IMG/VR virus record: IMGVR_UViG_3300039216_000106
Coordinates: 721-64,720 of that record
DNA from: a virus
Reading direction: 5' to 3' (one strand)
Length of the DNA: 64,000 bases
Both the position numbers and the translations under genes were made by a program. This document shows, in pieces, positions 1 through 64,000 of this stretch (positions are counted from its first letter, which is position 1; each line of letters starts with the position of its first letter). The notes below the pieces were generated by a model. The model saw nothing but the letters and a program-made list of their open reading frames with translations. It made no database searches and was not told the origin of the DNA.

Positions 1-2
1 CT

Positions 3-65
3 GCCTCGCCCATCACCGTGCCGTCGCCCCGTGCCAAAACTCCTGACGTTGGAGAAAAATCGTGA
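3..65 (+). CDS. 3' end of an upstream virion gene (partial, ...ASPITVPSPRAKTPDVGEKS*)
   Basis: Frame is open from the window edge. Its TGA at 63-65 overlaps the sheath GTG start (GTGA coupling). Confidence 0.3.
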   Translation, partial: ASPITVPSPRAKTPDVGEKS

Positions 66-1921
66 CCCAGATCATCGCCGCAAATTCCCCGACGCCTGTC
101 GTCCCGGACGCCTATATCGCCATCGTTCCGCCGCAGAACCAGTTGATCGCGGGCGCCGCTTACGGGCGCCTCGGCATCGTCGGCACTGCAACGTGGGGTC
201 CAGTTGGCGTTCCCGTAATCATCGGCGGCAACGATCAGCAATTGGCGTCGTTCGGCATCATCCAAAACCGCGAATACGATTTGGGCACCGCCGTCGCCGT
301 ATCCATTCAGCAAGGCGCGTCCGACATGCGCTGCGTCCGCGCCACGGACGGCACCGATACCGCGGCCACGGCCACGATTGCGGCCAGCACCGCGATTGAA
401 ACCGCGACCATCGGCGGCACGATCACGGCGGCGGACAAGGTCCAGTTGATCTTTACCCCGACCTACGGCGCGGCCATCACCGTTTCCTATACCGTGATCG
501 GCACGGACACGACCACCAGCACCGCGACCGCACTTCTCGCCCTGCTCCAAGCCAATGTGGCCCTGACCACGGCCGGTTTCACCTTCACGTCGAGTGGCGC
601 CGTCATCACAATGAACGGGCCTGCTATGGGCTGGACCTACAACAAGAACGTCACCGGTGCGGCCACAGAAACGGTCACGCTGGCTTCCGGCACCGCATCG
701 CCGACGCAATTGACGGTGACGGCCAAGTACACCGGCTCCGCGGGCAACGGCTTGACCATCGCCATTTCAGCCGGCAGCAAGGCCAGCACATTCAAGGCGA
801 CGGTTTCCATTCCGAACCTCGGCATTCCGGCTGAGATTTACGACAACATCGCCGGTCCCGGCAATCTGTTCTGGACCGGTTTTGCCAGCGCCATAAACAG
901 CGGAATTTCCGGGCTTCGTGGCCCGTCGCAGATCGTCACGGCCACGGCTGGCGTATCGAGTGCGACGCCAACGGTTGCCACCACGACGCTTTCGGGCGGT
1001 GCTGACGGCGTGTCCGGCGTCGCCACCCAGCAATTGGTCGGTGTTGATACCGCGCCGCGCAAGGGCATGTACGCGCTTCGTGGCCAGCAATGCCAGATCG
1101 TCAATCTTACCGACGCCTGGGACGATACTTATTGGTCCGCGATGTCTGCCTTTGCCGACAGCGAGGCGTGCATCGTCGGCACGTCAACGCCAATCGGCGA
1201 CACCATCTCCGCCGCGGTCGCCGCGCTTTCGAGCGAGGGTGTGGACGATTACAACTTCAAGCTCCTGCTCGGCGATTGGGTCTATTGGCAGGATCAGGTC
1301 AATGGCGTTACCCGCCTCTTAGCCCCGGCCACGTTCTGGGCCGGGCTCCGCGCCGCGACGCCGCCGCAGAATTCGACGCTGAACCGAGCGGTTCAGGCCG
1401 TGGTCGGGACGCAAAAAAGCACGTCGGGCGCCAGCTACTCGACCGCGGACATTGCGGCGCTGGTTCAGGGCCGCGTCGATGTCATCTGCAACCCGGTTCC
1501 GGGCGGATCCTACTTCGGGCCTCGGATCGGGCGTAACAGTTCGTCCAACGGCGCGACCCGCGGCGAGAATTACACGATGCTGACCAACTTCATTGTGGCC
1601 AGTCTGAAACCGGTGGTCGGCAAGGTCGTGGGTCAGTTGCAGAACCCGACCCAGCGGCGCCAAGCCAAGTCCATGCTGGACGATTTCTTCTCCGGCCTCG
1701 CGTCGGAAGGTGTGATCGGCACGGCGGACGGAAGCCAGCCATGGCAGGTCACGCTGAACTCGACCAACAACCCGCCTTCGCAGGTCGCGGCCGGTATCGA
1801 AACCATCGCAATCAAGGTCATCTACCAGAGCGTGATCGAATTCCTGATCGTCAATCTGGAAGGCGGCCAGACCGTCACCATCGAAAGCAGCGGCGCGCAG
1901 CTTCTGTCCAACGCGGCTTGA
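62..1921 (+). CDS. Tail sheath protein with inserted extra module
   Basis: 619-aa ORF, first in the order sheath-tube-chaperone-tape measure. GGAG lies upstream of the GTG start. The C-terminal part (NPVPGGSYFGPRIGRNSS..NYTMLTNFIVASL) looks sheath-like by recollection. Confidence 0.8.
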   Translation: MTQIIAANSPTPVVPDAYIAIVPPQNQLIAGAAYGRLGIVGTATWGPVGVPVIIGGNDQQLASFGIIQNREYDLGTAVAVSIQQGASDMRCVRATDGTDTAATATIAASTAIETATIGGTITAADKVQLIFTPTYGAAITVSYTVIGTDTTTSTATALLALLQANVALTTAGFTFTSSGAVITMNGPAMGWTYNKNVTGAATETVTLASGTASPTQLTVTAKYTGSAGNGLTIAISAGSKASTFKATVSIPNLGIPAEIYDNIAGPGNLFWTGFASAINSGISGLRGPSQIVTATAGVSSATPTVATTTLSGGADGVSGVATQQLVGVDTAPRKGMYALRGQQCQIVNLTDAWDDTYWSAMSAFADSEACIVGTSTPIGDTISAAVAALSSEGVDDYNFKLLLGDWVYWQDQVNGVTRLLAPATFWAGLRAATPPQNSTLNRAVQAVVGTQKSTSGASYSTADIAALVQGRVDVICNPVPGGSYFGPRIGRNSSSNGATRGENYTMLTNFIVASLKPVVGKVVGQLQNPTQRRQAKSMLDDFFSGLASEGVIGTADGSQPWQVTLNSTNNPPSQVAAGIETIAIKVIYQSVIEFLIVNLEGGQTVTIESSGAQLLSNAA

Positions 1922-1934
1922 GGAGATTTAGGCC

Positions 1935-2372
1935 ATGCCTATCAACAGCTTTTCCGTTGGCAAAGACGTAACGCTGGACTTCGTTTCGCCCCTGACCGGC
2001 GGCTTGGTACAGTTCTCGAACATCACCGAGTTCAGTTTGAACCAGATGAGCACTGAGCGTAACAGCCACGGGATCGACGGCGAGAACCGGTTTCTGGAAA
2101 TTCCTTCCGGCTGGGAAGGGACGTTCAACATGGACCGCAACAGCGAAGTGTTCGACCTCTACATTTCGGCCTATGAAGCGGCCTATTACGCCGGCCAAGC
2201 GCTCACGGCCAGCCGCATCATGGAAACCATCACCGAAGCGGACGGCACCATTTCGCAGTTCGTCTTTACCGGCGTCTCAGTCAAGTTTCCGAACGTCGGC
2301 AAGTGGCGCGGCGACGACAAGGTCGAACAACAGATGACGTTCAAGGCGTCGAAGCGTCAGCAACTGATCTAA
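1935..2372 (+). CDS. Tail tube protein
   Basis: 145-aa ORF immediately after the sheath, with GAGGAG RBS. Size and position are typical of a myovirus tube protein. Confidence 0.7.
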   Translation: MPINSFSVGKDVTLDFVSPLTGGLVQFSNITEFSLNQMSTERNSHGIDGENRFLEIPSGWEGTFNMDRNSEVFDLYISAYEAAYYAGQALTASRIMETITEADGTISQFVFTGVSVKFPNVGKWRGDDKVEQQMTFKASKRQQLI

Positions 2373-2380
2373 GGTAGACC

Positions 2381-2845
2381 ATGACCAAAGTCACAGTAAA
2401 ACGCGGCGTGACGGCGCCGGTCGGTGAAGCGGAGAAAATGCCGGATACGGAAACGTCCGGCGCGGCGCCGGGCGACAAGTACGCGCCGGACGCCAAGGGC
2501 GTGATCCGTTTCGAGGACAGCACCGGCCGCACAATCGGCGTGAAAAAGCCCAATCCCTTGGAGCGTGTCAGATTGGCGGAAATCCTCGGAGAATCCGCCA
2601 GCAACCAAGTCGTCATGCTGAGCGTGATGCCAGCCTACTACGTGATCGAACTCGACGGCGAGATGTCCCCGCGTGTGCGCAGCCGCCGCGAACTCGACGC
2701 GATGCTTCTGCGTCTTGGCGACGAAGGTATCGACGCGGTCGAAGCCTATATCATGGAAGACTTGGCGCCGAAGATTAAAGCCGCCATGGATGAGCAGGCA
2801 CGCCTCCAGGCCGATGAGGAGGATCGGGCCGCCACAAAAAAATAG
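2381..2845 (+). CDS. Tail assembly chaperone, short (unshifted) form
   Basis: 154-aa acidic ORF between tube and tape measure. It ends ...ATKK* on an A7 run. Confidence 0.7.
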   Translation: MTKVTVKRGVTAPVGEAEKMPDTETSGAAPGDKYAPDAKGVIRFEDSTGRTIGVKKPNPLERVRLAEILGESASNQVVMLSVMPAYYVIELDGEMSPRVRSRRELDAMLLRLGDEGIDAVEAYIMEDLAPKIKAAMDEQARLQADEEDRAATKK

Positions 2846-3018
2846 TCTGCGATCCGACGTTCAGGGAAATCATCATCCTTGCCAAGAATGGGATCGCGCC
2901 AGGGTTTGACCAAAACGAGATGACCGATATGGAGCGCCAAGCTGCTATCATCGTCATCGGAGAGTGCGATGGTGGGGAATTTGATTTCGCTACCATGCGC
3001 TGGAAGAAACAGACGTAA
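2381..3018 (+). CDS. Tail assembly chaperone, long form made by a -1 frameshift at 2836-2842
   Basis: The -1 frame is open from the A7 run to TAA at 3016-3018. It adds about 59 aa (IVCDPTFREIIILAKNG...ATMRWKKQT). This is analogous to lambda G/GT and P2 E/E+E'. Confidence 0.6.
2836..2842 (+). other. Slippery heptanucleotide A_AAA_AAA (programmed -1 ribosomal frameshift site)
   Basis: Seven A residues span the last two Lys codons of the chaperone ORF, directly before its TAG. Confidence 0.6.
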
Positions 3019-3029
3019 GGGCTTTTGAT

Positions 3030-3545
3030 GTGCGAGAATTTAGCGGCCTGGGAGCATTCGGAGAGTTTCTAGACACGCTCGTTGGCGTGATGACCGCTAA
3101 CGTGATCGCGCTCGATAAGGCCACCAAACTCGTTCAGAAGACCGCCAAGGCCAAGATTGGCGAGTACCAGCCCCAAGCCGGACCATTCGCGGCGTGGGAT
3201 CCCCTCAGCCCCGCAACGCTCTACGGCTTCATGCACCCGGCTGGGTTCTATATCCCCGGCAAGGTCCAATTGGGTTATGCGCCACCCGACAATCCGCTGC
3301 TTCGTACTGGCGAGATGCGCGCCACGATTGAGCGCAAGTTCGACAACCGTGAAGGCCACGTCGGCTCTGACGATCAAGTGATGGTGTGGCAGGAACTTGG
3401 AACGCGGTTTATGCCGCCCCGCTCTGTTCTGGGCGGTGCTGCGGTTGAAACCAGCGATAGGGTTGCTGTGATTATCGGCGATGAAATAGCGGTGTCCCTT
3501 GGCGCCGAAAGCGTCCTCGGTAGTTCTCGAATTGCCATCGCGTGA
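3030..3545 (+). CDS. HK97 gp10-like virion protein (tail completion / connector family)
   Basis: 171 aa. The motif NPLLRTGEMRATIE...WQELGTRFMPPRSVL resembles the HK97 gp10 family signature by recollection. GTG start. Confidence 0.45.
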   Translation: MREFSGLGAFGEFLDTLVGVMTANVIALDKATKLVQKTAKAKIGEYQPQAGPFAAWDPLSPATLYGFMHPAGFYIPGKVQLGYAPPDNPLLRTGEMRATIERKFDNREGHVGSDDQVMVWQELGTRFMPPRSVLGGAAVETSDRVAVIIGDEIAVSLGAESVLGSSRIAIA

Positions 3546-3556
3546 GGTACTGAGTA

Positions 3557-5524
3557 GTGGAAAATTATCGCATCGGCGTCGGAATTTACCTAACGAACCG
3601 GGTCTCCGGTGCGCTGGGCATGATCGCCGGTCACTTCGCCAAGACGGAAAAAGAGGCCGCGAAGCTTCGCAAGACGCTTCAGGAAATCAAGCTTCTTGGC
3701 CTGTCCGGCCTACTGATCGGCGGAGCGGGTTTTGCTGGGCTATACGCCATGAGCAAAATGGTGAACCATGCTAAGGAGTATGCGCACCAGCTCAACATTA
3801 TGAAAATGGCTGGCCTCTCCAATTTGGAGATGGCAGAGGCCACGGCGGCGGCGTGGAAAAACACGAAAGATGTCGTGATCTCGACGGCAACCGGAAATCT
3901 CAGCATATTGATGGACATGCGCAATGTGTTGAGCGGCGGCATGAAAGAAGCGCTGCCGATGCTCCCTATTGTGTCGAAGATCGCGGCAGTCATGGCGGCG
4001 TCGGGTGAGACCAAAATATCGTCCAACGCTCAAGGCATCGCTTTCGACGTGACCAAAGCAATGGACATCATGGGCCTCAACACTTTCGCGCAGATGCAGC
4101 ATGGCGCGGAAATGATGACCAAGGTCGTGACCGCATTCCAGAACCGTATTTCGCCATCGGCGATTGGCCAGACCTTGTATTACGCTCGGCAGGCCAGATA
4201 CAGCCCGGATGATTCGTTCACCTATGGTGTTGTCCCAACCATGATGCTGGAACGGGTCGGTGGCGGCGGGGCGTCTGGCAGCAAGGGTATCGGTCCCCAG
4301 TTGGCTGCGGTCAATCGCGTAGCTGTCATGGGCATCATGAACAAGAAGACGCAGGCGTGGTTCCATGATCTTGGTCTTTTGCACGGAAAGTCAGTCCGTA
4401 CCACGACTACAGGAACGATCACGGCCGGCCTAGACCACAAACAGGCTTGGCAGAATAACCAATTCTTTGCGACGTGGCGTGACTTGGTGCCCGCAATGGG
4501 GAAAAAGTTTGGCGAGGCGATCCTTAAAGACCCTGCCAAACTGCGAATGGCGATTACTGGCAGCAGTATGCAGCAGACCGCCATGTCACAGCTTATGGAA
4601 TACGTGACAAAGCCGGGCAACTTCCTTCGCGACATGTCGAATGTCGGCGTCATGCCAGCGCTCAAAGACTTGCCGCCGCTGCTTCAGGCTATCGCACAGA
4701 AGATGGGATTGCGTTCCGGCGGCGGAGCAATGGGGTATGAACAAGCCTATAAAATGGCCCTTTCAAACGACCCGCAAACGCAATTGTTGGGGCTTCAGTC
4801 TCAATGGAATAATCTGCTCACAGACATGGGTTTCCACCTCATGCCAACTCTGCTACCAATGCTTAAAGATTTCGTAAGTTGGCTTTCCGACTTAGTCCAA
4901 TGGATGCGGCAACACCCATCCATTGCGAAGGCTCTTATGTGGTCATTTTTTGGCCTCTCTGCCTCTATGATGTTTGGTGGCGTGGTGATGGGGCTAACCG
5001 CTGCATTTAAGGCATTAAGCCTTGTCCTTATCGGAAACGCTGGGGGTGGAATTGTTGCGGCGACATGGGCAGCGCGCGGAGGGCTACTTGGTCTTTTGGC
5101 GCCATTAGCGGCCGTCGCAGCAATTGTGGCTGTGTTTCAGCCAGGGAGGATTGGTTATGATCCGAAAGACCCTAAGAATATGAAGGAACAGCTTGATATT
5201 CGTGGTGGCGATCCGCAAGGGCACCCCAAGGGGCCGCTCTGGTATTTCTTCCATGACATGTTTTACGGCAAGGGCGTCGGCTCTCCTGCGACGAACACTC
5301 CGGGATGGACAACAAACACCGGAAAATATTTCAATCAGTCATCGCAAACACAGTCCCCAGACGCGCTTGCCGACGCGATCAAAAAGGCACTGAACGGTAT
5401 GACGGTCACCATGGACGGTCGCAAGGTGGGTTCCGTCGTTGCTGGTGGCATGGCAAAAAATGGCGGCAGCGTTTCGTTTGCGCCGTCCGGCTTTAACCCC
5501 GCACTCTCACCGGTGTTGCCATAA
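3557..5524 (+). CDS. Tail tape measure protein
   Basis: 655 aa, downstream of the chaperone. Helical N-terminal part, with Gly- and hydrophobic-rich segments in the C-terminal third. Confidence 0.8.
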   Translation: MENYRIGVGIYLTNRVSGALGMIAGHFAKTEKEAAKLRKTLQEIKLLGLSGLLIGGAGFAGLYAMSKMVNHAKEYAHQLNIMKMAGLSNLEMAEATAAAWKNTKDVVISTATGNLSILMDMRNVLSGGMKEALPMLPIVSKIAAVMAASGETKISSNAQGIAFDVTKAMDIMGLNTFAQMQHGAEMMTKVVTAFQNRISPSAIGQTLYYARQARYSPDDSFTYGVVPTMMLERVGGGGASGSKGIGPQLAAVNRVAVMGIMNKKTQAWFHDLGLLHGKSVRTTTTGTITAGLDHKQAWQNNQFFATWRDLVPAMGKKFGEAILKDPAKLRMAITGSSMQQTAMSQLMEYVTKPGNFLRDMSNVGVMPALKDLPPLLQAIAQKMGLRSGGGAMGYEQAYKMALSNDPQTQLLGLQSQWNNLLTDMGFHLMPTLLPMLKDFVSWLSDLVQWMRQHPSIAKALMWSFFGLSASMMFGGVVMGLTAAFKALSLVLIGNAGGGIVAATWAARGGLLGLLAPLAAVAAIVAVFQPGRIGYDPKDPKNMKEQLDIRGGDPQGHPKGPLWYFFHDMFYGKGVGSPATNTPGWTTNTGKYFNQSSQTQSPDALADAIKKALNGMTVTMDGRKVGSVVAGGMAKNGGSVSFAPSGFNPALSPVLP

Positions 5525-6402
5525 TGGCTGTCTTTGGACCAGACTTTGTCGTCAAGATCGGGGATGTGGAACTCTCCAACCTGGAGATTCCGGCCACCAT
5601 CAATTTCGGCGGCAAGCAGAAGATCGGCAAGCACCAGTTGCCGGGTGGCGCCCGCATTCTCGACGCCATGACGCAGGACGACGACGACATTACGTGGGAG
5701 GGCATGTTCACCGGCCCCGATGCGTTCGCCCGCGCGCGTCAATTGGACGGCTACCGCAAGACTGGCGAACAGGTCACGCTAAGCTATCACACGCTGAGCT
5801 ACACCGCGATTGTTGCTGAGTTCGTCGGCAATTTCGAGCGCTATTATCAGGTTCCGTACCGCATCGTTTTGATGGTGGTGGAAGATTTGTCTCTGCCGCC
5901 CGCGTTGTCGCCGGGCAACAGCGTCTTTGACCTCCTCAATTCCGATTTGGCGCAGACCCTGGAAACGGCGCTGGCGCTCGGCATGGGCATTTCTTCTGCT
6001 ATCCCAGGCCCCGTAGCGTCGTCGGTTGGCGTCAATCCGCAAACGCCCGGCATAACAGCGCCCGTCCTCACCTATGGCATGTCGCTTGACGACCTGGCCG
6101 CTGCGCTGACCGTGGTTCGCGAGGACACCGACGCCATTGTGACGCCAAGCGGCGTTACTGTCGCCAGCGTGGCGCAACTTGTGGCCGCGTTACAGGTGGC
6201 GCAGAACCAATGCGCCGCGCTCATGGCGGAATCCGAAACGGTTTTGGGCGTGGCCACCGTGCCGGGCGGCGTCACGGCAGGCAGTCCTGACCCGGCGGCG
6301 TTTCTGTCGTACCTCGCAACATGTGACCAAGCCGTTCAGATCAACCAGCAAGACGATTACCTGACCCGCATGAACCGAAACACCTCTTCGGGAGCGCTGT
6401 GA
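5524..6402 (+). CDS. Tail protein (gpU / DNA-circulation-like N-terminal domain)
   Basis: 292 aa. TAATG overlap with the tape measure gene. Sits between the tape measure and the gpX/gpD-like genes. Confidence 0.45.
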   Translation: MAVFGPDFVVKIGDVELSNLEIPATINFGGKQKIGKHQLPGGARILDAMTQDDDDITWEGMFTGPDAFARARQLDGYRKTGEQVTLSYHTLSYTAIVAEFVGNFERYYQVPYRIVLMVVEDLSLPPALSPGNSVFDLLNSDLAQTLETALALGMGISSAIPGPVASSVGVNPQTPGITAPVLTYGMSLDDLAAALTVVREDTDAIVTPSGVTVASVAQLVAALQVAQNQCAALMAESETVLGVATVPGGVTAGSPDPAAFLSYLATCDQAVQINQQDDYLTRMNRNTSSGAL

Positions 6403-6614
6403 TGGCCGCAACACAACAGGGCGCACCTCTCAAGACGGTCACGGTGGCGGGCGGCAACCTTTTTTCGATTGCGCTTCAGGTTCTTGGCGACGCGACGCAA
6501 TGGAACCGGATCGCGCAACAGAACGGCATGACAGATCCGTGGTTTACCGGCGTGGTCACACTGGCCATTCCGCCCACCAATTCAGCGGCGGGGGGTGGGA
6601 TTTATGGCAGTTAA
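6399..6614 (+). CDS. Tail protein X-like (LysM-like fold)
   Basis: 71 aa. VTVAGGNLFSIALQVLGDATQWNRIAQQNGMTDPW resembles the LysM / P2 gpX pattern. Lies immediately before the gpD-like gene. Confidence 0.6.
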   Translation: MMAATQQGAPLKTVTVAGGNLFSIALQVLGDATQWNRIAQQNGMTDPWFTGVVTLAIPPTNSAAGGGIYGS

Positions 6615-7734
6615 CAATCCGTCGCCGCAATCGCAAGTCCGTTTTCCCTACGCCCGCGTTTTGCTGAACGGCAAGCCGGTGCAGAACTGGGAAACCGCGA
6701 TGGTGACCAAGAACGCGCACTACGTTTCCGATAATTGGTCGGTCGAACTCCCGATGAATGGCTTGGTCGCGCCCTTCGACGCCGCCTATTTCGGAACGCA
6801 AACCGACTTGCAGATGGAAATCCAGGCCGGGTTCAAGAATGCGGATGGCACGCTCGGGTCGCCGACTTCGCTGATCATCGGTGTAGTCGATGAAATTGAC
6901 GAAGATTTCCTGCGTGAAGACGGCAGTCAGATGATCGTGATGCGCGGGCGAGATTACACCGGCGCCTTGATCGATTCCATCGTCACGTTCACGTACAAAA
7001 ACATGACCTCAAGCCAAGTCGCGGCCAAGATCGCCGCAAACCATCCCGAACTGAAACCGAAGATCACGGCGACACACAAGAAGGTCGGTTCGTATTTCAA
7101 CAACGAAACGAACCTGGAAAGCCGGAAGATTTCGGAATGGGATTTGCTGACGCAACTGGCACAGGACGAAGGTTTTGTCATCCTGATCCGTGGCACTCAG
7201 CTTTACTTTGGACAGCCGGAAAAGCCAAACGAGACGAACCCGTACATCTTCAAATATGTGCCGCGCGATGCTGGGCAAGTGCTCCAATCGAACGTGTTGA
7301 CCCTGAAATGCACGCGCGCCCTAACCGTCGCGCGGGACGTGAAAGTCGTGGTGCAAAGCTTCAGCCGCGCCACAGGAAAGAAGGCAAAGGCAGAGGCCAG
7401 CGCCCTCAACCCGCTTCGCAACAACAGAACCGGCAACAAGGCGGGGACACAGATTTATTCGTATAACATTCCGAACAAGACGCACGCCCAATGCCAAGAT
7501 TTGGCAACTGCCTATCTCAAGCAGATCACAAAGCGGGAACGCGTCATCGAAATTTCCGCTCCCGGCGATCCGCTGCTCACTGACGATACTGTTATGAGCC
7601 TGACGGGGACAAATACGGCGTGGGACCAGTTTTATTTTGCAGACAGGATCGAGCACGAACTGAACGCCAACAGCGGATGGCTTATGCGGGTCAGGGCCAA
7701 GAACCATTCCACCAGTTCAACGCTTCCGACGTGA
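6604..7734 (+). CDS. Late control gene D-like tail/baseplate hub protein
   Basis: About 376 aa. ATG at 6604 is preceded by GGGGGTGGGA; an alternative GTG lies at 6595. The gpD/Mu P-like central region includes EWDLLTQLAQDEGFVILIRGTQLYF. Confidence 0.7.
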   Translation: MAVNNPSPQSQVRFPYARVLLNGKPVQNWETAMVTKNAHYVSDNWSVELPMNGLVAPFDAAYFGTQTDLQMEIQAGFKNADGTLGSPTSLIIGVVDEIDEDFLREDGSQMIVMRGRDYTGALIDSIVTFTYKNMTSSQVAAKIAANHPELKPKITATHKKVGSYFNNETNLESRKISEWDLLTQLAQDEGFVILIRGTQLYFGQPEKPNETNPYIFKYVPRDAGQVLQSNVLTLKCTRALTVARDVKVVVQSFSRATGKKAKAEASALNPLRNNRTGNKAGTQIYSYNIPNKTHAQCQDLATAYLKQITKRERVIEISAPGDPLLTDDTVMSLTGTNTAWDQFYFADRIEHELNANSGWLMRVRAKNHSTSSTLPT

Positions 7735-8202
7735 AAGACGTGCTTTGTCCGCTTTTTTCAACTTCTCTTTTTTCATCATAGCTTCGGCACCGCGGACTGC
7801 TTTGGCAATAACGTCCGCCCTTAAAAGCTGTGGTGGTATAACGGTAGTCACCGCCTGTGGTTTGGTCTTGCCGTGCTTTGCTTTAAGCGCACGATAGCGC
7901 TTTTCCCAGCGTGCTGCCGACAATTTGGCGCGCAGAATGATCGCCAGCAATTTCTTGTACGCCTTGATGTAGTGCAGTTTCTTGTCGCCGATGCGAGATG
8001 CGTTATAGATCACATCAACAAACTCTTCGTCTGTTTGTCTCTTGGCCTTTGGCGCAACTGGTGCTTTTGGTTTGGGGCGCATGAGTTCAATATCTCCCTC
8101 TCTCAATGGTTCTACCCTGACGAGAAACTGCTTGTCGCCACGCATAATGTAGGCAAATTCTGCCGGCTTGCTCGGGTTTTGTTCGGTCACAACACGCACC
8201 AC
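7717..8202 (-). CDS. Hypothetical Lys/Arg-rich protein (antisense insert in tail module)
   Basis: 161-aa ORF in a visibly lower-GC stretch. Its 3' end overlaps the gpD-like 3' end by 18 nt (convergent). Confidence 0.55.
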   Translation of the reverse strand: MVRVVTEQNPSKPAEFAYIMRGDKQFLVRVEPLREGDIELMRPKPKAPVAPKAKRQTDEEFVDVIYNASRIGDKKLHYIKAYKKLLAIILRAKLSAARWEKRYRALKAKHGKTKPQAVTTVIPPQLLRADVIAKAVRGAEAMMKKEKLKKADKARLSRRKR

Positions 8203-8777
8203 AGAATGATTACCAAGTTGACGACCGTTAAAGCGCTTCCGATGAGAGTGAGGCGTTTTGCCATACGTATTCTTCTGTCGTCATTGGTCGGTTTGACCGA
8301 TTGGGTGTGGCTGTGTTGTAGCTGCCTTTCCTCAATTTTACTTATTCTTTGCTCGAAGTACGATTCCGCACCGAAAAGAGTTTTTTTCATCCGTTCAAAA
8401 ACCTCGTTCTGATTTGCAGGGTTGCTTTTCGCTTCCTGCGTGGCCTTGGCGAACGCGGACGAAATCCATCTCTCCATGTCGCACATTTTCGTGTAGATCA
8501 TGTTTTCGACCGGGGATGGCTTGCGATCTTCCTGGGGCTCTTCCGGCGCCATTGGCAATCGCTCAAGTTCCGAACGTGCCGTCCGCTTATCATTCTTGTT
8601 GGGCAGCGGAATGACGTGTTTTCTGACGCGACCGTTTTGCCACGTCGTGATGATGCGCGCCGCTGGGTCGGCCTCCGTTTGCCGAATGACGCAAATCTCT
8701 TTGATTTGCGCGTCACCGATGGCTTGACCAAATCGGATGTGTGTCGTCAGGAAGTCTTGGAGTTTCACGCCTGTCAT
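8187..8777 (-). CDS. Hypothetical tail-anchored membrane protein (antisense insert in tail module)
   Basis: 196 aa with a C-terminal hydrophobic helix (LTLIGSALTVVNLVIILWCVL). Overlaps the downstream gene by 16 nt. Lower GC. Confidence 0.55.
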   Translation of the reverse strand: MTGVKLQDFLTTHIRFGQAIGDAQIKEICVIRQTEADPAARIITTWQNGRVRKHVIPLPNKNDKRTARSELERLPMAPEEPQEDRKPSPVENMIYTKMCDMERWISSAFAKATQEAKSNPANQNEVFERMKKTLFGAESYFEQRISKIEERQLQHSHTQSVKPTNDDRRIRMAKRLTLIGSALTVVNLVIILWCVL

Positions 8778-8809
8778 GGTGTCTTCCGCCTAAATTTTCC
8801 CTCGCAAAC

Positions 8810-8849
8810 GTAACGCTCTGTGCGGTGTAACGCAAGGAAATTGTAACGC
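8810..8849 (+). promoter_or_regulatory. Three direct copies of the GTAACGC box (8810, 8827, 8843) in the divergent region upstream of the baseplate operon
   Basis: Copies are spaced 16-17 bp apart. The same box recurs in many other intergenic regions. Confidence 0.5.
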
Positions 8850-8947
8850 ACGGGCGCACTTTCGTCCCCGTCGCCCGTGCCAAATCGGCTTTGTACAAGG
8901 TGTTCTATTGGCTTATGGTCAGGACACAATCTCTGGGATGATGCGCC

Positions 8948-9607
8948 GTGTCCGGTGGTATGGAGGATTTAGCCAACTATAACCGCCAGCAAATGGAGCG
9001 GAATTCCCGCAATTACCAAGAGCCGCGCATGGGCTTGGTCACGGCGTGGGACGGCAACGCCATCGCGGCCAAGGTCAAGATACAGCCTGAAGATTTTGAG
9101 AGTGGATGGCTTCCGGTCGGCGTCGATTGGATGGGCAACGGCTGGGGCTTTATCGCGCCGCTGGCCGAAGGCGATCAGGTGTTGGTCGTTTTCCAAGAGG
9201 GGGACCGCGATTCCGGCATTATCGTGAAGCGGATTTTCGACCAACGCAACCCGCCGCCCGGCGCGGCCGCGGGTGCAGAGTCCGGAGAACTTTGGCTGGT
9301 CCACAAATCCGGGTCCATGCTGAAACTCACCAACGACACCAATGTCACCATCATCAGCGCTGGCGACCTCGACGTAACGGTTAGCGGTGCCGTGAATTTG
9401 ACCGTTACCGGAGACGTTTCCGTTGCGGCTCAAGGTGATGTAAACGTGACGGCGCAGGGCGATGCGAATGTAACGGCGCAAGGCAATGCTGCGATCACGG
9501 GCGCGACGGTTCTGCTCGGTGGTGGCGGCAAGAAGGTGGTGCTTGACGGCGATTCTGTGGTTGCCGGTAAGGTGGTGGCGAGTTCAACCAAGGTAAAGGC
9601 GACGTGA
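8948..9607 (+). CDS. Baseplate assembly protein V / central spike
   Basis: GLVTAWDGN..KVKIQP....GWLPVG.....GWGFIAPLAEGDQVLVVFQEGDRDSGII is gpV-like. A C-terminal VTAQGD repeat suggests a beta-helix. Confidence 0.85.
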   Translation: MSGGMEDLANYNRQQMERNSRNYQEPRMGLVTAWDGNAIAAKVKIQPEDFESGWLPVGVDWMGNGWGFIAPLAEGDQVLVVFQEGDRDSGIIVKRIFDQRNPPPGAAAGAESGELWLVHKSGSMLKLTNDTNVTIISAGDLDVTVSGAVNLTVTGDVSVAAQGDVNVTAQGDANVTAQGNAAITGATVLLGGGGKKVVLDGDSVVAGKVVASSTKVKAT

Positions 9608-9969
9608 TGCCAGACCTCGACGCAACTTGGAGCCAAGACCTTTCCACCACGCCCAGCGGTGACCTTGCGCTGGTCGATGACATCGCCTTGACCGAGCAAC
9701 GCATCATCCGCCGCTTGCTCACCAACCCCGGCGATTATTTGTGGCACCCGGAATACGGCGCCGGACTTCCCCGTTACATCGGGCAGGCCGTGCCGCCAAG
9801 CACAATCGAAATGGCGGTTATGGCCCAAATTCTCCAGGAACAGACCGTGGCGCGCAGCCCGGCACCGAAGGTCACGGCCAGAATAGCGCCGGATCAGATC
9901 AGCTTGACCATCAATTACTGGTCCGCCACGTCCGGGGCGCCACAACTGCTTGAATTTGATGTCAGCTAA
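9604..9969 (+). CDS. Baseplate wedge protein W (GPW/gp25 family)
   Basis: 121 aa. GDLALVDDIALTEQRIIRRLLTNPGDYLWHPEYGAGL is typical of the gp25/gpW family. Confidence 0.75.
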   Translation: MMPDLDATWSQDLSTTPSGDLALVDDIALTEQRIIRRLLTNPGDYLWHPEYGAGLPRYIGQAVPPSTIEMAVMAQILQEQTVARSPAPKVTARIAPDQISLTINYWSATSGAPQLLEFDVS

Positions 9970-10011
9970 TGTGGATTTGTTGTAGGCTCGCGCCCAGAGG
10001 TTCGTAACGCA

Positions 10012-11154
10012 ATGCCAGCGCCCAACACATACAGCTTTTCGCAACTGGTTGGCCAATGGACCGCTGCGGCCCAGGCCAAGGCGTCGGCGCTGCTTGACTT
10101 CACGGTGGGCTCAACTCTCCTCGCATTGGCGGAAGCCTGTGCCGGCGTGGCGCTGTGGCTCCAAGCCCTTGTTCTGAACCTCCTTGCCGTGACCCGCGCC
10201 GCGACCAGCCAAGGCACCGACCTCGATTCCTGGATGGCCGATTTTGGCCTGACCCGCCTCCCCGCGGTAAAGTCCGTGGGCGCCCTCACCGCGGCTCGGC
10301 TCAATTCCAGCACACGCGCCGTGGTTCCAATCGGATTTCAGGCCGGAACCACGGACGGCACCCAGACCGTAACCGTGACGCTGGACACGAGCAACCCGCA
10401 CTATTCGGCCCCGGATAACGGCTATGTCCTGCCGATCAGCACGGCTTCGATCAGCGTGCCGGCGCAGAACACGACAGGCGGTGCGGTCGGAAACGTCCAG
10501 GCTAACACCGTTACGGTGATGCTGTCCTCGATTTCTGGCGTGGACACCATCAATAATCCGGCTGCGTTTACCGGTGGTCTCGACGCTGAAAGCGCTCCGG
10601 CGTTCCGCGTCCGGTTTGTGCTCTACCTGCAAAGCCTGAACACGGCCAACGTCGCCGCGGTCGAATATGCTATTACATCGGTTCAGCAAGAAATCCGATA
10701 TGTGATTGTGGAAGACCTAACCTATCCGGCTTTGGTGGCCCGCGCCAATTACTTCTTCGTCGTGATTGATGACGGCAGCGGACATCCATCGCAAGGCTTG
10801 ATCGATGCCGTGACCGCGGCGATTACGATCATTCGCGGCTGTGGCGTGCAGTTTGGCGTGTTTGGCCCTACCGTGGTCACGGCAAATCTCGCCATGACGA
10901 TCAAGGTCGCTTCGGGCTATGATGCCACGACGGTGCAGACCAATGTTGAGACGGCGCTATCCTCCTATACCCAGGCGCTGCAACTTGGTTCTACCCAACT
11001 TGCCATTACCCGCCTGATTTCGGCCGCGAACGCGGTAGCCGGATGCGAATACGTGGTGGACAACACGACCACGATTAACGGCGTCAATTCCGATCTTGCT
11101 CTAACCACGTTCAACCGGGTGCTGCCCGGAACCATTACGGTGACGCCAACATGA
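10012..11154 (+). CDS. Baseplate J-like protein
   Basis: 380 aa. The Baseplate_J-like N-terminus includes FTVGSTLLALAEACAGVALWLQ..VTRAATSQGTDLDSW. Position follows W. Confidence 0.85.
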   Translation: MPAPNTYSFSQLVGQWTAAAQAKASALLDFTVGSTLLALAEACAGVALWLQALVLNLLAVTRAATSQGTDLDSWMADFGLTRLPAVKSVGALTAARLNSSTRAVVPIGFQAGTTDGTQTVTVTLDTSNPHYSAPDNGYVLPISTASISVPAQNTTGGAVGNVQANTVTVMLSSISGVDTINNPAAFTGGLDAESAPAFRVRFVLYLQSLNTANVAAVEYAITSVQQEIRYVIVEDLTYPALVARANYFFVVIDDGSGHPSQGLIDAVTAAITIIRGCGVQFGVFGPTVVTANLAMTIKVASGYDATTVQTNVETALSSYTQALQLGSTQLAITRLISAANAVAGCEYVVDNTTTINGVNSDLALTTFNRVLPGTITVTPT

Positions 11155-11831
11155 GCACGGGCGACACCAATGACATCCTGGCACGGCTCCAAACCCTGAT
11201 ACCGCAGGCTTGGTTTGAAAGCGCGCCGCCGATCTTGCAAGGCGTGCTCACCGGTAGCGCCGCGATCGACGCCAATATCTACGCGCTGGTCGCTTATGCC
11301 AAGCTACAGACCCGCATTAGAACCGCAACAGGCGGCTGGCTGGATCTGATCGCGCTCGATTTCTACGGCAACGCACTGCCGCGCCAGACTGGCGAAAGCG
11401 ATACGAACTACCGCACCCGCATCTTGGCCGGGCTGTTCTCGAAAGCCAACACCCGCGCCGTGATTTCGGCAGCGCTTGCCGATCTTCTCGGTTCTGTCCC
11501 GGTCATCATAGAATCGTGGTCCTTACTGGATACGGGTATGTGGGACGGCACCACGGGACAAGTATTTAGCTTCTGGGGTGTGAACCGACCATCCAACCCG
11601 TTCGTCTGGACAAATCCCGGAAGCTTTTTCGTTAAGATCACGCTACCGACCGGATCGCCCTACACAAACGAGCAACTGGCAGAACTCGCGACTTCGATTG
11701 TGGCGCGGCTCAAGGTGTGTGGTATCACCGCCTTTATGCAGGTAATATCCGGCACGGAAATAGGCGGTCCATTTAGCTGGGACGTGACATCGCAACACTG
11801 GGATAGCACTTTGACTTGGGACGCGCACTGA
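11151..11831 (+). CDS. Baseplate/tail protein (P2 gpI / Mu gp48, DUF2313-like)
   Basis: 226 aa with ATGA overlap with J. Contains LQTLIPQAWF...GGWLDLIALDFYG..LPRQTGESDTNYRTRI. Confidence 0.6.
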   Translation: MSTGDTNDILARLQTLIPQAWFESAPPILQGVLTGSAAIDANIYALVAYAKLQTRIRTATGGWLDLIALDFYGNALPRQTGESDTNYRTRILAGLFSKANTRAVISAALADLLGSVPVIIESWSLLDTGMWDGTTGQVFSFWGVNRPSNPFVWTNPGSFFVKITLPTGSPYTNEQLAELATSIVARLKVCGITAFMQVISGTEIGGPFSWDVTSQHWDSTLTWDAH

Positions 11832-13468
11832 TGACCGACAGGCCCATAGTTTACACTGGCGAACAGGCCCGCGACTACGATTTCCTCAGCTTGGCGCGCG
11901 ACACGCTGATCGGGCTTGGCCTGATGACCAACGACTTTTTGGGCACGGGCGCAACCGTTGTGTTTGGCCTCGCCGCGACGCCGGACGCGCCGGCCGATCT
12001 CAAAGTGAACATCGCGGCCGGCCGCATCTACAAGGTGACCCAGGTTGACGCTACGCAATACGGCGTATTGGGCCAAGATACCGACCTGATCGATCAACAA
12101 GGCATCGCAGCGGCGCAGCAATTGACGCTGACCACGGCGGGGCTTTCGTCTGGCCAGTCGCAATGGGTTCTGATCCAGGCCACATTCACGCAATCCGACA
12201 ACGTGCCCAGCGACGATCCCGAAGGCGGCATCCTCAATTTCTGGAACGTTGACAACGCGAACGTGCCGCTGCTCGGGCCGGGTGGAACCGGAACGGCACT
12301 CCCGACACGGCGCAGCGCAGTTTGTACGCTTCAAGCCGTCTACGGCGTTGCCGCCACGACCGGCGCCGAGGTGCCGCCGTCGCCGACCTCCGGCTATGTC
12401 CCGCTCTACCTGATCGATCTTGCCTACGGCCAGACCCAAATCACGGCACCGGAAATTGTTGTCGCTGGACCCTCTGTCGGCACCAATGTGCCGTCGAACT
12501 ATCCCGCCGCGCCGTTCCTGGCCGGGCTCTTGGCATCGCATCATGGCGGCGTGCCGGGGCAGGCTCCACAGATCAATCTCGCGTCTGAGGTGCAAGGATT
12601 ACTTCCGTTCTCGTATTTGCCGTTGCTTTCTGCGATGCCTTCTGGTCAAGGCATTTTGCCGTTCGTAAATCTTCCGAGCATCAGTTCTTACCTCGATTAT
12701 GCTGGGAATACCGCTGGCGATATTCCATATCGCGCATCTGGTGGCTGGACCGTTCTGGCGCCTGCGGCGGATGGAACTGTACTGCAGCTCAGCGGCGGCG
12801 TTCCGATATGGGGCAGTAGCGCTCCAAACGCAAACAAGCTGACTACGGCAAGAACCATTGGCATCTCTGGCGACCTGACATGGTCTGTCAGTTTCGACGG
12901 TTCAGGAAATGTCAGCGCCACAGGCACGTTGGCCACCGTCAACTCATCGCCTGGCGCCACTGGTGACGCCACTCACGTCTCTGCTGTTACCACAAACGCC
13001 AAAGGGCTGGTGACCAGCAACACATCCGTTGCCATCCAGTCTGGCACCGTTTCTCAGCTTGGTCTCGTTCAACTCGTAAGCACTTCGGTTGATACCACTC
13101 TTGCCGACGCCACGAAGGCGTTAACCGCGGCCGCCCTCGGGACGCTAATGCCGAGGACGGCAAACAGCATTGTTCTTCCCGGTAACATAAAATTTCAGTT
13201 CGGGTTGAAACCCGTTACGGTGGCTGGTGAAGCGTTTGGTTCTGATACTGTCACACTGCCTAGTTCTTTCGCGACTTCTACATATTTTGTTTCTGCCACG
13301 ACGGACACCAACGCCGGAGGGAATCCAGCAAATTCAGGTGGCAACTACACCGCAATCGTTTACGGAAAATCCGCGAGTGGATTTTCGATCAGAATCGATA
13401 ACGAAAGCGGTGCCAGCGAGAGCCGAACTATCTTCGTGAACTGGATTGCAATCGGGATTGGGCCGTAA
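11831..13468 (+). CDS. Tail fibre protein
   Basis: 545 aa with TGATG overlap with the upstream gene. Position follows J/I. Gly/Thr/Ser-rich with a beta-rich C-terminus. Confidence 0.7.
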   Translation: MTDRPIVYTGEQARDYDFLSLARDTLIGLGLMTNDFLGTGATVVFGLAATPDAPADLKVNIAAGRIYKVTQVDATQYGVLGQDTDLIDQQGIAAAQQLTLTTAGLSSGQSQWVLIQATFTQSDNVPSDDPEGGILNFWNVDNANVPLLGPGGTGTALPTRRSAVCTLQAVYGVAATTGAEVPPSPTSGYVPLYLIDLAYGQTQITAPEIVVAGPSVGTNVPSNYPAAPFLAGLLASHHGGVPGQAPQINLASEVQGLLPFSYLPLLSAMPSGQGILPFVNLPSISSYLDYAGNTAGDIPYRASGGWTVLAPAADGTVLQLSGGVPIWGSSAPNANKLTTARTIGISGDLTWSVSFDGSGNVSATGTLATVNSSPGATGDATHVSAVTTNAKGLVTSNTSVAIQSGTVSQLGLVQLVSTSVDTTLADATKALTAAALGTLMPRTANSIVLPGNIKFQFGLKPVTVAGEAFGSDTVTLPSSFATSTYFVSATTDTNAGGNPANSGGNYTAIVYGKSASGFSIRIDNESGASESRTIFVNWIAIGIGP

Positions 13469-13473
13469 CCGCC

Positions 13474-13911
13474 ATGGCAAGCACAATCGACCGCAACGTC
13501 CCCGCTAACAACGCAGCCGTGCTTTCGCCTGCGGTGCGAAACAATTTTGGCGCCGCTGCAAACGATATTGAGGCGCTGCAGAAAGGCACGCCGACCGGAA
13601 ACGCGCCGTCGTCTCCGCTTACTGCGCCAGCGACTTTGACCGCCAATGACTTCGAAATCCCCTGCAACACGGCGTCGGCCGGATTTCGGCTGACCATACC
13701 GCTCAACCTCGGCACCGCGACAAAGCCGAAGTGGTTTTTCATCTTCAAGACTAGCACGGACAAAACAAATTCGGTCAGCATTTCGACGGATGGCGCGACC
13801 GATCTTCTGTTTTTGACAAGCCCCGTGTTTACCGCAACCGGCGAGTATCGCGGCGGCGGCCTTTGGGTTCGTGTCGATGGGACGCGGCTGTCCGCGTTTG
13901 GTGTGTCATGA
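13474..13911 (+). CDS. Hypothetical protein, fibre-associated by position
   Basis: 145 aa. The N-terminus (VRNNFGAAANDIEALQ) resembles fibre N-terminal motifs. Located between the fibre and the lysis genes. Confidence 0.45.
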   Translation: MASTIDRNVPANNAAVLSPAVRNNFGAAANDIEALQKGTPTGNAPSSPLTAPATLTANDFEIPCNTASAGFRLTIPLNLGTATKPKWFFIFKTSTDKTNSVSISTDGATDLLFLTSPVFTATGEYRGGGLWVRVDGTRLSAFGVS

Positions 13912-14456
13912 TCGATTGGGGATTTATCACGGAATTGGAAGGCCGCAGCCTCACCGGATACTGGCCGAAAGGATTCCAGGCGTCCGGCGTTACCGTGGCG
14001 GGCGGTGTTGACCTTGCCTATCTGTCGCCCGCGGAACTGGCCGCGCTGCCGCCCGATCTTCAAGCCAAGCTCAAGCCCTACCTTGGCGTCCGCGGCGACC
14101 GTGCCCAGCACTTGCTCAGCGGCCAGCCTTTGGTCCTGACCGCGGCCGAAGCCGACGCGCTGGAGGGTCCAAAGCGCAAGAGCATCATCACCTCCTTAAT
14201 TCTTCACTATTTCCAAGCCACAGGAACGCCGTTCAACAACCTTCCCGACGCGGCCCAAACCGTTTTGGCATCCGTGGCCTGGCAGTACGGCAGGCCGGAA
14301 GTGCGCTGCCCGGCCTTTTGGAAAGCGGCTTGCGCCCAAGACTGGCACGCCGTAATCCTTCAGCTATGTGATTTTGGTGATGCGTTTCACACGCGGCGCT
14401 GCCGTGAGGCCGACTATCTCGAAACCAACATTGTAACGCAAGAGGTAACGAAATGA
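13908..14456 (+). CDS. Endolysin candidate (pesticin-type / lysozyme-like muramidase)
   Basis: ATGA overlap at its start. ITELEGRSLTGYWP...SGVTVAGGVDLAY resembles the lysozyme-like pesticin C-terminal domain. Sits directly upstream of the holin and spanin candidates. Confidence 0.55.
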   Translation: MIDWGFITELEGRSLTGYWPKGFQASGVTVAGGVDLAYLSPAELAALPPDLQAKLKPYLGVRGDRAQHLLSGQPLVLTAAEADALEGPKRKSIITSLILHYFQATGTPFNNLPDAAQTVLASVAWQYGRPEVRCPAFWKAACAQDWHAVILQLCDFGDAFHTRRCREADYLETNIVTQEVTK

Positions 14457-14641
14457 GTATCATTCAAAACTTGACCGCAGAAAAGCAGAAGATCGTCGCC
14501 GACGCGCTGAAAATCTACACCACGGCCGATGATGACGTGAAGGCTGCGATTGCCAAAGGCACATCGTGGGCGGCGCGGAACATGTGGTACGTGGTGCTTG
14601 GCACTGCGGTGGTTTTCTTCGTGATTGGGCTAATTGCCTGA
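14453..14641 (+). CDS. Holin candidate (small protein with one TM helix)
   Basis: 62 aa with C-terminal TM helix WYVVLGTAVVFFVIGLIA. ATGA overlap with the endolysin gene. Confidence 0.5.
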   Translation: MSIIQNLTAEKQKIVADALKIYTTADDDVKAAIAKGTSWAARNMWYVVLGTAVVFFVIGLIA

Positions 14642-14649
14642 GGTAAGCC

Positions 14650-14997
14650 ATGAGTGAAGGCGGTATCGGCAGTATCGTGTCTAAAGCCCAAGAGTTTGTG
14701 ACCGCTCTGGCGAGCGCGCCACAGCCGGAAGAAACGCGGTTTGTCCGCAACGCGCGACCGTTTGCGATCTATTTGGGTATGGTTGCGCTAACCGCAATGG
14801 GAATTTTGGCCGTCTACCTCAAGGATATTGGATCGTCGCTTGCCGTAGTTGCTGCTATCGGTGGTGTTTTACAGCAATTTGGTGCCCAGCGCAGCGCTGA
14901 TGCAAGGGCAAAAATTGCAGCCGCAACCGAGGACAAGAAGACGATCACGGGCGCTGCGACGGCTGACAAGCAGATAGCCGCAGGAGGGCAACCGTAA
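14650..14997 (+). CDS. Membrane protein (holin/antiholin candidate)
   Basis: 115 aa with two hydrophobic helices (FAIYLGMVALTAMGILAVYL, LAVVAAIGGVL). Located in the lysis cluster. Confidence 0.45.
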   Translation: MSEGGIGSIVSKAQEFVTALASAPQPEETRFVRNARPFAIYLGMVALTAMGILAVYLKDIGSSLAVVAAIGGVLQQFGAQRSADARAKIAAATEDKKTITGAATADKQIAAGGQP

Positions 14998-15437
14998 TGT
15001 GGGCAACCATAGCCTCGTGGGCAGCAAACAAGCTCCTAGTAGCCGTCGTGGCTGTTCTGGCGCTCTGTGGCGTCATCTTCACGCCCGTTGCCATCTATCA
15101 GGCATTCGAAATCAACGGATATCAGATCCTTTGGTGGGGCGCGCCTGGCCTCAAGGCCAAGCTGAAGACGGCGACGGACAGTCTTGGACAGTGTCACGGA
15201 AACGTCAGCGGCCTCGAAACCGCAGTGGCGAACCAAAACACCAAAATCCTCGCCCTCGGCAAGCAGGGCGATGCGCTACGGGCATCCCTGGTCGCCGCCA
15301 TAGCCAAGAACCAGACCGAAAGAGAGGCGCTACTGGCCCGCTTGGCGGTTCTGGCGGCGGCCAAACCAGCCGGCAAGACTGAGTGCGAGCGGGCCGTATC
15401 CGCCCGTGCGCAGATCATAGAGGACCGCAGTCGATGA
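14997..15437 (+). CDS. i-spanin candidate (Rz-like)
   Basis: 146 aa with an N-terminal TM helix followed by coiled-coil sequence. TAATG coupling to the upstream gene. Confidence 0.55.
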   Translation: MWATIASWAANKLLVAVVAVLALCGVIFTPVAIYQAFEINGYQILWWGAPGLKAKLKTATDSLGQCHGNVSGLETAVANQNTKILALGKQGDALRASLVAAIAKNQTEREALLARLAVLAAAKPAGKTECERAVSARAQIIEDRSR

Positions 15438-15739
15438 AACGATACCTCGCCATGTCCGCGCTTGCCGTATTGCTTTCCGCGTGCGCCGATAAGCCATCCG
15501 AGCCCGTCGTCAACACCGTGACGGCCGACGTTCCGACGCCAGTATCTTGCGTCCCTGACACCGTGACCTCGGCGCCGAACTACCCCGACACGCTGGACGC
15601 GCTCAAATCCGCGGCCGAACTGGCAGACTTCGAAAAGCTATTGGACTCCGGGGCGCGGTTGCGCGCTAAGCGGCTTGACCTTCTCGAAACCGTCGTCGCC
15701 AAGTGTCGCGATGTCAAACCTACCGCAGTGGCGAAATGA
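15434..15739 (+). CDS. o-spanin candidate (Rz1-like lipoprotein)
   Basis: MKRYLAMSALAVLLSAC carries a lipobox (LSAC). ATGA overlap with the i-spanin candidate. Pro-rich mature part. Confidence 0.6.
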   Translation: MKRYLAMSALAVLLSACADKPSEPVVNTVTADVPTPVSCVPDTVTSAPNYPDTLDALKSAAELADFEKLLDSGARLRAKRLDLLETVVAKCRDVKPTAVAK

Positions 15740-16170
15740 CCGAATCCGAAAACTCAAATCTTCGTCGCATCGAAAGCAGCCTGCGTGAGGTTCTATCGGG
15801 CAATGGCGCGATCCTTGCCGAGATGCAAGGGTTCCGCCGAGAGATTGACGAAGAAAAGACCATCCGCAAAGATCACTCGGAACACAACCGGGCGGATTTT
15901 CAGAGAATCCTGGATCTATTCGATGCCGAGCGCAACGCGAATGATAAGCGGTTCGATGACCAGACAAAAGACCGTCAGATGCATCTTGGCGAGCAAGACG
16001 TGAAGATAGACGCGATCAAGGCCAATGTTTCGAAATTGAGCGGCGATATTTCCACGGCGAAAGGCGCGGGATGGGCCGTTGTTGGATTACTCGGCTCCGG
16101 TTTCTTGTTTGTTGTGGGGACCATCGTTGAATATCTGCGTGGCGCCATTCACATAAAATTTGGCGGATAG
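15736..16170 (+). CDS. Coiled-coil protein with C-terminal TM anchor (unknown function)
   Basis: 144 aa with ATGA overlap. The C-terminus is GAGWAVVGLLGSGFLFVVGTIV. Confidence 0.5.
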   Translation: MTESENSNLRRIESSLREVLSGNGAILAEMQGFRREIDEEKTIRKDHSEHNRADFQRILDLFDAERNANDKRFDDQTKDRQMHLGEQDVKIDAIKANVSKLSGDISTAKGAGWAVVGLLGSGFLFVVGTIVEYLRGAIHIKFGG

Positions 16171-16205
16171 CCCCTGCGGCTGTCACCGTGTCGGCCCTTT
16201 GCGTC

Positions 16206-16664
16206 TCAGCCATTGCTCTTGTCCTCCAGCGCCGGAACGAGACCGGATTGCATGAGGTGTTCGACCACGGGGCGGCCGTCGCTCGCCAGCATGTAAGGTA
16301 AAAACACCGCGTTGAACGACAGCATCCCGGTTTCGACGGCGGTAATCTGGCCTTTGACCCAATCGCGAAGGATTGAGTTCACGGCGATCAGCCCTTGCGC
16401 AAGGGCTTTGCGTTCGTCCTCGCGCACTTTCTGCGGGCCGCGATGGTTTTTGTACTTCTGCGCTTTGAGGTACATCGCGGCCCAGCCCTGCGCCGACGCC
16501 CGCAATTGGACCGGCCGGCCGTGGTGTTTGAACGCCAGGATCACGGCGCCATTTTCAAAGTCATCCATGAAGCCAACGGATTCACACCCGAAGACCCGCA
16601 GCATCTTCACGACTTCGTCGCGGGCCTTGGCGCCGCTTGTGGCGGTGGCGTAGGGGATGCTCAT
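16206..16664 (-). CDS. Hypothetical protein co-transcribed with the XRE regulator
   Basis: 152 aa. Its start lies 2 nt after the XRE stop. Confidence 0.5.
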   Translation of the reverse strand: MSIPYATATSGAKARDEVVKMLRVFGCESVGFMDDFENGAVILAFKHHGRPVQLRASAQGWAAMYLKAQKYKNHRGPQKVREDERKALAQGLIAVNSILRDWVKGQITAVETGMLSFNAVFLPYMLASDGRPVVEHLMQSGLVPALEDKSNG

Positions 16665-16666
16665 GG

Positions 16667-17074
16667 TCAATCCTTGCCAGCGAGCTGGCACGCGAGGTCA
16701 AGAACGGCTTTGCGCTGGCCTGTTGAGATGACACTGAATGCCACCAGAAGGTTTAGCGCGCCCGGTTCGTTGAGTGCTTTAAGGGCATCCATAGCGACGG
16801 GCTTGCCGGACTGATCGTTGTCGAGGTCACTGATAAGCGACGACACTGAGCATTGCAGCGTGGCCGCAATCTGAACGAGCCGTGAAAAGCTCACGCGGTT
16901 CGCGCCATGCTCGTATTTTTGCACCTGTTGAAACGTGATGTCACCGCAGAGTTTTCCGAGGTCTTCTTGCGACAGACCAAGTTCCTTGCGGCGCAACCTG
17001 ATCCGCGCGCCCAGCGCAACATCAAGCGGGTGTGGACCATTTTCCTTCGCGGTGATACGTGTTCTTGCAGCCAT
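16667..17074 (-). CDS. XRE-family HTH transcriptional regulator (repressor candidate)
   Basis: ALGARIRLRRKELGLSQEDLGKLCGDITFQQVQKYEHGANRVSFSRLVQIA is a classic HTH_3 pattern. AGGAGGG RBS lies 7 nt upstream of the ATG at 17074. Confidence 0.8.
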   Translation of the reverse strand: MAARTRITAKENGPHPLDVALGARIRLRRKELGLSQEDLGKLCGDITFQQVQKYEHGANRVSFSRLVQIAATLQCSVSSLISDLDNDQSGKPVAMDALKALNEPGALNLLVAFSVISTGQRKAVLDLACQLAGKD

Positions 17075-17110
17075 CGAATTGCCCTCCTGTGGCAAATCTT
17101 GGTTAGGGGC

Positions 17111-17133
17111 GGCCAGCGTTTCCGGCGCTGGCC
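17111..17133 (-). promoter_or_regulatory. 8-bp GC stem-loop (GGCCAGCG-N7-CGCTGGCC) in the 5' leader of the XRE gene
   Basis: Perfect inverted repeat at 17111-17118 and 17126-17133. No U-tract follows, so it is not a classic terminator. Confidence 0.3.
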
Positions 17134-17141
17134 TACCCCGT

Positions 17142-17169
17142 ATATTCTACCAAATCGCGAGCGCGTCAA
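17142..17169 (-). promoter_or_regulatory. Sigma70-like promoter candidate for the XRE gene (TTGACG-N16-GAATAT)
   Basis: The minus strand reads cTTGACGcgctcgcgatttggtaGAATATa, about 70 nt upstream of the ATG. Confidence 0.4.
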
Positions 17170-17174
17170 GTGTG

Positions 17175-17618
17175 CTATTTGGATTTCCGAAACGGCCGCG
17201 ACCCCTTCGGTGGCCACTTCCGGGCCTGGATTTTGGCTTTGCTGTTGGGAAATTTGCAGATGCGGGCAGTTCCGGCGCGCTTTTTGTCCCGGTGGCGCTC
17301 TTTTTTGATGGCGCCGATGTCTGATCCCGCGACAGTGGCACCGGTCCCGTGCGTCCGGCGGTGGTGCTCGGCATCGCAGATTGCGTCCAGATGCTCTACG
17401 GAGTGCTGCGGCGGGGTGTAATCCGAGCCGTCCGGAAGCACGTCACGAAGGCGCAAAGGAGGCCGGTGGTCGTATTTGGTTCCAGAGTGTGGATTTACTG
17501 AAACCCACATCCCACACCCACATTTGCAGAAATTGCCCTGCCGGGCGCAGACCGCGCGTTTCACGGCAACGGGGATTGCGCGTCGGCGCGGCCGATCAGT
17601 CATACCCGATCCTCGCAA
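17175..17618 (-). CDS. HNH endonuclease-like protein
   Basis: Contains CKCGCG...YDHRPPLRLR...EHLDAICDAEHHRRTH (Cys/His HNH-type motifs). Start codon uncertain. Confidence 0.55.
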   Translation of the reverse strand: MRGSGMTDRPRRRAIPVAVKRAVCARQGNFCKCGCGMWVSVNPHSGTKYDHRPPLRLRDVLPDGSDYTPPQHSVEHLDAICDAEHHRRTHGTGATVAGSDIGAIKKERHRDKKRAGTARICKFPNSKAKIQARKWPPKGSRPFRKSK

Positions 17619-17803
17619 AGCGACCCGCGCTCAGGTTCCAACCGGCCGCCGCACGCCGGGCAGCCGTCATCGCTCGTTTCCTTCGGCGCCGCGAACAGGT
17701 CAGACCGTGGCTTTGTCGCGCGGCCGCGCTCATAGTCCAGGCTGGCCGCGTGCCATTTCCGGCCACAGGATGCGTTCTGGCAGCGGAAAAAATCCGAACT
17801 CAT
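17600..17803 (-). CDS. Small zinc-ribbon protein
   Basis: 67 aa with CxxxxC...CPAC. ATGA overlap with the upstream exonuclease stop. Confidence 0.45.
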   Translation of the reverse strand: MSSDFFRCQNASCGRKWHAASLDYERGRATKPRSDLFAAPKETSDDGCPACGGRLEPERGSLCEDRV

Positions 17804-18537
17804 TGCGCTGCCTTCTGGGTTCGGACCTTCAGCCAGTGCTTCGCGTTGGCCTTGATATCGCGGTCCATGTCGCTCTTGTCCACGATCCACGATAGGTAAT
17901 CGAGCGGGACATCATCCCACTTGGCGCCCTTGTGCTTGCCGAAATTCACGCGCGGGAGCAGCGCCGGGCCGTTCGACCATCGAACCATGTCATCGATCGA
18001 GACTTTCCCCGATTCCAGTTCCATAACCAGAAGGTGCGCCGTAACATAGGCGTCGGGGCCGGCGCGGTGCGGCGGCATGGCGAGCGTTTCGTCATCAATC
18101 TGTAACGGGAGGAAGTAACGCAGGAATTGGTTGCTGTGGTGGCTGGCGTCGGGCCAAAGGCGTAACGCGACCTTGAAAGTGCAGATCCATTTCACGTCGT
18201 TCGTGATGAACTTGCGCTCAAAATCGGCGTTGTGGGCTGCGAAGTAATTTGCGCCGCCGCCCATCACATTGGCCAGAACATCGGCGGCCGTGGGCATCGC
18301 GGCAACTTCCGCGTCTCGGATATGGTGGACCGCCATGGCTTCCGGCGGGATCGGGCGCCCTGGGTTGCAGAGTTGCGATCCCCACCGGCCCGGTTCAATC
18401 CAAGCCCGCACCGCACCCGGAACCGGGTCATCCAGTTTGACCGCAATATCACACCAGCCGATTTCGACAATTTCGGCGCCGCCCTCGGCTTCCGGCATTC
18501 CCGTCGTTTCACAATCGATCGAGCGTATCCTGATCAT
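17800..18537 (-). CDS. DEDDh 3'-5' exonuclease (DnaQ/ExoX-like) with extra C-terminal domain
   Basis: Contains SIDCETTG (Exo I), AAHNADFERKF (Exo II) and HRAGPDAYVTAHL (Exo III, H-x4-D). The C-terminus is KHKGAKWDDVPLDYLSWIV. Confidence 0.8.
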   Translation of the reverse strand: MIRIRSIDCETTGMPEAEGGAEIVEIGWCDIAVKLDDPVPGAVRAWIEPGRWGSQLCNPGRPIPPEAMAVHHIRDAEVAAMPTAADVLANVMGGGANYFAAHNADFERKFITNDVKWICTFKVALRLWPDASHHSNQFLRYFLPLQIDDETLAMPPHRAGPDAYVTAHLLVMELESGKVSIDDMVRWSNGPALLPRVNFGKHKGAKWDDVPLDYLSWIVDKSDMDRDIKANAKHWLKVRTQKAAQ

Positions 18538-18764
18538 TTCACCCGCACCCCTTTGACCATGTCCGCCAGTTCACACCCGACCGCGCCAGCAATCCGCGCC
18601 AGTTCAAACAGCGGCACCGGCCGCTCCCCGCGTTCGTAACGCGAGATTTCCGAAAAGTCCCTGCCGGCGCATTTGGCCAGCGCTTCAAGGGTAAGGCCAG
18701 CGCTGATGCGCCGCGCCCTGATTCTGGCGCCGATCTCGGTGTAGAATTTGGCTTGCTTGGTCAC
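18534..18764 (-). CDS. XRE-family HTH protein (small)
   Basis: GTG start at 18764 is preceded by GAGGTGA. Contains IGARIRARRISAGLTLEALAKCAGRDFSEISRYERGERPVPLFEL. Confidence 0.65.
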   Translation of the reverse strand: MTKQAKFYTEIGARIRARRISAGLTLEALAKCAGRDFSEISRYERGERPVPLFELARIAGAVGCELADMVKGVRVK

Positions 18765-18858
18765 GACTTCACCTCGAATGCCTGCAATGGCGTCCCCGTT
18801 TTGATGTAGAGTGGGTGTTTCGGCGCGGCGGCTTCTTGGGGTGCATTGGGCAATCTGC

Positions 18859-19077
18859 CTAAAAAGGGATTTCTCCGTCGTCCATAACGTCGTCACCCGT
18901 CTTGTGCCAATCGACATCCCGCTTGATGGCAAAGCCTTCGCTGCCGAGAACGAAGAACGCGACGGCCGGGTTCATACGAGCAAGGCGAGCCGCTTCTGTT
19001 CGCGCCGCCTCGAATGAATCGTGCCGGTATGTTGTGATGTTGCTGTTGTTGGCGAGAACCATCCAGAATTTGTTCAT
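18859..19077 (-). CDS. Hypothetical protein
   Basis: 72-aa ORF within the minus-strand operon. Confidence 0.45.
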   Translation of the reverse strand: MNKFWMVLANNSNITTYRHDSFEAARTEAARLARMNPAVAFFVLGSEGFAIKRDVDWHKTGDDVMDDGEIPF

Positions 19078-19078
19078 G

Positions 19079-19282
19079 TTAACCTCCGTTCGAAGCGGTG
19101 AAGTCGCCGCACCAATCGCCTGCGTTTGTATCCGGCCAATTGAGATTTGGCATGTATGTGATGGGATGCTGATTATCCAAAGGCCATGAAGCCCACTGCG
19201 GGGGATGACGGCGACACTGGCCTTGATACCACCATTTGCATTTACCGCACGCTATGCCGTCTGGGCTCCATGTTTCAGCCAT
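19079..19282 (-). CDS. Hypothetical Cys/Trp-rich small protein
   Basis: 67 aa with CGKCKWW..GQC....C. Tightly packed between its neighbours. Confidence 0.45.
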   Translation of the reverse strand: MAETWSPDGIACGKCKWWYQGQCRRHPPQWASWPLDNQHPITYMPNLNWPDTNAGDWCGDFTASNGG

Positions 19283-19670
19283 TTTTAACCTCTTTCGGGT
19301 CAGACCATTTTACGTCATGTTCTGCGCCAAATGCACCGATCAATTCAAGCAAATCCGACAACTCAGACTTTGTCATCTTCGACGTGCTCATGCCGACCGG
19401 AACGAATGAGCCGGTGTCGATTCCGGGAACAACGCGCGTCTTGCGGAGCGATGCGGTAAAGATCGTTTTCCAGTCATCTGACGACAGTTTCGTGCCGTAC
19501 CAGACCACCTGCTCGGAAACGTCGTTCAGCATCGCCCACAACTTCGCGTTTTGGTCGAGGCTTCGCGTTGGTTCCTTAATCTCGACGCGGTAACCGTCCG
19601 GCGCTAACCGGATCGCGGCGCATGCCCGCTCGCGGATTTCTGGCGATCTGAGGTATAATATTTGCCGCAT
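19275..19670 (-). CDS. ninB: NinB/Orf-family recombination mediator
   Basis: Contains EIKEPTRSLDQNAKLWAMLNDVSEQVVWYG..L...DWK, a NinB-like pattern. ATG at 19670 lies 1 nt after the upstream stop. Confidence 0.65.
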   Translation of the reverse strand: MRQILYLRSPEIRERACAAIRLAPDGYRVEIKEPTRSLDQNAKLWAMLNDVSEQVVWYGTKLSSDDWKTIFTASLRKTRVVPGIDTGSFVPVGMSTSKMTKSELSDLLELIGAFGAEHDVKWSDPKEVKNG

Positions 19671-19671
19671 A

Positions 19672-19908
19672 TCAAATGAAGCCTTTGTCCTTTGCCAGCC
19701 ACTCAGGCATCGCGAATGTGCCGTCGCCGTTGTCTTCAACCTGAGACTTCGGAACCCATTCCGTCTTGGCGCCGTCAAACAGGCGATATGCCTTGTCGGT
19801 CTCGCCCTTCACTTCTGCGGAAATGTCGATCAGGTCGGACTTGCGACATTCGTTATCTCGGCTCATGGCTTCAGCTTTCATCATCGTCATCTTCTGGGTC
19901 TTCGTCAT
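19672..19908 (-). CDS. Hypothetical protein
   Basis: 78-aa ORF. Several in-frame Met starts are possible (19908-19866). Confidence 0.4.
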   Translation of the reverse strand: MTKTQKMTMMKAEAMSRDNECRKSDLIDISAEVKGETDKAYRLFDGAKTEWVPKSQVEDNGDGTFAMPEWLAKDKGFI

Positions 19909-20176
19909 GATCCAAAACGCTCTGGGTCATTCCAATGGCGATTACGGTGCTGGCCGTGATAATGCCATACGGGTGAGGTGGTGTAGGAACGGGACGGGCG
20001 TCGAATGCTGCCTGCCGTTCCTTGTCCACGTCTGCAAAATCGCGCCGCCACAGCCAATATGCGCCCGGCATGGAACATGTTTCATTCCATCCGAACCGCT
20101 TCAAATAGGCTCTCTGAGCCTCCACAACGTCGTCTTCTGCATCGCAGATGGCTGCATGGGTTCCAAGTTTTCGCAT
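19871..20176 (-). CDS. Hypothetical acidic-tailed protein
   Basis: 101 aa counted from the ATG at 20176, just after the RecT stop. The C-terminus is DHDEDPEDDDDES. Confidence 0.4.
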   Translation of the reverse strand: MRKLGTHAAICDAEDDVVEAQRAYLKRFGWNETCSMPGAYWLWRRDFADVDKERQAAFDARPVPTPPHPYGIITASTVIAIGMTQSVLDHDEDPEDDDDES

Positions 20177-20177
20177 C

Positions 20178-21440
20178 TTACCGCTTCGCCTTCCTGCTGA
20201 ACACCTTTTGCCGGGCGTAAAAGGCCGCCTTCCAGATAGACCTGAGGTCTTCACGCCCGGCTTGGTCGCATTCCATCGAAACCTGATCGTCAAGCGCGTT
20301 CAGCGGATCAAGGTCAAGCATCTCGGATTCCTTGATCTGATCGCGAACCCAATCGGCGAGCTGGTCAACCGTATTGATGTCAACGGGTTTCGGTGGCTCC
20401 GGCGCCTTCGGTGGCGAAGGAGGTGACGGCGGCGATGGTGGAGAAGCGGGGGCTTGCGGGGGGACGCTTTCCGCTTCTTCCTGGGGCTCATCGCCGCCGC
20501 CGTTCAGTTCCCGAAGCGCGACGCGATCAAGTTGCGCGTCTACATCTTCGGGGATAGGGTCGATTGTGTTGAGGGCGTGGCCCGGATTGTTTGTGATAGC
20601 CTTGGGCGCCGGTGGTGGACTTGGCGGTGATGCCAGCGCAGCGGGTTCGGCAACGCGCTCACGGCCAAAGTTGAACATCTCGTCATCGCGTGTCACGATG
20701 CGGTCCAGGCCGTCGCTTACTGGGACGGTTTTGATACCCCTGCGCAGAACCGTCTTGCGCCACGCCTCCGTGGTGAAAGTCCCCCACATCAGCCCGTCAG
20801 GGTCCTTGGATTGGGCGCGGACATCGGCGATTTCAAGGTCGTACATAACCTCACGGTGCAGAATTTCTCCGGTGCCTTCCCGCTTGAAAATGGCATAGGC
20901 GCCGATCATAGCACCGCGCGGCGCGTTCAGCTTCTTGGGCGGCCGGTGCGTGATATGGGGGTTGTCGCCTTCCTCCCGGTCCCATTCGTCATTTTCGTAG
21001 ACGACTTGGGTGTTGATGATAAGGTGGTCGAGTTCGCGGGCGCGCTTGCGAATGCCGTGCGTCATCGGAATATATTGCGCGGTCGGCACCCACTGGTCTT
21101 TCTGACCAAACTTGCCTTTGACCTTCGTCTTGTAGACGTTGATCACGGCTTCTTTGCCGTCCGGGATAAGACCGTCTTGGGCAGACTTGGTGATGGCGGA
21201 AAACAGGGACCGCGGCGATGCGTTGAGGACTTCCGGCTTTTGCCGGACGGCGGCCAGAACCGAATTCATAAACCGCTGACGACTGACATCGCTGGGCAGC
21301 ATCGACATGATGGCCGTCTCGCGCGATTTCAGTTCAGATTCGAACGCCTCCCACGTCGCCAGCGCGCGGCTCTGGCGCGGCTGATCGGCTGGCGGGGGTG
21401 ACGGCGGGCCGGCCTGTTCGGTGGTTCCGGTGTCGCTCAT
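20178..21440 (-). CDS. recT: RecT-family single-strand annealing protein with Pro-rich linker and extra C-terminal domain
   Basis: RecT-like core: FMNSVLAAVRQKPEVLNASPRSLFSAITKSAQDGLIPDGKEA...GAYAIFK...WRKTVLRRGIK. Followed by PPSPPSPPSPP linkers. Confidence 0.8.
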   Translation of the reverse strand: MSDTGTTEQAGPPSPPPADQPRQSRALATWEAFESELKSRETAIMSMLPSDVSRQRFMNSVLAAVRQKPEVLNASPRSLFSAITKSAQDGLIPDGKEAVINVYKTKVKGKFGQKDQWVPTAQYIPMTHGIRKRARELDHLIINTQVVYENDEWDREEGDNPHITHRPPKKLNAPRGAMIGAYAIFKREGTGEILHREVMYDLEIADVRAQSKDPDGLMWGTFTTEAWRKTVLRRGIKTVPVSDGLDRIVTRDDEMFNFGRERVAEPAALASPPSPPPAPKAITNNPGHALNTIDPIPEDVDAQLDRVALRELNGGGDEPQEEAESVPPQAPASPPSPPSPPSPPKAPEPPKPVDINTVDQLADWVRDQIKESEMLDLDPLNALDDQVSMECDQAGREDLRSIWKAAFYARQKVFSRKAKR

Positions 21441-21730
21441 TTGCGTGATCCAATGTTGTGTTGTTCGTCAAATGGGCGTTGGTCGCCAGTCAAGAGGCCG
21501 ATCATCACGGCAGGAATTCGTTTTTTCTTCGAATTCTTGGGCAATCCTTCGGTGTCTACGTATTCGCCAAACCCCTTTTTCCGAGGGTATGGGTTTGGGC
21601 GACGAACAACCAGCGTCAACCGACAGGCGCCCAGCACCTCGTAATAGCCGTCTTCTGAGGCCATATTCACGACAATAGCCTCCGGTGGAAGTTGCTGTAG
21701 GCGGGTAATCAAATCTGCAACGGTAAACAT
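21437..21730 (-). CDS. Hypothetical protein
   Basis: 97-aa ORF overlapping the RecT start by 4 nt. Confidence 0.45.
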   Translation of the reverse strand: MFTVADLITRLQQLPPEAIVVNMASEDGYYEVLGACRLTLVVRRPNPYPRKKGFGEYVDTEGLPKNSKKKRIPAVMIGLLTGDQRPFDEQHNIGSRK

Positions 21731-21740
21731 GACAATCCCT

Positions 21741-23630
21741 CTATCGAACGTCCATTTCTTCCGTCACCGTGACGCCGGGTACGGTTGACCCGGCCTCGCA
21801 GAACCGTTTCGCAGCCTTGGCGATGGCTTCGACCACGCCCGCATCGTTACGGACGAAGGCATAGGCGGCGTCTTGGTCCGTTACCGAATAAACCTTGATC
21901 ATCTTCTTGGTCGCGGCGCGTCCATAACCTCCGCGTATTGTCGCGCTAGGCGCGGGCTGAGGTGGCGCGGGCGGCGGTGGCGGGGGAGGAGGCGGCACAG
22001 GCTTGCCAGCCTCAATCGCGGCCAGACGGGCTTGCTCTGCCTTCCTGGCGGCTTCCAGCGCCAGCCGCTCGGTCTCGCGCTGCTTGGCCAGCTTGCGGTT
22101 TTCGTGGTCGCGGATCGCGACGCGGATCGCGTCGGCGGCGGCTTTCGCGGTATCGCGGAGCGGGAACCAGCGCTTGTCAACGGCGCGGCCAGCCTCAAGG
22201 TGAGGCGCCTTTTCCTTGTCGTGCTGCTTATCAGCTGTACCGGCCAATTCGAGCAGCCGCGACCGGGCGCCTTGTGCCTTCGCCGCCGTTTCGTCGTCGG
22301 TGATGGTCTTGTACGCTGTCGCGTTTTTCGAAGCGGATTCGATTTGCTCGCGAAGCTCTTCGGCTTCGTCTTTCGGCGGATTGTTGGCACCGGGCTCGGT
22401 CGAGGCTTCCGGCGCTTCCAAGGATTCCAGGACACCAGCGTCATCGTCGGGCCACTTGCCGGTCTGTTCCCAGGTGCGGTAAAATTCCTCGGTCACGGGA
22501 TACCGCACAACCCAAGTCCATAAGCTGAGTGCGTCGGTGATGGTTGGCGGGTTGCGGCCGATCATGGCCACAAGTTCGTCGCTTTCTCCGGGGAATATCG
22601 CCACCCCCGTGAACGGGCCGCCCTTCGACATGCGTTTGCGCCAAAATCCGCATTCCGGTTCCGTTTCATGGATTGGGCCGACATTACCGGCAAGCGCGTT
22701 GCGCCAGAATTCGTAGAGGTCTTTTCCCATTGCGTTCTCCTTGGTGTCTGGATACACGGCTTCAACCTGCCTTGTCAACATGGCAAACTCCATATTTCGG
22801 AGGAATGCCAAAAGCGCCACAGGGTCGGGGCCACGGACGGCGAAGGTATCAGGCCGAACCGTGACGGCAACGTGATCATTGAGCGTGACCAACCGGAGCG
22901 ACAGGCGCGCCTTGTCGGCGTTATCCATCACGGCGGCGCGGCGCTTGGGTTGTTTGATCTCGCCAGCGCGGGCAAGCAGCGTTTCCAGATCGCCATAGGC
23001 GTTGATCAGTTCAGCGGCGGTCTTGATACCGATACCCGGTACCCCCGGCACGTTGTCGGTGGAATCGCCCGCTAGCGATTGCACGTCCACCACCTTGGAC
23101 GGCGGCACGCCGAATTTTTCGATCACTTCGGCCGAGCCGATGGCCTTGTTCTTCATGCCGTCGAAGAGTTGCACCTGGCCATCGACGACAAGCTGCATCA
23201 GGTCCTTGTCGGACGACACGACGGTGACGCGGGCACCGGCCTCGCGCGCCAGCCGTGCATAGGTGGCGATAAGGTCATCCGCTTCGAACCCGGCCAATTC
23301 GACGCAAGAGACGCCAAAGGCCCGCGTAGCGTCTCGCACCAGCGGAATTTGCGGTCTAAGGTCTTCCGGGACCGGCGGCCGATTGGCCTTGTACGCGGGG
23401 TAAATGTCGTTCCGGAACGTGTGTTTTCCGGCGTCGAAGATTACCGCAACGTGCGTGGGCCGGTCGCCGTTTTGCATGTCGGCAAGTAGGCGCCACAGCA
23501 TGTTGCAGTAGCCGGAAACCGCGCCGGTCGGAAGCCCATCGGACTTTCGGGTCAGCGGCGGCAAGGCATGATAGGCCCGGAACAAATATCCGGACCCATC
23601 AATGAGGTAGAGGTGATCGCCGCGGGTCAT
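21741..23630 (-). CDS. 5'-3' exonuclease (Pol I N-terminal / FEN family) fused to about 340 aa of uncharacterised domains
   Basis: The N-terminus (LYLIDGSGYLFRAYHALPPL..GLPTGAV...AVIFDAG..TFRN..YP.YKANR...GFEADDLIAT...VVSSDKDLMQLV) matches the 53EXO signature. This is followed by unknown sequence, a coiled coil and a P9 linker. Confidence 0.8.
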   Translation of the reverse strand: MTRGDHLYLIDGSGYLFRAYHALPPLTRKSDGLPTGAVSGYCNMLWRLLADMQNGDRPTHVAVIFDAGKHTFRNDIYPAYKANRPPVPEDLRPQIPLVRDATRAFGVSCVELAGFEADDLIATYARLAREAGARVTVVSSDKDLMQLVVDGQVQLFDGMKNKAIGSAEVIEKFGVPPSKVVDVQSLAGDSTDNVPGVPGIGIKTAAELINAYGDLETLLARAGEIKQPKRRAAVMDNADKARLSLRLVTLNDHVAVTVRPDTFAVRGPDPVALLAFLRNMEFAMLTRQVEAVYPDTKENAMGKDLYEFWRNALAGNVGPIHETEPECGFWRKRMSKGGPFTGVAIFPGESDELVAMIGRNPPTITDALSLWTWVVRYPVTEEFYRTWEQTGKWPDDDAGVLESLEAPEASTEPGANNPPKDEAEELREQIESASKNATAYKTITDDETAAKAQGARSRLLELAGTADKQHDKEKAPHLEAGRAVDKRWFPLRDTAKAAADAIRVAIRDHENRKLAKQRETERLALEAARKAEQARLAAIEAGKPVPPPPPPPPPAPPQPAPSATIRGGYGRAATKKMIKVYSVTDQDAAYAFVRNDAGVVEAIAKAAKRFCEAGSTVPGVTVTEEMDVR

Positions 23631-23911
23631 TCTGGTTCGCGCAGTTCTTCCGGCAGTTCCCGCTTTTCGAACTGGTATGGCAGAACGCCGTTGAGCGGCT
23701 TGGTCACGAACTTGTAAAGGTATGAGCCGATGGAATCGGCGTTTTGCAGGTGTTCCCAGGCGTCGATGCCGAAGCCGGAATAGACGTACAGTGCCGGGGT
23801 GCGGCGGAACACGATGGATAGTTGCCTAGTTTTGAAGTTGTATTCGACGTAGCGAACCTGAGACGACTTGGCGATCTTTTCGGCAAAGGTCAGGGAGGTG
23901 GGTTCAGACAT
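23627..23911 (-). CDS. KTSC-domain-like protein
   Basis: 94 aa. VRYVEYNFKTRQLSIVFRRTPALYVYSGFGIDAWEHLQNADSIGSYL resembles the KTSC domain pattern. Confidence 0.45.
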   Translation of the reverse strand: MSEPTSLTFAEKIAKSSQVRYVEYNFKTRQLSIVFRRTPALYVYSGFGIDAWEHLQNADSIGSYLYKFVTKPLNGVLPYQFEKRELPEELREPE

Positions 23912-23945
23912 CAGAATGGTTCCTTTGATGGGATTTCGGAATCGA

Positions 23946-24497
23946 TTATTGGTTTGGCTTGCAAACCCACTTCGGATCGATAGGTGATGTCTTGGTGAAG
24001 ACCTGCGGCTCGCTGTAGCTGACTTCGTTCTTGCCGGTTGTCGGGTTGAGTTGCATCAGCCAAGTGGCGTCTTCCGAGGCCGGTTTGAATGTGGTGTCGG
24101 GATCAGCCTGCGACATGAGTTCGTAGCAGTAGTGGCCGGAAATGTCGCGGCAGATATCCACGGCCTTTTGGGGGTTGGTCATCTGCGTGGCGCCGGGGAC
24201 AGGGTAACCGAACGTGTGTTCATCGCCGCCGAGAGGGACGTAGCAATTGTGCATCTGAGAGAAGTGGTAGGAGTAGGTCGGGATTTGCTGGTCCTGGGCT
24301 TCATAGGCCGCCTTCAGGGTCCGGCGAGTAGCGAAGTGAGTGATGGTAGGCAACGGAACTTGAGCGACCGCCTGGGCCGTGATGTCTTCCTGCTCATGTT
24401 GGTCTTGAACGTCGGCAGTGTTTGTGGGTGCCTTATCGCAAGCGGCGAGAGTGATGCTGCCCAGGGCGAAGATTGCAAAGATTGCAGTGCGGTTCAT
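23946..24497 (-). CDS. Secreted lipoprotein (unknown function)
   Basis: MNRTAIFAIFALGSITLAAC is a signal peptide with a lipobox. Confidence 0.6.
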   Translation of the reverse strand: MNRTAIFAIFALGSITLAACDKAPTNTADVQDQHEQEDITAQAVAQVPLPTITHFATRRTLKAAYEAQDQQIPTYSYHFSQMHNCYVPLGGDEHTFGYPVPGATQMTNPQKAVDICRDISGHYCYELMSQADPDTTFKPASEDATWLMQLNPTTGKNEVSYSEPQVFTKTSPIDPKWVCKPNQ

Positions 24498-24521
24498 GGC
24501 TGGTTCTTTCTGGTTTATGGT

Positions 24522-24836
24522 TCAGTTGTAGGCCGCGGCGCGCACGTCGGCCGGTACTGGAAAGTCTGGCGGAAGGTGATTGATTTTGTCGCGAAGAGCA
24601 GCCTGTGAGGAGGCTTTGGCGGCAGGATCGGAAGCGCGGTTAATCTGGTCGCGCATGTCGCGAAGGTCGGACAGATTGCCGTTGATGTAGCTTGGCGTCT
24701 GTTGATAGACGTTCCGCTCAACGGTTTTGAACTTCGGTGCCCAAAACGCATAGGTGCCGTAATTGATGGCTATGCCGGTCCATGTCACGGCGACGAAGCA
24801 GAGAAGGGCAAGAATACCAATTCCAAACGCTTTCAT
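24522..24836 (-). CDS. Membrane-anchored protein (N-terminal TM helix)
   Basis: 104 aa. MKAFGIGILALLCFVAVTWTGIAI is hydrophobic. Confidence 0.5.
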   Translation of the reverse strand: MKAFGIGILALLCFVAVTWTGIAINYGTYAFWAPKFKTVERNVYQQTPSYINGNLSDLRDMRDQINRASDPAAKASSQAALRDKINHLPPDFPVPADVRAAAYN

Positions 24837-24869
24837 GTTGGTTTCCTTCTACCGATGGGTTGCGGATTG

Positions 24870-24971
24870 TTAGTTTTGTTCGATGGTTTGCGGCGCCGTC
24901 TGTTCGTAAACCGCGCTCGCAACGCAGAGCACGACGACAGATAGCGCCATGAGTAGGATGGACAGGTACAT
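24870..24971 (-). CDS. Possible 33-aa single-TM peptide
   Basis: MYLSILLMALSVVVLCVASAVYEQ... fills the gap between neighbouring genes. No clear RBS. Confidence 0.25.
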   Translation of the reverse strand: MYLSILLMALSVVVLCVASAVYEQTAPQTIEQN

Positions 24972-25000
24972 GCTGAGGCGGTGGCAGCGGTGTGCGCGGG

Positions 25001-25267
25001 TCAAAGCACAAACCTCCAGAGGAAGCAGGCCGCTGCGATGAACACGACCAATCCGACCGCCGCCGCGACAGTCTTCCGAAGTGGCTCGGTCGGGCAGATC
25101 GGTTCGCACTGTGATATTTCGCAGTGGTAGTTGTTTTTTATGGGAACAACATCGCTGTTGATGCGATCTTCTTCCGCCATCTGCTCGCAAATGGCGATTC
25201 CGGCGGCGGTGTAATCAGGCTTGGTGCCAGTGAGGCCGAAGTGTCTCGGATCGTTTTGAATGCTCAT
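25001..25267 (-). CDS. Cys-rich protein with C-terminal TM anchor
   Basis: 88 aa. The C-terminus is AAAVGLVVFIAAACFLWRFVL. Confidence 0.45.
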   Translation of the reverse strand: MSIQNDPRHFGLTGTKPDYTAAGIAICEQMAEEDRINSDVVPIKNNYHCEISQCEPICPTEPLRKTVAAAVGLVVFIAAACFLWRFVL

Positions 25268-25578
25268 TTTGCAGCCTTTTTCTTGCGCGCGTTGGCGAGA
25301 GATTCGACGTTGTCGAGTTGCACGACTTCAACCTTCTTGGCCTTCTCAGCGGTTTTCGCCGCCCGTGCCATGGCGATCTTGCCGCGCCGCATATATTCTT
25401 TCATCGGGATAGAAGCGCCATCCTCGGTCACCTCGGCGACCAACGCGGCCGGGTCCATGGCTTGTGCCGCCAGATGTTCCAGTGCTTGCTTGACGGCATA
25501 GGCAAAATCTTGGTCATGGCCAGCAGTGACGATGGTGCGGGTGCCGGAAGCGGTGCGGACGCGGATCGAGAGTTTCAT
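25264..25578 (-). CDS. Hypothetical protein
   Basis: 104-aa ORF with 4-nt overlaps on both sides. Lys-rich C-terminus. Confidence 0.45.
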   Translation of the reverse strand: MKLSIRVRTASGTRTIVTAGHDQDFAYAVKQALEHLAAQAMDPAALVAEVTEDGASIPMKEYMRRGKIAMARAAKTAEKAKKVEVVQLDNVESLANARKKKAAK

Positions 25579-25862
25579 TCCACCGTCTCCGTTGCGGCTC
25601 GGATCGCAGTTGCGCCGCGCTCCGTCATCCAGGTTTCATCCGAAAGCGCGTCGGGTAGAATACCGTCCAGCGCGTCGAAAAGTTCTTCCATGACGACGGA
25701 GAACGCTTTCGCCATGCACTCACGGTCGCCGCAGTTATCAGTGTCATGTCCCCAGCGGTCGCGAACGTAAATCACCGGATCAACGCCGTACACGAGAGAT
25801 GCGCCACACACCGCGCATTGCCGCTGGTTGGCTTCAAAAGGGATCGGGGCGCCGTAGCTCAT
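25575..25862 (-). CDS. Hypothetical Cys-containing protein
   Basis: 95 aa counted from the ATG at 25862 (ATGA overlap with the upstream stop). Contains CAVCG....C. Confidence 0.45.
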   Translation of the reverse strand: MSYGAPIPFEANQRQCAVCGASLVYGVDPVIYVRDRWGHDTDNCGDRECMAKAFSVVMEELFDALDGILPDALSDETWMTERGATAIRAATETVE

Positions 25863-26212
25863 GGCAGCACCTCGACGGTAATCCGATACTTGCAGCCCGC
25901 TTTGTCTGTGACATCGATGGTCTTTGTCAGAGATTGAAGCCATCCATCGGCGTGCAGATCGGATTGGACGCGGCTTATCTCCGCAATGTGGCGCTCAGGA
26001 TCGGCGGAAAGGCCGTCGCGAACGATCTTTGCGACGTATGGGCCGATTGGGATCGAATGCGGGCGAAGCGCGGCGACGATTTGGTTGGTTGTTTCTGACA
26101 CTGTATTGTCAGGGGCCGTTTTCTCCGGCGACATACCGAGTTCGGCGCGCTGATACGGCAGCAACTCGCCGTCCATCAGAAGTTCTTCGCAGTGGCTCGA
26201 TGCACAATTCAT
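25859..26212 (-). CDS. Hypothetical protein, first gene of the leftward operon
   Basis: ATG at 26212 is preceded by GAGGA at 8 nt. An alternative TTG start lies at 26239. Confidence 0.45.
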   Translation of the reverse strand: MNCASSHCEELLMDGELLPYQRAELGMSPEKTAPDNTVSETTNQIVAALRPHSIPIGPYVAKIVRDGLSADPERHIAEISRVQSDLHADGWLQSLTKTIDVTDKAGCKYRITVEVLP

Positions 26213-26338
26213 ATCCGGGTCCTCGTGACTGACAAGCAAGCGTTACACCCGGCTTGTCGCGGTGGCAAGAGAATAATTCGCCCGTACCGAAATTATTTTG
26301 CTTGCGTCGGACACCGGCCCCGCGGTATTCATAATGGC
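26213..26338. promoter_or_regulatory. Divergent early control region with inverted repeat AATAATT-N12-AATTATT (26272-26297) and one GCGTTAC box (26240)
   Basis: 126-bp gap between the leftward operon and the rightward Cro-like gene. CATAAT lies 2 nt (26336-26337) upstream of the rightward ATG at 26339. Confidence 0.4.
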
Positions 26339-26614
26339 ATGATGCTACGAACCTGGCGCAAAGAGCGCAAATTGACCTTTGAGAAAGCGACAGAAGCCCT
26401 TGGCGTCGGCTCGCAAAGCAGCGTCTACGACTGGGAAAACGGTATATCTCTGCCAAATCCTGAAACGATTTCCCAGATTGAAGGCGCGACGGACGGCTTG
26501 GTTACTTTCTTCGACCACTTTACCGCGTGGTGCCTCGCACACAAGGGTTTGCGCCGCGAAAGGCTGGCCGCCGGTCGGCGCGCGGCGAAGGAATGGGAAG
26601 ACGCACATGGCTAA
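26339..26614 (+). CDS. Cro/CI-type HTH regulator, first gene of the rightward operon
   Basis: Contains MMLRTWRKERKLTFEKATEALGVGSQSSVYDWENGISLPNPETISQI, an HTH_XRE pattern. Confidence 0.7.
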   Translation: MMLRTWRKERKLTFEKATEALGVGSQSSVYDWENGISLPNPETISQIEGATDGLVTFFDHFTAWCLAHKGLRRERLAAGRRAAKEWEDAHG

Positions 26615-26789
26615 GCGTAAGGCACGCAATCCCCTCACTCCAGAGCAGAAGAAGGCCATCTGGGCGCCGATTGAAGCCAACGCTGGCGCTGGCTGGCATA
26701 GCTACAATGAGCGCCACGTTGACGGCAGAGATTATGAGAACGGCGGCAAGCCGTTGGCGCCAACAATCGATCTGGACAAACCAGAATGA
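26607..26789 (+). CDS. Hypothetical protein
   Basis: 60-aa ORF overlapping the upstream gene by 8 nt. Confidence 0.4.
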   Translation: MAKRKARNPLTPEQKKAIWAPIEANAGAGWHSYNERHVDGRDYENGGKPLAPTIDLDKPE

Positions 26790-26977
26790 TTCACTTCCGC
26801 CCCGTCCGCCCCGATCCAAGAACCGCCATCGAGCGCATAGCGCAGCGGCGTAAGGTGGAGATTAACGAGGCGTTACGCGAGGCGGTCGAGGAAGATCGAA
26901 AACTGAAGCATGAGCGCGCACTGCTAGAAGCATTTGGCGGCAGGCGTGAAAATGAACCTTGGTACATAGGAGAATAG
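26786..26977 (+). CDS. Hypothetical protein
   Basis: 63 aa with ATGA overlap. Helical and charged. Confidence 0.4.
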   Translation: MIHFRPVRPDPRTAIERIAQRRKVEINEALREAVEEDRKLKHERALLEAFGGRRENEPWYIGE

Positions 26978-26978
26978 C

Positions 26979-27218
26979 ATGACAACAGGATTCGCCAAAG
27001 ACAGGCTTCGTTCGTTTTGCGAACGGGTCGAAAGACTTGAAGAGGAAAAGAAGGCGCTTTCGGATGACATCAAAGAGGTGTTTTTCGAAGCCAAAGGCGA
27101 GGGATTTTTGGTCAAGAATCTCCGCAAGGTGATCCGCGAGCGCAAGATGGACAAAGCCGACTTCCAGGAATTTGAAGCGGTTGACGATCTGTACAAAACC
27201 GCTCTCGGTATGCGGTAA
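26979..27218 (+). CDS. gapR: GapR-like nucleoid-associated protein (DUF2312 / UPF0335)
   Basis: LRSFCERVERLEEEKKALSDDIKEVFFEAKGEGFLVKNLRKVIRERKMDKADFQEFEAVDDLYKTALGM aligns closely with Caulobacter GapR by recollection. Confidence 0.8.
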   Translation: MTTGFAKDRLRSFCERVERLEEEKKALSDDIKEVFFEAKGEGFLVKNLRKVIRERKMDKADFQEFEAVDDLYKTALGMR

Positions 27219-27544
27219 TGCTACCTAAATCCAGCAAGTATCGCGCCATCAAAACCGAAGTTGACGGCATCGTCTTCCCAAGCAAAAAGGAGGCGAAGCG
27301 CTACGGCGAGTTGAAGCTTTTGCAGCGCGCCGGTCGGATCGAAGGTCTGACGTGCCAGCCGAAATACGAGCTTGTCGTGAACGGCAAGAAGGTCGGGCGC
27401 TACACGGCTGATTTTTCTTACTTCGACCGCGACGTGCGGAAGATGGTTGCGGAAGAGGTCAAGGGCTACCACGTCCGCGACTACGCTCTGCGCCGCAACG
27501 TGTTTCGTGCGCTCAACCCAGACATCGAACACCGGGAAATATAG
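27218..27544 (+). CDS. DUF1064-family protein (putative nuclease)
   Basis: Contains SKYRAIKTEVDGIVFPSKKEAKRYGELKLLQRAGRIEGL..QPKYEL, the DUF1064 pattern. Confidence 0.65.
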   Translation: MLPKSSKYRAIKTEVDGIVFPSKKEAKRYGELKLLQRAGRIEGLTCQPKYELVVNGKKVGRYTADFSYFDRDVRKMVAEEVKGYHVRDYALRRNVFRALNPDIEHREI

Positions 27545-27545
27545 A

Positions 27546-27836
27546 ATGGCAACGCCGTGGGGAATTATCCCGTCTGCAAAGGTTTGGATACGTGTCGCGT
27601 CCGAAGAGGCTGTGGCGGCTGGGCTTGACCCGGTGCGGCTCATGGCAGGCGACAAGGCGCGGCCTTATGTGAAGGCGCGCTGGCGGGCATGGGCGCGGCT
27701 GAGAGAAGAAAACCCACGTTACTCGTTAATCGGCATCGGTCGCCGCACCGGCCACGATCACAGCAGCGTCAGATATGGCCTATTACGGCTACGTGGTTTC
27801 AGTTCAGACCAAGTCAAGCGGAGCGCGTTGGCGTGA
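27546..27836 (+). CDS. DnaA domain-IV-like HTH protein
   Basis: YSLIGIGRRTGHDHSSVRYGLLRL resembles the DnaA C-terminal DNA-binding motif (..IG..fgrDHtTV.ha...). Confidence 0.5.
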   Translation: MATPWGIIPSAKVWIRVASEEAVAAGLDPVRLMAGDKARPYVKARWRAWARLREENPRYSLIGIGRRTGHDHSSVRYGLLRLRGFSSDQVKRSALA

Positions 27837-29230
27837 ACGAATATCAAAAGTTTCTCGCACACAAAGCGCAACTCGGTTCCAATGATGGGTTTAAGCCTAT
27901 CGTAATGCCGTCGTTTTTGTTCAACTTTCAACAAGCACTAGTCGAGTGGGCTATCCACAAGGGACGTGGCGCCATCTTTGCCGACTGCGGCATGGGCAAG
28001 ACGCCGATGCAATTGGTATGGGCTGAAAACGTCGTTCGCAAGACGAATAAGCCTGTGTTGATCTTGACGCCGCTGGCCGTCGCACAACAGACCTGCAGAG
28101 AGGCGAAGAAATTCGACATTGAGGCTCATGTTTCGCAAGACGGAACAGTACATCCCGGCATCAACATCGTAAATTATGAGCGCCTACACTACTTTGACCA
28201 ATCCGTTTTTGCTGGCGCCGTATGTGACGAAAGTGCCATTCTCAAATCGTTTGACGGCGCGAGGCGGCAAGAGATAACCGAATTCATGCGGCGGATGCGG
28301 TATCGTCTTCTTTGCACGGCAACGCCATCACCGAACGAATACATCGAGTTGGGAACGAGTAGCGAGGCTCTTGGCTATCTCGGTTACATGGATATGTTGA
28401 GCCGGTTTTTCAAAAACGACCAAGGCAATTCGATCAAGGCTCACATCATCCGGCACAAAGGGAAGTCTTTCCGGGCGTTGGATGAGGGGGCAAAATGGCG
28501 CTTCAAGGGGCACGCCGAAGGTCCGTTCTGGAAATGGGTTTGCTCGTGGGCGCGCGCCATTCGCAAGCCTTCCGACCTCGGATTTGATGACGGCGCATTT
28601 ATTCTCCCGCCGCTGATCGAACGTCAGCACATGGTTGACGCACAATCGCTTCCTGACGGAACTCTGTTTGCGCTTCCCGCTGTTGGCTTACAAGAGCAAC
28701 GTGAGGAGCGGCGGCGCACCATTCAAGAGCGATGTGAAAAGGCCGCGTCCCTGGTCAATAAAACCGGGCGGCCGGCGACTGTGTGGTGCAGCTTGAACGA
28801 CGAAGGAAATCTGCTCGAGAAGTTGATCCCGGATTGCGTACAGGTGAGCGGCGCCGATAGCGACGACGCGAAAGAGGTGAAGTTTCTGGCCTTTGTCGAT
28901 GGTAGCGCGCGGGTACTGGTAACGAAGGAAAAAATCGGTGCATGGGGGCTGAACTTCCAGCACTGCGCACATTCCGTCTCGTTCCCAACCCACTCGTTTG
29001 AAGGATACTACCAAGGCATTCGGCGCTTCTGGCGCTTCGGACAGAAAAACCCCGTCAGATCCGATATTGTTGCGACCGAAGGAGAAAAAAACGTGCTGGA
29101 TAATTTGCAGCGCAAATCAAAGGCTGCGGACAAGATGTTTGCGGGGCTTATCGCATACATGAACGAAGCCCAGGGCGTTGACCGCAGCGTTAAATTCACC
29201 AAGAAAGAGGAGTTTCCGTCGTGGCTATAG
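27833..29230 (+). CDS. SNF2/DEAD-like superfamily-2 helicase
   Basis: GTGA start. Motif I is ADCGMGKTPMQL and motif II is VCDESAILKS. C-terminal helicase motifs include VSFPTHSFEGYYQGIRRFWRFGQ. Confidence 0.8.
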   Translation: MNEYQKFLAHKAQLGSNDGFKPIVMPSFLFNFQQALVEWAIHKGRGAIFADCGMGKTPMQLVWAENVVRKTNKPVLILTPLAVAQQTCREAKKFDIEAHVSQDGTVHPGINIVNYERLHYFDQSVFAGAVCDESAILKSFDGARRQEITEFMRRMRYRLLCTATPSPNEYIELGTSSEALGYLGYMDMLSRFFKNDQGNSIKAHIIRHKGKSFRALDEGAKWRFKGHAEGPFWKWVCSWARAIRKPSDLGFDDGAFILPPLIERQHMVDAQSLPDGTLFALPAVGLQEQREERRRTIQERCEKAASLVNKTGRPATVWCSLNDEGNLLEKLIPDCVQVSGADSDDAKEVKFLAFVDGSARVLVTKEKIGAWGLNFQHCAHSVSFPTHSFEGYYQGIRRFWRFGQKNPVRSDIVATEGEKNVLDNLQRKSKAADKMFAGLIAYMNEAQGVDRSVKFTKKEEFPSWL

Positions 29231-30219
29231 CGAACAGCGACATCACAAATCGGTGGGCCATCTATAACGGTGATTGCATCGAGGTTATGCAGAAAATGCC
29301 AGCGGAAAAAATACACCTGTCGGTCTATTCTCCGCCATTCGGCGGCTTGTTCCAATATTCAAGCTCTGACCGTGACCTGTCAAACTGCCTGGACTACGAC
29401 AAGTTTTTTGAGCATTACGCCTTTGTCGTTCGTGAGTTGGCGCGACTGACTTTGCCGGGGCGTATGACGGCGGTTCACTGCATGGACGTTCCATCCGGCA
29501 ACACTGGAACAGATTACCTTGTCGATTTCCCCGGTGACATCATCCGTCTACACCAAAAAGAGGGGTGGAATTTCGTCGCCCGTTACGCCGTGTGGAAGGA
29601 ACCTCTTGCGGTGCGCAATCGCACAATGGCAAAAAACTTGGCCCACCGATCCTTGGTCGAAGATAGCTCGAGGTGCAGTGTAGCATCCGCCGACTATTTG
29701 CTCGTGTTCCGGCGCAAGGGAAAAAATCCAATCCCCATCACGCACCCCACCGGATTGATGGAATACGCAGGCGAGCGGCGCCCACCAAACGACGTTCTGC
29801 AATGGCGAGGCCATACGGGAAACCAGATCGAAAACCGTTTCTCACATTGGATTTGGCGACAATACGCTTCGGCGTTCTGGGATGACATCCGCATCGGTCG
29901 CGTGCTGCCGTTCCGGGATTCTAAGGATGAGATGGACGAAAAGCACGTCCACCCGTTACAGCTTGACGTGATCGATCGCGTCCTTGTCCTTTGGAGCAAC
30001 CCCGGTGAAACTGTGTTCACGCCTTTTATGGGTGTCGGTTCCGAGGTCTATTCTGCCGTCAGGAACGGCCGGAAGGCGCTTGGCGTCGAATTGAAAGCAA
30101 GCTATTACGAACAGGCTGTTCGCAACATGCGCGCCGTTGATGTTCCAGAGGCAGACCAATCGATATTCGAGTTTGCGGAAGACAAACCGATGGACGAAGA
30201 ACTTGAAATAAAACCGTGA
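29221..30219 (+). CDS. Beta-class N6-adenine or N4-cytosine DNA methyltransferase
   Basis: Motif IV (SVYSPPFGG) precedes motif I (VFTPFMGVGSE), which is the beta-class order. Confidence 0.8.
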   Translation: MAIANSDITNRWAIYNGDCIEVMQKMPAEKIHLSVYSPPFGGLFQYSSSDRDLSNCLDYDKFFEHYAFVVRELARLTLPGRMTAVHCMDVPSGNTGTDYLVDFPGDIIRLHQKEGWNFVARYAVWKEPLAVRNRTMAKNLAHRSLVEDSSRCSVASADYLLVFRRKGKNPIPITHPTGLMEYAGERRPPNDVLQWRGHTGNQIENRFSHWIWRQYASAFWDDIRIGRVLPFRDSKDEMDEKHVHPLQLDVIDRVLVLWSNPGETVFTPFMGVGSEVYSAVRNGRKALGVELKASYYEQAVRNMRAVDVPEADQSIFEFAEDKPMDEELEIKP

Positions 30220-30473
30220 CCACGAACCGCCGCCAGCACATAGCCGAGAAGATCGGCAAAGAGGTAACGGGGTTACGCGGGGCGCTGTTTGTGCATGTCG
30301 ATTATCTGGAGGTTGGCGGCCGGCGCCAGGTTGTCGATGTCCGGGTAAGTGAAAAGCGGAAGGACGGCAGCACCATGGACATCGTTTTGAACGCGGTGAG
30401 CGACACGATCACGCGCATCATCCGGGAGGAAATCAACCCGTCGAATGTGGTCAAGATTGAGGTTAAGCCATGA
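30216..30473 (+). CDS. Hypothetical protein
   Basis: 85 aa with GTGA overlap with the methyltransferase stop. Confidence 0.45.
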   Translation: MTTNRRQHIAEKIGKEVTGLRGALFVHVDYLEVGGRRQVVDVRVSEKRKDGSTMDIVLNAVSDTITRIIREEINPSNVVKIEVKP

Positions 30474-30913
30474 GCCCACGCAATACAATCTGGGGTGAGG
30501 CTCAAGTCTCAACCCTGACGATATTCTGGCCGCACGCCAGCGCGGTTGAAATTGCCGGGATGCTAGGGCCGCAGTTTACCAAAAACGCGGTGATTGGGAA
30601 GGCGTTCCGGCTTGGCCTGCCAAAAATACCGGCCGCCGAGCGCCAGCGGAGGACATCCGAGGGTAGGAAGTCCGATCGGCCGGCCGATGAAACGCCGTGC
30701 GACGAACCAGATCCCCAACAACCCGCCGCGACGGTAACCTACCAGGGCCGCGAAATGCCCGTCTCAGAAGCCCACAGGCTATCAGGCACGGCAATTGCTC
30801 TGTCGGTGGTAAAGCAGCGGCTTGGCATGGGGTGGCCACTCATGCGGGCGCTGACGCACGGATTGGGGTGTCGGAAGGGTAGTTGCTCGGTTCGGCCGTT
30901 GGTGCGGGACTAG
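30470..30913 (+). CDS. GcrA-like protein (N-terminal DNA-binding domain conserved)
   Basis: W.EAQVSTLTIFWPH.ASAVEIAGMLGPQFTKNAVIGKAFRLGL matches the GcrA N-terminal signature (..NAVIGK.HRLGL). Confidence 0.65.
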   Translation: MSPRNTIWGEAQVSTLTIFWPHASAVEIAGMLGPQFTKNAVIGKAFRLGLPKIPAAERQRRTSEGRKSDRPADETPCDEPDPQQPAATVTYQGREMPVSEAHRLSGTAIALSVVKQRLGMGWPLMRALTHGLGCRKGSCSVRPLVRD

Positions 30914-31128
30914 CGGCAGTTTCCGAGCGCGCCAAGGTGGCCAAGGCCGATACCGCCGATTGATCCGGTCAACATGCCAATAAGGACGATCACAACGATC
31001 ACCGCAAAAATGACCCGCACGACCATTCCGAACGGCGCCGGTAGCGGGATTGTTGAGATTGCCCACCAGATGACGGCAAAGATCAGCCCGACGATCAGCA
31101 ATGTTACAAGCAGCGGTACGAGTGCCAT
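30910..31128 (-). CDS. Small multi-TM membrane protein (antisense single-gene insert)
   Basis: 72 aa counted from the ATG at 31128. Almost entirely hydrophobic (MALVPLLVTLLIVGLIFAVIWW...). Confidence 0.45.
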   Translation of the reverse strand: MALVPLLVTLLIVGLIFAVIWWAISTIPLPAPFGMVVRVIFAVIVVIVLIGMLTGSIGGIGLGHLGALGNCR

Positions 31129-31281
31129 GGGTGTGTACCTATGATTTCGTCGGCAGGCTATGCCAGGCGTCGGCCGCATAGCGACGGTTGTTGAGACGAA
31201 GGAGGTGTTAGGTCGGGTTGCTGGTTCACTCCCGTGACTCGGCCCGACCGGCACCCACTCACGGGAGTAATCAACAGAGCT

Positions 31282-31830
31282 ATGAGAAAACACATCGGCT
31301 GTCTCAATGATGAGGCTATTCGAGCGTTAGCTTTTGCTACGGTTGTCAGTCATCTCAAAAAAATAGGCTTTATTTCTAAGGAAAAAACCACTCCTTATGA
31401 GGTTTGCGAGGCCATATATCGACAACTTGGATGGAATTTACCGTCCATCAAACGTCATTGTAATCGTATAATCATACGATATTTGATGCAGGTTATTCCT
31501 CATGAAAGCCGGAAAATAGTAAAGACGTTAACAATCCTTCCTGAAATAAGAACCGTATCGGCTCCAAAACAAGATAGCTTCTACGCGACAGTGGAGTGGA
31601 GGCGCCTCCGCTATAGGGTATTCAAGGAGCGCGGGGCAAAATGCGAACTCTGCCAACAGACTGACGGTCCACTGCATGTAGATCACATAAAACCCAGATC
31701 GCGGTTCCCAGAACTGGCACTCAACGAAGATAACCTCCAGATTCTGTGCGAGGAATGTAATTTAGGCAAAGGAACTTGGGACCAGACAGATTGGCGGCAA
31801 GAATCTAAAAACAAAGAGGCGCGCGAGTGA
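31282..31830 (+). CDS. HNH endonuclease
   Basis: Contains CELCQ....LHVDHIKPRS.....ALNEDNLQILCEECNLGKG. Markedly lower GC (about 40% locally). Confidence 0.75.
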   Translation: MRKHIGCLNDEAIRALAFATVVSHLKKIGFISKEKTTPYEVCEAIYRQLGWNLPSIKRHCNRIIIRYLMQVIPHESRKIVKTLTILPEIRTVSAPKQDSFYATVEWRRLRYRVFKERGAKCELCQQTDGPLHVDHIKPRSRFPELALNEDNLQILCEECNLGKGTWDQTDWRQESKNKEARE

Positions 31831-32834
31831 TGGCCGATCCGCTAACGCCTCCGGGGTGTGATCTTCGGGATTACCCGTACCTCGGGATTGATATTGCGCG
31901 ACTATTCGATTCTGAGTTTCATGCCAAAGCGACCGACGCCGAATGGCGCGCTGGTGTCACTCTTTGGCTTAAGAGTTTTCACCAAGTCCCTGCCGCATCT
32001 CTTCCCGACGATGACGCATCGCTGGCACGCCTAGCCGAATTTGCAAGAGACGTAAAGTCTTGGCGCAAAGTGAAGGATATGGCGTTGTACGGATGGCAGA
32101 AGGCTTCTGACGGCAGACTATACCACCCTGTCGTAGCGGGAAAGGCGCTAGAGGGATGGGTTGAAAAACTTCGCCAACGAAAAAGCAGTGCCGCTGGCAA
32201 CGCGAAGCGTTATGACACTGAATACGATCCACAGCCATTTGACGACGCAATATCGGCCGCCGTGGTGATGCTGGCGACGCTTTCTCCGCACTCCCGACTA
32301 CTACGCAGCCGCGCTCCCACCGGGACACCCACCGGGAATTCCGAAGTCATCCCGCCGGGGTCCCAAGAGAAGGGAAGGGAAGATAAGGAAAGGAAAGTAG
32401 AAGCAGCAACACCCGTAAACCCGAATCTTACAACAGAAGAAAGTAACTTTGTTGTTGTTGATTTTAAGAAAGACGGGACGGGCAGGGATTACGAGCCGGG
32501 GACGGTGACAATTGAAAACCCGCTCGAAAGAGTGAGTATTTTTCAAAGAAAACTTTCAGCATTTATGGGGCACAAGGGATATGAAGTTGTTACAGCATCG
32601 ATGAATTTGGACGATCCTACCCGAGATTACGCTTACGGAATTTGCAAAGAAAACGCTTTGAAGATGGGGGCGAAGGGGATGCCGATCGAGTGGCCAAGGC
32701 TACATTTGGGAAATCCAAAAAACGCGCACGACGTTCTTAAGGCTGCGGCCGAAAAAATGCGCGCAAGAAATTCTAAACCGGTCGCCCGCCGTCTAGGCGC
32801 CGCGTCGCTGGAAACTACGAGGAGTAGCACATGA
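31827..32834 (+). CDS. DUF1376-domain protein (replication-associated in phages)
   Basis: The N-terminus (DYPYLGIDIARLFDSEFHAKATDAEWRAGVTLWLKSFHQ.PAASLPDDD) follows the DUF1376 pattern. Confidence 0.55.
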   Translation: MMADPLTPPGCDLRDYPYLGIDIARLFDSEFHAKATDAEWRAGVTLWLKSFHQVPAASLPDDDASLARLAEFARDVKSWRKVKDMALYGWQKASDGRLYHPVVAGKALEGWVEKLRQRKSSAAGNAKRYDTEYDPQPFDDAISAAVVMLATLSPHSRLLRSRAPTGTPTGNSEVIPPGSQEKGREDKERKVEAATPVNPNLTTEESNFVVVDFKKDGTGRDYEPGTVTIENPLERVSIFQRKLSAFMGHKGYEVVTASMNLDDPTRDYAYGICKENALKMGAKGMPIEWPRLHLGNPKNAHDVLKAAAEKMRARNSKPVARRLGAASLETTRSST

Positions 32835-33052
32835 CTGACCGCGAAGAAAAACTTGAAGCCGCACTTCGCGAAATCGACCAATGGGCGAAAGCATATCCGC
32901 TAGAGATGTTTCCAGAAGTTGATTTGGTGGAGGCTCAAGCCGTCCTTGAACACGCCAACATCAGCATGGGCGCAATGCATGCAAAATGGGCGCGCCATAT
33001 CGTATCCGGTATTGGATCGATTGCGGCCGCCGCGTTGGAAACAGGAAAATAG
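32831..33052 (+). CDS. Hypothetical protein
   Basis: 73 aa with ATGA overlap. Confidence 0.45.
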   Translation: MTDREEKLEAALREIDQWAKAYPLEMFPEVDLVEAQAVLEHANISMGAMHAKWARHIVSGIGSIAAAALETGK

Positions 33053-33056
33053 GGCG

Positions 33057-33299
33057 ATGGTCATTCCTGACAAAGACCTGAAGATAGAAATCACGGAAGA
33101 TCGCCCGAACGGGATGCACACCAGCCCAAATCCGTACTGGATTACGATAACGCACATTCCGTCAATGGCATGTGTACGGGCATATTCCGGCGAAGCGCGT
33201 AGCCAGAACAAGGTGAAAGAGGCGGCCTTACTGTGCCTTGAAATGCTGGTGGATTATTGCGGCGGAGAGTGCGGCTATCCTGAGAGATTGAAGCCATGA
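33057..33299 (+). CDS. Release-factor (RF-1/ArfB) catalytic-domain-like protein lacking the GGQ motif
   Basis: DLKIEITEDRPNGMHTSPNPYWITITHIPSMACVRAYSGEARSQNKVKEAALLCLEML aligns with [47 protein letters not shown] of PrfA. NGM replaces GGQ. Confidence 0.55.
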   Translation: MVIPDKDLKIEITEDRPNGMHTSPNPYWITITHIPSMACVRAYSGEARSQNKVKEAALLCLEMLVDYCGGECGYPERLKP

Positions 33300-34120
33300 G
33301 CGATCTTCTAACGCCAAAAGAGCCGAGACGGAGCTACACGGCTGAGGATGTCAAATCGGCGCTGCGCGATCACTACCCGGCAGCTGAATACGGCATGGCG
33401 TTTGAGGTCGCGCAAGGGACTGGATTTGCGGCGCACCGTCACCTCGACGTGCTGGTTATGAGCCTATGGCCTTCGCGCGGGCTGACCATCATCGGCATTG
33501 AGGTCAAGATTTCACGAGGCGATTGGCGGCGTGAAAAGTCCAATCCTCAGAAGGCGGAAGAGTTGGCGCGCTTCTGTGACTATTTTTTCGTGGCGGCGCC
33601 GAAGGATGTAATACCGGTCGCTGAAGTACCGGAGGGGTGGGGACTGCTAGAGGTCTGTGGCGAGAAAATCAGACAGGCTAAAGCCGCGGCAAAACACCAA
33701 GCCGAGCCTATCGGGCGACCGTTTGTAGCATCGCTATTCCGATCCGCATCGCGGCCGGCCGACAAAGACGACGCAATCAAAACTCGGAAGATCGATGAAC
33801 GGCTGCGCAAGGAATACGACGAACGTGCCAAGCGTGATCTTGTGACGAGGGAGCGCGGCGCCATCGCAGATGCGGAGAAGTGGCGCGAGTTGGTTTCAGG
33901 GCTGGGGCAAACCTATATCGACGTAGCGAGTGTGAAGTCAGCGCTCGCATTGGTGTATAAATCCGGCATCGTTGGGCCATACAATATCGTCGAAAATCTT
34001 CGCAACACGCTTGCGTATATGCTCAAGTGCGCCGACGATGCAATGGCAGCGTTCAAGGCAACGGACGATGTTCCTGCCGCGCCAGGAACACAGGGGAGAC
34101 AGGATGTCACCAAAACTTGA
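33296..34120 (+). CDS. MmcB-like PD-(D/E)XK nuclease-family protein
   Basis: Contains LDVLVMSLWPSRGLTIIGIEVKISRGDWRRE....KAEELARFCDYFFVAAP, a D..(E)VK nuclease core pattern. Confidence 0.55.
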   Translation: MSDLLTPKEPRRSYTAEDVKSALRDHYPAAEYGMAFEVAQGTGFAAHRHLDVLVMSLWPSRGLTIIGIEVKISRGDWRREKSNPQKAEELARFCDYFFVAAPKDVIPVAEVPEGWGLLEVCGEKIRQAKAAAKHQAEPIGRPFVASLFRSASRPADKDDAIKTRKIDERLRKEYDERAKRDLVTRERGAIADAEKWRELVSGLGQTYIDVASVKSALALVYKSGIVGPYNIVENLRNTLAYMLKCADDAMAAFKATDDVPAAPGTQGRQDVTKT

Positions 34121-34277
34121 ACTGGCCCTAGAAGTCCTCGACATGGCCCACGCCGAGCAGCGCAAGGCTGGACGGTCTACCGGTGCCAACGTCGATTACC
34201 ACATGAGAGAGGCGCAGATTTTGCGTGATCGGTCGCGGCGGCTTGCCGCTGAGGCGCACAAGGCTGACGGAGGGTGA
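34104..34277 (+). CDS. Hypothetical small protein
   Basis: 57 aa. GGGGAGACAGG RBS lies before the ATG at 34104. Confidence 0.35.
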   Translation: MSPKLELALEVLDMAHAEQRKAGRSTGANVDYHMREAQILRDRSRRLAAEAHKADGG

Positions 34278-34293
34278 TCGTCGCACTCCCTTT

Positions 34294-34521
34294 CTATCTA
34301 GGCATTCCAAATTCTGCGTCATCCGCACCGAGCGGTTTGTTGCGTCCGTCATCATCAAACGGAATTCCTGCGATGTCAGCAGCAGCGACGAATAGATGTG
34401 ACGCGAATAGTCCGCTCATGTCGTGAAGCTCAACCATGCCGTCGTCGGCCACCAGAACTATTCTATGGACAGGGCCGCCGTTTTGCTCGTGTGCAAAGCG
34501 AACAAGAGTTCCTATTTTCAC
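34294..34521 (-). CDS. Hypothetical protein (inverted island)
   Basis: 75-aa ORF, the last gene of the minus-strand island. Confidence 0.4.
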   Translation of the reverse strand: MKIGTLVRFAHEQNGGPVHRIVLVADDGMVELHDMSGLFASHLFVAAADIAGIPFDDDGRNKPLGADDAEFGMPR

Positions 34522-34539
34522 GTCGGTTTCCCTTCCTAA

Positions 34540-35187
34540 CTATGCGGTCTTAGCCGCTTCGATGTGATCGAGCGCCGCGCGCCCGATGTATTCCGAGTAT
34601 GCGGGTGGGACTGCTTCCCGAAATTTGTCGCGAGGCATCCAGTCAATTCCCATCGCTTCACGCGCCTGATCGACGCCGGAGAAATTTCCGACAACATGCA
34701 TAAAATCCCCAGGCTGCGGGCGGCGCCCCATCTTGCGGACTGGAGCGATATGCGGCGGGTGGGCGGGTTGGTCGATCGGGAACGAGCATTCGAAAATGCG
34801 ATGGCGATACGTCTTTAGGCCAAACATCGCGCCGCAAAGTTCAAGCGGGTTAATGAGTGGCGCACCCGGCACATTTTCAATTACGTGGGGAATATGCGGA
34901 AACCATAACAGGCGGCTGCGCAATTCCTCAATCAAGTCTGGATGTTCGCGACCACGAATGCGCTGTGCGTTGGTGTATGCCTGACACGGAGGGCTCGCCC
35001 AGATAAAATCAAACCCTTGCGGGTCGAAGTCCATGGCGTTGCCTAGTTGAAATTGAAACGGGTAGTGCGGCTGAGGTTCGATGTCGATCCCAACGACTTG
35101 GAAGCCAGCGCGGAATAGGCCCATCGCAGAGCCACCAGCACAGCAAAAAAGATCAAGCGCGCGAGGTTTCACCAAATCGCTCCTCAT
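34540..35187 (-). CDS. Short DNA (cytosine-5) methyltransferase
   Basis: Motif I is LDLFCCAGG, motif IV is ASPPCQAYT, motif VI is VIENVPG and the motif X-like segment is EAVPPAYSEYIG. Only 215 aa. Confidence 0.75.
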   Translation of the reverse strand: MRSDLVKPRALDLFCCAGGSAMGLFRAGFQVVGIDIEPQPHYPFQFQLGNAMDFDPQGFDFIWASPPCQAYTNAQRIRGREHPDLIEELRSRLLWFPHIPHVIENVPGAPLINPLELCGAMFGLKTYRHRIFECSFPIDQPAHPPHIAPVRKMGRRPQPGDFMHVVGNFSGVDQAREAMGIDWMPRDKFREAVPPAYSEYIGRAALDHIEAAKTA

Positions 35188-35429
35188 TTTCTCAGGTGGT
35201 GGGGAAAATAAACGACATAGCCGTGAGCCTTCAGAATCCTCCCAGCCGCCAGAAGCATTTCGTTTTCGGCGTGCTCCTTGACGTAGGCATCGCTCGCCCG
35301 CAAGTCGGCCGCCGCCAGAATCTCGTCTCGTATGTCACGCATCTTTCCGAATGACGGCACGGAGGCGCCTTTCTTAGTGAGTGTTGAGATAACGCAAACC
35401 CTTGGGCGCAAGAGACATAAGTCCGTCAC
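35184..35429 (-). CDS. Hypothetical protein
   Basis: 81-aa ORF. An alternative start at 35342 would remove the overlap with the upstream gene. Confidence 0.35.
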   Translation of the reverse strand: MTDLCLLRPRVCVISTLTKKGASVPSFGKMRDIRDEILAAADLRASDAYVKEHAENEMLLAAGRILKAHGYVVYFPHHLRK

Positions 35430-35565
35430 GCCCTTGGTCTGATATGTAGCCGTGCTTGCATAGAAAATCGCAAGCTGTAAGGTCTCGCGCCGACTTAAAG
35501 CGAGTTGCGCCGTGGTCGTTCAAGATACTCAGGACTAAATCCTGGTCGTCGGTCAGTTGTGCCAT
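35374..35565 (-). CDS. Hypothetical protein
   Basis: 63-aa ORF in the island. Confidence 0.4.
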   Translation of the reverse strand: MAQLTDDQDLVLSILNDHGATRFKSARDLTACDFLCKHGYISDQGRDGLMSLAPKGLRYLNTH

Positions 35566-35581
35566 CTCTTCGGTTCCTCAG

Positions 35582-35749
35582 TTAAACGCCTGCCATCTTG
35601 AACAGCTTGGCCTTGGCGATGAAATAACTGGTTCCGGCTTTTTGCAACCGCGGCTGGGTATCAGCCTCGATTGCTCGGTGATACTCGACGTGGGCGCGCT
35701 TGAGGACTTTGATTGCCTTCAGGAGTTCGGCTTTTGTTGTGACCTTCAT
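35582..35749 (-). CDS. Hypothetical protein
   Basis: 55 aa counted from the ATG at 35749, with GGGAGCA RBS. Confidence 0.4.
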   Translation of the reverse strand: MKVTTKAELLKAIKVLKRAHVEYHRAIEADTQPRLQKAGTSYFIAKAKLFKMAGV

Positions 35750-35762
35750 CGGCCTGTGCTCC

Positions 35763-35960
35763 CTATCTGCCCAGCGCTTCGTTGCGCATGGCCTGAATTT
35801 CAATGAAGCGGTCCCACATGGCCTGCGAGATCGTCAGCGTGCCGTTCTTCCACGCGGCATTGTATTCAATCAAGTCCGCCTCCCAGCGCTCATAAGCTTC
35901 AAGCGTTGCTCGCATCTTGCCGTTTTCGGCTTCTGCTCTGGCGGCTTCACGTACTGGCAT
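35763..35960 (-). CDS. Hypothetical helical protein (start uncertain)
   Basis: The peptide MPVREAARAEAENGKMRATLEAYERWEADLIEYNAAWKNG... looks like real protein. It overlaps the 35870-36058 frame. Confidence 0.4.
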   Translation of the reverse strand: MPVREAARAEAENGKMRATLEAYERWEADLIEYNAAWKNGTLTISQAMWDRFIEIQAMRNEALGR

Positions 35961-36058
35961 ACCGGCCGCCGCTCGACCACGCCGCCATGAGACCAGATTT
36001 GATGATAGGCGTCCTTCATCGTCGGCGACAGATCGTTGGTAGGCAACGCTTTGAGCAT
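35870..36058 (-). CDS. Hypothetical ORF with good RBS that overlaps the next gene by 91 nt
   Basis: ATG at 36058 is preceded by GGGGAGA at 5 nt. The N-terminal half looks protein-like, but the C-terminal half looks compositionally odd. Confidence 0.3.
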   Translation of the reverse strand: MLKALPTNDLSPTMKDAYHQIWSHGGVVERRPVCQYVKPPEQKPKTARCEQRLKLMSAGRRT

Positions 36059-36069
36059 CACGGTCTCCC

Positions 36070-36816
36070 CTACTGCTTGCACTTCGGGCCACTGCGCCGA
36101 AGTTTTATGTGAATTTTGCCTTGTTTCGCCAGCCGCGTCACGAGCGACGGATACCACTTCCGTTTGAACTTTTTGCCGTCCGCATTCCGCGCGTTATTGA
36201 TGACATGGTAAGCGATGGGCAACGTCGGATATGTCTCGTGGTCGTTCAGGATTTTCTCAGCCATCTCGACGGGCAATCGTTCGTTCGATTTGGATTTGGT
36301 AACGGGCGATGCTTTTGCCCCAAGCGCTCCAAGCCGCTTCGCCTCGGCAGTCGTCATGCCGTTGCGGGCGTAGAACGTACGGGCTTCATCCACCATGTCG
36401 GCCAAGTCATCTGGGTTGTCGCTGCGTCGGTCAGTGTCAATTTCCAGAACAACCACACAGAACGCCTTGAGCCGATCACGTACCGCCTTCAAGTCCTCTG
36501 CGTTGCTTGCCAGCCGGTGATAATATGGCACACCCACAACATCACGTGGGCGCATTTGGCTGATCCACTCGTTGATGTTCTCGTAGGGAATAACCTTGCC
36601 GTCGAACTTCTCAGCGACAGATTGTTGCCGCGTCATGGGGCAGCGAGGTTCTGGCCGAAAGTAGGTTCTGATAGTCTTTTGCACTTGAAATCCTAACCGA
36701 TGAACAAAGTTCAAATACGCTGTTGCAAATTCAAAGTCAAGCGCGTACATAGGCTGACCAGCTTGTTGTGGCTGTTGGCAGCTCATTGGCGGCTTTAGTA
36801 ATCGTGGGCGCGGCAT
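36070..36816 (-). CDS. Resolvase-like remnant protein (no recognisable catalytic Ser region; start uncertain)
   Basis: RPRDVVGVPYYHRLASNAEDLKAVRDRLKAFCVVVLEIDTD resembles the second half of a serine-recombinase catalytic domain. The N-terminus lacks the YARVS motif. An alternative start is at 36636. Confidence 0.3.
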   Translation of the reverse strand: MPRPRLLKPPMSCQQPQQAGQPMYALDFEFATAYLNFVHRLGFQVQKTIRTYFRPEPRCPMTRQQSVAEKFDGKVIPYENINEWISQMRPRDVVGVPYYHRLASNAEDLKAVRDRLKAFCVVVLEIDTDRRSDNPDDLADMVDEARTFYARNGMTTAEAKRLGALGAKASPVTKSKSNERLPVEMAEKILNDHETYPTLPIAYHVINNARNADGKKFKRKWYPSLVTRLAKQGKIHIKLRRSGPKCKQ

Positions 36817-36894
36817 TTATCGGCGTGAGTTACGCTATCACGTTTTTGGGTTGGTCCTTCGGGATCAGCGGATAACTCAGAAGAGGCCGCAGCC

Positions 36895-37128
36895 TTGGAA
36901 CACCTAACGCAGCCGCAGAAAAAAGCCCTTGCGTGGTTGTCAGCCGGTAACTGGGAAACCTCTTTTTGGGGTGGCAAGCCGTGCGGCGGATGGCCAGATC
37001 AGATGCGTTTGAGGACGTTTAATGCGCTCCGCGCGGCGGGGTTAATCCGAGCGCAGCGTGTCGGATGGTCCGGCACCGTTGTGTCAATAACCAAAGTCGG
37101 GCGCGCTGCGCTCACTTCCAGCATATGA
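36895..37128 (+). CDS. Hypothetical (winged-helix-like) small protein
   Basis: 77 aa. TTG start preceded by GAAGAGG. Confidence 0.35.
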   Translation: MEHLTQPQKKALAWLSAGNWETSFWGGKPCGGWPDQMRLRTFNALRAAGLIRAQRVGWSGTVVSITKVGRAALTSSI

Positions 37129-37135
37129 GGCCACA

Positions 37136-37303
37136 ATGGAGACCGCACTCCTCGCGCTCTACATCGTCGGTGTTATCGCGTTCGCGCTGATCGCAAACCG
37201 GCACTCACGGTCGCCTCTGGCGATCATCACCATAGCGGCGGCTTGGCCTGCGGCGGTGATTTTGTTTGCGATAGAGGTTGTAACGCGGCGAAAGCTGGTG
37301 TAA
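37136..37303 (+). CDS. Possible 55-aa two-TM membrane peptide
   Basis: METALLALYIVGVIAFALIAN...LAIITIAAAWPAAVILFAI. Not in the ORF track because it is under 60 aa. Confidence 0.3.
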   Translation: METALLALYIVGVIAFALIANRHSRSPLAIITIAAAWPAAVILFAIEVVTRRKLV

Positions 37304-37400
37304 CGTGAGAATTGCCGTGGGCCGATGCGGCGCGCGCGTAGTAATTATTGATGGCATCCAAACATGCGCAGTTTGGCGCTTAGTCTGATAGGACACTCTG

Positions 37401-37874
37401 ATGCCCATCCCTCCCACCTGTCGCAAATGTGGTCACCACCACTGGTCCAACATGCCATGCAAACGAGATTCGGCGCCGGCCAAAGCCGAGGCGCCATCGA
37501 AAGTGTCGGGGGAAACTCCGGGCAGGCCAGCGGTGCGGTCAGCCCCCAAATCCGCGAGGAAGAGGATGACAAAGAGGCCAGATGCCAAACCCGCCCCTGA
37601 CCCGGATCGTGCATCCGGACATTTGCCGGGCCAATCCGACCGAGCACCGCAACAAACCACCAACAAGACGGCCCAGCAGATCATAGCGGAGGGCATGGCG
37701 CGGGCCAAGGATGCCCCTGTCGAGCCCAGCTCGACACCCCGCAGCGGCCGCCCGCTGGCCGTCAATCCCGACCCCATCGACCCGACCGAAATCCGCAAGG
37801 CCCATATCCGCGAACTAACGCTCAAGCGGGTCAGGCGCTTTCGTGAGCGGCAGGCCGCCAGGGCGTCGAAATAG
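37401..37874 (+). CDS. Basic, largely disordered protein with N-terminal Cys/His knuckle
   Basis: 157 aa. Starts CRKCGHHHW, followed by a Pro/Ala/Lys-rich region. Confidence 0.45.
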   Translation: MPIPPTCRKCGHHHWSNMPCKRDSAPAKAEAPSKVSGETPGRPAVRSAPKSARKRMTKRPDAKPAPDPDRASGHLPGQSDRAPQQTTNKTAQQIIAEGMARAKDAPVEPSSTPRSGRPLAVNPDPIDPTEIRKAHIRELTLKRVRRFRERQAARASK

Positions 37875-37884
37875 AGGGGTTATC

Positions 37885-38004
37885 ATGCCAGCATGGGAAT
37901 ATTGGTTGGGAACTTTTCTTCTGGCATGTGGTATTGTCTTAATTCCGATGGCGCCAGTCCTGATAGGTATTTTCTGTGGTTGGTTGTTCGATAGGCACCG
38001 CTGA
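37885..38004 (+). CDS. Possible 39-aa membrane peptide
   Basis: MPAWEYWLGTFLLACGIVLIPMAPVLIGIFCGWLF. Fills the gap between its neighbours. Confidence 0.25.
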   Translation: MPAWEYWLGTFLLACGIVLIPMAPVLIGIFCGWLFDRHR

Positions 38005-38011
38005 GGACCAT

Positions 38012-38341
38012 ATGCGATCAATCCCCACCATTCTATTCCTCGCTATGTTCGCCATTGGTCCGGCCATGGCCTGGGACGCCTACGGCACGCTGCGGCTCAA
38101 GGCTGACACCACGGTCTGCTTCCGCACCCCGACCGAGGTTCAGACCGCGGCCGGATCGGTTGAACTCGGCAAGGATCAATGCCTGACGGTGCGCGCCGAT
38201 GCGCCGCCGCAACCGGTAACCACTGGATTTTCCGATGAATTTCTGGCGTCAATCGGGTTCCACCGCTGCGGCGACGGTCCCAGCGGCAATCTCTACTGCT
38301 ACGCGCCGCCGGCCGCGCCCCGCCCAAAAGAAAAACCGTAA
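38012..38341 (+). CDS. Secreted protein (signal peptide)
   Basis: MRSIPTILFLAMFAIGPAMA-WD is a signal peptide with an AxA cleavage site. Confidence 0.5.
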   Translation: MRSIPTILFLAMFAIGPAMAWDAYGTLRLKADTTVCFRTPTEVQTAAGSVELGKDQCLTVRADAPPQPVTTGFSDEFLASIGFHRCGDGPSGNLYCYAPPAAPRPKEKP

Positions 38342-38823
38342 TGTCGGTTTGGACCCAGGAACTCTGCGACGAAGCCAAGCGAATCTATGTCGTTGACGGT
38401 TATTCCGCGAGTGTCACGGCCAGGATCATCAACACAGCTCACGGCACCACTTTCAGCCGCAACGCTGTGATTGGGAAACTTGCGCGGCTCGGCATTCTCG
38501 GCACAATACCGGAAAGGTCCCGCACTTTCAACCGTTTGCACCGTCCAAAGCAGGTTAAAGACCGCCCGACCCAGCGCATCACCTACAGCCCATCCGAGTT
38601 ACGCGGCGTTACCGATCTTGAGCCCACCGGCCCTGTCCGGGATTTTCCGCCGCGCGGTGGTTGTCAGTTCATGACCGGCGAGCCCGGAGAACCTGACTGG
38701 CGCATGTGCGGCCGCCCCGGCTATCCATGGTGTCCAGAGCACCGTAAGATCGTCTTTCAGCCGCAGTCGAAACAGGCCAGTGTCAGTGCCGACCCTGCGC
38801 CGGCACAATCGGAAGCGGCGTAA
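38341..38823 (+). CDS. gcrA: GcrA-family cell-cycle-regulator homologue (full length)
   Basis: The N-terminus is W....C.EAKRIY..DGYSASVTARII......FSRNAVIGKLARLGI. The C-terminus (GGCQFMTGEPGEPDWRMCGRPGYPWCPEHRKIVFQPQ) matches the GcrA C-terminal motif. Confidence 0.75.
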   Translation: MSVWTQELCDEAKRIYVVDGYSASVTARIINTAHGTTFSRNAVIGKLARLGILGTIPERSRTFNRLHRPKQVKDRPTQRITYSPSELRGVTDLEPTGPVRDFPPRGGCQFMTGEPGEPDWRMCGRPGYPWCPEHRKIVFQPQSKQASVSADPAPAQSEAA

Positions 38824-38833
38824 CGGGCACCAC

Positions 38834-39466
38834 ATGTCAGTCGCCACCGTTCACAAACGCCCAAGGCCGCCGGAATTTGAGCCCGGCACCGTTCCGCCCG
38901 ATTTTATCCCGGCGCCAGACCTCGCCAATTGGGCTATGGCCTCGTTCGTGGTGGACGGCGCCCCACTCGAAAACCCAGATCACCAGCACCTGAGAGACGC
39001 CATCATCGGTTGCCTTTGGGCGACTATTCCAAACAGCCGGCATATGGTCCAGGTCGTTGGTCAGGCCGAACGATCGCAATTTCAAGGCGGCAAGTGGATC
39101 AAGGCCCGCCAAGAGCAGCAGATGCGTGACTGGTTTGGGGAGCTACCGGATTTTATCCTGACGTTCGACGCCGGTTATGCCTCGGTTTGCGACGACGGCA
39201 GCTTCTGCGCGCTGGTCGAACACGAATTGGCACATTGCGGCCAAGCGCTTGACAAATTTGGAGGCCCAAAGTTTACCCGTGACGGACAGCCCGTATATGT
39301 TCTAAAAGGGCACGATGTGGAAGAGTTTGTCTGCATCGTCCGTCGTTACGGTGCTGGCCGCGGCGCTGGAAAGACGCTAGACCTTGTCCAAGCCGCCATG
39401 CAGAGACCAAGCGTTACAGCGGCAGCAATCACCGGAGCGTGCGGAACCTGCCGGACGAAATTCTAA
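38834..39466 (+). CDS. Phage metallopeptidase-like protein (HExxH)
   Basis: Contains ALVEHELAHC (HExxH). Located just upstream of the terminase genes, as in many phages. Confidence 0.55.
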   Translation: MSVATVHKRPRPPEFEPGTVPPDFIPAPDLANWAMASFVVDGAPLENPDHQHLRDAIIGCLWATIPNSRHMVQVVGQAERSQFQGGKWIKARQEQQMRDWFGELPDFILTFDAGYASVCDDGSFCALVEHELAHCGQALDKFGGPKFTRDGQPVYVLKGHDVEEFVCIVRRYGAGRGAGKTLDLVQAAMQRPSVTAAAITGACGTCRTKF

Positions 39467-39486
39467 GAAAATCAGAGGAAATCAAT

Positions 39487-39858
39487 ATGCGAGGCGGCAA
39501 ACGAACGGGCGCCGGACGAAAAAAGGGAGCAATTACAGCGGCTACGCGGCGCCGGAAGGAAATCATAGAAGAGGCGACAAATGCCGGGATTACCCCCCTT
39601 GAGCTGTCGTTACGGCTGATGCGGGCGCTTTGGGCTAAGGCGATCAACCCCAAGGGTGAAATAATCAACGACGGCAAGGCGATGCAGGCGCACATTATCG
39701 CGAAAGACGTGGCGCCATTCGTACATCCGAAGCTGGCCACGATTGAAATGGGCGGCAAAGGTGGGGGCGCGATTGAAATGCACCACCAAGTCATCACCGC
39801 CGAGATGACGGCGAAGGAGGCGGCCGAAGCATATGCAGCCTCCTTGCACAAGAAGTAA
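39487..39858 (+). CDS. terS: Terminase small subunit
   Basis: Basic N-terminus (MRGGKRTGAGRKKGAIT) with GAGGAAA RBS. Directly upstream of, and overlapping, the large subunit gene. Confidence 0.65.
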   Translation: MRGGKRTGAGRKKGAITAATRRRKEIIEEATNAGITPLELSLRLMRALWAKAINPKGEIINDGKAMQAHIIAKDVAPFVHPKLATIEMGGKGGGAIEMHHQVITAEMTAKEAAEAYAASLHKK

Positions 39859-41584
39859 GGAAAACTGGCCGCCGGATTACGTTGCGGTCTACGCTTGGCG
39901 GCAGCAACAGGTATTGCACCTGCGCGCCCACCCAGAGCTTATCGCGGGCGCGAAAGAATATTACCGAACGCGGCCGGCCGAATTCATCAACCACTGGTGC
40001 GACACCTACGACCCGCGCGCCGCAGGGTCAGATGTTCCGACGCGGGTGCCGTTTATCCTGTTCCCGCGCCAGGACGATCTAGTCGAATTTCTCTATGCCT
40101 GCCTCCGTGGCGAGGCGTCGGGGCTGATCGAGAAGTGCCGCGACATGGGCGCGACGTGGGATTGCTGCGGCTTCTCGGTGTGGCTGTGGCTGTTTTGGGA
40201 GGGCGCCGCGGTTGGCTGGGGAAGCCGCAAGGAAGAGCTGGTCGATAAGCTTGGCGACCCGAAGTCGATTTTCGACAAAATCCGCACGCTGGTGTTCAAC
40301 CTGCCGGACTTTTTTCTGCCGAAGGGGTTCAACCCGCGAATTCATAGTGGGTTCATGAAGCTGATCAACCCGGAAAATGGGGCGACGATCACGGGCGAGG
40401 CGGGCGACAATATCGGACGTGGTGGGCGCACGCTCTGTACCTTCAAAGATGAGTCTGCACATTACGAGCATCCCGAAGCGATTGAGGCGGCGCTGTCCGA
40501 AAACACCCGCGTTCAGATTGATCTTTCATCGGTTAACGGCGTCGGTAACGTGTTCCACCGGCGCCGGGAAAATGGCGTCGAGTGGGTACGTGGCGCGCCG
40601 GTGGTTAAGGATCGGGCCAACGTGTTCGTGATGGACTGGCGCGACCACCCGACCAAGACGAAAGAGTGGTACGACACCCGCAAATCCAAATTCGAGAGCG
40701 AGGGGCTGGGCCACATTTTCGCCCAAGAGGTGGACCGGAACTACGCTGCAGCCGTCGCCGGCATCATCATCAAATCGGACTGGGTCAAGGCCGCGATCGA
40801 CGCGCATATCACGCTCGGTATTCCGGAAACCGGGGCATGGGGTGCCGCGCTGGACGTGGCCGATGACGTCGAGGGCGGTGGTAACGACCGTAACGCGCTG
40901 ATCAAGCGCCGCGGTATTGTGCTCAAAGCCGCCGACGAATGGGGCGAGATGGACACCGGCAAGACGGCCAGGCGCGCCGCCTCGTTTTGCGATGGGCATG
41001 GCCAGATCGCGGTCCAGTACGATTGCATCGGGGTAGGCGCCGGGGTCAAGGCTGAGGTCAACCGGCTGATCGAAGACAAGTTGATGCCGCCGTACATCCG
41101 GTTTATCCCTTGGAACGCCGCGGCCAGCCCGCAACACCCCAAGCTGCGCGTGATCAAGCAGGAAGACGACAGCGAGGACAAGGATAGCCCGACCAACGAG
41201 GATTTTTACGCCAACCTGAAGGCGCAGGGCTGGTGGGAGCTGCGGTTCCGGTTCTACCGCACCTATCAGGCGGTGATGGCCGGCGCCCGCTACGACCCGC
41301 GCCGCAACCGCGTGATCGGCCCGCGCATCAATTTCGACCCGAACGACCTAATTTCGATCGACGGCACAATCCCGGTGATACGCCAGATCGAAAAGGAACT
41401 CAGCCAGCCCACGGCCGGGCAGTCCACCAAGATGAAATTGCTGGTCAACAAGGCGCCGGACGGCACCAGATCGCCGAACCTGGGCGACGCGATCATGATG
41501 GCGTATTTCCCGATCGATATTGCAATCCCAGACTGGCTTAAGCCCAAAGGCCCCCCTCCCGTGGTGTCGATATATGGGAGGTGA
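39833..41584 (+). CDS. terL: Terminase large subunit
   Basis: 583 aa. Walker-A-variant region is EKCRDMGATW and the Walker B region is TFKDESAHY. A nuclease-like C-terminal half follows. Confidence 0.85.
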   Translation: MQPPCTRSKENWPPDYVAVYAWRQQQVLHLRAHPELIAGAKEYYRTRPAEFINHWCDTYDPRAAGSDVPTRVPFILFPRQDDLVEFLYACLRGEASGLIEKCRDMGATWDCCGFSVWLWLFWEGAAVGWGSRKEELVDKLGDPKSIFDKIRTLVFNLPDFFLPKGFNPRIHSGFMKLINPENGATITGEAGDNIGRGGRTLCTFKDESAHYEHPEAIEAALSENTRVQIDLSSVNGVGNVFHRRRENGVEWVRGAPVVKDRANVFVMDWRDHPTKTKEWYDTRKSKFESEGLGHIFAQEVDRNYAAAVAGIIIKSDWVKAAIDAHITLGIPETGAWGAALDVADDVEGGGNDRNALIKRRGIVLKAADEWGEMDTGKTARRAASFCDGHGQIAVQYDCIGVGAGVKAEVNRLIEDKLMPPYIRFIPWNAAASPQHPKLRVIKQEDDSEDKDSPTNEDFYANLKAQGWWELRFRFYRTYQAVMAGARYDPRRNRVIGPRINFDPNDLISIDGTIPVIRQIEKELSQPTAGQSTKMKLLVNKAPDGTRSPNLGDAIMMAYFPIDIAIPDWLKPKGPPPVVSIYGR

Positions 41585-41585
41585 C

Positions 41586-41633
41586 TTGTAACGCAATTTA
41601 ATGTTTCAGACATGTAATCAGTCTTGCGTTACC
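41586..41633. promoter_or_regulatory. Inverted pair of the box: cTTGTAACGCAA (41586-41597) and cTTGCGTTAC (41623-41632)
   Basis: 9-bp arms GTAACGCAA/TTGCGTTAC are separated by 28 nt, just after the terminase stop. They are followed by the small GC palindrome GGCCCGGCGGGCC. Confidence 0.45.
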
Positions 41634-41676
41634 GGCCCGGCGGGCCTAGTCTCTTGTCATCAAACGGGAGACGGCT

Positions 41677-41862
41677 ATGGCCATGAAAATCGACATCACG
41701 TTGGAAACCACGGACGATTGGACGGTCTTTTCCGAAGCCAACAGTGACGCTCTTCTTGAGATTTACCCCAACCTCGACGCGGCCATGAAAGCGGCCTGCG
41801 ACGGCGGTATTCAGATGGGCGGTGGCGCGGCGCCGGAGTTTTTCATCCACTTCGCAGGCTGA
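41677..41862 (+). CDS. Hypothetical acidic protein
   Basis: 61-aa ORF, the first gene of the island between terminase and portal. Confidence 0.4.
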   Translation: MAMKIDITLETTDDWTVFSEANSDALLEIYPNLDAAMKAACDGGIQMGGGAAPEFFIHFAG

Positions 41863-41864
41863 TC

Positions 41865-42050
41865 ATGGACCGCAAGCAAATCGACCAATGGCTTAATCCG
41901 CACGTTCTGAACGTATGCCTTGCGGCTCACAGTCGCGAAGAAAACGACCTAAGCCTTGCGATTGAAATGCTGTACCAGCGGGTAGAATTGCTCGTTAGGC
42001 AGGCAGTCCGCGAAGCCCCCACCAACCAAACAAAACGAGGGCAGCCGTGA
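41865..42050 (+). CDS. Hypothetical protein
   Basis: 61-aa ORF starting 2 nt after the upstream stop. Confidence 0.4.
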   Translation: MDRKQIDQWLNPHVLNVCLAAHSREENDLSLAIEMLYQRVELLVRQAVREAPTNQTKRGQP

Positions 42051-42277
42051 TGGGCATTGACCCGGACGAGAAATCCGCATTCAAGGCTTATGTCATAGAT
42101 CGCGCCCGTGATCCTGGTGAGACGCCAAATGCGCGCCAGCGGGCAATGATGGCCTGCCTCGTAATCCCGGCGCCGATCCAGAAGTGGATGATCGAAGCAG
42201 GCGCAATAGAGCCGCTTCTTGATTCCATCGAAAAAACCATAATCGCGGCGGAAAAGTACGCTCGCGAGAATAGATAG
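42047..42277 (+). CDS. Hypothetical protein
   Basis: 76 aa with GTGA overlap. Confidence 0.4.
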   Translation: MMGIDPDEKSAFKAYVIDRARDPGETPNARQRAMMACLVIPAPIQKWMIEAGAIEPLLDSIEKTIIAAEKYARENR

Positions 42278-42291
42278 GGACGGGCTTAGAC

Positions 42292-42450
42292 ATGCCTGTT
42301 TACGATTGCGGAGACCCAGAATGTACCGAATGCCAAAAAGCGTTCGGGCCTAATCGCTCCAAAGCTATCGCCAATTTCAAGGCGCGGGAACGTGAGTACG
42401 ATCGGATAGCGCGCGAAAATCGGGAACTCGCCAACAATGACGCCCGCTGA
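42292..42450 (+). CDS. Possible 52-aa Cys-knuckle protein
   Basis: Starts MPVYDCGDPECTECQKAF. Overlaps the next gene. Not in the ORF track. Confidence 0.35.
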   Translation: MPVYDCGDPECTECQKAFGPNRSKAIANFKAREREYDRIARENRELANNDAR

Positions 42451-42649
42451 CTTCAAATCCGGCCGGAATGCGCTTGGCCTGTCCATTGCCGAACTGGCCG
42501 TGGCCCTCGATACTGACCCGCGCACCATCCGCAAATGGGAGGCTCTGCACGGTAACAGCGCGCGGCCACCGAACCCGATTGCGTGCCGGGTGCTCGGTTG
42601 GATGCTGGCCGGTTTTCGGCCGCCTGAATGGCCGGAAGGCAAGCGGTGA
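42437..42649 (+). CDS. Small HTH (XRE-like) protein
   Basis: Contains FKSGRNALGLSIAELAVALDTDPRTIRKWE. Confidence 0.55.
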   Translation: MTPADFKSGRNALGLSIAELAVALDTDPRTIRKWEALHGNSARPPNPIACRVLGWMLAGFRPPEWPEGKR

Positions 42650-42673
42650 TCAACATTACCGCCGCATTAAATC

Positions 42674-42722
42674 GCGTTACATAGCGGCGAGATCGCTTGC
42701 CGGAATTACGGACGTGCGTTAC
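42674..42722. promoter_or_regulatory. Two GCGTTACA boxes (42674, 42716) in the 127-bp gap upstream of the 42777 gene
   Basis: Same-orientation copies 42 bp apart in non-coding DNA. Confidence 0.4.
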
Positions 42723-42776
42723 AAGACTGCATACCGCTTGAAACGGTTCCGGGCGAGAGGTCAAGAGGGCCAGAAG

Positions 42777-43076
42777 ATGTCGAAGAAATCCACAGTCACC
42801 ACCGAGACCATCCAGTGCGTCCGTGAAATTCCGGGCGAGTACGTTCACGCTGGCACGGTCTACAAGGTCACGCGGAACGAATCCAATCGTGGCATGAAGG
42901 CCACCGCGTATTTCCACAACATCCTGCGTGGCAGCGGAACGTCGATGCCGGAATGGCAGGTTCGCCGCGCCATCGCAAACGGGTCGCTGAAGGTTTTCAC
43001 CGCGGCTGATCCGGCAGTGCTGGTTGGCATGGTCGAAGACGGCATGGCGCTCTACGCAAACGTGGCGCTGGGGTAA
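42777..43076 (+). CDS. Hypothetical protein
   Basis: 99 aa counted from the ATG at 42777. Confidence 0.45.
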   Translation: MSKKSTVTTETIQCVREIPGEYVHAGTVYKVTRNESNRGMKATAYFHNILRGSGTSMPEWQVRRAIANGSLKVFTAADPAVLVGMVEDGMALYANVALG

Positions 43077-43080
43077 GACG

Positions 43081-43272
43081 ATGACGGCGTTTCGTGGCAA
43101 GGCGGCCAGAGAAGCAAGGTGGCTAAAGCGGGCGGAATACATCCACCGCATATCGCTTTCGCTTGCGGAAGAAATTGAGCGCGCTACAGGAGAACGCTCG
43201 ATAGAAACTTCTCTCGCCTATGGGATCAATCTCGACGCGCGCCATTTGATAACGACGCTCGGCGGAAAATAA
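43081..43272 (+). CDS. Hypothetical protein
   Basis: 63 aa counted from the ATG at 43081. Confidence 0.4.
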   Translation: MTAFRGKAAREARWLKRAEYIHRISLSLAEEIERATGERSIETSLAYGINLDARHLITTLGGK

Positions 43273-43284
43273 GGAGACACCAAT

Positions 43285-43509
43285 ATGTCGAAATCAGTCA
43301 AACCCGCAATGTACACTTACAACGGCCACAAAATCACCGTGCGCGGCACGGAAGATTTGCCGGAGGTTGCGGTATTCGATGCGCGCTTTCCAAAAAATGA
43401 TGCGCTCTACAAAACTACGTCGCTTGATTTGGCGATGCGGTGGGTCAATGCTTATCTGGCTGGCGAGCAGTGGGCCGTTTCCGAAAAGCTCGAACCTGCG
43501 ACCGCCTGA
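43285..43509 (+). CDS. Hypothetical protein
   Basis: 74 aa with an AAGGAGA RBS. Confidence 0.5.
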   Translation: MSKSVKPAMYTYNGHKITVRGTEDLPEVAVFDARFPKNDALYKTTSLDLAMRWVNAYLAGEQWAVSEKLEPATA

Positions 43510-43605
43510 CCCTGCAGTCTGAGGGCGAGTAGCGCCGCCTTCTAATGTGTGATCAGATTGTACGGCGCGCCTCAGCCACAGATAGGGGCAGGAAAGACCA
43601 AAGAC

Positions 43606-43995
43606 ATGACCAACCACCCGAACAGAAAGAAGACCGCGGCCCCGCTGCACTGGCGGCAGGGCGACGTACTGCTTGTCGCCACGGATCGGATTCCGGCCGA
43701 CGCCGCGCCGGTCGGACGCGACGAACACAACCGCTTGGTCCTCGCCAACGGCGAAGTCACCGGCCACGCCCACGTCTTCCGCGGCAAGGGCATCTGCGGT
43801 TTCACCAAACTCGACAACAAGGACATCGAATACCTTCTGGTCGAGACCGGTGGCGGTTCCGGCGCCACGCTCAAGCACGAGTTGGTCAGCGGCGCCAAGG
43901 CCGACCATGATCCGCAGCAAATTCCGGACGGCAAATATCTGCTTGGCCAGCAGGTCGAGTATACGCCGGCAGAACTTATCCGTGCGAGCGACTAA
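43606..43995 (+). CDS. Hypothetical beta-rich protein (QGDVLL...GEVTGHAH family seen in phages)
   Basis: 129 aa with an AGGAAAG RBS. Motifs are WRQGDVLLV, LANGEVTGHAH and HDPQQIPDGKY. Confidence 0.5.
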   Translation: MTNHPNRKKTAAPLHWRQGDVLLVATDRIPADAAPVGRDEHNRLVLANGEVTGHAHVFRGKGICGFTKLDNKDIEYLLVETGGGSGATLKHELVSGAKADHDPQQIPDGKYLLGQQVEYTPAELIRASD

Positions 43996-43996
43996 C

Positions 43997-45289
43997 ATGG
44001 CACAAAAACTCGAACTCACAGACGAGCGAAAAGCCATCATCACTGCTTCGCTCGAAGAGTGGATGGCAGCTGGACTGTCCACTGCGCCGGCTGATTTTGG
44101 TGCGGCAGAGGAAGCCATTGCCGTCCTCTATAGCCACATCGGCCGTAAGCGGCCCCATTTTGTTCGGCTCAGTTCTCCGCTCGGTGCAGAACTTTACATA
44201 AACTTGCTTTGTCAAACTTGGCCCAAGGTTGATTTGAAGTCGCTCAGGGACCAGCTCAGGGACCAGCTCGGGGGCCAGCTCTGGGACCAGCTCGGGGACC
44301 AGCTCGGGGACCAGCTCGGGGACCAGCTCGGGGGCCAGCTCGGGGACCAGCTCGGGGGCCAGCTCAGGGACCAGCTCGGGGACCAGCTCTGGGACCAGCT
44401 CGGGGGCCAGCTCGGGGACCAGCTCTGGGACCAGCTCGGGGGCCAGCTCGGGGGCCAGCTCAGGGACCAGCTCGGGGACCAGCTCTGGGACCAGCTCGGG
44501 GGCCAGCTCGGGGACCAGCTCTGGGACCAGCTCAGGGACCAGCTCGGGGGCCAGCTCAGGGACCAGCTCAGGGACCAGAAACTGAACTATATGGGAACGT
44601 GGTTCTGGGGCCAATGGGATTATTTATGGGCATGGCTGGATGGTGGTCGCCGGATTGGCGCTCATTACGATGACAAGCAGAACGCCATGCTTGATGCACA
44701 CTGCACACTAGTCAAATCGTGCGGCTGGTTTTATCCGTTCGATGATTTCTGCATCATCACGGATCGACCGGAAATTATCGCGCGTGATGATCGTGGGAGG
44801 CCGCACTCTGACAATGGCCCTGCACTACGTTATCGTGACGGCTACAGTCTGTACGCGTCACATGGCGTGCGGGTCCCGACCGATCTTGGCGTTGACCACT
44901 CCAAGATCACGGTAGCGCGGATCGACGCGGAACAGAATGCCGAGGTCCGTCGAGTTTTGATCGGCTGGTTCGGCATGGACCGGTATTTGCGGGAATCTGG
45001 CGCTACGGTTGTGCATGAGGACTTTGACGCGCTGGGCAATCCGCGGCGCCTGTTCCGGCGTGAACAGCCGGACGACGAAGCGATTGTCGCCGTTGAGGTG
45101 ACGGATTCGACACCGGTTCCGGATGGTGAGGCCAGAAAGTATGTGATGCGCGTTGATCCGACCAAGTATGACGGCCGCGCTGGCCGGGAGTGCCACGCTG
45201 CGATTGCATCGACGTGGCGGCGCAAGGATGATCTGTCCAAGATGATGTTTGCACGACCCGAGGATTATGCACCGGTAGGCGAGACGTGA
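43997..45289 (+). CDS. Tetrapeptide-repeat protein with DUF6745-like C-terminal domain (by recollection)
   Basis: 430 aa. About 80 aa of N-terminus are followed by 28 x (R/G/W)(D/G)QL. The C-terminal domain is WFWGQWDYLWAWLDG...CGWFYPFDDFCIITDRPE...NGPALRYRDGYSLYASHGVRVP. Confidence 0.7.
   Translation: MAQKLELTDERKAIITASLEEWMAAGLSTAPADFGAAEEAIAVLYSHIGRKRPHFVRLSSPLGAELYINLLCQTWPKVDLKSLRDQLRDQLGGQLWDQLGDQLGDQLGDQLGGQLGDQLGGQLRDQLGDQLWDQLGGQLGDQLWDQLGGQLGGQLRDQLGDQLWDQLGGQLGDQLWDQLRDQLGGQLRDQLRDQKLNYMGTWFWGQWDYLWAWLDGGRRIGAHYDDKQNAMLDAHCTLVKSCGWFYPFDDFCIITDRPEIIARDDRGRPHSDNGPALRYRDGYSLYASHGVRVPTDLGVDHSKITVARIDAEQNAEVRRVLIGWFGMDRYLRESGATVVHEDFDALGNPRRLFRREQPDDEAIVAVEVTDSTPVPDGEARKYVMRVDPTKYDGRAGRECHAAIASTWRRKDDLSKMMFARPEDYAPVGET
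44246..44578 (+). repeat. Tandem array of about 27.75 copies of a 12-bp unit [A/G/T]GGG[A/G]CCAGCTC, in frame
   Basis: Read directly from the sequence. Only two positions of the 12-mer vary (nt 1 and nt 5). Confidence 0.95.
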
Positions 45290-45525
45290 CCATGACACTC
45301 AGCGCAGAAGACTTTACCGCGATTGGTGTTCTGCTCGCCGGCCCAGACTGGAAACTACCGGTATCGAAAATGCTCGGCATCAACGAGCGGACGGTGCGGC
45401 GCTGGGCGAGCGGCGAGGCTGCGGTGCCGTCTGGCGTTGTTCCGCAACTTGAGGAACTTTGCCGGTCTCACGCGACCGATCTGTTGATGTCGGCGCACCG
45501 GCTCAAGGCAATAAAGGTGAAGTGA
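45286..45525 (+). CDS. Small HTH-like protein
   Basis: Contains VSKMLGINERTVRRWASGEAAVP. GTGA overlap with the repeat-protein stop. Confidence 0.5.
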   Translation: MTMTLSAEDFTAIGVLLAGPDWKLPVSKMLGINERTVRRWASGEAAVPSGVVPQLEELCRSHATDLLMSAHRLKAIKVK

Positions 45526-45579
45526 TGGCAAAAACACACATCGTCGTTGATACCGCGAACCGAAAACAAAGGATTGACC

Positions 45580-45993
45580 ATGGGCTGCGAAGAAAACACG
45601 GCGCACGGCGAGAGACCGGAGAATGACCCGGCTGACATACGCAGTGATGTTGCTGAAGGCTTGGCGTTTATTGACGGGCTCTCATCTGATGAGCTGCGCG
45701 CCTTCCTTGGCCTGTTCGCAGGCGCCAGATTTCCATGGACCAGTTTTAACGGCGAAGCGCCCTTTATCGGTAAGGCGGAATGTGAGTGGGTTCCTGACTG
45801 GCGTGACTTTTACGGCAAGAGGTTGAAAGGTGCCGGGTTGTTTCGCTTTAAGGAAGGATCACCACACCCAGCGCTCGGTATGTCACCAGGGTCGACGTTT
45901 GTCGATATCGACTGCGGGCCTACCGCTCTGGGGTATGATGTGCGAGAAGCTTGGTGGAACAGATTAAACAAAGAAGTAAAGGGTAAAATATGA
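45580..45993 (+). CDS. Hypothetical protein
   Basis: 137 aa with an AAGGA RBS. Confidence 0.45.
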   Translation: MGCEENTAHGERPENDPADIRSDVAEGLAFIDGLSSDELRAFLGLFAGARFPWTSFNGEAPFIGKAECEWVPDWRDFYGKRLKGAGLFRFKEGSPHPALGMSPGSTFVDIDCGPTALGYDVREAWWNRLNKEVKGKI

Positions 45994-46175
45994 GCGATGT
46001 TCCAACCATCACCACGTTCATGGGCAAAAACGTCGAGGACATGACGCGAGATGAGTTGATCGACGCCGTGAAGTGTTTGGGCAATATGGTTCAGTCGATG
46101 AGGCGCTGCCAAGAAATTCAGCGTGAGATTGATGAACATCGGCGCCAGCGCTCGGCCGAATATGTGGGTTTGTAA
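45990..46175 (+). CDS. Hypothetical protein
   Basis: 61 aa with ATGA overlap. Confidence 0.4.
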   Translation: MSDVPTITTFMGKNVEDMTRDELIDAVKCLGNMVQSMRRCQEIQREIDEHRRQRSAEYVGL

Positions 46176-46232
46176 CTCCCGCCCAACCGGTTTACATTCT
46201 GCATTCCGCGTTACAACCATCGGGCGCCCCGC

Positions 46233-47960
46233 ATGTTCAAAAAAATTGCCGCCACCGTTCCGGCCTATGACTGGGCGCCAGATGGCTCCCGCTTCCGCAA
46301 ATTGGATCTGTTTGACCGGTTGCTGGACGGCACTTTTTACGACGGGCTGAAGCACTCGTTTTACGATGAGACCGAGGGCATGGGCCAAGCCGCGGTCCCG
46401 ATCCCGATCGATCAGCGCCGCCCGTCAACACAATACCGCCTTCCCCGCATGGTGGCGCGCTGGTCCAGCCGCAAGCTGTTTTCGGGTCGCCACGTCCCCC
46501 GCATCAAGCACGATGACCCCAAGGCTAAGGCACGGGTGGAGGCCCTCATCGTCTCGACCGGGCTTTACCGCAAGATGATGGAAATTGCGTTTCGCGGCTC
46601 TGTGGGCTCGGTGGCGGCGACGTTCAGGGTCGAGACCAACCCCGCGGCGGACGGCAAAAACGAGGATGTGCGCTGCGGCGTGAACGTGTGGAAGGCCAAA
46701 TGGTGCTGGCCCAGCTTTGACACGATGGGCGAGTTGTCCGCGTTACGCATTGCCTACCTGACGTGGCCCGCCGCGTTCGCCGCGATGAACCTCCCCGACC
46801 TCAAGCCGATGGAACCGAACCGGCAATACTGGTTCATCCGCGATTACCTGACCAACTCGGAAGTGACGTTTCAGCCGGTTCTGAAAGAGGACTGGGACCC
46901 CTGTAACGGGTTCAAAGAGGGCGCGACCGAGCACGAATTGACGCCGTGGGACACCCACACGCACGATTTTGGCTTTGTGCCGGGGCATTGGTTCAAGAAT
47001 TTGGCCGGCGGCGAAGACCCGGACGGGGCCTGCACATGGGAAGATGCAATCCCGGATTCGATCGAACTTGACTATGTTTTCAGCCAGGTCGCGCGCGGCA
47101 CCCGTTACAACTGTGCTCCGCAGCCGGTCATCATCGGAAACCTGATGAACCCCGGTGACATGACGCGCGGGCCTGCCGTGGCGCTGTTCCTGGAGCCTGG
47201 GCGAAAGGACCCTGAAGGTAACGTAATCAACGCGGGCGACGCCAAGCTGCTCGAAATGACCGGCAAGGGGATCGAGGCCGGATTGATGGTGGTGGACAAG
47301 CTCCACGACCACGCGCTCGAGCAAATCAGCGCGGCCCGCAAGGACCCTCAGCGCATGAAGGGTGTGTTGTCCGGCCGCGGCATGGAATTCCTGGACCAGG
47401 ACAGCCACGACCTCGTTATGGAACTGCGCACCGCCTACGGCGACGAAGGCTTGCTGCCGCTGCTCCGCAAGATGTGCGTTGCGGTCTACGACGGCGAGAT
47501 TGACGCGGCCCGTATCGCGTTACAGTGGCCGCGTCTCAACCAGCCGGAAGCGGCCGACATATCGTCAATGGCGGACGGTATCAGCAAGTTGCTCAATCCG
47601 CTCCAAGCCGCCTATGCCCCGGCCCGGCCCGCGTCCAGCGAAAAAGGCCCGGACGGCACCACGACGCCGGTCCCGGCCAGCGAAGAGCAAAAGCCGCCGG
47701 AAGACTTCATGTTGGTCACGCCGGACCAAGCCAAGCTGTTCGTCTCGACCTATCTCGACCTGACAACGCTGGAACTGGACGGCGCCGCCGTGGCGGAAGT
47801 CGAGGAACAGTCCACCGCCGACCTGCCGGGCGAGCCGATTGAGACCGCGCCGGCCGCGCTTGGGCCGGAAGACCAAGAAGTAATCGAGGGCGAAGGCGAG
47901 GCGCAGACCGATCCTGTCGCGGACGCCATGCAGAATGTCATCAATCGGATGGGGATGTAG
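46233..47960 (+). CDS. Portal protein candidate
   Basis: 575 aa, the largest ORF between terminase and scaffold. Acidic C-terminal tail. A GCGTTAC box lies 19 nt upstream. Confidence 0.55.
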   Translation: MFKKIAATVPAYDWAPDGSRFRKLDLFDRLLDGTFYDGLKHSFYDETEGMGQAAVPIPIDQRRPSTQYRLPRMVARWSSRKLFSGRHVPRIKHDDPKAKARVEALIVSTGLYRKMMEIAFRGSVGSVAATFRVETNPAADGKNEDVRCGVNVWKAKWCWPSFDTMGELSALRIAYLTWPAAFAAMNLPDLKPMEPNRQYWFIRDYLTNSEVTFQPVLKEDWDPCNGFKEGATEHELTPWDTHTHDFGFVPGHWFKNLAGGEDPDGACTWEDAIPDSIELDYVFSQVARGTRYNCAPQPVIIGNLMNPGDMTRGPAVALFLEPGRKDPEGNVINAGDAKLLEMTGKGIEAGLMVVDKLHDHALEQISAARKDPQRMKGVLSGRGMEFLDQDSHDLVMELRTAYGDEGLLPLLRKMCVAVYDGEIDAARIALQWPRLNQPEAADISSMADGISKLLNPLQAAYAPARPASSEKGPDGTTTPVPASEEQKPPEDFMLVTPDQAKLFVSTYLDLTTLELDGAAVAEVEEQSTADLPGEPIETAPAALGPEDQEVIEGEGEAQTDPVADAMQNVINRMGM

Positions 47961-47961
47961 G

Positions 47962-48171
47962 ATGAACGGTTGGCAACCGATTGAGACCGCGCCAGATGGG
48001 TATACCGATGGCAAGTTTCACTACGTCCTGTTCCTTGGCGTCAGCGTTTCTGGCGCGTTCAGCCACCCCGTGGTCGTAAATGGCTGGATGGATAGCGACC
48101 GCAAACCAGTGCAATGGTATCACTATCGCCTGAAAATTACCCACTGGATGCCAATGCCGGAACTGCCATGA
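47962..48171 (+). CDS. DUF551-domain protein
   Basis: Contains WQPIETAPDG......VLFLG.......THWMPMPELP, the DUF551 pattern. Confidence 0.6.
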   Translation: MNGWQPIETAPDGYTDGKFHYVLFLGVSVSGAFSHPVVVNGWMDSDRKPVQWYHYRLKITHWMPMPELP

Positions 48172-48800
48172 TTGCGGCGTTGTTTGTCGAGACGAACGGC
48201 TGCTACTTCGGACTTGAAGGCGTGGACCCATGGGACGAAACGCGAGACGCGCGGCTCTATCCCGGCCCGCACCCCGTCGTCGCGCATCCGCCCTGCCAGC
48301 GATGGGGGAGGTTCTGGCATGGCAGCACGCGCAAACCGCATCAATTCAAACTTGGCGATGACGGCGGCTGCTTTGCCTCTGCGCTGGCTTCTGTGCGGCA
48401 CTGGGGTGGCGTGCTTGAGCATCCGGCAGACAGCCGGACCTGGTCGGCGTTCAACCTCAACGCCCCGCCGCGCGAAGGCGGGTGGATCGCCGCCGATATG
48501 TCAGGCGGCTGGACGTGCTACGTTGAGCAGGGATTTTACGGTCACCCTTCACGCAAGCCAACTTGGCTGTACGCCCATGGCGTCGATCTGCCGGCGCTTC
48601 ACTGGGGCCGCGGCAATCAGCGCTTGCCCGAATGGATGATTGAGCGTTACGGTTACGAAAAGGCGCGGCGCATCGGCGTTGTTGCTATGATCGGCGGTAA
48701 GGACAAGACGAAGATCCGCAACGCCACGCCGCCGCAGTTCCGCGATCTTTTATTGTCGATTGCGCGGACCGCGGCCGTCGCACAAACCAAGGCAGCCTGA
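48168..48800 (+). CDS. C5-methyltransferase-like protein without a recognisable SAM-binding motif I
   Basis: Contains HPPCQRW (motif IV-like), LEHPADS (motif VI-like) and NATPPQFRDLLLSI (motif X-like). The N-terminus MIAALFVETNGCYFG lacks FxGxG. Confidence 0.45.
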   Translation: MIAALFVETNGCYFGLEGVDPWDETRDARLYPGPHPVVAHPPCQRWGRFWHGSTRKPHQFKLGDDGGCFASALASVRHWGGVLEHPADSRTWSAFNLNAPPREGGWIAADMSGGWTCYVEQGFYGHPSRKPTWLYAHGVDLPALHWGRGNQRLPEWMIERYGYEKARRIGVVAMIGGKDKTKIRNATPPQFRDLLLSIARTAAVAQTKAA

Positions 48801-48804
48801 CCCC

Positions 48805-49224
48805 ATGCGTGACACCATCATCCGCCGCATCCGCCTCCCCCAGCCCAAGATGGGCGGCAAGATGTTCCTTATCCAGGAGCCTGGGCTTTACGTATTCGAG
48901 GAAGGCCCGGCGACGCTTATCACGCTGGCCGTAACGCACGCCGGGTCAGGGACCATCCTTGGTTACGACGGCGTGCCGGACGAAAACGGGCGGTTCCCGG
49001 ACGAGGAAATGCAGGAATGGATGCCGGACGGCAGCCGCAACCCGGACTACGACACCCGCAACGGCCGGGCGATCTACCGCGCCACACCTGCAGTAATGGG
49101 CTCTTGGATGGCGTCAGGCGGCTGTTTTCACGGTCTGGTCATCCATGCGGACGGCGGCGGCCATTCGGTCTGCCCGTTCGCCACTGTAGTCTGGAACGCA
49201 TACAAGGCGAGGGAGAAGACATGA
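48805..49224 (+). CDS. Hypothetical protein
   Basis: 139 aa, tightly packed between its neighbours. Confidence 0.45.
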   Translation: MRDTIIRRIRLPQPKMGGKMFLIQEPGLYVFEEGPATLITLAVTHAGSGTILGYDGVPDENGRFPDEEMQEWMPDGSRNPDYDTRNGRAIYRATPAVMGSWMASGGCFHGLVIHADGGGHSVCPFATVVWNAYKAREKT

Positions 49225-50114
49225 GCAAGTCGATTTGCATCTATCACGGCGGCTGCGATGACGGGTTTGCCGCGGCATGGGCGCTCCGCACATCAATGGT
49301 GCCTGACACATTCGAGTTTCACCCCGGCGTCTACGGTAACGCTCCTCCTGACGTTTCTGATCGGCACGTTGTTCTTGTCGATTTCAGCTACAAGCGCCCA
49401 ATTCTGACCGAAATGGCGAAGGCAGCAAAGTCAATTCTCATTCTCGACCACCACAAGACGGCGGCCGAAGACCTCGCCGGAATGCCGCACCCCGGCACCC
49501 GCGACGAATGGTGTTTCAGTAAGGCGCCGGACGGCGTCGCGGCGATCTTCGATATGACCCGAAGCGGCTCCGGTATCGCGTGGGATTTCTTTCACCCGTA
49601 TCAGGCGCGCCCTGCGTTCATCAATTATGTCGAGGACCGCGACCTTTGGCGCAAGGCGCTTCCGAACGGCGACGAATTTACCATCGCTCTGCGGTCACAT
49701 CCACAAGACTTTGAGACGTGGGACAGGCTTGTCGCCGCAGGCCCAGCGCCCCTGATCGAAGAAGGCCGCGCAATTCAGCGCTATTATCGGCTTCGCGTCG
49801 AGGAACTGAAGCAAAGCTCCTATCTCGCAAAGATTGCTTGGGGCCATGACACCAGAGACCTTACGCGGTCCACCATCGCCATCGCGAACGCGCCATATTT
49901 TGCGGCGAGTGAGGTTGCGGGCGAACTATGCGCCGTCGATGGTGCCGAGTTTGGGGCAAGCTATTTCGAGGTACGGCCTGGACAATGGCAATATTCGCTA
50001 CGATCCCGTGGTGATTTCGATGTTTCGGCGGTCGCCAAGTGCTTCGGTGGCGGCGGGCACAAGAACGCAAGCGGTTTCACCATGCCATGGCCCGTTCACG
50101 AGAAATTGCCGTGA
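49221..50114 (+). CDS. DHH/DHHA1-family phosphoesterase
   Basis: Motifs are IYHGGCDDG (motif I), VLVDFS (II), ILDHHKT (III, DHH) and GGGGHKNASGF (DHHA1 GGGH). Confidence 0.75.
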   Translation: MSKSICIYHGGCDDGFAAAWALRTSMVPDTFEFHPGVYGNAPPDVSDRHVVLVDFSYKRPILTEMAKAAKSILILDHHKTAAEDLAGMPHPGTRDEWCFSKAPDGVAAIFDMTRSGSGIAWDFFHPYQARPAFINYVEDRDLWRKALPNGDEFTIALRSHPQDFETWDRLVAAGPAPLIEEGRAIQRYYRLRVEELKQSSYLAKIAWGHDTRDLTRSTIAIANAPYFAASEVAGELCAVDGAEFGASYFEVRPGQWQYSLRSRGDFDVSAVAKCFGGGGHKNASGFTMPWPVHEKLP

Positions 50115-50341
50115 AGCAGCACCGCACCACCGGCCGCCCCGTGAACAACTCCGTCAGGCACAGCCGGTGCCAGAAGATCACACGTTACGCCATCGCGACC
50201 GCTTTTGCGATTGCACACACCGAACAGTTGCCGGAAACTCTACCCTGCGCATGGTGTGACGGCGATTTCCCGTTGGACGAATTTAGGTGGGTAAACGGCG
50301 AGAAGATCGGCGACACCAAACCCAAAGAGGAAGTGGCATGA
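50111..50341 (+). CDS. Hypothetical protein
   Basis: 76 aa counted from a GTG that overlaps the DHH stop (GTGA). Confidence 0.3.
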   Translation: MKQHRTTGRPVNNSVRHSRCQKITRYAIATAFAIAHTEQLPETLPCAWCDGDFPLDEFRWVNGEKIGDTKPKEEVA

Positions 50342-50631
50342 CCGGTCCCAAAGTCGTCACGCTCAGCGGCGAGCCCATTGAACACGCAATTGAGGGCAAC
50401 ACACCGCTGGCCACGCTGAAGCGGCTCGTCGAGAAGGTCGAAAGCGGCGATATTGTGCTCAAAACCGTGCTGATTTTGGGGGAAAGTCCAAGTCCAAAAG
50501 ACCCAAGTTGCGTTTTCACGAAGGCATGGGACAGCGATATCACGGTGGAGCGGATGATTACGATCATGGAAATGACGAAATTCGACCTAATCGCCAAGTC
50601 GATGGGCATTATCCGGGAGGACGACGCATGA
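50338..50631 (+). CDS. Hypothetical protein
   Basis: 97 aa with ATGA overlap. Confidence 0.45.
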   Translation: MTGPKVVTLSGEPIEHAIEGNTPLATLKRLVEKVESGDIVLKTVLILGESPSPKDPSCVFTKAWDSDITVERMITIMEMTKFDLIAKSMGIIREDDA

Positions 50632-51233
50632 TCAAGACGCGCTACGAGATGACTGAATTGACCACGTACAAAATTGGTGGAGCATCAGCCGACGAAGCGC
50701 TTGTGGTTGTGGATGGCCAGCAAATATTGACCCAGTGCCTTGAGGCCGATACTGCGGCCGGCACCGCCTTGGTCTACGAGACCGACGAACACGGCCATTT
50801 CGTCCGCGACGGCGTGAACCGCAAGACCAAGATGATCCACAGCGCCAGCCTCCGCATCATGCGCCGGATCGATCCGAAGCCCAACACAGATCCCAGCGTT
50901 GAGGCGATCATCGCGGCGCAGAAAGCGCATTACCGGCGCCGGGCCGACGAAGCGGTTGGCGCTGAGGGCAAATTGTGGGCCAAATTGATGCTTGGCCTCT
51001 GCGACCCGCTGGTGCGATGGGTCAATAGCCATGCCGTCCGCGCCGCCAAGGGCGACGTGCTCCGCGCCGTGACATGTGCTGCAGCCTGCCTGGCGGCCCA
51101 GGCGATCAAAAATACCGGCGACACCGACGACATTGCCCAGCGAAAATACGTCGAGACGCTGTTTACCGACGAATTGTCGCGGCTTTTGAAGCAGCAAGTC
51201 GCGGGCCAGACCATCACCCGCACGGATGCGTGA
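50628..51233 (+). CDS. Hypothetical protein
   Basis: 201 aa with ATGA overlap. Confidence 0.5.
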   Translation: MIKTRYEMTELTTYKIGGASADEALVVVDGQQILTQCLEADTAAGTALVYETDEHGHFVRDGVNRKTKMIHSASLRIMRRIDPKPNTDPSVEAIIAAQKAHYRRRADEAVGAEGKLWAKLMLGLCDPLVRWVNSHAVRAAKGDVLRAVTCAAACLAAQAIKNTGDTDDIAQRKYVETLFTDELSRLLKQQVAGQTITRTDA

Positions 51234-51244
51234 AGGAGAAAGAC

Positions 51245-51577
51245 ATGGATTTTACCCAAAGGGTTTCGCTACTACGACGTGAAATGATCGAAAACGTGCA
51301 TCCTCTGGAAAAAGAGGTTTTGATCGGGGCTTCTGACGCGGCCAAAGCCGGGGGAGCGGAAACACTATCAGAAACTGAGTTTGTGGAAGGATATAAGATT
51401 GGCGACGATCTTGCCGACGTGGCCAACAGCATGATTCGAGATGCTCGGAACTTTGGCGTTCGTATTGGCCAGACGATCTCTCCAGACGCGGCGAAAAGAT
51501 TGGTGGTTGATGCCGTTTTTATGAGCTTTTCTGAAAAAAGCGACATCATCCTCTTGAAATTGACGGCTAATGCTTGA
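51245..51577 (+). CDS. Hypothetical protein
   Basis: 110 aa with a strong GAAGGAGAAAG RBS. Confidence 0.5.
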   Translation: MDFTQRVSLLRREMIENVHPLEKEVLIGASDAAKAGGAETLSETEFVEGYKIGDDLADVANSMIRDARNFGVRIGQTISPDAAKRLVVDAVFMSFSEKSDIILLKLTANA

Positions 51578-51923
51578 ACCCCCCGAAATCGACATGCGCA
51601 CGGTGCGGGACATCTACACGCCGCCCGCGCCCGGCACGTTGATGCGCATGGTCAGTCTGCACAAGAGCGGGCTGTACCGGCTGGCGAGGCGTTCGAGTGA
51701 ACTCTACTCGGTTTTGATCGTCGGGCAGGGGGCTTGGGCGAAGGCGCGGATCATGACCGGCACCGGTCGGCCGGTCTGGGAAATGCCTTCGGCCTTCAGT
51801 GGTTCATTTCTCCTGCTCGGGTATTGCGAAGAAGGTATCATCGCCCACCTTCACGCATTCGAGCAAGGCGACAGTCTCAATTTCTCGGTCCAGTTCAGAG
51901 AACCGGACGCCAAGCTGGTTTGA
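51570..51923 (+). CDS. Hypothetical protein
   Basis: 117 aa, overlapping the upstream gene by 8 nt. Confidence 0.45.
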   Translation: MLEPPEIDMRTVRDIYTPPAPGTLMRMVSLHKSGLYRLARRSSELYSVLIVGQGAWAKARIMTGTGRPVWEMPSAFSGSFLLLGYCEEGIIAHLHAFEQGDSLNFSVQFREPDAKLV

Positions 51924-51997
51924 TAACGCGTTACATCATTCCCCGTTTGTAAGTTCCGCCGGTTGCGATAAACTGCGCACCGAAAGGTTCGTAACGC
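51924..51997. promoter_or_regulatory. Perfect palindrome TAACGCGTTA (51924-51933) plus a GTAACGC box abutting the ATG at 51998
   Basis: aaAGGTTCGTAACGCATG here and gaGGTTCGTAACGCAATG at 9997-10014 share a 14-nt string. Confidence 0.45.
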
Positions 51998-52222
51998 ATG
52001 GCGCGAATTCCCATTCCGTCACCAACGTCTGGCATTCTGTCGTCTCAGGCGGCGGAAGACGGGGCTTTGATGGAAGAGGGCGAATCCATCGGTCAGGTTG
52101 AGGTCATGAAAATGTTTACGGATGTCATGTCCCCCGCGACCGGCCGCATCAAATGGCTCATTGGCCTTGGTGAATGCGTGGAATACGACGACATCCTTGC
52201 CGAAATAGAAACTGAGGGCTGA
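51998..52222 (+). CDS. Biotinyl/lipoyl-carrier domain protein (VMKM biotinylation-type motif)
   Basis: 74 aa. SPTSGIL......GALMEEGESIGQVEVMKMFTDVMSPATGRIKWLIGLGECVEYDDILAEIE aligns with the BCCP C-terminal domain (E-A/V-M-K-M). Confidence 0.65.
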   Translation: MARIPIPSPTSGILSSQAAEDGALMEEGESIGQVEVMKMFTDVMSPATGRIKWLIGLGECVEYDDILAEIETEG

Positions 52223-52227
52223 AGCCT

Positions 52228-52932
52228 ATGCGCAATCTCGTAGATTACCAATCCGCGCCGTACAATGGGCCGTTTTCCATCAGTGCGGCGCTGCTCACCG
52301 GGGTTGCTGCGGCGCCCTACGAGGGCCTTTGGGTTCCGATCCAATGGGCCAAGTCCGGAAGCATCGAGTTGAGCGGCACGTTCAGCGCCATCGATGTTGA
52401 CCTCTATGTCAGCAACGCGGAACAGGCGCCGGCCAACCAGTATGTTGCGACGTTGGGCGGTTCTGCAACTGAGGCGGATCACGTCGGCATCACATTTACG
52501 TCTCCGCTCATTTCGGGCGGCAAGACGGTAAGCTACACCGTGGCGAACGGAAACGACTTGACCGCGATCGGCGCTGGCCTCGCCGCCGCAATCAACGCGG
52601 ACACCACATTGGCTGCGCTCGGCATCACGGCTGGAGCCGCGTCTGGCGTCGTCACCGTCTCATGGCCCAGCACGTCACCGACCGAAGGCGCAGGGCAGTT
52701 CTCGTCGCCATCGTCGCCGTCCCAAGCCAACGACCTCAGCCTCGCCTCAGCGCTTTCCGCAGGCGCCACAGAGACGATCACATTCACGACCGGCACCAGT
52801 GGGCTCAAACTCGGTTCGACCATAAGCGCCGCCGGTCTGACCTCAATCGCCACATCGTATCGCTGGATCAAGGCTCGCCTCACCAGCATGACCGGGTCAT
52901 CCGCCGTCGCCAACTACGCCGGGGTCGCGTAA
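52228..52932 (+). CDS. Virion-associated protein carrying one copy of the shared ~75-aa module
   Basis: 234 aa. The module spans aa 72-146 (ATLGGSATEADHVGITF...VSYTVANGNDLTAIGAGLAAAINADTTLAALGITAGAASGVVTV). Confidence 0.5.
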   Translation: MRNLVDYQSAPYNGPFSISAALLTGVAAAPYEGLWVPIQWAKSGSIELSGTFSAIDVDLYVSNAEQAPANQYVATLGGSATEADHVGITFTSPLISGGKTVSYTVANGNDLTAIGAGLAAAINADTTLAALGITAGAASGVVTVSWPSTSPTEGAGQFSSPSSPSQANDLSLASALSAGATETITFTTGTSGLKLGSTISAAGLTSIATSYRWIKARLTSMTGSSAVANYAGVA

Positions 52933-53017
52933 CCGCGCTTTTCTAATTCCGAGGACACCATGCGTAAATTCCTGATCGCACTTCTCGCCGCTAAAGCATC
53001 CATTGGAGTTGCATAAC

Positions 53018-56000
53018 ATGGCTGTCTATTTCACGCGAGTGGCGACCCTTTCCGACCTTGCAGCAAAAAATGCAGCCCAATGTTCAAGCGTTGGCGGTTT
53101 TATCTGCGATGAAACAGGCCATTCATACGAGTGGGAATCAACATCTACAAAAGCGGCCGCGTCGGCTTCTTTTCCACAAGGCGTTTGTCCGACAGTCATC
53201 ATCCCGGTGGGTAACCCTGCATCCGGCCGGTTGGAAATTATACTTGCAGATTCCGACGTTGCTGCAGTTCAGGTGATAGCAACAACCGGTCGCGTTCCAG
53301 ATCTTGCAAAAGTTGCGTCGGTATCGACCACAAATATCACCTTATCCGGCGAGCACACCATCAATGGATTCACAACAAGCGCATCTCGCGTCTTGCTGAT
53401 TGCACAGACCACACAAAGCCAAAACCGTGTTTGGATAACCGGGTCGGGCGCATGGACCACCGCGACAGACGCGGATAGCGCTGCGGAACTCGGGCTTGCT
53501 ACCGTCGAAGTTGATGCGACTACATCAACGCTTGCAGGTCAGCGGTATCAATGCCCACTCACCGCCGCGCAGATAACGGCCGGTGGTGGTGTCGGCACGG
53601 TAGCAATCCCCCCATGGGTCAACATTGGAACAAACGCAGCGGCTGCCGCTGTCGCCGCCGAGGCTGCTGCCCGCTCTGCCGCGGATGATATTTTACGCGG
53701 GGAGTCTATAACGGGCGGCGTGACTGCTCCGGGTGCAGGTTATGGTGGGTGGGGCCCTGGTGCAACCGTATTTTGTAGCCAACCCTTCACTGCAACGGGT
53801 CTGCTTCAGACATTAAATTTTTATTTAGATTACGCAGGTCCAGTGGTACTGACTTTAGTTGAACTGAACGACGCAGGTACCTCTATCGTGCAACTGGGAG
53901 ATACTCTTACCCTCCCAAATGCAGTTGGCGGACTCAATACTGTGACGACATGGAATCCTGTCGTCACTCAAGGGTGGTATGTAGCGGTTCAAAACGTCTA
54001 TCACAATGTCAGATACGATAATCAGGCAGGATCATACCTGATTAGCACAAGTCAGGCAATAACGATAGCTAGTACACTCTCTAATGTTGGAGGGGTTATT
54101 TCTGAAATTGGTTGGAAGATTATTACAGGAATTGCTGCTGAGGCCACTATACGTAGTACAAATGATGCTGCTGAAGTCGTAGCGCGCAACGCGGCCATCG
54201 CTGTTGAGACTGGAAATCGTGAAGATGCAATCAATGCTGAGGCTGCGGCTCGCCAAGCACTTGCAGGCGCGGTGCTTTCTGGCGGAGAACTCAACCCAAC
54301 CGCAGCCTATGGCGCTTGGACTCTTGGGAACACCGTATTTTGCAAAGATCCCTTTGCGGCCACTGGACCAATTAAATCAATCCCAATATATATGCCTGCG
54401 GCAGGGTGCATTGAACTTGCACTGGTAAAATTAATTGCTGCAAATACGTTTACGTCTGCGATCTGGACGTCAGGTGTTCTTACGCTAACTACCGCCGCCG
54501 CACATGGAGTGCCGTCAGGTTCTGACGTAACAATCTCGGGGCTAACTAGCTCAAATAGTGTGACGGTGAACGGGACGTTTGCGACGGCCTCTGGGACTAC
54601 AGGATCGACTATCAATATCCCCATTTCTGCCGATCCTGGAACGGTGGGGTATTCTTCTGGCGCGCTCGCTGCGGGGATGGTTGTTGGAGAGACTTACGAA
54701 TACACCGCCGCGGCTGGTACATCGGTCATCACCACATGGCATCCAGTCGCCGCGCCGGGGTGGTATTTGACAGCCTATGCGGAGGGGGGAAACCATATTC
54801 GGTATGCTAATACTGTCGGTCAGAACAGCTATGCAATGCTGGGGCGTCCTGGTGAATTGTCTGGTGCAGTTGTAGACTACAGCGGTATTGTTTTTCAATT
54901 CGGCTGGACGATGACCTGTGGTCTAGTGGGGGAAACCATAGCCAGTGGAGGAGCGGCGGAGGCACTATCCGCAGCAATTCTAGATCAATCAACAAGCACC
55001 CCAACCACAGTCTCGGCCGCGACAGCACTGGGAATTAAAAAAGCATTTCTTGTTACTGGCTATAGTGACGCCGACGCTACGGCGGCGGTCAATAACACGA
55101 TTATTCCAGACACCACTCCTGACTACATTTCGGCCATACAGTTTGTGCAGCCTGCTTGGGCTGATCGTAACGGCAATAGCGGTTATGCACAAAGCAATGA
55201 GTTTTCCGGAACTGGTGGGGCGCCCGTCCTAACCACCCAGCCGTACTACAACAAAATGCCGGACTCGACGTATGCGGACTTTGTAGCAAACCCAGGGCCG
55301 GATGTGAATCACATCCGCTATGAAATAACCGATACAGGTACAATTACCGGTGAACGGCCACTACTGATTGGCGGTGACGCAGTAATAAACGTTGTGCCTG
55401 AGACTACTTTTTGTGAGTCGTCAAACTACGCGGTAGAGTGGGCCTCCGACAATTGGGGTGTTAATCCTGCGAAAAACATCGTCTACGCTTTTTGTGGTGG
55501 ACGTGGTGGAGAGCCACTCAACCACTTCATCAAAGGTACCGATCCATATACAGTATTTATGGACTTCTTTGCGCAGTCACAAACCTATTTCCATTCTCAA
55601 AATCTGAGCTACAACGTCCAAACGATACCCTATATCGGACACGAGAACATTGATACCGCTGCCACGCCTGATGCCTATTCTTGGGCGGAGATGTTTAAGA
55701 AGTTAGCGCACGATAGATCGGGAGATATTGCAAATCTCACCGGACAGCAAACTCCGGCCTACACTCTCGGCGTACCGACTTGCGTCGGAGTTTTGCAGGG
55801 GCAGGCACAGCAGGGCATGTTGAAGGCTTGTCTGGAAGACTCGATTTGCTGCTACGTTACACCTGATTACGACATAGTGAGAAACACGGTAGACGCTACG
55901 CACTATATTCGCTCAGGGGCTCTCTACTTAGGAGCAAAAATTGGTCGGGCTCGCGCTCAGATAATGGGTTCTCCAACTTACGGAATTCGTGGCAGAAAAC

Positions 56001-56572
56001 CAGATTTTTTGAAACCAATAAACTTTATTTATTATGGCATAAGCAAGGGCTCAAAAGTCATCCTTACATTTCAGGCTCCCGGCGTACTTGAGTTTGCACA
56101 GCTTACCTTGGCCGGAGCAACGGGTTGGTCAAACAAACCTAGTGGCGCAAATGGTTGGGCGCCTCGCGGATTGAACCTGCAAGCCAAGGGTATTGGGTCT
56201 CTTTTCTCCTCGGATAACACTACAGCTTATAATCAGATGATCATCGGCAGTAATACCGTTTCGATTGAATTTACTCTTGATCACGACCTTCCATCTGCGG
56301 GTAATGGTCCGGCCCTCATCAGTATCTCAACAGGCGGCTGCGGAGATTTGTACGGACAAGTAGTGGCTCCTGGAATTAACGTTGCCAACGGCGGAAGTTG
56401 TGACTTGCGCGCCCATAGCACGGATGTCTATCATAATCCAGCGGACGGCATTGATTACCCCATGCACCACCTTTGTCCGCTGTTTTCTATGATTGCGACT
56501 CCAGCCCCTTCAATTCCATTTTCACAGTACCCGGACAATGAAGACTGGTTGCGGATGATGGGATTAGTGTAG
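53018..56572 (+). CDS. Large fibre/tailspike-like protein (receptor-binding or depolymerase candidate)
   Basis: 1184 aa in a lower-GC stretch. The N-terminus (NITLSGEHTINGFTTSASRVLLIAQTTQSQNRVWITGSGAWTTATDAD) is typical of phage fibre/tailspike heads. There is an internal ~200-aa duplication. Confidence 0.6.
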   Translation: MAVYFTRVATLSDLAAKNAAQCSSVGGFICDETGHSYEWESTSTKAAASASFPQGVCPTVIIPVGNPASGRLEIILADSDVAAVQVIATTGRVPDLAKVASVSTTNITLSGEHTINGFTTSASRVLLIAQTTQSQNRVWITGSGAWTTATDADSAAELGLATVEVDATTSTLAGQRYQCPLTAAQITAGGGVGTVAIPPWVNIGTNAAAAAVAAEAAARSAADDILRGESITGGVTAPGAGYGGWGPGATVFCSQPFTATGLLQTLNFYLDYAGPVVLTLVELNDAGTSIVQLGDTLTLPNAVGGLNTVTTWNPVVTQGWYVAVQNVYHNVRYDNQAGSYLISTSQAITIASTLSNVGGVISEIGWKIITGIAAEATIRSTNDAAEVVARNAAIAVETGNREDAINAEAAARQALAGAVLSGGELNPTAAYGAWTLGNTVFCKDPFAATGPIKSIPIYMPAAGCIELALVKLIAANTFTSAIWTSGVLTLTTAAAHGVPSGSDVTISGLTSSNSVTVNGTFATASGTTGSTINIPISADPGTVGYSSGALAAGMVVGETYEYTAAAGTSVITTWHPVAAPGWYLTAYAEGGNHIRYANTVGQNSYAMLGRPGELSGAVVDYSGIVFQFGWTMTCGLVGETIASGGAAEALSAAILDQSTSTPTTVSAATALGIKKAFLVTGYSDADATAAVNNTIIPDTTPDYISAIQFVQPAWADRNGNSGYAQSNEFSGTGGAPVLTTQPYYNKMPDSTYADFVANPGPDVNHIRYEITDTGTITGERPLLIGGDAVINVVPETTFCESSNYAVEWASDNWGVNPAKNIVYAFCGGRGGEPLNHFIKGTDPYTVFMDFFAQSQTYFHSQNLSYNVQTIPYIGHENIDTAATPDAYSWAEMFKKLAHDRSGDIANLTGQQTPAYTLGVPTCVGVLQGQAQQGMLKACLEDSICCYVTPDYDIVRNTVDATHYIRSGALYLGAKIGRARAQIMGSPTYGIRGRKPDFLKPINFIYYGISKGSKVILTFQAPGVLEFAQLTLAGATGWSNKPSGANGWAPRGLNLQAKGIGSLFSSDNTTAYNQMIIGSNTVSIEFTLDHDLPSAGNGPALISISTGGCGDLYGQVVAPGINVANGGSCDLRAHSTDVYHNPADGIDYPMHHLCPLFSMIATPAPSIPFSQYPDNEDWLRMMGLV

Positions 56573-56579
56573 CTGAAAC

Positions 56580-56663
56580 ATGAACAACATCGGTGACGCG
56601 GTATCCAAGGAGCAAGAGTTTGTGACGGCTCTGGCGTGCGCGCTGCAGACGGAAGGGATGTGA
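56580..56663 (+). pseudogene. Truncated paralogue of the 14650 lysis-cluster membrane-protein gene (27 codons)
   Basis: 56613-56656 matches 14689-14732 at 38 of 44 nt. The peptides are VSKEQEFVTALA and VSKAQEFVTALA. Confidence 0.4.
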
Positions 56664-56664
56664 C

Positions 56665-56769
56665 ATGAGTGAAATCGGCCAAACTGTCTCTGACCTGCTC
56701 AAGATCAACGCCAGCGCCAACCAAATCGAAACGAAATGGCTGCTTGAAGTTGCCTCGCGTAACGCCTAG
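56665..56769 (+). CDS. Possible 34-aa ORF
   Basis: MSEIGQTVSDLLKINASANQIETKWLLEVASRNA. Starts 1 nt after the previous stop. Very uncertain. Confidence 0.2.
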   Translation: MSEIGQTVSDLLKINASANQIETKWLLEVASRNA

Positions 56770-56802
56770 AATTACAAACCAACGATTTGAGGACATTGAC
56801 CT

Positions 56803-57438
56803 ATGTCGTCACCCGGATCAGAACCGGTAACGCCTCCGAACCCAGCACCGACACCAGCCGCACCCGTAACGCCGCCCACTCCGACGCCAGCTACGCCGGT
56901 AGAGCCGCATGAGACGCCGGAACAGGCTCGGTCTCGGCTCAACGCTGAGGCCGCTGCATACCGCATTCAGGCCAAGGATGCGCGGGAATTGGCGAGGGAC
57001 GCAGAAGCCAAACTGGCGGCGCTGAAAACCTCCGCCGAAACAGACAAGCAATCAGCCATTGCGGCGGAAAGGTCAAAAGTGGACGCGTTGAAACCTCGGA
57101 TCATCGAAGCGGAACTCAAGGCGGCGCTGGTCGGCGAAGGCGTGCTCGATCCCGAACTGGTTGGCCTTGTCGGCCGCGACGGCATTACGGTGGACGAAAA
57201 CGGAGCGGTTACCGGTGTGACAGAGGCTGTGGCGAAGTTCAAGGCGGCGAAGCCCAATTTCTTCCGCGCGCCCGCGGCGCCCGCACCGGCCCCAGTTCCG
57301 GCCCCAACATCCAGCGGCAACCCGTCAGCCCCGCCGGCCAATCCCAATCCGAGCCCGACGAACGTCAAAGACATGTCGGCGTCTCAGTACCGAGATTACA
57401 AGTCCGGCATTCGGCGCCGGTTGCGTGGCGGGCGGTAA
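56803..57438 (+). CDS. Capsid scaffolding protein
   Basis: 211 aa with GAGGA RBS. Pro-rich N-terminus, then a long Ala/Glu/Lys coiled coil. Located just upstream of the capsid gene. Confidence 0.65.
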   Translation: MSSPGSEPVTPPNPAPTPAAPVTPPTPTPATPVEPHETPEQARSRLNAEAAAYRIQAKDARELARDAEAKLAALKTSAETDKQSAIAAERSKVDALKPRIIEAELKAALVGEGVLDPELVGLVGRDGITVDENGAVTGVTEAVAKFKAAKPNFFRAPAAPAPAPVPAPTSSGNPSAPPANPNPSPTNVKDMSASQYRDYKSGIRRRLRGGR

Positions 57439-57717
57439 TGCATTGAGTTAGGCGCAAGCCGGAGGTGGTGGGCGGGCTGGATGTTGCGCTAACAACGTCC
57501 GGCCCGTCTGCTTTAATTGGCGAGGTGGTATCTGGCGATCTGTACCAGGACATCCGAGACACGCGACCCCATGGTCCGAACAAAGATGCGCGGTGGGGTG
57601 GATGCTTGAAGCGGTGCGAAAGCACGGGAGCAAGGGAAGTGCCGATCCTAGCGCGCAAACGGCCCGTACCCGACAGCGAAGCGTAGGCCGAGGGCAGTCT
57701 GGACCACCCGCCAACAT

Positions 57718-57951
57718 TCATCCGCCAAAGACCGCCACACCAACCGCCCATAGCACCGATCCCACAAACGCAGCGGCGAACGGTGCGATGAACCAAAGCC
57801 AGAAGCGGACGATGCGACCGGCGGCTAGGGCGCCGTCTTCTATTTCATCGGGGTCACGCGGCGGCCGCACGTAAATGTAACGCGGATGCTGCCAGCCGAA
57901 CGTATCGGACAGCGTTACAACGGCTCTATGACGAAATCTCATGTCGAACAT
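57718..57951 (-). CDS. Possible small membrane protein (antisense, between scaffold and capsid genes)
   Basis: The C-terminus is hydrophobic (RFWLWFIAPFAAAFVGSVLWAVGVAVFGG). However, it contains two copies of the regulatory box, so its coding status is doubtful. Confidence 0.25.
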   Translation of the reverse strand: MFDMRFRHRAVVTLSDTFGWQHPRYIYVRPPRDPDEIEDGALAAGRIVRFWLWFIAPFAAAFVGSVLWAVGVAVFGG

Positions 57952-58030
57952 ATTGACAGAAAATGTTCGCGAGGGATATCTATTGATTTGCAAGCGAGAT
58001 GCGAGCCGCGCTGGGTACTGTGCGCGTTAC
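57877..58030. promoter_or_regulatory. Three boxes (GTAACGC 57877; GCGTTAC 57912 and 58024) upstream of the major capsid gene
   Basis: The cluster lies 100-260 nt upstream of the capsid ATG. Confidence 0.45.
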
Positions 58031-58133
58031 AAGAAGGTACTCAAAGGGCCAGGTGCCCCGCGCCGGTAAACAAGTCCGGGATGGCCAGGGGCCGCGAAGT
58101 CTACAACCGCAACCGCCATTTTGAGGACTTGCC

Positions 58134-59507
58134 ATGGCCAACTGGACCGGCTTCCCGGCCGCGCTCGCCGCCGAACTTCAGACCGGATTATTGGAACGCG
58201 AATTCGAAGAGGGTTTGGATTCCATCCTCGGCTACCGCCGCGAAGCGATGCAGGAGACCATTCCGGCCCGCATCGGTGAATCGATCACCCGCACCCGTAC
58301 CGGCCGCAAGGCGCCGGTCACCACACCGATGAACGCACAGTCCTCGTCCTCGCTGGACAACGGCTTGAGCGCGTCGGACGCGGCTCTTGAGCAATATACA
58401 CTCGCGACCTACGAATACGGCGACGCCACCGACGTGAACCTCATGCAGGATCTGGCGTCGATCGCGAACAACATGACCCGCGTGGCCCGCAACAACGGTG
58501 TGCAGTCGGCGCAGTCCTTGGAGCGCTTGGCCCGCTCGGCATTCTTCAGCGCGTATCTGGGCGGCAACACTCGTGTCCGCGTTGACCTTGGCGCACCTGG
58601 CACCACGAGCTGCTACGTCGATGACATTCGTGGCTTTCAGACCGTCCTGGTCAACGGAAGGCCGACGCCGGTCGGTTCTGGCACGAACATCACAGTGCAG
58701 GAAATCCAGGCGTCATCCTCCGGTGTAACCCAGACCCTGACCGTGACTTCCGTGGTTGCGGAAGGAACCAACCACTCCAAGACGCCAGACGGCATTTCCG
58801 GCACGCTCACGTTCTCGGCCGCCACCACGCCGGTCAACGGCGATGCCTTGGTTGCTTCGAACGCGCCGCAAGTGTTGCGCCCGATGGGGCGTTTGTCCAC
58901 CGCGTCTCTTCAGGGCGGCGATGTGATGACCCTCGGCATTTTGCAGGACGCCACCACGATCCTGAAAAACAACAGCGTTCCGCCCACCGACGACGGCAGC
59001 TATCACGTCATCCTCGACAACACGTCGATGCGCCAGTTGTTCGCCGATCAGGACTTCAAGGTGCTCTACGCCGGTCGCTATCAGTCGAAGGAATGGGAGA
59101 CAGGCGATATCGTCCGCCTGCTCGATATGACCTTCATTCCGACGACGGAAGCCTATGTGCAGACCGCATCCACGACCACGGCAAACGGCGCCACCGACAA
59201 GATTGGTGTCACGGTTCGCCGCCCGCTCGTGATCGGCGCCGAAGCGCTGATCGAAGGCGACTTTGAGGGCTTGGACACTTGGCTGGAACGTTCGGGCATG
59301 AACAACATTTCCGACGTGTTCCTGGTCGACAACATCGCGCACATCGTCCGGCCGCCTCTCGACCGCCTCGCGCAGTGGGCATCATTCGCCTGGACTTTCA
59401 TTGGTGGCTACGCCGCACCTTCAGATTTGACCGCCACCACCAGCATCATTCCTACTGCCAGTAGTGCGCTCTACAAGCGTTGTACGGTGATCGAGCACGC
59501 AGGTTAA
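58134..59507 (+). CDS. Major capsid protein (HK97-fold candidate with insertion)
   Basis: 457 aa with GAGGA RBS, directly after the scaffold region. No paralogue in the window. Confidence 0.7.
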   Translation: MANWTGFPAALAAELQTGLLEREFEEGLDSILGYRREAMQETIPARIGESITRTRTGRKAPVTTPMNAQSSSSLDNGLSASDAALEQYTLATYEYGDATDVNLMQDLASIANNMTRVARNNGVQSAQSLERLARSAFFSAYLGGNTRVRVDLGAPGTTSCYVDDIRGFQTVLVNGRPTPVGSGTNITVQEIQASSSGVTQTLTVTSVVAEGTNHSKTPDGISGTLTFSAATTPVNGDALVASNAPQVLRPMGRLSTASLQGGDVMTLGILQDATTILKNNSVPPTDDGSYHVILDNTSMRQLFADQDFKVLYAGRYQSKEWETGDIVRLLDMTFIPTTEAYVQTASTTTANGATDKIGVTVRRPLVIGAEALIEGDFEGLDTWLERSGMNNISDVFLVDNIAHIVRPPLDRLAQWASFAWTFIGGYAAPSDLTATTSIIPTASSALYKRCTVIEHAG

Positions 59508-59512
59508 TTCGT

Positions 59513-59653
59513 ATGCTGACTAAAACCGGCCATAAGAAGTGCCCCGCATGTGGTGAGATAAAACTCGCCGCGGAGCATTTCTATGCCGTGACGGTAGAAG
59601 AATACGCGCCATTGCTGGCGCCGACGATCCGAGAACTCGCGTTGCTCAACTGA
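59513..59653 (+). CDS. Possible 46-aa protein (CPAC knuckle)
   Basis: MLTKTGHKKCPACGEIK.... Not in the ORF track. Confidence 0.25.
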   Translation: MLTKTGHKKCPACGEIKLAAEHFYAVTVEEYAPLLAPTIRELALLN

Positions 59654-59665
59654 AAGGGCAAAATT

Positions 59666-59899
59666 ATGAAAAGTCCCTCCAAGAATGTCTCGGCTTCCCT
59701 TCACAGTCAGAAGGAAGCCGGTCGATCCGCGATCAAGCCGACCGTTTCGGGTCTGAAAAAGGGCGTTTCGATGACGGTTCCCGGTGAGGGTGGCGTCGAG
59801 AAACCGGCAGGCGCTGGGCGCGGCTCGCAAGCTGGTCGTTCCGCCGCGGTCTACGCCGATGCGGTTTCCAGCAAGTTCGGCGGAAAGAAATCGACGTGA
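59666..59899 (+). CDS. Hypothetical basic Gly/Ser-rich protein
   Basis: 77-aa ORF. Confidence 0.4.
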   Translation: MKSPSKNVSASLHSQKEAGRSAIKPTVSGLKKGVSMTVPGEGGVEKPAGAGRGSQAGRSAAVYADAVSSKFGGKKST

Positions 59900-60084
59900 C
59901 GACGCGCCGCGTCAGCGGCGGGACGAAGACAGTCGGTTCCATGGACACTTCGCTTCCGCAAGCCTTTCATCCTGGCTGGGATGCGAGACCGGGCTTGGCC
60001 CAAGCGCATGACCACGTTTTGCGCCGCGAGGCCATGGGCAAGAAAAAGACGCCCATTGGTTCGGGCGTGATGAGGAAGAAATAG
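59896..60084 (+). CDS. Hypothetical basic protein
   Basis: 62 aa with GTGA overlap. Confidence 0.35.
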   Translation: MTTRRVSGGTKTVGSMDTSLPQAFHPGWDARPGLAQAHDHVLRREAMGKKKTPIGSGVMRKK

Positions 60085-60087
60085 GCC

Positions 60088-61671
60088 ATGGTGAATATTC
60101 CGCTTTCCGGCACGCCCGGCTCGTTCGATCCGCGCAACCCGACGCTGGTCCCGAACTTCGACCGCCCCGGCAATAGCGGGTACGGCACATTGGACCATAT
60201 CTCACCAGCTCAATTCCTGATCAACAACCCGCGCACCGATGCGAGCGCGGTAGTGACGATCGGTGAAACCGTTACGACCGGCGATGTCAGCACGTTGCGT
60301 GTCGCGCACGGCCTGTTCACCGGTGGTTACCTCGAAAAGTCGCATACATCGATCGGCGGCGATACCGTTTCCACCATCGCCGATGCGCTCCAAACCGCGT
60401 TCAACGCCGATGCACAGGCGAAAGCCGTTGGCCTTGTGGTCAGCGCCGCCGCGGGCGTCTTGACCTTCGCATGGCCTTCCGCGCTCGGCAACATGGCCAT
60501 TCTGTCCGGCTGGGCCGAAGCCGCGGCCGAAACCATCACGATTGGCGGCACCGCGACCGCAACCGATACGCTCAACGTCCGCTTTGCGGGTGGTGCGCTT
60601 TCCACTCCCGTCATTGTCGCCGCAACGGTGACTGGCGGCGAAAGCACGACCGACATGGCGACGGGCGTCAAGAACGCGATCAACGCCAGCGCAACCCTCA
60701 CCGCGGCTGGGATCACTGCCACGTCGTCAGGTGCCGTTGTGACCCTGGTCACGACGCCGGATTCCGGCGCAAACACGGTTCTGGCCTGGGCCAATGGTCC
60801 AGCCGAAACCGGCACCGTCGCCAACATGACGGCGACCGAAACGGCGACGATTGGCACGGGTAGCGCTCCGGCCGCGCTTGACACTGTCGCGCTGACCTTC
60901 ACCAATTCTGGTGTGACCGGCCTTCCCGTCACCAAGACCTACACCGTGATCGGCGGCGATACCGTCAACACGATTGCGGCCGGGCTCAACGCGCTGATCA
61001 ACGCCGACGCGGTTCTGGCCGCAGGGTTCATCACGTCCACGGTTTCCAACGCGGTTCTGACCTTCCACCAGCCGCAGGCCGTTGGCAACTCGACTGTCGT
61101 GACCCGTACCGTTACAGAGACGGGCGGCGGATCTGAAACCGTCACGTTTGGCAACGCGGGAAGCCTCGCTGGTGGCGTCGGTGCCGTGGGCAACACCGTC
61201 GCGCTCACCGTCACAAACTCGCTTTTGACCGGTAGCCCGATCACGAAGACGTACACCGTGGTCGCTGGCAATGACGCCACCGCCGTTGCGGCAGGGCTCA
61301 AGGCCCTTGTCAATGCCGACACCGTACTGGCCGCCGCAGGTTATGCCGCCACCAATTCTGCGAACGTGCTGTCCGTGACCAATCCGGCCGTGGCTGGCCC
61401 CACCGCGTATTCGCGGACTTCGGCCGTCATCACGTTCACGCTGGCCGGTGACCCGACCGAGACGCTGACCATTGCCGCGGGCGAGACCGAGACGTTTACG
61501 CTCAACCCGCTCACCGGCATCTTTGCCGGCGGCGACGGCCCGGTTATCCCGTACAACAACTTCAGCTATGTCTGGCACAGCGCGACCATGAATTTCTGGA
61601 TCGGCCAGCCCGTCATCGTGCCTTACGACCTCCTGGCCGCACTGGTCGCCGATGGAGAACCAATCGTATGA
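60088..61671 (+). CDS. Virion protein with four tandem copies of the shared ~75-aa module (decoration or head-fibre candidate)
   Basis: 527 aa. The copies lie at about aa 54-130, 148-222, 250-328 and 349-432. Confidence 0.6.
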   Translation: MVNIPLSGTPGSFDPRNPTLVPNFDRPGNSGYGTLDHISPAQFLINNPRTDASAVVTIGETVTTGDVSTLRVAHGLFTGGYLEKSHTSIGGDTVSTIADALQTAFNADAQAKAVGLVVSAAAGVLTFAWPSALGNMAILSGWAEAAAETITIGGTATATDTLNVRFAGGALSTPVIVAATVTGGESTTDMATGVKNAINASATLTAAGITATSSGAVVTLVTTPDSGANTVLAWANGPAETGTVANMTATETATIGTGSAPAALDTVALTFTNSGVTGLPVTKTYTVIGGDTVNTIAAGLNALINADAVLAAGFITSTVSNAVLTFHQPQAVGNSTVVTRTVTETGGGSETVTFGNAGSLAGGVGAVGNTVALTVTNSLLTGSPITKTYTVVAGNDATAVAAGLKALVNADTVLAAAGYAATNSANVLSVTNPAVAGPTAYSRTSAVITFTLAGDPTETLTIAAGETETFTLNPLTGIFAGGDGPVIPYNNFSYVWHSATMNFWIGQPVIVPYDLLAALVADGEPIV

Positions 61672-62045
61672 CGCGGGGTGCCAACCTCAAGAAGACGTGC
61701 GCGCGGTGCGGCGCTGAGGCCCATATCAGGACCAAGGTCTGCAAGACGTGTCAGACGCCGTTCCCTGGCATGGCCAAGAAAGCTTCCGCTACGGCAGAAA
61801 ATGTTTCTGTGAAACATTCCGACCCGAACGCGCCCACGGTTTACGCCGCAATCCGTGACTTCCGTCATGTCATCGGTGGCGCCACCGTGGCGTTTACCGC
61901 GGGCAAGCCGATCACGGACGAACGCATTTTGGCCGCTCTGATCCAGGCCGAAGCCCCGATTGCGCCGCTTGACCCGAGCAAAGAACTGGTGCGATGCCCG
62001 CATTGCGGCGTCCTTTTCGTGAACGAGAAACCCGCGGAAAACTGA
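61668..62045 (+). CDS. Double zinc-ribbon protein
   Basis: 125 aa with ATGA overlap. Contains CARCG...CKTC near the N-terminus and CPHCG near the C-terminus. Confidence 0.45.
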   Translation: MTRGANLKKTCARCGAEAHIRTKVCKTCQTPFPGMAKKASATAENVSVKHSDPNAPTVYAAIRDFRHVIGGATVAFTAGKPITDERILAALIQAEAPIAPLDPSKELVRCPHCGVLFVNEKPAEN

Positions 62046-62046
62046 T

Positions 62047-62883
62047 GTGCTCACCGAAGCCACAAAAGCGAATGTTCGTAGGCATTTGCAATTTCCCGCC
62101 ATCGGGTTGCTGAGGGTATCGGCTGGCGGTCAAACGCTGGGCAGCGCTGCGGCTGGCTATCGGTTTTTCGAAGTATTCGGACAGTTGGAATGGCGGCTGA
62201 ACAATTTGGCCGGCAATGAAGAGGCCATGCTGACCGGCGCGAGTTATGGTTCCGTGATCCTGGTCGGGCCTCAACCGGCGCAGGGCGATACGGTTTCGAT
62301 CACGGTTTCTGGCGGCTTGATCCCGAGCCCGGTTACAGTCACCGCGACGGCCCCGGCCCCATCGGTTGACGCATCTGGCCAGCCCACTGACACCCGCATC
62401 AACCTCGTGAACGGCTTGGCCGCGGGCATCGCCGCAAATGCCGTGCTTCAATCCCTTGGCGTCTACAGCGCGGCGCCATACGGCACCGGCCCCTATTCGC
62501 AGAACGCCGCGGCCGTGCCGGAAATCAGCATCGTGTCACCGTTCGATTTTGCCATTTCGGCCACGGGCTCTGGCGTTCTGAAGCCCCAGGTCACGGCCAA
62601 CGGGGTGAAACTGCCGCCGAGCGCGAGCCTGGACGGCGGAACGACCACGCTTTACGGGTATCTCGGAATTCTCGACGGGCTTGAAAGTGCGTTCGCCGGA
62701 TCGAGCGACAATTTAGATACTAAACGGGCAGCCGTTTGGGAACATCATTCCCAGGAACTTGCCATGAGGCAAAGTTTGTATCAATCCTGGGTTTCTCGCC
62801 TTTCCGACTTTCTGAACATCCCTGTCAATCCGCGCCGCACCGGCACGCCCGCAACCCACCTTGGCGTCATGAGGTTTTCATGA
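62047..62883 (+). CDS. Virion protein with one divergent copy of the module
   Basis: 278 aa with GTG start. The module spans about aa 69-143 (VGPQPAQGDTVSITV...NLVNGLAAGIAANAVLQSLGV). Confidence 0.5.
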   Translation: MLTEATKANVRRHLQFPAIGLLRVSAGGQTLGSAAAGYRFFEVFGQLEWRLNNLAGNEEAMLTGASYGSVILVGPQPAQGDTVSITVSGGLIPSPVTVTATAPAPSVDASGQPTDTRINLVNGLAAGIAANAVLQSLGVYSAAPYGTGPYSQNAAAVPEISIVSPFDFAISATGSGVLKPQVTANGVKLPPSASLDGGTTTLYGYLGILDGLESAFAGSSDNLDTKRAAVWEHHSQELAMRQSLYQSWVSRLSDFLNIPVNPRRTGTPATHLGVMRFS

Positions 62884-63551
62884 GAGCCGAGGGCATCGCA
62901 AAGAAGATTTGGACGGGGTACGGCCGCGCCGGCAAGAAACTCGGTTTTCCGACGAACGTGTATCGCCCATCGTCCGCGACCAACCCGTTGGCGCCGGGAA
63001 ATCTCGTTACCACGCTCAAAGCCAGCTTTGCCCACAACGAAGAATTCACGTCGATGGACAAATACGGCCAGCCGATGTGGCACACCATCATCGACGGCAA
63101 CAAGGTAACGGACGGCGACTATCTGGTCTACACCGACTTGCATTTCGACGGGACGCGGACCTTTTTTCTGGCCTGCCGCTGGCCCGATTTGCCTATGCCC
63201 TCGGTCTACTGCAACTCGGTCATCAACGTGATGCGACCGGCGCAGAATGCGGGGACAGGGGTGCAGGGCTATGGCGGCAACACACTGGCGGGCGAGACGG
63301 TTGTGCTGGGCGGCGGCTGGCCGTGCGGCCTGCTTGAAGGCCGTTTGGGCCAAGCCAACGTGAAACTGCCAGGCGATACCAAAGACCCGTGGTGGCGCGT
63401 CCTGTTGCCGCCAAGCGTGCCGGTCGAACTGAAATCCCGCGATATTATCGAAGAGGTGGGACAAACCACGCCGCCGCGCCGGTTCGTGGTGTCCAGCGCA
63501 GAACTGAGCGAATTGGGCTGGCGGATTTTAGCTGAACAGGCCACGGCATAA
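62880..63551 (+). CDS. Hypothetical virion-module protein
   Basis: 223 aa with ATGA overlap. Confidence 0.5.
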   Translation: MRAEGIAKKIWTGYGRAGKKLGFPTNVYRPSSATNPLAPGNLVTTLKASFAHNEEFTSMDKYGQPMWHTIIDGNKVTDGDYLVYTDLHFDGTRTFFLACRWPDLPMPSVYCNSVINVMRPAQNAGTGVQGYGGNTLAGETVVLGGGWPCGLLEGRLGQANVKLPGDTKDPWWRVLLPPSVPVELKSRDIIEEVGQTTPPRRFVVSSAELSELGWRILAEQATA

Positions 63552-64000
63552 TGGCGGACCTCAGCAACATCTACGACGCATTCACGGCCGCGCTGAACCA
63601 AGTGTTTTACGCGGGCGCGACGCCGACGCCCGGCCAAGTCTCGACCGTTACCGGTTCCGTGGTGCGCATCTATCCCGGTTGGCCCGCGGCCGATCAGCTC
63701 AACATCGATTTGGCCGCTGGCGTCGTAACGGTTTCCATCTTCGCGCCGCCCGGCGCATACCGCAACACGACGCGTTACCCGCTGAATTGGGTGACCAAGA
63801 CGGCACCTGTCACCACGGTAACGGCGACGGTAGATGAGACCGGGACCGAAGTCACGATTGGCGGGACCGTTTCGATTCCGCAGAACATCGCCGTGCTGGT
63901 TGATGGCCACTTTGCCAAATACGCAGTGCAGATCGGCGACACCCTGAATTCGATTGCGACTGCAGTCGCCGCCGCCGTCAATGCGTTCGAGCCCGCTTAT
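63551..64000 (+). CDS. Virion-module protein, 5' part only (runs off the window); contains the start of another module copy
   Basis: TAATG coupling to the upstream gene. 150 codons are open to the window edge. The sequence ends VTIGGTVSIPQNIAVLVDGHFAKYAVQIGDTLNSIATAVAAAVNA. Confidence 0.5.
   Translation, partial: MADLSNIYDAFTAALNQVFYAGATPTPGQVSTVTGSVVRIYPGWPAADQLNIDLAAGVVTVSIFAPPGAYRNTTRYPLNWVTKTAPVTTVTATVDETGTEVTIGGTVSIPQNIAVLVDGHFAKYAVQIGDTLNSIATAVAAAVNAFEPAY

Follow-up and report, generated by a model that had tools for sequence, protein, structure and literature searches.

The asymmetric word YGTAACGC (that is, (T/C)GTAACGC, hereafter the box), which is strongly over-represented in a 64.6-kb tailed phage, may well be the recognition element of a DNA-binding protein private to this phage and acting on transcription of its late (virion and lysis) genes. 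The binding site of a phage-specific regulator is the most economical reading, because the word is enriched, is concentrated in late-region gaps and is private to this phage. From these features we infer that a protein binds the box and that transcription is regulated through it, and we also propose a candidate for the protein that reads it. All counts refer to the window, the whole 64,000-nt stretch of DNA that was analysed.

On both strands together, GTAACGC occurs 38 times (19 plus, 19 minus) where 7.5 copies are expected, and it ranks first among all 7-mers of the window. Shuffles that preserve the dinucleotides give a mean of 7.49 copies (sd 2.61) and a maximum of 16, in agreement with the preliminary description of this DNA, which had estimated about four copies per strand by chance. 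The 18 coordinates listed in it (10 on the plus strand and 8 on the minus strand) are all exact matches; it had put the further copies in genes at roughly a dozen, and the total of 38 leaves 20. The exact k-mer enrichment check that it had suggested was run with shuffles and a Markov background and yields a strong excess. For TTGTAACGC, eight copies are found against 0.47 expected, and for TGTAACGC 16 against 2.0 under a third-order Markov model. Within coding DNA there are 21 copies of GTAACGC against 6.7 in shuffles that preserve protein sequence and codon usage, an excess of about threefold, and none of the 300 shuffles reached 21. Since the excess persists against dinucleotide shuffles, the third-order Markov model and synonymous-codon shuffles, it points to selection on the DNA word itself. 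The copies are also clustered, with 11 pairs of boxes at most 70 bp apart against about 1.5 by random placement (our own arithmetic from the coordinates), and none lies between 26.9 and 37.3 kb, the region of the replication genes.

These counts bear on whether any protein needs to be invoked at all. The box could be a compositional or mutational quirk, a methyltransferase target or a Chi-like recombination signal, and the phage does encode two methyltransferases of unknown specificity as well as RecT, an exonuclease and NinB. Such a reading is highly improbable, because the excess outlives all three null models and because a 30-fold gap density and tight clustering are unexpected of composition or Chi; a Chi-like or otherwise polar signal was also rejected on the absence of strand polarity. 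Methylation and restriction targets are normally avoided rather than accumulated. Many palindromes are avoided in this phage, whereas the box is accumulated.

Placement was measured on a map that combines our own gene calls with independent calls stored with the source contigs, in its most generous version. Intergenic DNA makes up 5.8% of the window (3710 nt) on this map, and 13 of the 38 copies of GTAACGC fall within it (binomial P=1.1e-7), as do 9 of the 16 copies of TGTAACGC (P=5.8e-8). GTAACGC reaches 3.5 copies per kb in gaps, while genes have 0.41 and chance would give 0.12, so that the gaps stand at 30 times the chance level; the 25 copies within genes are mostly mid-gene. An intergenic bias had been claimed before and is borne out (P=1e-7), but the accompanying statement that more than half of the copies are intergenic is not, their share being 34%. 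Counting six further copies, namely 14433 and 37280, within about 20 nt of a stop codon, and 26870, 56759, 57877 and 57912, in short or doubtful ORFs, brings the share in gaps or boundaries to 19 of 38 (50%). Among the 24 gaps of at least 40 nt, eight contain the box, and seven of these belong to the late region, which upholds the claim that boxes stand ahead of late and structural units; in the early region one gap of seven has it. Several box-bearing gaps come after reverse-strand insertions or a hairpin, spots that would need a new promoter. In the late-region gaps, the orientation of the box is 6 plus and 6 minus, although almost every flanking gene is on the plus strand. Of the 19 gap or boundary copies, 13 have T and five have C ahead of the G (Y in 18 of 19), and no column is conserved beyond positions -2 to +8. 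The intergenic consensus is Y-G-T-A-A-C-G-C, asymmetric, present in both orientations and clustered.

The sites and the candidate reader proteins are listed in Table 1. The gene labels first given (gpV-like and gpJ-like baseplate proteins, terminase, scaffold, capsid, biotinyl-domain gene) proved broadly right; the portal label, for which neither PHROG nor Pfam gave a match, is based on size and on conserved position in the two closest relatives (L298 and L299).

Table 1. Box sites discussed in the text and genes of the GcrA family, in coordinates of the window.
Feature	Position	Strand	Context
Coding box pair	6152..6193	-	35 bp apart, within gene 5524-6402
Three direct boxes	8810..8849	+	Starts 8810, 8827, 8843; spacing 17 and 16 bp
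Box within AGGTTCGTAACGCA	10004..10010	+	Between ribosome-binding site and ATG of gpJ-like baseplate gene (10012)
TTGTAACGC	14433..14439	+	Final 24 nt of Pesticin-domain (lysozyme-like) gene; 20 nt before ATG 14453 of putative holin gene 14453-14641
Coding box pair	18115..18168	+	47 bp apart, antisense in exonuclease gene 17800-18537
Box	26240..26246	-	Divergent early control gap 26213-26338
Second GcrA-family protein	30482-30913	+	DNA-binding domain only; recognition helix TKNAVIGKAFRLG
TTGTAACGC	37280..37286	+	3' end of 55-aa ORF; GTAACGT follows at 37300
GcrA-family protein, candidate reader	38341-38823	+	DNA-binding and sigma-70-interacting domains; recognition helix SRNAVIGKLARLG; 1.5 kb upstream of large terminase gene
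Inverted box pair	41588..41632	41588 +, 41626 -	Just past large terminase stop codon; 51-89 nt ahead of next gene
Two direct boxes	42674..42722	-	42674, 42716; downstream of 70-aa helix-turn-helix gene 42437-42649, upstream of gene 42777
Box	46208..46214	-	25 nt before portal ATG; centre about +6 of promoter-like TTGTAA-N17-TACATT (46170-46198)
Divergent box pair	51928..51997	51928 -, 51991 +	Flanks promoter-like TTGTAA-N16-TAAACT (51947-51974)
Box	56759..56765	+	Spacer of best sigma-70-like match TTGAAG-N17-TAGAAT (56744-56772), centre about -17; 44 nt before scaffold gene
Two in-frame coding boxes	56827..56872	+	56827, 56866; first 70 nt of scaffold gene
Inverted box pair	57877..57918	57877 +, 57912 -	5' part of small reverse-strand gene 57718-57951; about 70-110 nt upstream of capsid promoter
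Box	58024..58030	-	Capsid leader, about +39 from TTGACA-N17 promoter at 57953

The triple array, whose spacing had already been given as 16-17 bp, a value that measurement confirms, sits in a divergent gap of 182 nt, flanked by the reverse-strand gene 8187-8777 on one side and the gpV-like baseplate gene (8960) on the other. Its third copy abuts a 9-nt inverted repeat (8848-8856 / 8872-8880), and the array lies 77-116 nt upstream of the sole plus-strand promoter-like string in that gap. The 14-nt string previously seen to abut the start codons 10012 and 51998 is indeed shared and corresponds to AGGTTCGTAACGCA. The box at 26240 is centred in an inverted repeat, GACAAGC/GCTTGTC (26231-26258), within an early divergent gap that holds two separate palindromes, and the site at 37280 marks the start of the rightward late region that includes a GcrA-like gene. 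The pair 41588/41626 is the only one with a significant RNA fold (z -2.8) and is followed by a G+C-rich hairpin. In the divergent pair 51928/51991, the box centres are at about -50 and +13 of the promoter-like string, and the ATG of the biotinyl-domain gene immediately follows the second box.

By itself, the box is no promoter, since both of its orientations are found where transcription runs one way; it also has no -10-like partner at a fixed distance. In seven of the eight copies of TTGTAACGC, no -10-like hexamer is found 16-18 nt from TTGTAA. Sigma-70, ECF-type and phage-polymerase promoter elements fail alike on orientation and on the absence of a partner element. Thus, of the earlier proposal of an operator or promoter element, the part that concerns a regulator site is kept as the most economical reading, and the promoter part is given up. 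The position of the box relative to recognisable promoter-like strings varies, three of them placing it at about -17, +6 and +13. These strings are weak, with 8-9 of 12 matches, and their count in a scan of the region is not above that in shuffles. The capsid promoter, the sole one with conservation support, has boxes at about -108, -73 and +39. A CtrA-like reading (xTAA-N7-TAAT) was set aside, as it fits just two copies. An RNA element was rejected as well: the mixed orientations, the single significant RNA fold (for four of the five box regions, shuffled sequences fold as well) and the lack of an Rfam match place the box at the DNA level and not at the RNA level.

The main rival to the preferred reading proposes that a phage repressor, bound to boxes in promoter spacers or immediately past start sites, shuts off the late region and the reverse-strand insertions at many places. 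Candidates for this role, among the several helix-turn-helix proteins that the phage encodes, would be a CI-like one (16667-17074) or the 70-aa one (42437-42649). The positions at -17 (in the spacer), +6 and +13 are typical of steric repression, the pairs and triplets of boxes suggest cooperative binding, and the early divergent control gap has a box as well. The dispersed asymmetric boxes, numerous in short gaps and also present in genes, are likewise in its favour. Such dispersal has precedents. Reportedly, mycobacteriophage L5 gp71 binds dozens of asymmetric 13-bp stoperators, all oriented with transcription. As with the box, which has 13 copies in eight gaps and 25 more in genes, a single asymmetric site recurs in many copies in short intergenic gaps, including those of the late region; the box differs in being 7-8 bp long and in lying in both orientations instead of being aligned with transcription. 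The C1 operators of phage P1 are asymmetric, 17 bp long and 14 to 17 in number, and are found genome-wide. They resemble the box in being dispersed, single or paired, and in either orientation, but they differ in that length and number, and no C1-like protein has been identified here. Scattered repressor operators nevertheless appear rather unlikely. The orientation of the box is independent of transcription, whereas the L5 stoperators are polar, and its presence in just one of the early-region gaps also counts against a repressor. No integrase or recombinase is found among the proteins scanned, so that lysogeny is unproven. XRE-type proteins usually prefer palindromes, and the two separate palindromes of the early gap could serve them.

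The privacy of the box is further evidence for a regulator specific to this phage. In 2.48 Mb of related loci the density of GTAACGC is 0.094 per kb, against 0.59 per kb here, and no excess is present in L298 and L299, whose portal proteins are 61-63% identical. The capsid promoter at 57953 is conserved in both of them, and in both it stands without the box. An excess was also sought in relatives reached through the terminase (IMG/VR, GTDB), through the baseplate J-like protein and through contigs with a portal homolog, and none was found. The claim that the element is phage-specific thus agrees with the absence of enrichment in the 2.5 Mb of related loci and in the two closest relatives. The conservation of the box in related phages, which the preliminary description had put forward as a check, was examined, and no relative shows an excess; therefore, positional conservation is unusable as evidence. 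The same phage was recovered from at least three samples and is 100% identical among them, which leaves no substitutions to compare. Close relatives of the reverse-strand protein 8187-8777 were sought without success.

A private motif would also arise by a host switch if the box were the site of a global regulator or nucleoid protein of an alphaproteobacterial host, accumulated for use by the phage. The phage looks adapted to an alphaproteobacterium that bears CcrM (GANTC occurs 69 times against 262 expected), its terminase relatives are mostly in Alphaproteobacteria, and an excess in both coding DNA and gaps suits a factor with many genomic sites. This origin is improbable, however, as the prophage-bearing stretches of 18 GTDB genomes have no box enrichment and as, to our knowledge, no alphaproteobacterial regulator consensus (CtrA, DnaA, LexA, EcfG-type sigma, Fur/Irr and others) matches the box.

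The boxes might instead be iterons for replication or packaging that serve an initiator or the small terminase subunit, the triple array being an origin or a pac site, and its 16-17 bp spacing is iteron-like. Arrays with a GTAACG(C) core do exist in unrelated viral and metagenomic contigs, where, judging by reading of the ORFs only, they lie inside 5' ORFs resembling replication-protein genes (putative; L184, L268), next to a large putative primase-helicase ORF (L260) or upstream of a putative large terminase ORF (L312). These proteins have no homolog in the window, though, and the viral and metagenome scans for triple arrays returned mostly simple tandem repeats in which the word occurs by chance. 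An origin with iterons would have its array at an initiator gene and beside an A+T-rich region, but the triple array lies in tail-region DNA of 54% G+C with no adjoining A+T-rich unwinding stretch, the copies are spread across the whole 64 kb and the stretch of replication genes has none. The iteron reading is therefore very improbable.

If the box is the site of a phage-specific regulator, the likeliest putative reader is the phage's own GcrA-family sigma-70 cofactor (38341-38823), an assignment that is possible rather than probable; five helix-turn-helix proteins and many proteins of unknown function are alternative candidates. The cofactor matches Pfam GcrA (8.6e-14) and NCBIfam sig70cofacGcrA, and it aligns to PDB GcrA in both domains. 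GcrA of Caulobacter crescentus is a monomer that reads the 7-bp asymmetric element YGAKTCG (m6A-GANTC) through its sigma-4-like helix-turn-helix. Hydrogen bonds link R33 to the G of YG and R42 to the G that pairs with the C of CG (PMC5887438). Relative to the promoter, its sites are found within the spacer, at about -20 or -30, or between +5 and +30, and their register is not fixed (PMC9976885). The box, Y-G-TAA-C-G, has the same Y-G-NNN-C-G frame, is likewise asymmetric and has no fixed register or orientation relative to promoters. The most enriched of all YGNNNCG words is TGTAACG; by our own arithmetic, the chance that the shared frame is a coincidence is about 5%. The preliminary description had found no match to a described consensus, which has to be revised as to the frame and still applies to the central three bases, TAA instead of AKT, with no GANTC and hence no CcrM methylation site. 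The box also differs from the Caulobacter element in preferring an eighth base, C, and in having many copies within genes or far from a recognisable promoter. The canonical YGAKTCG occurs three times in the window and never in gaps, and neither canonical GcrA sites nor GANTC are present at late promoters. Without GANTC in the box, there is no evident substrate for the part of the GcrA mechanism that reads methylation. Of the box positions, those at the three promoter-like strings (about -17, +6 and +13) speak for the GcrA link, and those at the capsid promoter, which are outside the range reported for GcrA, speak against it.

The 38341-38823 protein keeps R33, N34, I37, G38, K39 and R42; it differs from Caulobacter GcrA in that H41 is replaced by A and that an insertion of four or five residues precedes the recognition helix, which gives a longer turn. 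No close homolog of it was found among 5.8 billion protein clusters, which makes it as private as the box. In the paralog 30482-30913, position 33 is K and position 42 is R, and its gene is in the same gene string as a non-CcrM N6/N4 methyltransferase (29221-30219; 39 bits against a CcrM cut-off of 830). The recognition helices of the phage GcrA-like proteins are almost the same as that of Caulobacter GcrA, and this near-identity leaves the change of the central triplet from AKT to TAA without explanation. A cross-phage comparison, which started from 80 viral loci with a GcrA-type DNA-binding domain and set them against other loci, showed that GcrA-type loci are not richer in dispersed private 7-mers (4 of 57 loci with a GcrA gene against 8 of 114 chosen by structural genes). 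The GTAAC-rich matches in L440, L452 and L489 were discarded as a palindrome, local iterons or chance.

The proposed model is that the reader would bind single asymmetric sites of 7-8 bp regardless of their orientation, at or adjoining weak sigma-70-type promoters, and that a control region would often contain two or three of them. In the GcrA version of this model, the C-terminal domain would ride the host RNA polymerase, while the sigma-4-like helix-turn-helix domain would read the box as a monomer and aid the loading of polymerase at nearby promoters; the paralog, with its DNA-binding domain only, could compete for the same boxes. The MotA box of phage T4 is comparable in being short and asymmetric and in having a phage-encoded reader, a monomer that acts via the host sigma-70 polymerase. 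At middle promoters the MotA box takes the place of the -35 element, with its position (about -30) and orientation both fixed, whereas position and orientation vary here. A more elaborate version involves a private epigenetic pair, in which the methyltransferase 29221-30219 would mark an adenine in YGTAACGC and the diverged 38341-38823 cofactor would read this mark instead of m6A-GANTC, so that late transcription would await replication and methylation of the phage DNA. This version is distinctly improbable; if true, the writer-reader pair would provide the first case of a GcrA-family protein whose specificity has been re-targeted, along with a methylation switch for late genes that belongs to the phage.

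Should the box prove to be a regulator site, it would offer a ready map of control points in an uncultured alphaproteobacterial myovirus-like phage of 64.6 kb that has no close relative. As relatives keep the promoters without the box, it would also mean that control words can arise and spread through a genome inside one lineage. Were the GcrA-like protein the reader, the GcrA fold would be re-targetable away from methylated GANTC, and phages would switch on late genes through a sigma-70-riding cofactor and not a classical activator.

Some smaller observations complete the inventory. A literature search for the word itself returned primers only. A further box is found at 18636, in a Cro-like helix-turn-helix gene, and a GTAACG variant lies at 14445, near the box at 14433. 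The scaffold-gene boxes at 56827 and 56866 both encode P-V-T-P through a GTA valine codon. A second motif, GTTTGTAANTNCCGCC, has two exact copies only, which are best read as the -35 regions of two promoter-like strings.

No 7-mer of the window is more over-represented than GTAACGC, which has 38 copies on both strands against 7.5 expected in dinucleotide-preserving shuffles (sd 2.6, maximum 16), so that the enrichment proposed for checking in the preliminary description is statistically strong. For TTGTAACGC there are 8 copies where 0.47 are expected, and for TGTAACGC 16 where a third-order Markov model predicts 2.0. All 18 coordinates listed earlier are exact matches, the three copies of the triple array all have the same orientation, at distances of 17 and 16 bp, and the two sites abutting start codons do have the 14-mer AGGTTCGTAACGCA in common. 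The highest-ranking 8- and 9-mers come not from this box but from a 12-nt tandem repeat lying within a DUF2939/DUF6745 gene, which sits in an accessory block between terminase and portal.

The copies are concentrated in intergenic DNA, which makes up 5.8% of the window (3710 nt) on a generous gene map, built by merging our own calls with the stored gene calls of the source contigs; the two sets agree. This fraction holds 13 of the 38 copies of GTAACGC (P=1.1e-7) and 9 of the 16 copies of TGTAACGC (P=5.8e-8), and a further 6 boxes are either no more than about 20 nt from a stop codon or part of ORFs that are short or doubtful. Coding copies are likewise not background: there are 21 against 6.7 in shuffles preserving all protein sequences and the codon usage of each gene, and none of 300 such shuffles reached 21. 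Boxes also lie close to each other, 11 pairs being at most 70 bp apart (3 of them inside genes), as counted from box coordinates, against about 1.5 by our own arithmetic for random placement. In most pairs both boxes point the same way; the distances between them range from 16 to 68 bp and show no helical phasing. A compositional effect, a methylation target and a Chi-like signal are made very improbable by the shuffles, the 30-fold gap density, the clustering and the lack of polarity.

In the 19 copies located in gaps or at gene boundaries, the G is preceded by T (13/19) or C (5/19), the second base before it is T in 10, and the final C is followed by A or G in 14, the remaining columns within 12 nt being uninformative; the box is thus a short, asymmetric Y-G-T-A-A-C-G-C. 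The inverted pair 3' of the terminase gene folds as RNA better than shuffles (z -2.8), four other box regions fold no better than shuffles, and Rfam and tRNA scans of the window gave no matches. Together with the asymmetry, the use of both orientations and the clustering, this points to a DNA-level element read by a protein, rather than to an RNA signal or a promoter hexamer.

Eight of the 24 gaps of at least 40 nt bear a box; one of them is the divergent control gap of the early region, and the other seven belong to the late region. The stretches 18.7-26.2 kb and 26.9-37.3 kb are free of copies. In the late-region gaps 6 boxes point to the plus and 6 to the minus strand, with nearly all flanking genes on the plus strand. 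Sigma-70-like strings are not commoner in the window than in shuffles. The best-supported predicted promoter is the one preceding the capsid gene: both closest relatives have its TTGACA-N17 together with a comparable leader. Relative to this promoter, the window has boxes at about -108, -73 and +39. The promoter-like strings of the portal and biotinyl-domain genes have the 16-mer GTTTGTAANTNCCGCC in common, and the triple array lies about 80-115 nt upstream of the sole plus-strand promoter-like string in its gap. From these varied positions it follows that the box lies near promoters without a single register. The earlier proposal thus holds in part: the site of a phage-specific regulator is the best reading, whereas a promoter element as such does not agree with both orientations and the absence of one register. 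Scattered repressor operators, as in L5 or P1, would also be many, dispersed and asymmetric, with boxes over promoter cores; yet the orientation is non-polar, no integrase was found among the scanned proteins and most early gaps are devoid of boxes, which makes them unlikely. We favour, with moderate confidence, the binding site of a private regulator acting on late-region transcription.

Features of the window and of related or unrelated contigs (window coordinates unless a contig is named)
Feature	Position	Details
Triple box array	8810, 8827, 8843	33-72 nt from start codon of reverse-strand gene 8187-8777
Promoter-like string serving scaffold	56744-56772	TTGAAG-N17-TAGAAT; box centre about -17 (in spacer)
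Promoter-like string serving portal	46170-46198	TTGTAA-N17-TACATT; box centre about +6
Promoter-like string serving biotinyl-domain gene	51947-51974	TTGTAA-N16-TAAACT; box centres about +13 and -50
Helix-turn-helix proteins	16667-17074, 18534-18764, 26339-26614, 42437-42649, 45292-45525	Five; the last more weakly
Full-length GcrA-family protein	38341-38823	Two domains
GcrA-family paralog	30482-30913	DNA-binding domain only; K33, F41
Methyltransferase gene string	29221-30913	N6/N4 methyltransferase (not a CcrM ortholog), 85-aa ORF, GcrA-family paralog
Inverted repeat GACAAGC/GCTTGTC	within gap 26213-26338	Arms 14 nt apart; box at centre
Inverted repeat AATAATT/AATTATT	within gap 26213-26338	Arms 12 nt apart
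Tandem repeat	44242-44578	12-nt unit GCTCGGGGACCA, 28 copies, 90% matches
DUF2939/DUF6745 gene	43907-45289	
Reverse-strand gene pair	7717-8777	Minus strand
Scaffold-capsid interval, window	57439-58133	
Scaffold-capsid interval, relative L298	17580-18030	
Scaffold-capsid interval, relative L299	16600-17080	
GTAACG(C) arrays, unrelated contigs	L184 4880-5240; L268 590-1010; L312 150-290; L260 3970-4240	Both orientations; viral and metagenomic
GcrA-homolog codons T-R-N-A-V	L452 3268; L456 8140	Spell CGTAACGC

As for the reader, the phage encodes five helix-turn-helix proteins, a GapR-like protein and two GcrA-family proteins; a host factor is a distinctly improbable alternative. The candidates that would best fit a single asymmetric site of 7-8 bp are the GcrA-family proteins. 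Caulobacter GcrA binds YGAKTCG as a monomer via a sigma-4-like helix-turn-helix, with only two direct base hydrogen bonds (R33 contacts the G of YG, R42 the G that pairs with the C of CG). Its C-terminal domain is the link to sigma-70, and it activates promoters in which the site falls within the spacer or between +5 and +30 (PMC5887438, PMC9976885). The box and YGAKTCG have a common Y-G-NNN-C-G frame, for which the chance of mere coincidence is small by our own rough estimate, and TGTAACG is the most enriched YGNNNCG word, whereas the canonical YGAKTCG occurs 3 times in the window and never in gaps. The full-length protein has both domains and retains R33, N34, I37, G38, K39 and R42, and its gene is found close to where the rightward late region starts, with the large terminase gene 1.5 kb downstream. 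It differs from Caulobacter GcrA in having A for H41 and a turn before the recognition helix that is four to five residues longer; the paralog differs too, the box harbors no methylation site of known kind, and several boxes lie outside the positions typical of GcrA. The nearly canonical recognition helix also counts against the link, and dispersed private 7-mers are not commoner in viral loci with a GcrA-type domain (4/57) than in loci chosen by structural genes (8/114). No close homolog of the full-length protein exists among 5.8 billion protein clusters, which makes it as private as the box. Within the reading of a private regulator, this protein is the likeliest single candidate reader, though less likely than not. 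This kind of regulator site is already known; a re-targeted GcrA reader, if true, would be a new variant, and the idea is cheap to test.

Other observations concern GcrA-type and helix-turn-helix genes. The methyltransferase and the paralog encoded nearby could be a writer-reader pair. L480, an IMG/VR contig of 14.4 kb with a GcrA-type gene (recognition helix SRNAVIGKCTRMG), has its own dispersed asymmetric word, TAGGCCC (13 against 1.1 expected, both orientations). The recognition-helix codons of GcrA homologs in two other contigs spell CGTAACGC, a coincidence relevant to box scans that is not found in the window's two GcrA-family genes. In the early divergent control gap, the two perfect 7-nt inverted repeats are palindromes of XRE-dimer type, and upstream of helix-turn-helix gene 26339 a CATAAT string stops 5 nt from the ATG, which suggests that the leader of this gene is very short or absent.

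Conservation does not extend to related phages, since an excess of the box is seen in none of the relatives examined: neither in those retrieved with the terminase (80 viral contigs and 18 GTDB genomes, at 51-68% identity and mainly from Alphaproteobacteria), nor in 80 viral contigs retrieved with the baseplate J-like protein, nor in the two closest relatives, which were retrieved with the portal (63% and 61% identity) and are syntenic with the window between portal and capsid. Across 2.48 Mb of related loci the box averages 0.094 copies per kb; the window has 0.59. In the scaffold-capsid interval the window and both closest relatives share a small reverse-strand gene, whose product is a membrane-like peptide, as well as a promoter-like TTGACA-N17 string and a capsid leader of similar sequence (AAGTCCGGG..GGC), yet the relatives, keeping promoter and gene, have no box there. 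As far as these sequences go, the box is a lineage-specific addition, and this fits a lineage-specific reader. About 280 nt of this interval in the window are without a convincing ORF or Rfam match. The same phage was recovered from at least three samples at 100% identity, so microdiversity is absent.

Iterons are suggested by the triple array and by GTAACG-core arrays in or beside apparent replication and packaging genes of unrelated contigs. The proteins beside those arrays, however, have no homolog in the window, its replication block lacks the box, and the collection-scan matches are mostly tandem repeats containing the word by chance; iterons are thus very improbable here. The arrays themselves resemble iterons of an origin or pac site. 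In some cases the array is part of an ORF bearing an RYR(E/Q)R motif and encodes repeated V-T or N-V-T; the one in L260 is beside a large ORF, by eye a putative primase-helicase, next to an A+T-rich stretch.

The window represents nearly the whole genome. In the source contig L504, the capsid locus continues via head-tail genes, the gene cut at the window end and a 79-aa gene into the tail sheath gene that opens the window (position 62), only about 590 nt being missing. The genome, about 64.6 kb long and circular or terminally redundant, is therefore represented here in circularly permuted form. Judging by its genes, the phage has a contractile tail: sheath, tape measure, gpV-, gpW- and gpJ-like baseplate, terminase, scaffold and capsid genes are present; the portal is putative, assigned by size and conserved position alone. 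RecT, exonucleases and NinB are encoded in a leftward early block, and the GapR-like protein, a helicase, a methyltransferase and a DUF1376 protein in a rightward one. Directly downstream of the triple box, two reverse-strand genes are inserted amid tail and baseplate genes, encoding a protein of 196 aa, anchored in the membrane by its C-terminus, and a very basic one of 157 aa. Searches of Pfam and PHROG matched neither, and no relatives of the former were found in viral contigs. GANTC is depleted 3.8-fold in the window (69 against 262 expected), and several 6-bp palindromes are nearly absent (CCCGGG 0 against 29, GTGCAC 0 against 21, GGGCCC 1 against 27, CACGTG 1 against 22, GCATGC 2 against 35), as if the phage avoided the sites of restriction enzymes or of CcrM in an alphaproteobacterial host.

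Follow-up and report, generated by a model that had tools for sequence, protein, structure and literature searches.

An in-frame 12-bp repeat array in a DUF6745-family phage gene and its possible role as a tunable anti-defence module

The DUF6745-family gene and its partner

The window, which is the whole stretch of 64,000 nucleotides of viral DNA analysed here, belongs to a phage genome and encodes a terminase large subunit, a baseplate J protein, a tail fibre, RecT and a methylase. An ATG-started open reading frame at 43997-45289 (stop codon included; plus strand, as are all features described below) encodes a 430-aa protein of the DUF6745 family, in which an N-terminal helical domain, a tandem repeat array and a C-terminal DUF6745 domain follow one another. 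Since the first repeat residue is residue 84, the N-terminal region comprises 83 aa (residues 1-83; 43997-44245), in agreement with the approximately 80 aa given in a previous sequence-only reading of this DNA, and it carries the conserved motifs LT.E...W...GLST.PADF..AE.AI..LY....P.FV.LSSP. The C-terminal region (residues 195-430; 44579-45286) consists of a Trp-rich helix (WFWGQWDYLWAWLD) and then the DUF6745 domain, and the C-terminal sequences quoted in the sequence-only reading are present in this ORF. The same reading had suspected membership in DUF6745, which a Pfam HMM search established well beyond the cut-off: DUF6745 (PF20530) matched residues 223-396 with a score of 153.7 bits (cut-off 27; E = 5e-45), spanning profile positions 20-188 of 206. 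Family alignments show the C-terminal motifs TDRP, H270, YRDG and N.E.RR to be near-invariant.

The AlphaFold2 model of the whole protein has a mean pLDDT of 82.6. The N-terminal domain, which has no Pfam model of its own, is predicted as three helices and one strand (pLDDT >90), and most of the C-terminal region is likewise modelled at pLDDT >90. The array is modelled as a helical hairpin (helices 80-135 and 140-193) with a pLDDT of only 52-67. Foldseek matched the full model to no solved fold in the PDB (best E ~0.7) and to DUF6745 proteins only in BFVD; PADLOC and NCBIfam gave no usable match for the protein, and PHROGs matched only families without known function. Sequence matches in the PDB to eukaryotic low-complexity repeats (PGQM, EEVG) were rejected as compositional. 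A Pfam DUF2939 match (24.4 bits; cut-off 24.8) and the additional families precomputed for some homologues were also rejected, all of them being sub-threshold and lying on the repeat stretch. Literature searches under DUF6745, PF20530 or the repeat peptides returned no papers, and none of the DUF6745 proteins has a demonstrated function. A promoter and terminator scan found nothing above shuffled background.

Immediately upstream lies a gene (P0121; 43606-43995) whose stop codon is located one base 5' of the ATG of the DUF6745 gene. It encodes a His-rich, all-beta protein of 129 aa in which the motifs RQGD, GE.TGH.H and Q.EY.P are invariant, along with two more His (four invariant His in all) and an Asp near the C-terminus. 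Foldseek found no match for its model (pLDDT 90) in the PDB (best E ~0.7). This partner adjoins the DUF6745 gene, upstream or downstream, in ~29 of the 31 loci in which both flanks could be read, and the adjacency extends from the cyanophage Ma-LMM01 to a Mycobacteroides abscessus prophage; in one protein (P0198) the partner is fused with part of DUF6745, a fusion from which contact between the partner and the C-terminal subdomain would be predicted. The DUF6745 gene and the small His-rich beta protein therefore constitute a conserved two-gene module. Within phages and prophages, family loci occupy early or accessory regions, beside genes for RecT, exonuclease, methylase, Cro/CI-like regulators and integrase. 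The transcriptome paper on Ma-LMM01 does not mention gp174 or gp175 by name.

Composition of the repeat array

The array is a 12-bp minisatellite at 44246-44578, in which 27 full units of NGGGRCCAGCTC precede AGGGACCAG from the last unit. When the frame is followed from 44246, the full units give way to AGGGACCAGAAA (RDQK), so that the product is (R/G/W)(D/G)QL repeated 27 times and then RDQ(K), all counts being those of the assembled window. Tandem Repeats Finder reports a single array (44242-44578; period 12, 28.1 copies, 90% matches, 0 indels, score 534), and a pattern of two units is matched 27 times in the window versus 0 times in 100 dinucleotide-preserving shuffles, with no copy in the window outside the array. 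The array and its reading frame are thus real, and the in-frame 12-bp array described from the sequence stands, including its terminal RDQK within the ATG-started ORF. Its G+C content is 74%, versus 56% in the remainder of the gene, 21% of its residues are Gly, and within it the longest exactly repeated stretch spans 91 bp, offset by 96 bp.

The earlier claim that variation is restricted to nucleotides 1 and 5 of the unit holds for all 27 full units, in which position 1 is G (16), A (6) or T (5), position 5 is A (19) or G (8), and positions 2-4 and 6-12 are constant. Only four unit types occur in the window, namely GGGGAC (GDQL, 8 copies), GGGGGC (GGQL, 8), AGGGAC (RDQL, 6) and TGGGAC (WDQL, 5), and AGGGAC additionally gives the final RDQK unit. 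RG and WG units are not found among them, for which the hypergeometric probability is C(16,8)/C(27,8) = 0.006 (hand arithmetic, for the window only); the association is not upheld across the family.

Variation among close relatives

It had been predicted that such an array would expand and contract, and comparisons among related phages support this. Four pairs of homologues with 100% identical flanks differ in their number of units (30 versus 16, 25 versus 4, 38 versus 14 and 35 versus 18), although some copy-number differences between metagenomic proteins could reflect assembly collapse. Two viral contigs are identical across 18,044 bp save for one 12-bp indel, which is located in the array, and all indels observed are multiples of 12. 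A second assembly of the window's own phage, found via look-ups with the partner protein and a 575-aa downstream gene, shows 3 mismatches in 10.7 kb, all of them at the variable positions of the array; its contigs break off inside the array from both sides, and it carries the unit variants WG and GV, which are absent from the window. The variation seen for this phage itself consists of unit types and contig breaks, and differences in copy number were seen in its relatives. Among related viral contigs, 8 of 22 end in or at the array. A 26-mer from the left flank has no match in JGI metagenome contigs or IMG/VR, and no record exists for the exact 430-aa product, nor for the 79-aa product encoded downstream. 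These sequence comparisons show that gain and loss of 12-bp units and the reshuffling of unit types in the array proceed far more rapidly than mutation elsewhere in the genome.

Family-wide pattern and selection on the units

The same layout of N-terminal domain, linker or array, and DUF6745 domain was found in 518 homologues, and a search with the C-terminal region as query yielded 7,913 clusters at 50% identity. Among the matches listed, the closest relative of the window protein is 58% identical. Arrays of at least 4 units are present in 117 of the 120 homologues listed, with a range of 2 to 49 units, and residue 1 of their units is mostly R (31%), G (31%) or W (23%) and residue 2 mostly D (48%) or G (39%). 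In an unbiased set of family representatives, ~30% have arrays and ~70% are without a clean one; together with the non-repeat linker of Ma-LMM01 gp174, this implies that the array is dispensable for the core function of the family. Some homologues, such as P0007 and P0013, bear degenerate "fossil" arrays in which Pro is tolerated. The constant dipeptide varies between arrays (QL, QV, NL, SL, SV, AT and AV), and the repeats keep a period of four throughout, its fourth residue being hydrophobic.

The restriction to two nucleotides recurs in the ~30 related arrays that were read as DNA (672 units). Minor alleles account for a fraction of 0.52 at position 1 and 0.33 at position 5, versus at most 0.03 at every third codon position and ~0 at positions 7-12. 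The variation therefore concerns the first base of codon 1 (Trp/Arg/Gly) and the second base of codon 2 (Asp/Gly or Asp/Ala). Codon choice differs between arrays (Leu CTC, CTT, TTG or CTG; Gln CAG or CAA; Arg AGG or CGG), and one array uses TAC/CGC/GGC/AAC to encode Tyr/Arg/Gly/Asn; the mixture of aromatic residue, Arg and Gly recurs with different codons and in distant lineages. Since codons differ between arrays while the peptide is kept, what is conserved is a protein pattern and not a DNA motif. Furthermore, synonymous sites that are near-constant within an array and yet differ between arrays imply fast concerted evolution combined with protein-level selection for mixed units. Identical adjacent units are depleted (0.100 observed versus 0.157 expected, z = -8.2). 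We conclude that unit turnover erases synonymous differences between units, and that selection retains Gln-Leu at unit residues 3-4, a Trp/Arg/Gly mixture at residue 1 and Asp/Gly at residue 2. With two non-synonymous sites polymorphic and the synonymous sites not, this within-array pattern is a clean natural example of concerted evolution and selection for heterogeneity.

Interpretation and alternative explanations

In our best explanation, to which we would assign a probability of about 45%, a non-structural phage accessory protein from the DUF6745 family bears the array as its hypervariable middle module, and our best guess, solely by analogy with a mycobacteriophage protein (Tweety gp54, discussed below), is that the DUF6745 protein acts as a mutationally tunable anti-defence module. 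The N- and C-terminal domains would together build a globular body from which the array projects, and the reach of the protein or its binding surface would be set by how long the array is and which units compose it. If the array were a helical hairpin, as in the low-confidence model, each additional unit would lengthen the stalk by ~3 A; the low pLDDT, the 21% Gly and the Pro tolerated in the degenerate arrays of homologues weaken this proposal, in which our confidence is low. Like Tweety gp54, the module may neutralise or evade a defence encoded by the host or a prophage, and changes in the repeats would then supply ready-made variants by which it could be retuned to different defences. A broader version, possible but doubtful, describes a very widespread two-gene module, with thousands of clusters from cyanophages to actinobacterial prophages, in which a self-homogenising minisatellite serves as an evolvable dial: slippage would constantly make variants in length and composition, and selection would pick those that neutralise the defence of the host at hand. 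Should this be true, Tweety gp54 would exemplify a more general strategy at which phages have arrived convergently.

It is unlikely, in our judgement, that a surface loop tolerates the array as a slippage-prone insertion of low complexity, which would persist because in-frame changes of 12 bp are harmless, with neither length nor mixture having a specific function. The large share of family representatives that lack a clean array, the non-repeat linker with which Ma-LMM01 gp174 manages, the degenerate arrays, the wide differences in the constant dipeptide and the low-confidence model of the array would all be compatible with such an insertion. Neutral turnover, however, predicts at least as much synonymous as non-synonymous polymorphism, and in every array the third positions are near-invariant and two non-synonymous positions highly polymorphic. 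Simple duplication of units would moreover enrich identical neighbours, which are depleted. The retained period of four with its hydrophobic fourth residue and the recurrence of the aromatic/Arg/Gly mixture under other codons and in remote lineages likewise speak against such an insertion. Prophage defence genes often lie near integrase or repressor genes, and conserved gene pairs are typical of small defence systems. The position of many copies in prophages near integrase and repressor genes, as well as the conserved two-gene arrangement, would accordingly suit a module for defence, superinfection exclusion or another manipulation of the host (e.g., a sensor), with the array as a variable recognition surface. 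We consider this quite unlikely, as the gene shares its orientation with lytic early genes and is preceded by Cro-like regulators, a family member is present among the replication genes of the lytic myovirus Ma-LMM01, and PADLOC gave no match.

Two further explanations concern the DNA itself. The array could be real while its copy number and unit order in the window are a product of assembly, by collapse or as a chimera of population variants. The exact 91-bp repeat at a 96-bp offset means that a short-read assembler could lose or gain a block of eight units, and the contigs of the second assembly that stop in the array from both sides, with their WG and GV units, as well as the related viral contigs that end there, also speak for this explanation. 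We nevertheless regard an assembly product as very unlikely: reads of at least 100 bp suffice to resolve so aperiodic an order of units, the array keeps the reading frame and is of mid-range size for the family, and isolate genomes bear long arrays as well (Brevundimonas olei, Arthrobacter sp. GN70 and the M. abscessus prophage). Targeted hypermutation, by a diversity-generating retroelement or similar, or a DNA-level role as iterons or as a packaging or replication site, is extremely improbable. In favour stand the adenines at positions 1 and 5 of the RDQL unit, which are the sole variable sites, and the location of the gene between the terminase and a presumed portal gene. Against hypermutation, the window holds no template copy of the unit beyond the array, even with 2 mismatches, and Tandem Repeats Finder detected no related array; no reverse transcriptase was found among the ~30 window ORFs scanned with Pfam or PHROGs; and the adenine at unit position 8 is constant in all 28 units. 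Each array uses either AGG or CGG for Arg and never both, which fits inherited unit types better than A-to-N mutagenesis. A diversity-generating retroelement was rejected on the grounds of the template missing from the window, the fixed adenine at position 8 and the uniform Arg codon, and a DNA-level function because lineages use different codons and yet retain the peptide pattern.

Comparison with known systems

Bacterial contingency loci are simple-sequence repeats that switch genes on or off. They share with the window array a slippage-prone intragenic repeat in a host-parasite conflict that yields heritable variants at high frequency. The 12-bp unit of the window is, however, a multiple of 3 and alters the length and composition of the protein, unlike the frame-shifting repeats of on/off loci; with this unit, and with all observed indels being multiples of 12, an on/off phase-variable locus was ruled out. 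Variable region 2 of Bordetella phages BPP-1/BMP-1, Bbp36, is a non-essential gene with an in-frame tandem array of 9-20 copies between isolates (PMC2884959). Like the DUF6745 genes, Bbp36 sits in an early region, where its neighbour is cI, whereas its unit is 24 bp long and encodes the octapeptide GTATAGYR; with a different repeat and a different protein family, it was rejected as a relative. Within the DUF6745 family, Microcystis phage Ma-LMM01 gp174, M. abscessus prophage prophiGD102-1 gp38 and a hypothetical protein of Caudoviricetes sp. MW202476 have the same N- and C-terminal domains and the partner as neighbour. Of these, prophiGD102-1 gp38 resembles the window protein in its ~50 [WRG][DG]QL units, the MW202476 protein differs in having [WGRE]SSL units, and gp174 has its non-repeat linker in place of the array.

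To our knowledge, Tweety gp54 is the sole phage tetrapeptide-repeat protein studied experimentally, and its mechanism is still called obscure. It is the closest known parallel to the window protein, non-homologous and of the same repeat design. Tweety gp54, Che8 gp57 and PMC gp51 were described as tetrapeptide-repeat proteins by Pham et al. (2007; PMC2884959). In the accounts of Tweety given in PMC9262239 and PMC8549241, both citing Dedrick et al. (2017), defence-escape mutants had gained or lost repeats, and such changes tuned the counter-defence against Phrann or MichelleMyBell prophages. Both proteins contain tens of tetrapeptides, encoded by 12-bp units, between unique N- and C-terminal regions, and both have two invariant and two variable residues per unit. 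The first codon is NGG in each, encoding Gly/Trp/Gln in Tweety gp54 and Gly/Trp/Arg in the window, and in each the second codon is two-allelic and the third codon positions are invariant (computed here in the same manner for both arrays, and published for Tweety gp54 in PMC2884959). Both arrays form a spike in G+C (79% in Tweety, 74% in the window), copy number varies among close relatives of both (48, 26 and 15 in the Tweety group; 30 versus 16 and like pairs in DUF6745 relatives), and both genes occupy an early, non-essential region of a temperate phage.

The two proteins differ in the constant dipeptide, which is Ala-Ala in Tweety gp54 and Gln-Leu in the window, and in their proportions, as the N-terminal domain is the long one and the C-terminal domain the short one in Tweety gp54, and the reverse is true of the window protein. 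The His-rich partner gene was not found beside Tweety gp54, and a counter-defence function has been demonstrated for Tweety gp54 only. Tweety gp54 has no Pfam hit, and its comparison with the flanking domains of the window protein gave an hhalign probability of 0.1% and a BLASTP E of 1; with no detectable homology, the transfer of function from one to the other is pure analogy. If the analogy holds, repeat arrays of this kind would be a common route by which phages evolve fast against defences, the many natural variants and tractable hosts would help in working out the mechanism, and the routine breaks of short-read assemblies at DUF6745 genes would be accounted for. The repeat design of Tweety gp54 is met again in an unrelated and very large protein family, together with a previously undescribed partner gene.

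The repeat array and its gene product

The perfect in-frame array of a 12-bp unit described in the sequence-only reading was confirmed by Tandem Repeats Finder, which reported one strong array in the window (44242-44578, period 12, 28.1 copies, no indels, score 534), and by in-frame reading from 44246, where 27 complete units are followed by a final one, AGGGACCAGAAA. Within the 27 full units only nucleotide 1 (G16, A6, T5) and nucleotide 5 (A19, G8) vary, giving eight GDQL, eight GGQL, six RDQL and five WDQL tetrapeptides, plus the terminal RDQK. A two-unit pattern had 27 matches in the window against none in 100 shuffles, and none of its matches in the window lies outside the array. The G+C content is 74% in the array versus 56% in the remainder of the gene. 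Within the array, no exact repeat is longer than 91 bp (offset 96). On the coding strand (44246-44578), the NGG codon and the G-initial codon after it produce runs of three to five G at 12-nt intervals; runs spaced in this way might fold into G-quadruplexes and could favour replication slippage.

The minus strand has a 212-aa ORF at 43976-44614, reading ELVPELAP... (ELVPELAPELVP...). It was rejected as a shadow of the repeat and not a gene, though a gene caller could take it for one. Other tandem repeats in the window are two weak, low-scoring ones at 9426-9489 (period 24, 2.7 copies) and, within the terminase gene, at 40380-40428 (period 22, 2.2 copies), and a 15-bp repeat, GGCGCGGGCGGAGGT (3.2 copies, 21949-21996). 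The latter lies near the 3' end of a 628-aa minus-strand gene with a 5'-3' exonuclease as its N-terminal part, and would be translated as a short run of pentapeptides.

The array occupies residues 84-195 of the 430-aa product of an ATG-initiated ORF at 43997-45289 (plus strand). The suggestion that its C-terminal domain belongs to DUF6745 (PF20530), to be checked by HMM search, was borne out by a Pfam match over residues 223-396 (153.7 bits; cut-off 27). An AlphaFold2 model built on a 98-sequence alignment has a mean pLDDT of 82.6 and a pTM of 0.71, with pLDDT above 90 for residues 1-75 and 205-410. The array is modelled as a helical hairpin (helices 80-135 and 140-193) with a pLDDT of only 52-67, and because the window array is 21% Gly and Pro is present in the degenerate arrays of homologues, we regard this conformation as tentative. 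Given the pTM value and the existence of family members without repeats, we infer that the array would form an excursion from a compact body of N- and C-terminal domains. Foldseek found no solved fold for the protein, and in a viral structure library it matched only DUF6745 proteins.

Distribution across the DUF6745 family

By word-indexed search the protein has 518 homologues, and the top match is 58% identical. Nearly all of the 120 listed share a common 75-aa N-terminal domain, an x-x-Q-L/Q-V array and the DUF6745 domain; 117 of these 120 carry at least four units (range 2 to 49), with residue 1 being R (31%), G (31%) or W (23%) and residue 2 D (48%) or G (39%). Since this search is biased by repeat words, the C-terminal domain alone was run against 1.84 billion cluster representatives, matching 7,913 clusters at E <= 0.001, of which 4,434 also pass E <= 1e-10. 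At least four clean units occur in 41 of 141 new representatives (29%), with QV, QL, NL, SL, SV, AT, AV and others as the constant dipeptide and again mainly R, G or W at residue 1. Ma-LMM01 gp174 is without repeats, one Caudoviricetes genome has [WGRE]SSL units, and gp38 of the M. abscessus prophage prophiGD102-1 has about 50 [WRG][DG]QL units. Some homologues, among them P0007 and P0013, bear degenerate "fossil" arrays in which the four-residue period is kept, the units have diverged and Pro is present, which suggests that homogenisation can cease while the array segment is retained.

Evolution of the array units

The restriction of variation to two nucleotides, found striking at the outset, holds in the window and across the family. 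Among about 30 related arrays read as DNA (672 units), the minor-allele fraction is 0.52 at position 1, 0.33 at position 5, 0.07 at position 2, 0.03 or less at all third codon positions and about 0 at positions 7-12, where the constant dipeptide required for array detection rules out non-synonymous, not synonymous, change. Every unit of a given array uses the same Gln codon and the same Leu/Val codon, and these differ between arrays (CAG or CAA for Gln; CTC, CTT, TTG or CTG for Leu); Asp is GAC or GAT by array, Arg is AGG or CGG and never mixed within one array, and one array has TAC/CGC/GGC/AAC, that is, Tyr/Arg/Gly/Asn. These position and codon counts point to unit turnover (slippage, unequal exchange or conversion) fast enough to wipe out synonymous differences, and to aromatic/Arg/Gly and Asp/Gly(Ala) mixtures that are maintained by protein-level selection, not by a DNA motif. 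Family-wide, residues 1 and 2 combine freely. Identical adjacent units are depleted (0.100 observed vs 0.157 expected, z = -8.2), a deficit compatible either with selection favouring alternation or with perfect 24-bp direct repeats being lost preferentially.

Genomic setting and partner gene

By gene content the window is a phage genome, encoding a terminase large subunit (39833-41584), a 1,189-aa tail-fibre-like protein, baseplate J, a gp53-like fibre, RecT, a 5'-3' exonuclease and a DNA methylase. The repeat gene is one of a co-directional series of small genes flanked by the terminase gene and by a 575-aa ORF (46233-47960), which is presumed by position to be the portal and has no Pfam, PHROG or NCBIfam match. 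These small genes, including HTH-like proteins at 42437-42649 and 45286-45525, separate terminase from presumed portal by about 4.6 kb (41600-46230), an unusual site for an accessory cluster. A DHH/DHHA1 phosphoesterase-like gene (49017-50114, plus strand; phrog_4771, E = 1e-80) closely follows the presumed portal and head genes; in L014, a related viral contig, a homologue 68% identical to the product of its phrog_12600 neighbour (48114-48800) is encoded upstream of the DUF6745 gene. No tRNA genes were found in the window, and megablast of 36000-56000 gave no match to GenBank phages. The closest relatives lie in Brevundimonas, Hyphomonas, Maricaulis, Henriciella and Caulobacteraceae genomes, and on this ground the host is probably an alphaproteobacterium of that group.

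Directly upstream of the DUF6745 gene is a partner gene (43606-43995, plus strand) encoding 129 aa, with 500 homologues and no Pfam family. Its invariants are RQGD, GE.TGH.H, two more His (four in all), Q.EY.P and a C-terminal Asp. When all retrieved loci were searched with a profile, the partner proved to adjoin the DUF6745 gene directly, on its upstream or its downstream side, in about 29 of the 31 loci readable on both sides, including Ma-LMM01 gp175 and M. abscessus gp37, and in one protein (P0198) it is fused to the C-terminal subdomain of DUF6745. The predicted structure is all-beta (pLDDT 90), with no PDB fold match. In phages and prophages, the two-gene module occupies early or accessory regions.

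Array mutability and alternative explanations

We contend, at a probability of roughly 0.85, that this coding minisatellite is hypermutable, is selected for heterogeneity and forms part of a conserved two-gene accessory module; the earlier interpretation was largely right. Its expectation that the array expands and contracts, to be checked by comparing copy number among relatives, is supported by four homologue pairs having 100% identical flanks and 30 vs 16, 25 vs 4, 38 vs 14 and 35 vs 18 units, and by two viral contigs from different samples that are identical over 18,044 bp but for one 12-bp gap in the array. That the copy number is simply wrong through assembly is improbable. Short-read assembly evidently struggles here: 8 of the 22 related viral contigs stop at the array or within it, and a second assembly of the window phage (ENA ERZ28653740, scaffolds 6561 and 24105) is broken at it, one scaffold ending inside from the left and another beginning inside from the right. 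Part of the copy-number differences may be collapse. The window array itself is resolvable with ordinary reads, though its count of 28 is provisional. As further direct evidence of mutability, the two assemblies differ by 3 mismatches in the 10.7 kb shared, all at array positions 1 or 5. ERZ28653740 carries WGQL and GVQL, unit types absent from the window array.

A neutral, tolerated insertion seems unlikely to us, and retroelement hypermutation or a role at the DNA level is highly improbable. As to function, array length and composition would set the reach or binding surface of the protein, and the module may counter or evade host or prophage defence, repeat changes retuning it. This anti-defence role, drawn by analogy from a mycobacteriophage protein, is tentative; a role of the same module in defence or exclusion is a good deal less probable. 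Taken whole, the explanation falls somewhat short of an even chance.

Comparison with Tweety gp54

No publications on DUF6745 were found in the literature searched, and the closest comparison is the tetrapeptide-repeat protein gp54 of mycobacteriophage Tweety. Its array has a 12-bp unit in 48 copies, versus 26 in Che8 and 15 in PMC, with two invariant Ala, variation at first and second codon positions only and a G+C spike, a pattern its authors called "consistent with selection for variation" (PMC2884959). The units as we recomputed them (GGG/TGG/CAG, then AGC/TAC, then GCC GCA) follow the same repeat design as the window array. According to two reviews, Tweety mutants that escape defence on lysogens of MichelleMyBell or on those with Phrann gp29/gp30 have gained or lost repeats, and such changes "tune" gp54 as a counter-defence by a mechanism termed obscure (PMC9262239, PMC8549241). 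Homology between gp54 and the window protein is not detectable by sequence comparison, and gp54, unlike the window gene, is without a partner gene of the DUF6745 type; the resemblance is therefore one of analogy, possibly convergence. A repeat design like that of gp54 is present in the window array, whose protein family is unrelated to gp54, very large and unstudied and has a near-constant partner gene.

Follow-up and report, generated by a model that had tools for sequence, protein, structure and literature searches.

The window analysed here, a stretch of 64,000 nucleotides representing almost the entire 64.7-kb contig of a tailed phage with a contractile tail, carries a small gene whose 74-aa product is almost certainly a free-standing biotinyl (biotin-acceptor) domain. 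The 74-aa open reading frame (ORF) is a real gene, and its likeness to biotinyl domains is far beyond chance. Outside a few carboxylases and decarboxylases, in which it is the arm carrying the carboxyl group, biotin has hardly any known use in biology. The phage lineage described here, as a whole, retains a biotin-acceptor domain inside its capsid-assembly operon, with the lysine strongly selected and with no such enzyme found among the larger ORFs of the window. As judged from the sequence, this lysine (K38) is probably biotinylated in vivo by the host ligase, and the explanation that we tentatively prefer overall is that of a host-biotinylated accessory component of the head or capsid.

The biotinyl domain and its genomic surroundings

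The main features of the window are collected in Table 1. The biotinyl ORF begins with an ATG at 51998, the sole possible start because an in-frame TAA (51992-51994) lies directly upstream, and its translation, MARIPIPSPTSGILSSQAAEDGALMEEGESIGQVEVMKMFTDVMSPATGRIKWLIGLGECVEYDDILAEIETEG, is identical to that quoted in the first-pass annotation. The latter had described the product as a domain of the biotin carboxyl carrier type with an intact VMKM site, a description that is supported by the HMM score, the predicted fold and the conservation of the family. The Pfam profile Biotin_lipoyl (PF00364) matches residues 11-70 of the 74-aa protein with E=1e-9 and 38.5 bits, above its gathering score of 22.1, and the top sequence match among solved structures is the biotinyl domain of human ACC2 (2kcc; E=1.5e-6, residues 6-72), with EVMKM standing opposite EVMKM. 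The target lysine of the acceptor motif is K38, at the tip of an E-V-M-K-M hairpin (codons of E35 at 52100-52102, V36 at 52103-52105, M37 at 52106-52108, K38 at 52109-52111 and M39 at 52112-52114), and the half-motifs SP.SG and SPATG are visible in the sequence. Identity as a lipoyl domain or GcvH was rejected, the E-x-M-K hairpin being present and the lipoyl-type D-K-A motif being absent from the protein.

Table 1. Positions of the main features in the window
Feature	Positions	Strand	Evidence or remarks
Tail sheath	62-1921		
Baseplate wedge	10012-11154		
RecT and exonuclease	20178-23630		
Helicase	27689-29230		
Large terminase (TerL)	39833-41584		
Portal protein, 575 aa	46233-47960	+	Next to TerL and 5' of the capsid gene in all related loci; homolog in Ralstonia phage Hyacinthe annotated as portal
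X, 139 aa, paralog of X'	48805-49224	+	hhalign; directly after the portal gene in most relatives
X', 117 aa, predicted eight-strand beta-sandwich (jelly-roll)	51570-51923	+	AF2; always just upstream of the biotinyl gene
Upstream spacer, 74 nt	51924-51997	+	Palindrome TAACGCGTTA at 51925-51934; aGGTTCGTAACGC directly before the ATG
Free-standing biotinyl (biotin-acceptor) domain protein, 74 aa	51998-52222	+	ORF, PF00364, AF2, Foldseek and invariant K
234-aa protein	52228-52932	+	Start 6 nt past the biotinyl stop; present in part of the clade only
Fibre-like virion protein, 1189 aa	53003-56572	+	phrog_4201 tail fiber, E=3.3e-22; phrog_24595 virion structural protein, E=1.3e-12
Head scaffolding protein	56803-57438	+	phrog_194, E=2.7e-15; PF06810 Phage_scaffold on the identical gene in L001
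Major capsid protein, 457 aa	58134-59507	+	phrog_1357, E=1.2e-24; 53-56% identical to the capsid proteins of L029, L032 and L023

The AF2 model, computed from an alignment of 55 family sequences, has a mean pLDDT of 97.6 and six main strands, and places K38 in a two-residue turn between strands 30-36 and 39-44. Both the model and its Foldseek comparison correspond to the flattened beta-barrel (barrel-sandwich hybrid) fold with its quasi-twofold symmetry, the top 50 matches in the PDB aligning to solved biotinyl domains with TM scores of 0.79-0.90. The leading matches (rmsd 1.0-1.4 Å) are the biotinyl domains of MCC, ACC, PCC and PC together with free carrier proteins, one of them being the P. 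horikoshii carrier that was crystallised with its ligase (2ejf_C; rmsd 1.0 Å over 69 columns).

The portal gene forms the upstream border of a conserved interval in which the biotinyl gene is preceded by two related genes, here called X and X'. The two proteins are paralogs (hhalign probability 96.9%, E=1.3e-10), are encoded by adjacent genes in most relatives and are fused in some (L133, 7795-8571; L032, 4871-5728, L032/L033; L036, 3776-4741; L142, 4213-4863). Neither X nor X' matched any Pfam, PHROG or NCBIfam family, and a comparison of their profiles with PDB sequences returned nothing. The AF2 model of X' (pLDDT 87.5) is an eight-strand beta-sandwich for which Foldseek found generic jelly rolls only (GOLD, CUB, nucleoplasmin, cupin and viral jelly rolls; TM at most 0.5), so that an enzymatic partner is not revealed by these neighbours. 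The invariant positions of X and X' are mainly Gly, aromatic residues, Arg and Ser, with no recognisable metal-binding or catalytic motif among them.

In the window, about 2.4 kb of DNA (49221-51577) intervene between X and X', encoding a DHH phosphoesterase (phrog_4771, E=1.9e-80) and four small ORFs, and the splitting of the pair indicates that the head module tolerates accessory insertions. Non-structural accessory genes found in the portal-scaffold interval of the window are this phosphoesterase and a methylase-like gene. The gap between terminase and portal also holds a coding sequence, for a 538-aa protein (43673-45289) with DUF6745 (E=7e-45) and DUF2939. More generally, the larger ORFs of the window match methylases, a metallopeptidase, nucleases and similar proteins; no match to a carboxylase, a biotin or lipoate ligase or a 2-oxoacid dehydrogenase was found among them, in agreement with the earlier statement that no carboxylase, BirA or lipoyl-enzyme partner lies nearby.

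The gene had also been placed immediately before a virion-module protein and a large fibre-like gene, and the 234-aa and 1189-aa proteins do follow in that order. The 1189-aa gene, inserted after the 234-aa gene and before that of the scaffold, is variable and is missing from this place in L114, L120 and L125, and homologs of the 234-aa protein are encoded directly 3' of the biotinyl gene in eight loci (L004, L005, L007, L009, L028, L114, L120 and L125). The 234-aa protein gave no NCBIfam match. As partial matches show, RHS-type proteins and a tail sheath also contain its central domain (about residues 73-208) as a repeat; a metagenome scan with the whole protein returned mostly such repeat proteins and sheaths, which have the central domain alone in common with it. 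This domain has the pattern G.K..GD...T..D..L.GG....YTV..GDT...IA..LAAAINAD..L...G (L011-L021; L117, 9828-12128), and it is found in tandem at the N-termini of RHS/YD-type toxins encoded by large bacterial contigs, as well as in a phage tail-sheath protein. From its sequence relatives, it looks like a mobile surface-display domain.

The first-pass annotation had credited the biotinyl gene with a box-containing upstream region of its own. The box is present, GTAACGC abutting the ATG at 51991-51997, but the motif is genome-wide rather than specific to this gene: the window has 38 sites where 7.5 +/- 2.6 are expected (about 5-fold), a number reached in 0 of 100 shuffles. The form aGGTTCGTAACGCa(a)ATG is common to the biotinyl gene and the baseplate-wedge gene (site at 10004-10010), and more copies lie shortly 5' of other late genes, with a triple array (8810/8827/8843) located 5' of the baseplate spike gene; sites at 56759, 57877 and 41588 are further examples of the heptamer. 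GTAACGC may be a regulatory, promoter or methylation motif of the phage. The window also contains DNA-methyltransferase-like genes at 29221-30219, 34540-35187 (- strand) and 48168-48800, a set comprising an N6_N4_Mtase, a C-5 methylase fragment and a phrog_12600 protein with a PPCQ motif, which may be related to the over-represented motif.

Conservation of the protein and of its place in the head module

When the single 74-aa protein was used as query, a word-indexed homolog search returned the protein itself alone and a search for related loci in IMG/VR gave no match. The family surfaced only in an exhaustive HMMER search of 1.84 billion cluster representatives, which yielded 118 matches at E<=1e-3, about half of them standing alone at 56-90 aa and the remainder being ordinary cellular carboxylase, decarboxylase or E2 proteins. 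The family has at least 80 distinct proteins of about 70-80 aa and about 36% identity, in which the equivalent of K38 never varies. In an alignment of 57 of the small proteins (mean column identity 36%), two positions never change (K38 and G49) and four more reach a conservation of at least 90% (G12, E35, M37 and G58); this is the generic pattern of biotinyl domains, with no extra conserved surface in the 57-protein alignment that would mark a capsid-binding face. Since these 57 proteins were gathered by similarity to the query and are therefore possibly a biased set, a second sample was drawn via the capsid protein, and every biotinyl-type ORF of the capsid-selected loci turned out to have E-x-M-K. 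In the two sets pooled (81 sequences), Glu occupies position -3 in 81/81, Met position -1 in 79/81 and Lys the acceptor position in 81/81, and position +1 varies (M 34, T 21, L 8, V 7, others 11). The three closest pairs gave Nei-Gojobori dN/dS ratios of 0.05, 0.21 and 0.14. By these sequence comparisons, the biotinyl gene is under purifying selection, which acts above all on the hairpin recognised by the ligase.

The identical 74-aa protein is encoded on contigs from several independent metagenomes. Some members of the family, among them P0096, P0103 and P0113, are longer: a few have a short C-terminal extension with a common tail, ...(I/V)DLSR(I/V)N or ...LIDMRK, and two have N-terminal extensions of 30-50 aa. 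These terminal extensions may be docking peptides.

In every genomic context that was read, the gene order is TerL, portal, X/X', biotinyl gene, zero to three genes, scaffold (PF06810) and capsid protein, with one to three small proteins encoded between the portal and biotinyl genes. In L029-L031, the end of X' and the biotinyl gene overlap, and 16 nt separate the stop of the latter from the scaffold gene. The distribution of the gene was followed in 104 loci sampled via the major capsid protein as an independent marker, each with the whole portal-to-capsid interval and some representing the same phage from different collections. At a capsid identity of at least 49%, 27 of 28 loci have the biotinyl gene and all 28 have X/X'; at 47% or less, the corresponding numbers are 0 and 1 of 76 loci. 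In all 27 carrier loci the gene lies between the portal and the scaffold/capsid genes, as expected if it is inherited with the head module, and nowhere in the 104 loci does it occur without X/X'. The converse is seen in L036 (50%) and L142 (47%), where X-X' is fused and the biotinyl gene is missing. The X/X' orphan jelly-roll proteins near the portal gene mark the same subclade as the biotinyl gene.

Prophages of Acetobacteraceae, Acidocella, Acidisoma, Komagataeibacter and Paraburkholderia account for most of the other distant loci, which have portal, scaffold and capsid genes only. The closest cultured phages, Ralstonia phages Hyacinthe and Raharianne and Komagataeibacter phage phiKX1, lack the biotinyl gene and have the order portal, 180-aa protein, capsid protein; among the deposited genomes searched, no cultured phage carries the gene. 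The pattern in the 104 loci, together with these cultured sisters, indicates that the biotinyl gene is nested within the X/X' clade and that capsids of this type can be built without it. Contigs bearing the cassette measure 64.7-79.8 kb, against 46-53 kb for the cultured sisters Hyacinthe and phiKX1, a size difference that would fit accessory proteins for a larger capsid.

Possible roles of the biotinyl protein

Biotin protein ligases are known to modify any correctly folded biotinyl domain, across kingdoms, and homologs that are no longer modified lose the E-x-M-K motif. It is for these two reasons that biotinylation of the phage protein by the host ligase is considered very probable. In the pathway that we propose, the protein would be made late in infection from the head-morphogenesis operon, and the ligase of the host would recognise its fold and E-x-M-K hairpin and transfer biotin to K38, the product serving no carboxylase. 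The gene would belong to an accessory cassette (X, X', the biotinyl protein and often the 234-aa protein) that one myovirus subclade inserted between portal and scaffold. The most likely role of the protein would be that of an accessory capsid or head-assembly component, with the result that particles would carry a biotinylated protein.

An accessory role in the virion or head is favoured by the fixed place of the gene in the head operon, by its strict co-occurrence with X/X' and by its absence from sisters that build capsids. The same sisters assemble their capsids without the cassette, which therefore is not a core morphogenetic factor, and position alone is weak evidence for a head role because non-structural accessory genes lodge in the same interval. 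On gene position and co-occurrence, an association of the biotinyl protein with the virion or head may be suggested, with due reserve. The first-pass annotation had left three roles side by side, namely a decoy substrate for the host ligase, a biotinylated virion component and a swinging arm for an unknown phage enzyme; they are not separable by computation, although the weights shift toward the virion or head, with the decoy less favoured.

It is more doubtful that the particles of the clade carry a host-biotinylated protein whose biotin is a functional part of the virion. We know of no benefit of biotin on a capsid; it could, for example, be a ligand for a biotin-binding receptor or for avidin-like proteins, or else a hydrophobic plug locking X/X' onto an enlarged capsid. 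If true, bacteriophages would have their first structural protein with a natural cofactor modification, and uncultured virions would offer a natural handle for capture with streptavidin. A protein both modified and present in the particle would mean a new structural or adhesive use of the vitamin by a virus, and streptavidin capture of virions from soil or peat should then enrich this clade.

The strongest of the other explanations, unlikely as it is, makes the protein a non-structural acceptor acting late in infection, either as a decoy or as a mimic of a holo-carrier. An abundant small domain would soak up biotinyl-AMP and host ligase, or the holo-protein would rival the AccB of the host, be it for biotin carboxylase, for carboxyltransferase or for PII-type regulators; either way, the synthesis of fatty acids or the regulation of biotin would be altered. 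It is known that over-produced apo-biotinyl domains derepress the bio operon of E. coli, and the phage protein is, by sequence and fold, an intact ligase substrate for which a phage enzyme partner was not found in the window. Moreover, over half of the members have T/L/V/S/F at +1 instead of the Met customary in carboxylases, a relaxation that fits selection for modification and not for carboxyl transfer; this argument is weak, however, because true AccB proteins vary at +1 too (EAMKT in L101). As for the mimic, the 74-aa protein is missing the N-terminal domain by which AccB binds biotin carboxylase (TIGR00531, 23 bits with the cut-off at 115). A metabolic decoy would be expected to be early and more mobile, which the fixed late position in the head operon and the strict co-occurrence with X/X' speak against, and a decoy titrating BirA is less favoured because a late structural operon is an odd place for it. 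The BirA-repression part of the idea also needs a class II ligase in the host, and the nearest prophage relatives are in Acetobacteraceae. If the protein were a decoy after all, it would represent a new form of phage interference with host lipid or biotin metabolism.

Somewhat less likely still is an unmodified structural beta-barrel, whose fold would serve simply as a small building block or as an assembly factor and in which the lysine hairpin would be kept for a protein contact or cross-link and not for biotin. Barrel-sandwich domains are used structurally elsewhere, as in membrane-fusion proteins, faint matches to BSH_* Pfam families are also seen for the biotinyl protein, and its neighbours are small beta-rich proteins. 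However, in plant BADC and in the hybrid domains of membrane-fusion proteins, the loss of modification was accompanied by loss of the E-x-M-K signature, unlike in the phage family, which retains each of the residues E, M and K in 79-81 of 81 sequences with an overall identity of about 36%; any folded domain with such a hairpin is, besides, expected to be a ligase substrate.

It is improbable that a new phage enzyme, for which X and/or X' would be the most plausible candidates, uses the protein as a swinging-arm carrier and acts on its biotinyl- or acyl-lysine. The constant company of X/X' wherever the biotinyl gene occurs, the paralogy and occasional fusion of these two proteins and the presence of cupin-type enzymes among the low-scoring fold matches of X' would agree with such an arrangement. 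Set against them are the invariant residues of X/X', which offer no metal-binding or catalytic motif, the generic character of the X' matches, the occurrence of X-X' in two loci devoid of the biotinyl gene (L036 and L142), and the size of X and X' (117-139 aa), far below that of any known biotin-dependent catalytic subunit. Finally, a functionless passenger fragment recently captured from a host carboxylase, for which it can be said that the nearest sequence matches are cellular carboxylase domains, was rejected as highly improbable because it is contradicted by an old, lineage-inherited family (about 36% identity, position kept, dN/dS 0.05-0.21) with identical copies in several independent metagenomes.

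Comparison with known biotinyl and viral proteins

The biotinyl domains of carboxylases (human ACC2, 2kcc/2dn8; MCC, 8f41/8rth; P. horikoshii BCCP, 2ejf/2d5d) resemble the phage protein in fold (TM 0.8-0.9, rmsd 1.0-1.4 Å), in the E-x-M-K hairpin, in having the Lys about 36 residues from the C-terminus and in lacking the "thumb" insertion. They differ in that the phage protein stands alone at 74 aa, in a head-assembly operon and with no biotin carboxylase or carboxyltransferase found in the window. AccB of the E. coli type (TIGR00531; 1bdo) has a homologous C-terminal acceptor domain, phage residues 19-71 aligning to 1bdo, but the phage protein has neither the N-terminal biotin-carboxylase-binding domain nor the Pro/Ala linker, and the distance from the SP..G strand to the Lys is 31 residues compared with 38 in the AccB of L101, meaning that the thumb is missing. 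Identity as an AccB/BCCP subunit was rejected on the profile scores (TIGR00531, 23.0 bits with a cut-off of 115.2; NF005457, 31.7 with a cut-off of 87), and no biotin carboxylase was found in the window.

In size class (63-77 aa) and as lone biotinyl domains, the small carriers of Na+-translocating decarboxylases and the 1.3S subunit of transcarboxylase (1dcz) are like the phage protein. The genes of such cellular carriers (P0133 and P0163) adjoin OAD_beta and Carboxyl_trans genes, which those of the phage family never do, and identity as a decarboxylase or transcarboxylase carrier subunit was rejected for want of a carboxyltransferase or OAD_beta neighbour in the phage loci. A tblastn search of deposited phages gave one weak match, MT835614, which was judged to be a bacterial methylmalonyl/oxaloacetate-decarboxylase operon and not a phage carrier. 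This record, "UNVERIFIED: Bacteriophage sp." from human faeces, encodes in MT835614.1 10518-20712 (L149) a carboxyltransferase, a small subunit, a 136-aa biotin carrier, OAD_beta and an OadA-like alpha subunit, and the segment is probably of bacterial and not of phage origin.

Plant BADC proteins, which resemble BCCP, inhibit ACCase and have lost the biotinyl lysine, offer a precedent for a carrier-like domain acting outside catalysis, and hence for a decoy role, but the phage family always keeps the lysine. Among the viral proteins of BFVD, the biotinyl fold was found only in two giant-virus proteins with lipoyl-binding domains (Hyperionvirus A0A3G5A815 and Edafosvirus A0A3G4ZUT5; TM 0.81-0.82, E about 1e-3). 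These are of the lipoyl type, come from giant viruses of eukaryotic hosts and are 16-18% identical to the phage protein; no phage counterpart was found in BFVD, PHROGs or INPHARED.

The head decoration proteins (lambda gpD, T4 Soc/Hoc and phage L Dec) are small, beta-rich products of head modules and are dispensable in relatives, a likeness that is a functional analogy only; their fold is unrelated to the biotinyl domain. We know of no decoration protein that carries a cofactor, and the full-text literature searched gave no description of a phage biotinyl-domain protein. Compared with all these systems, what is new is the context and not the fold: a clade of uncultured phages makes a conserved use of a biotin-acceptor domain that has apparently not been described before.
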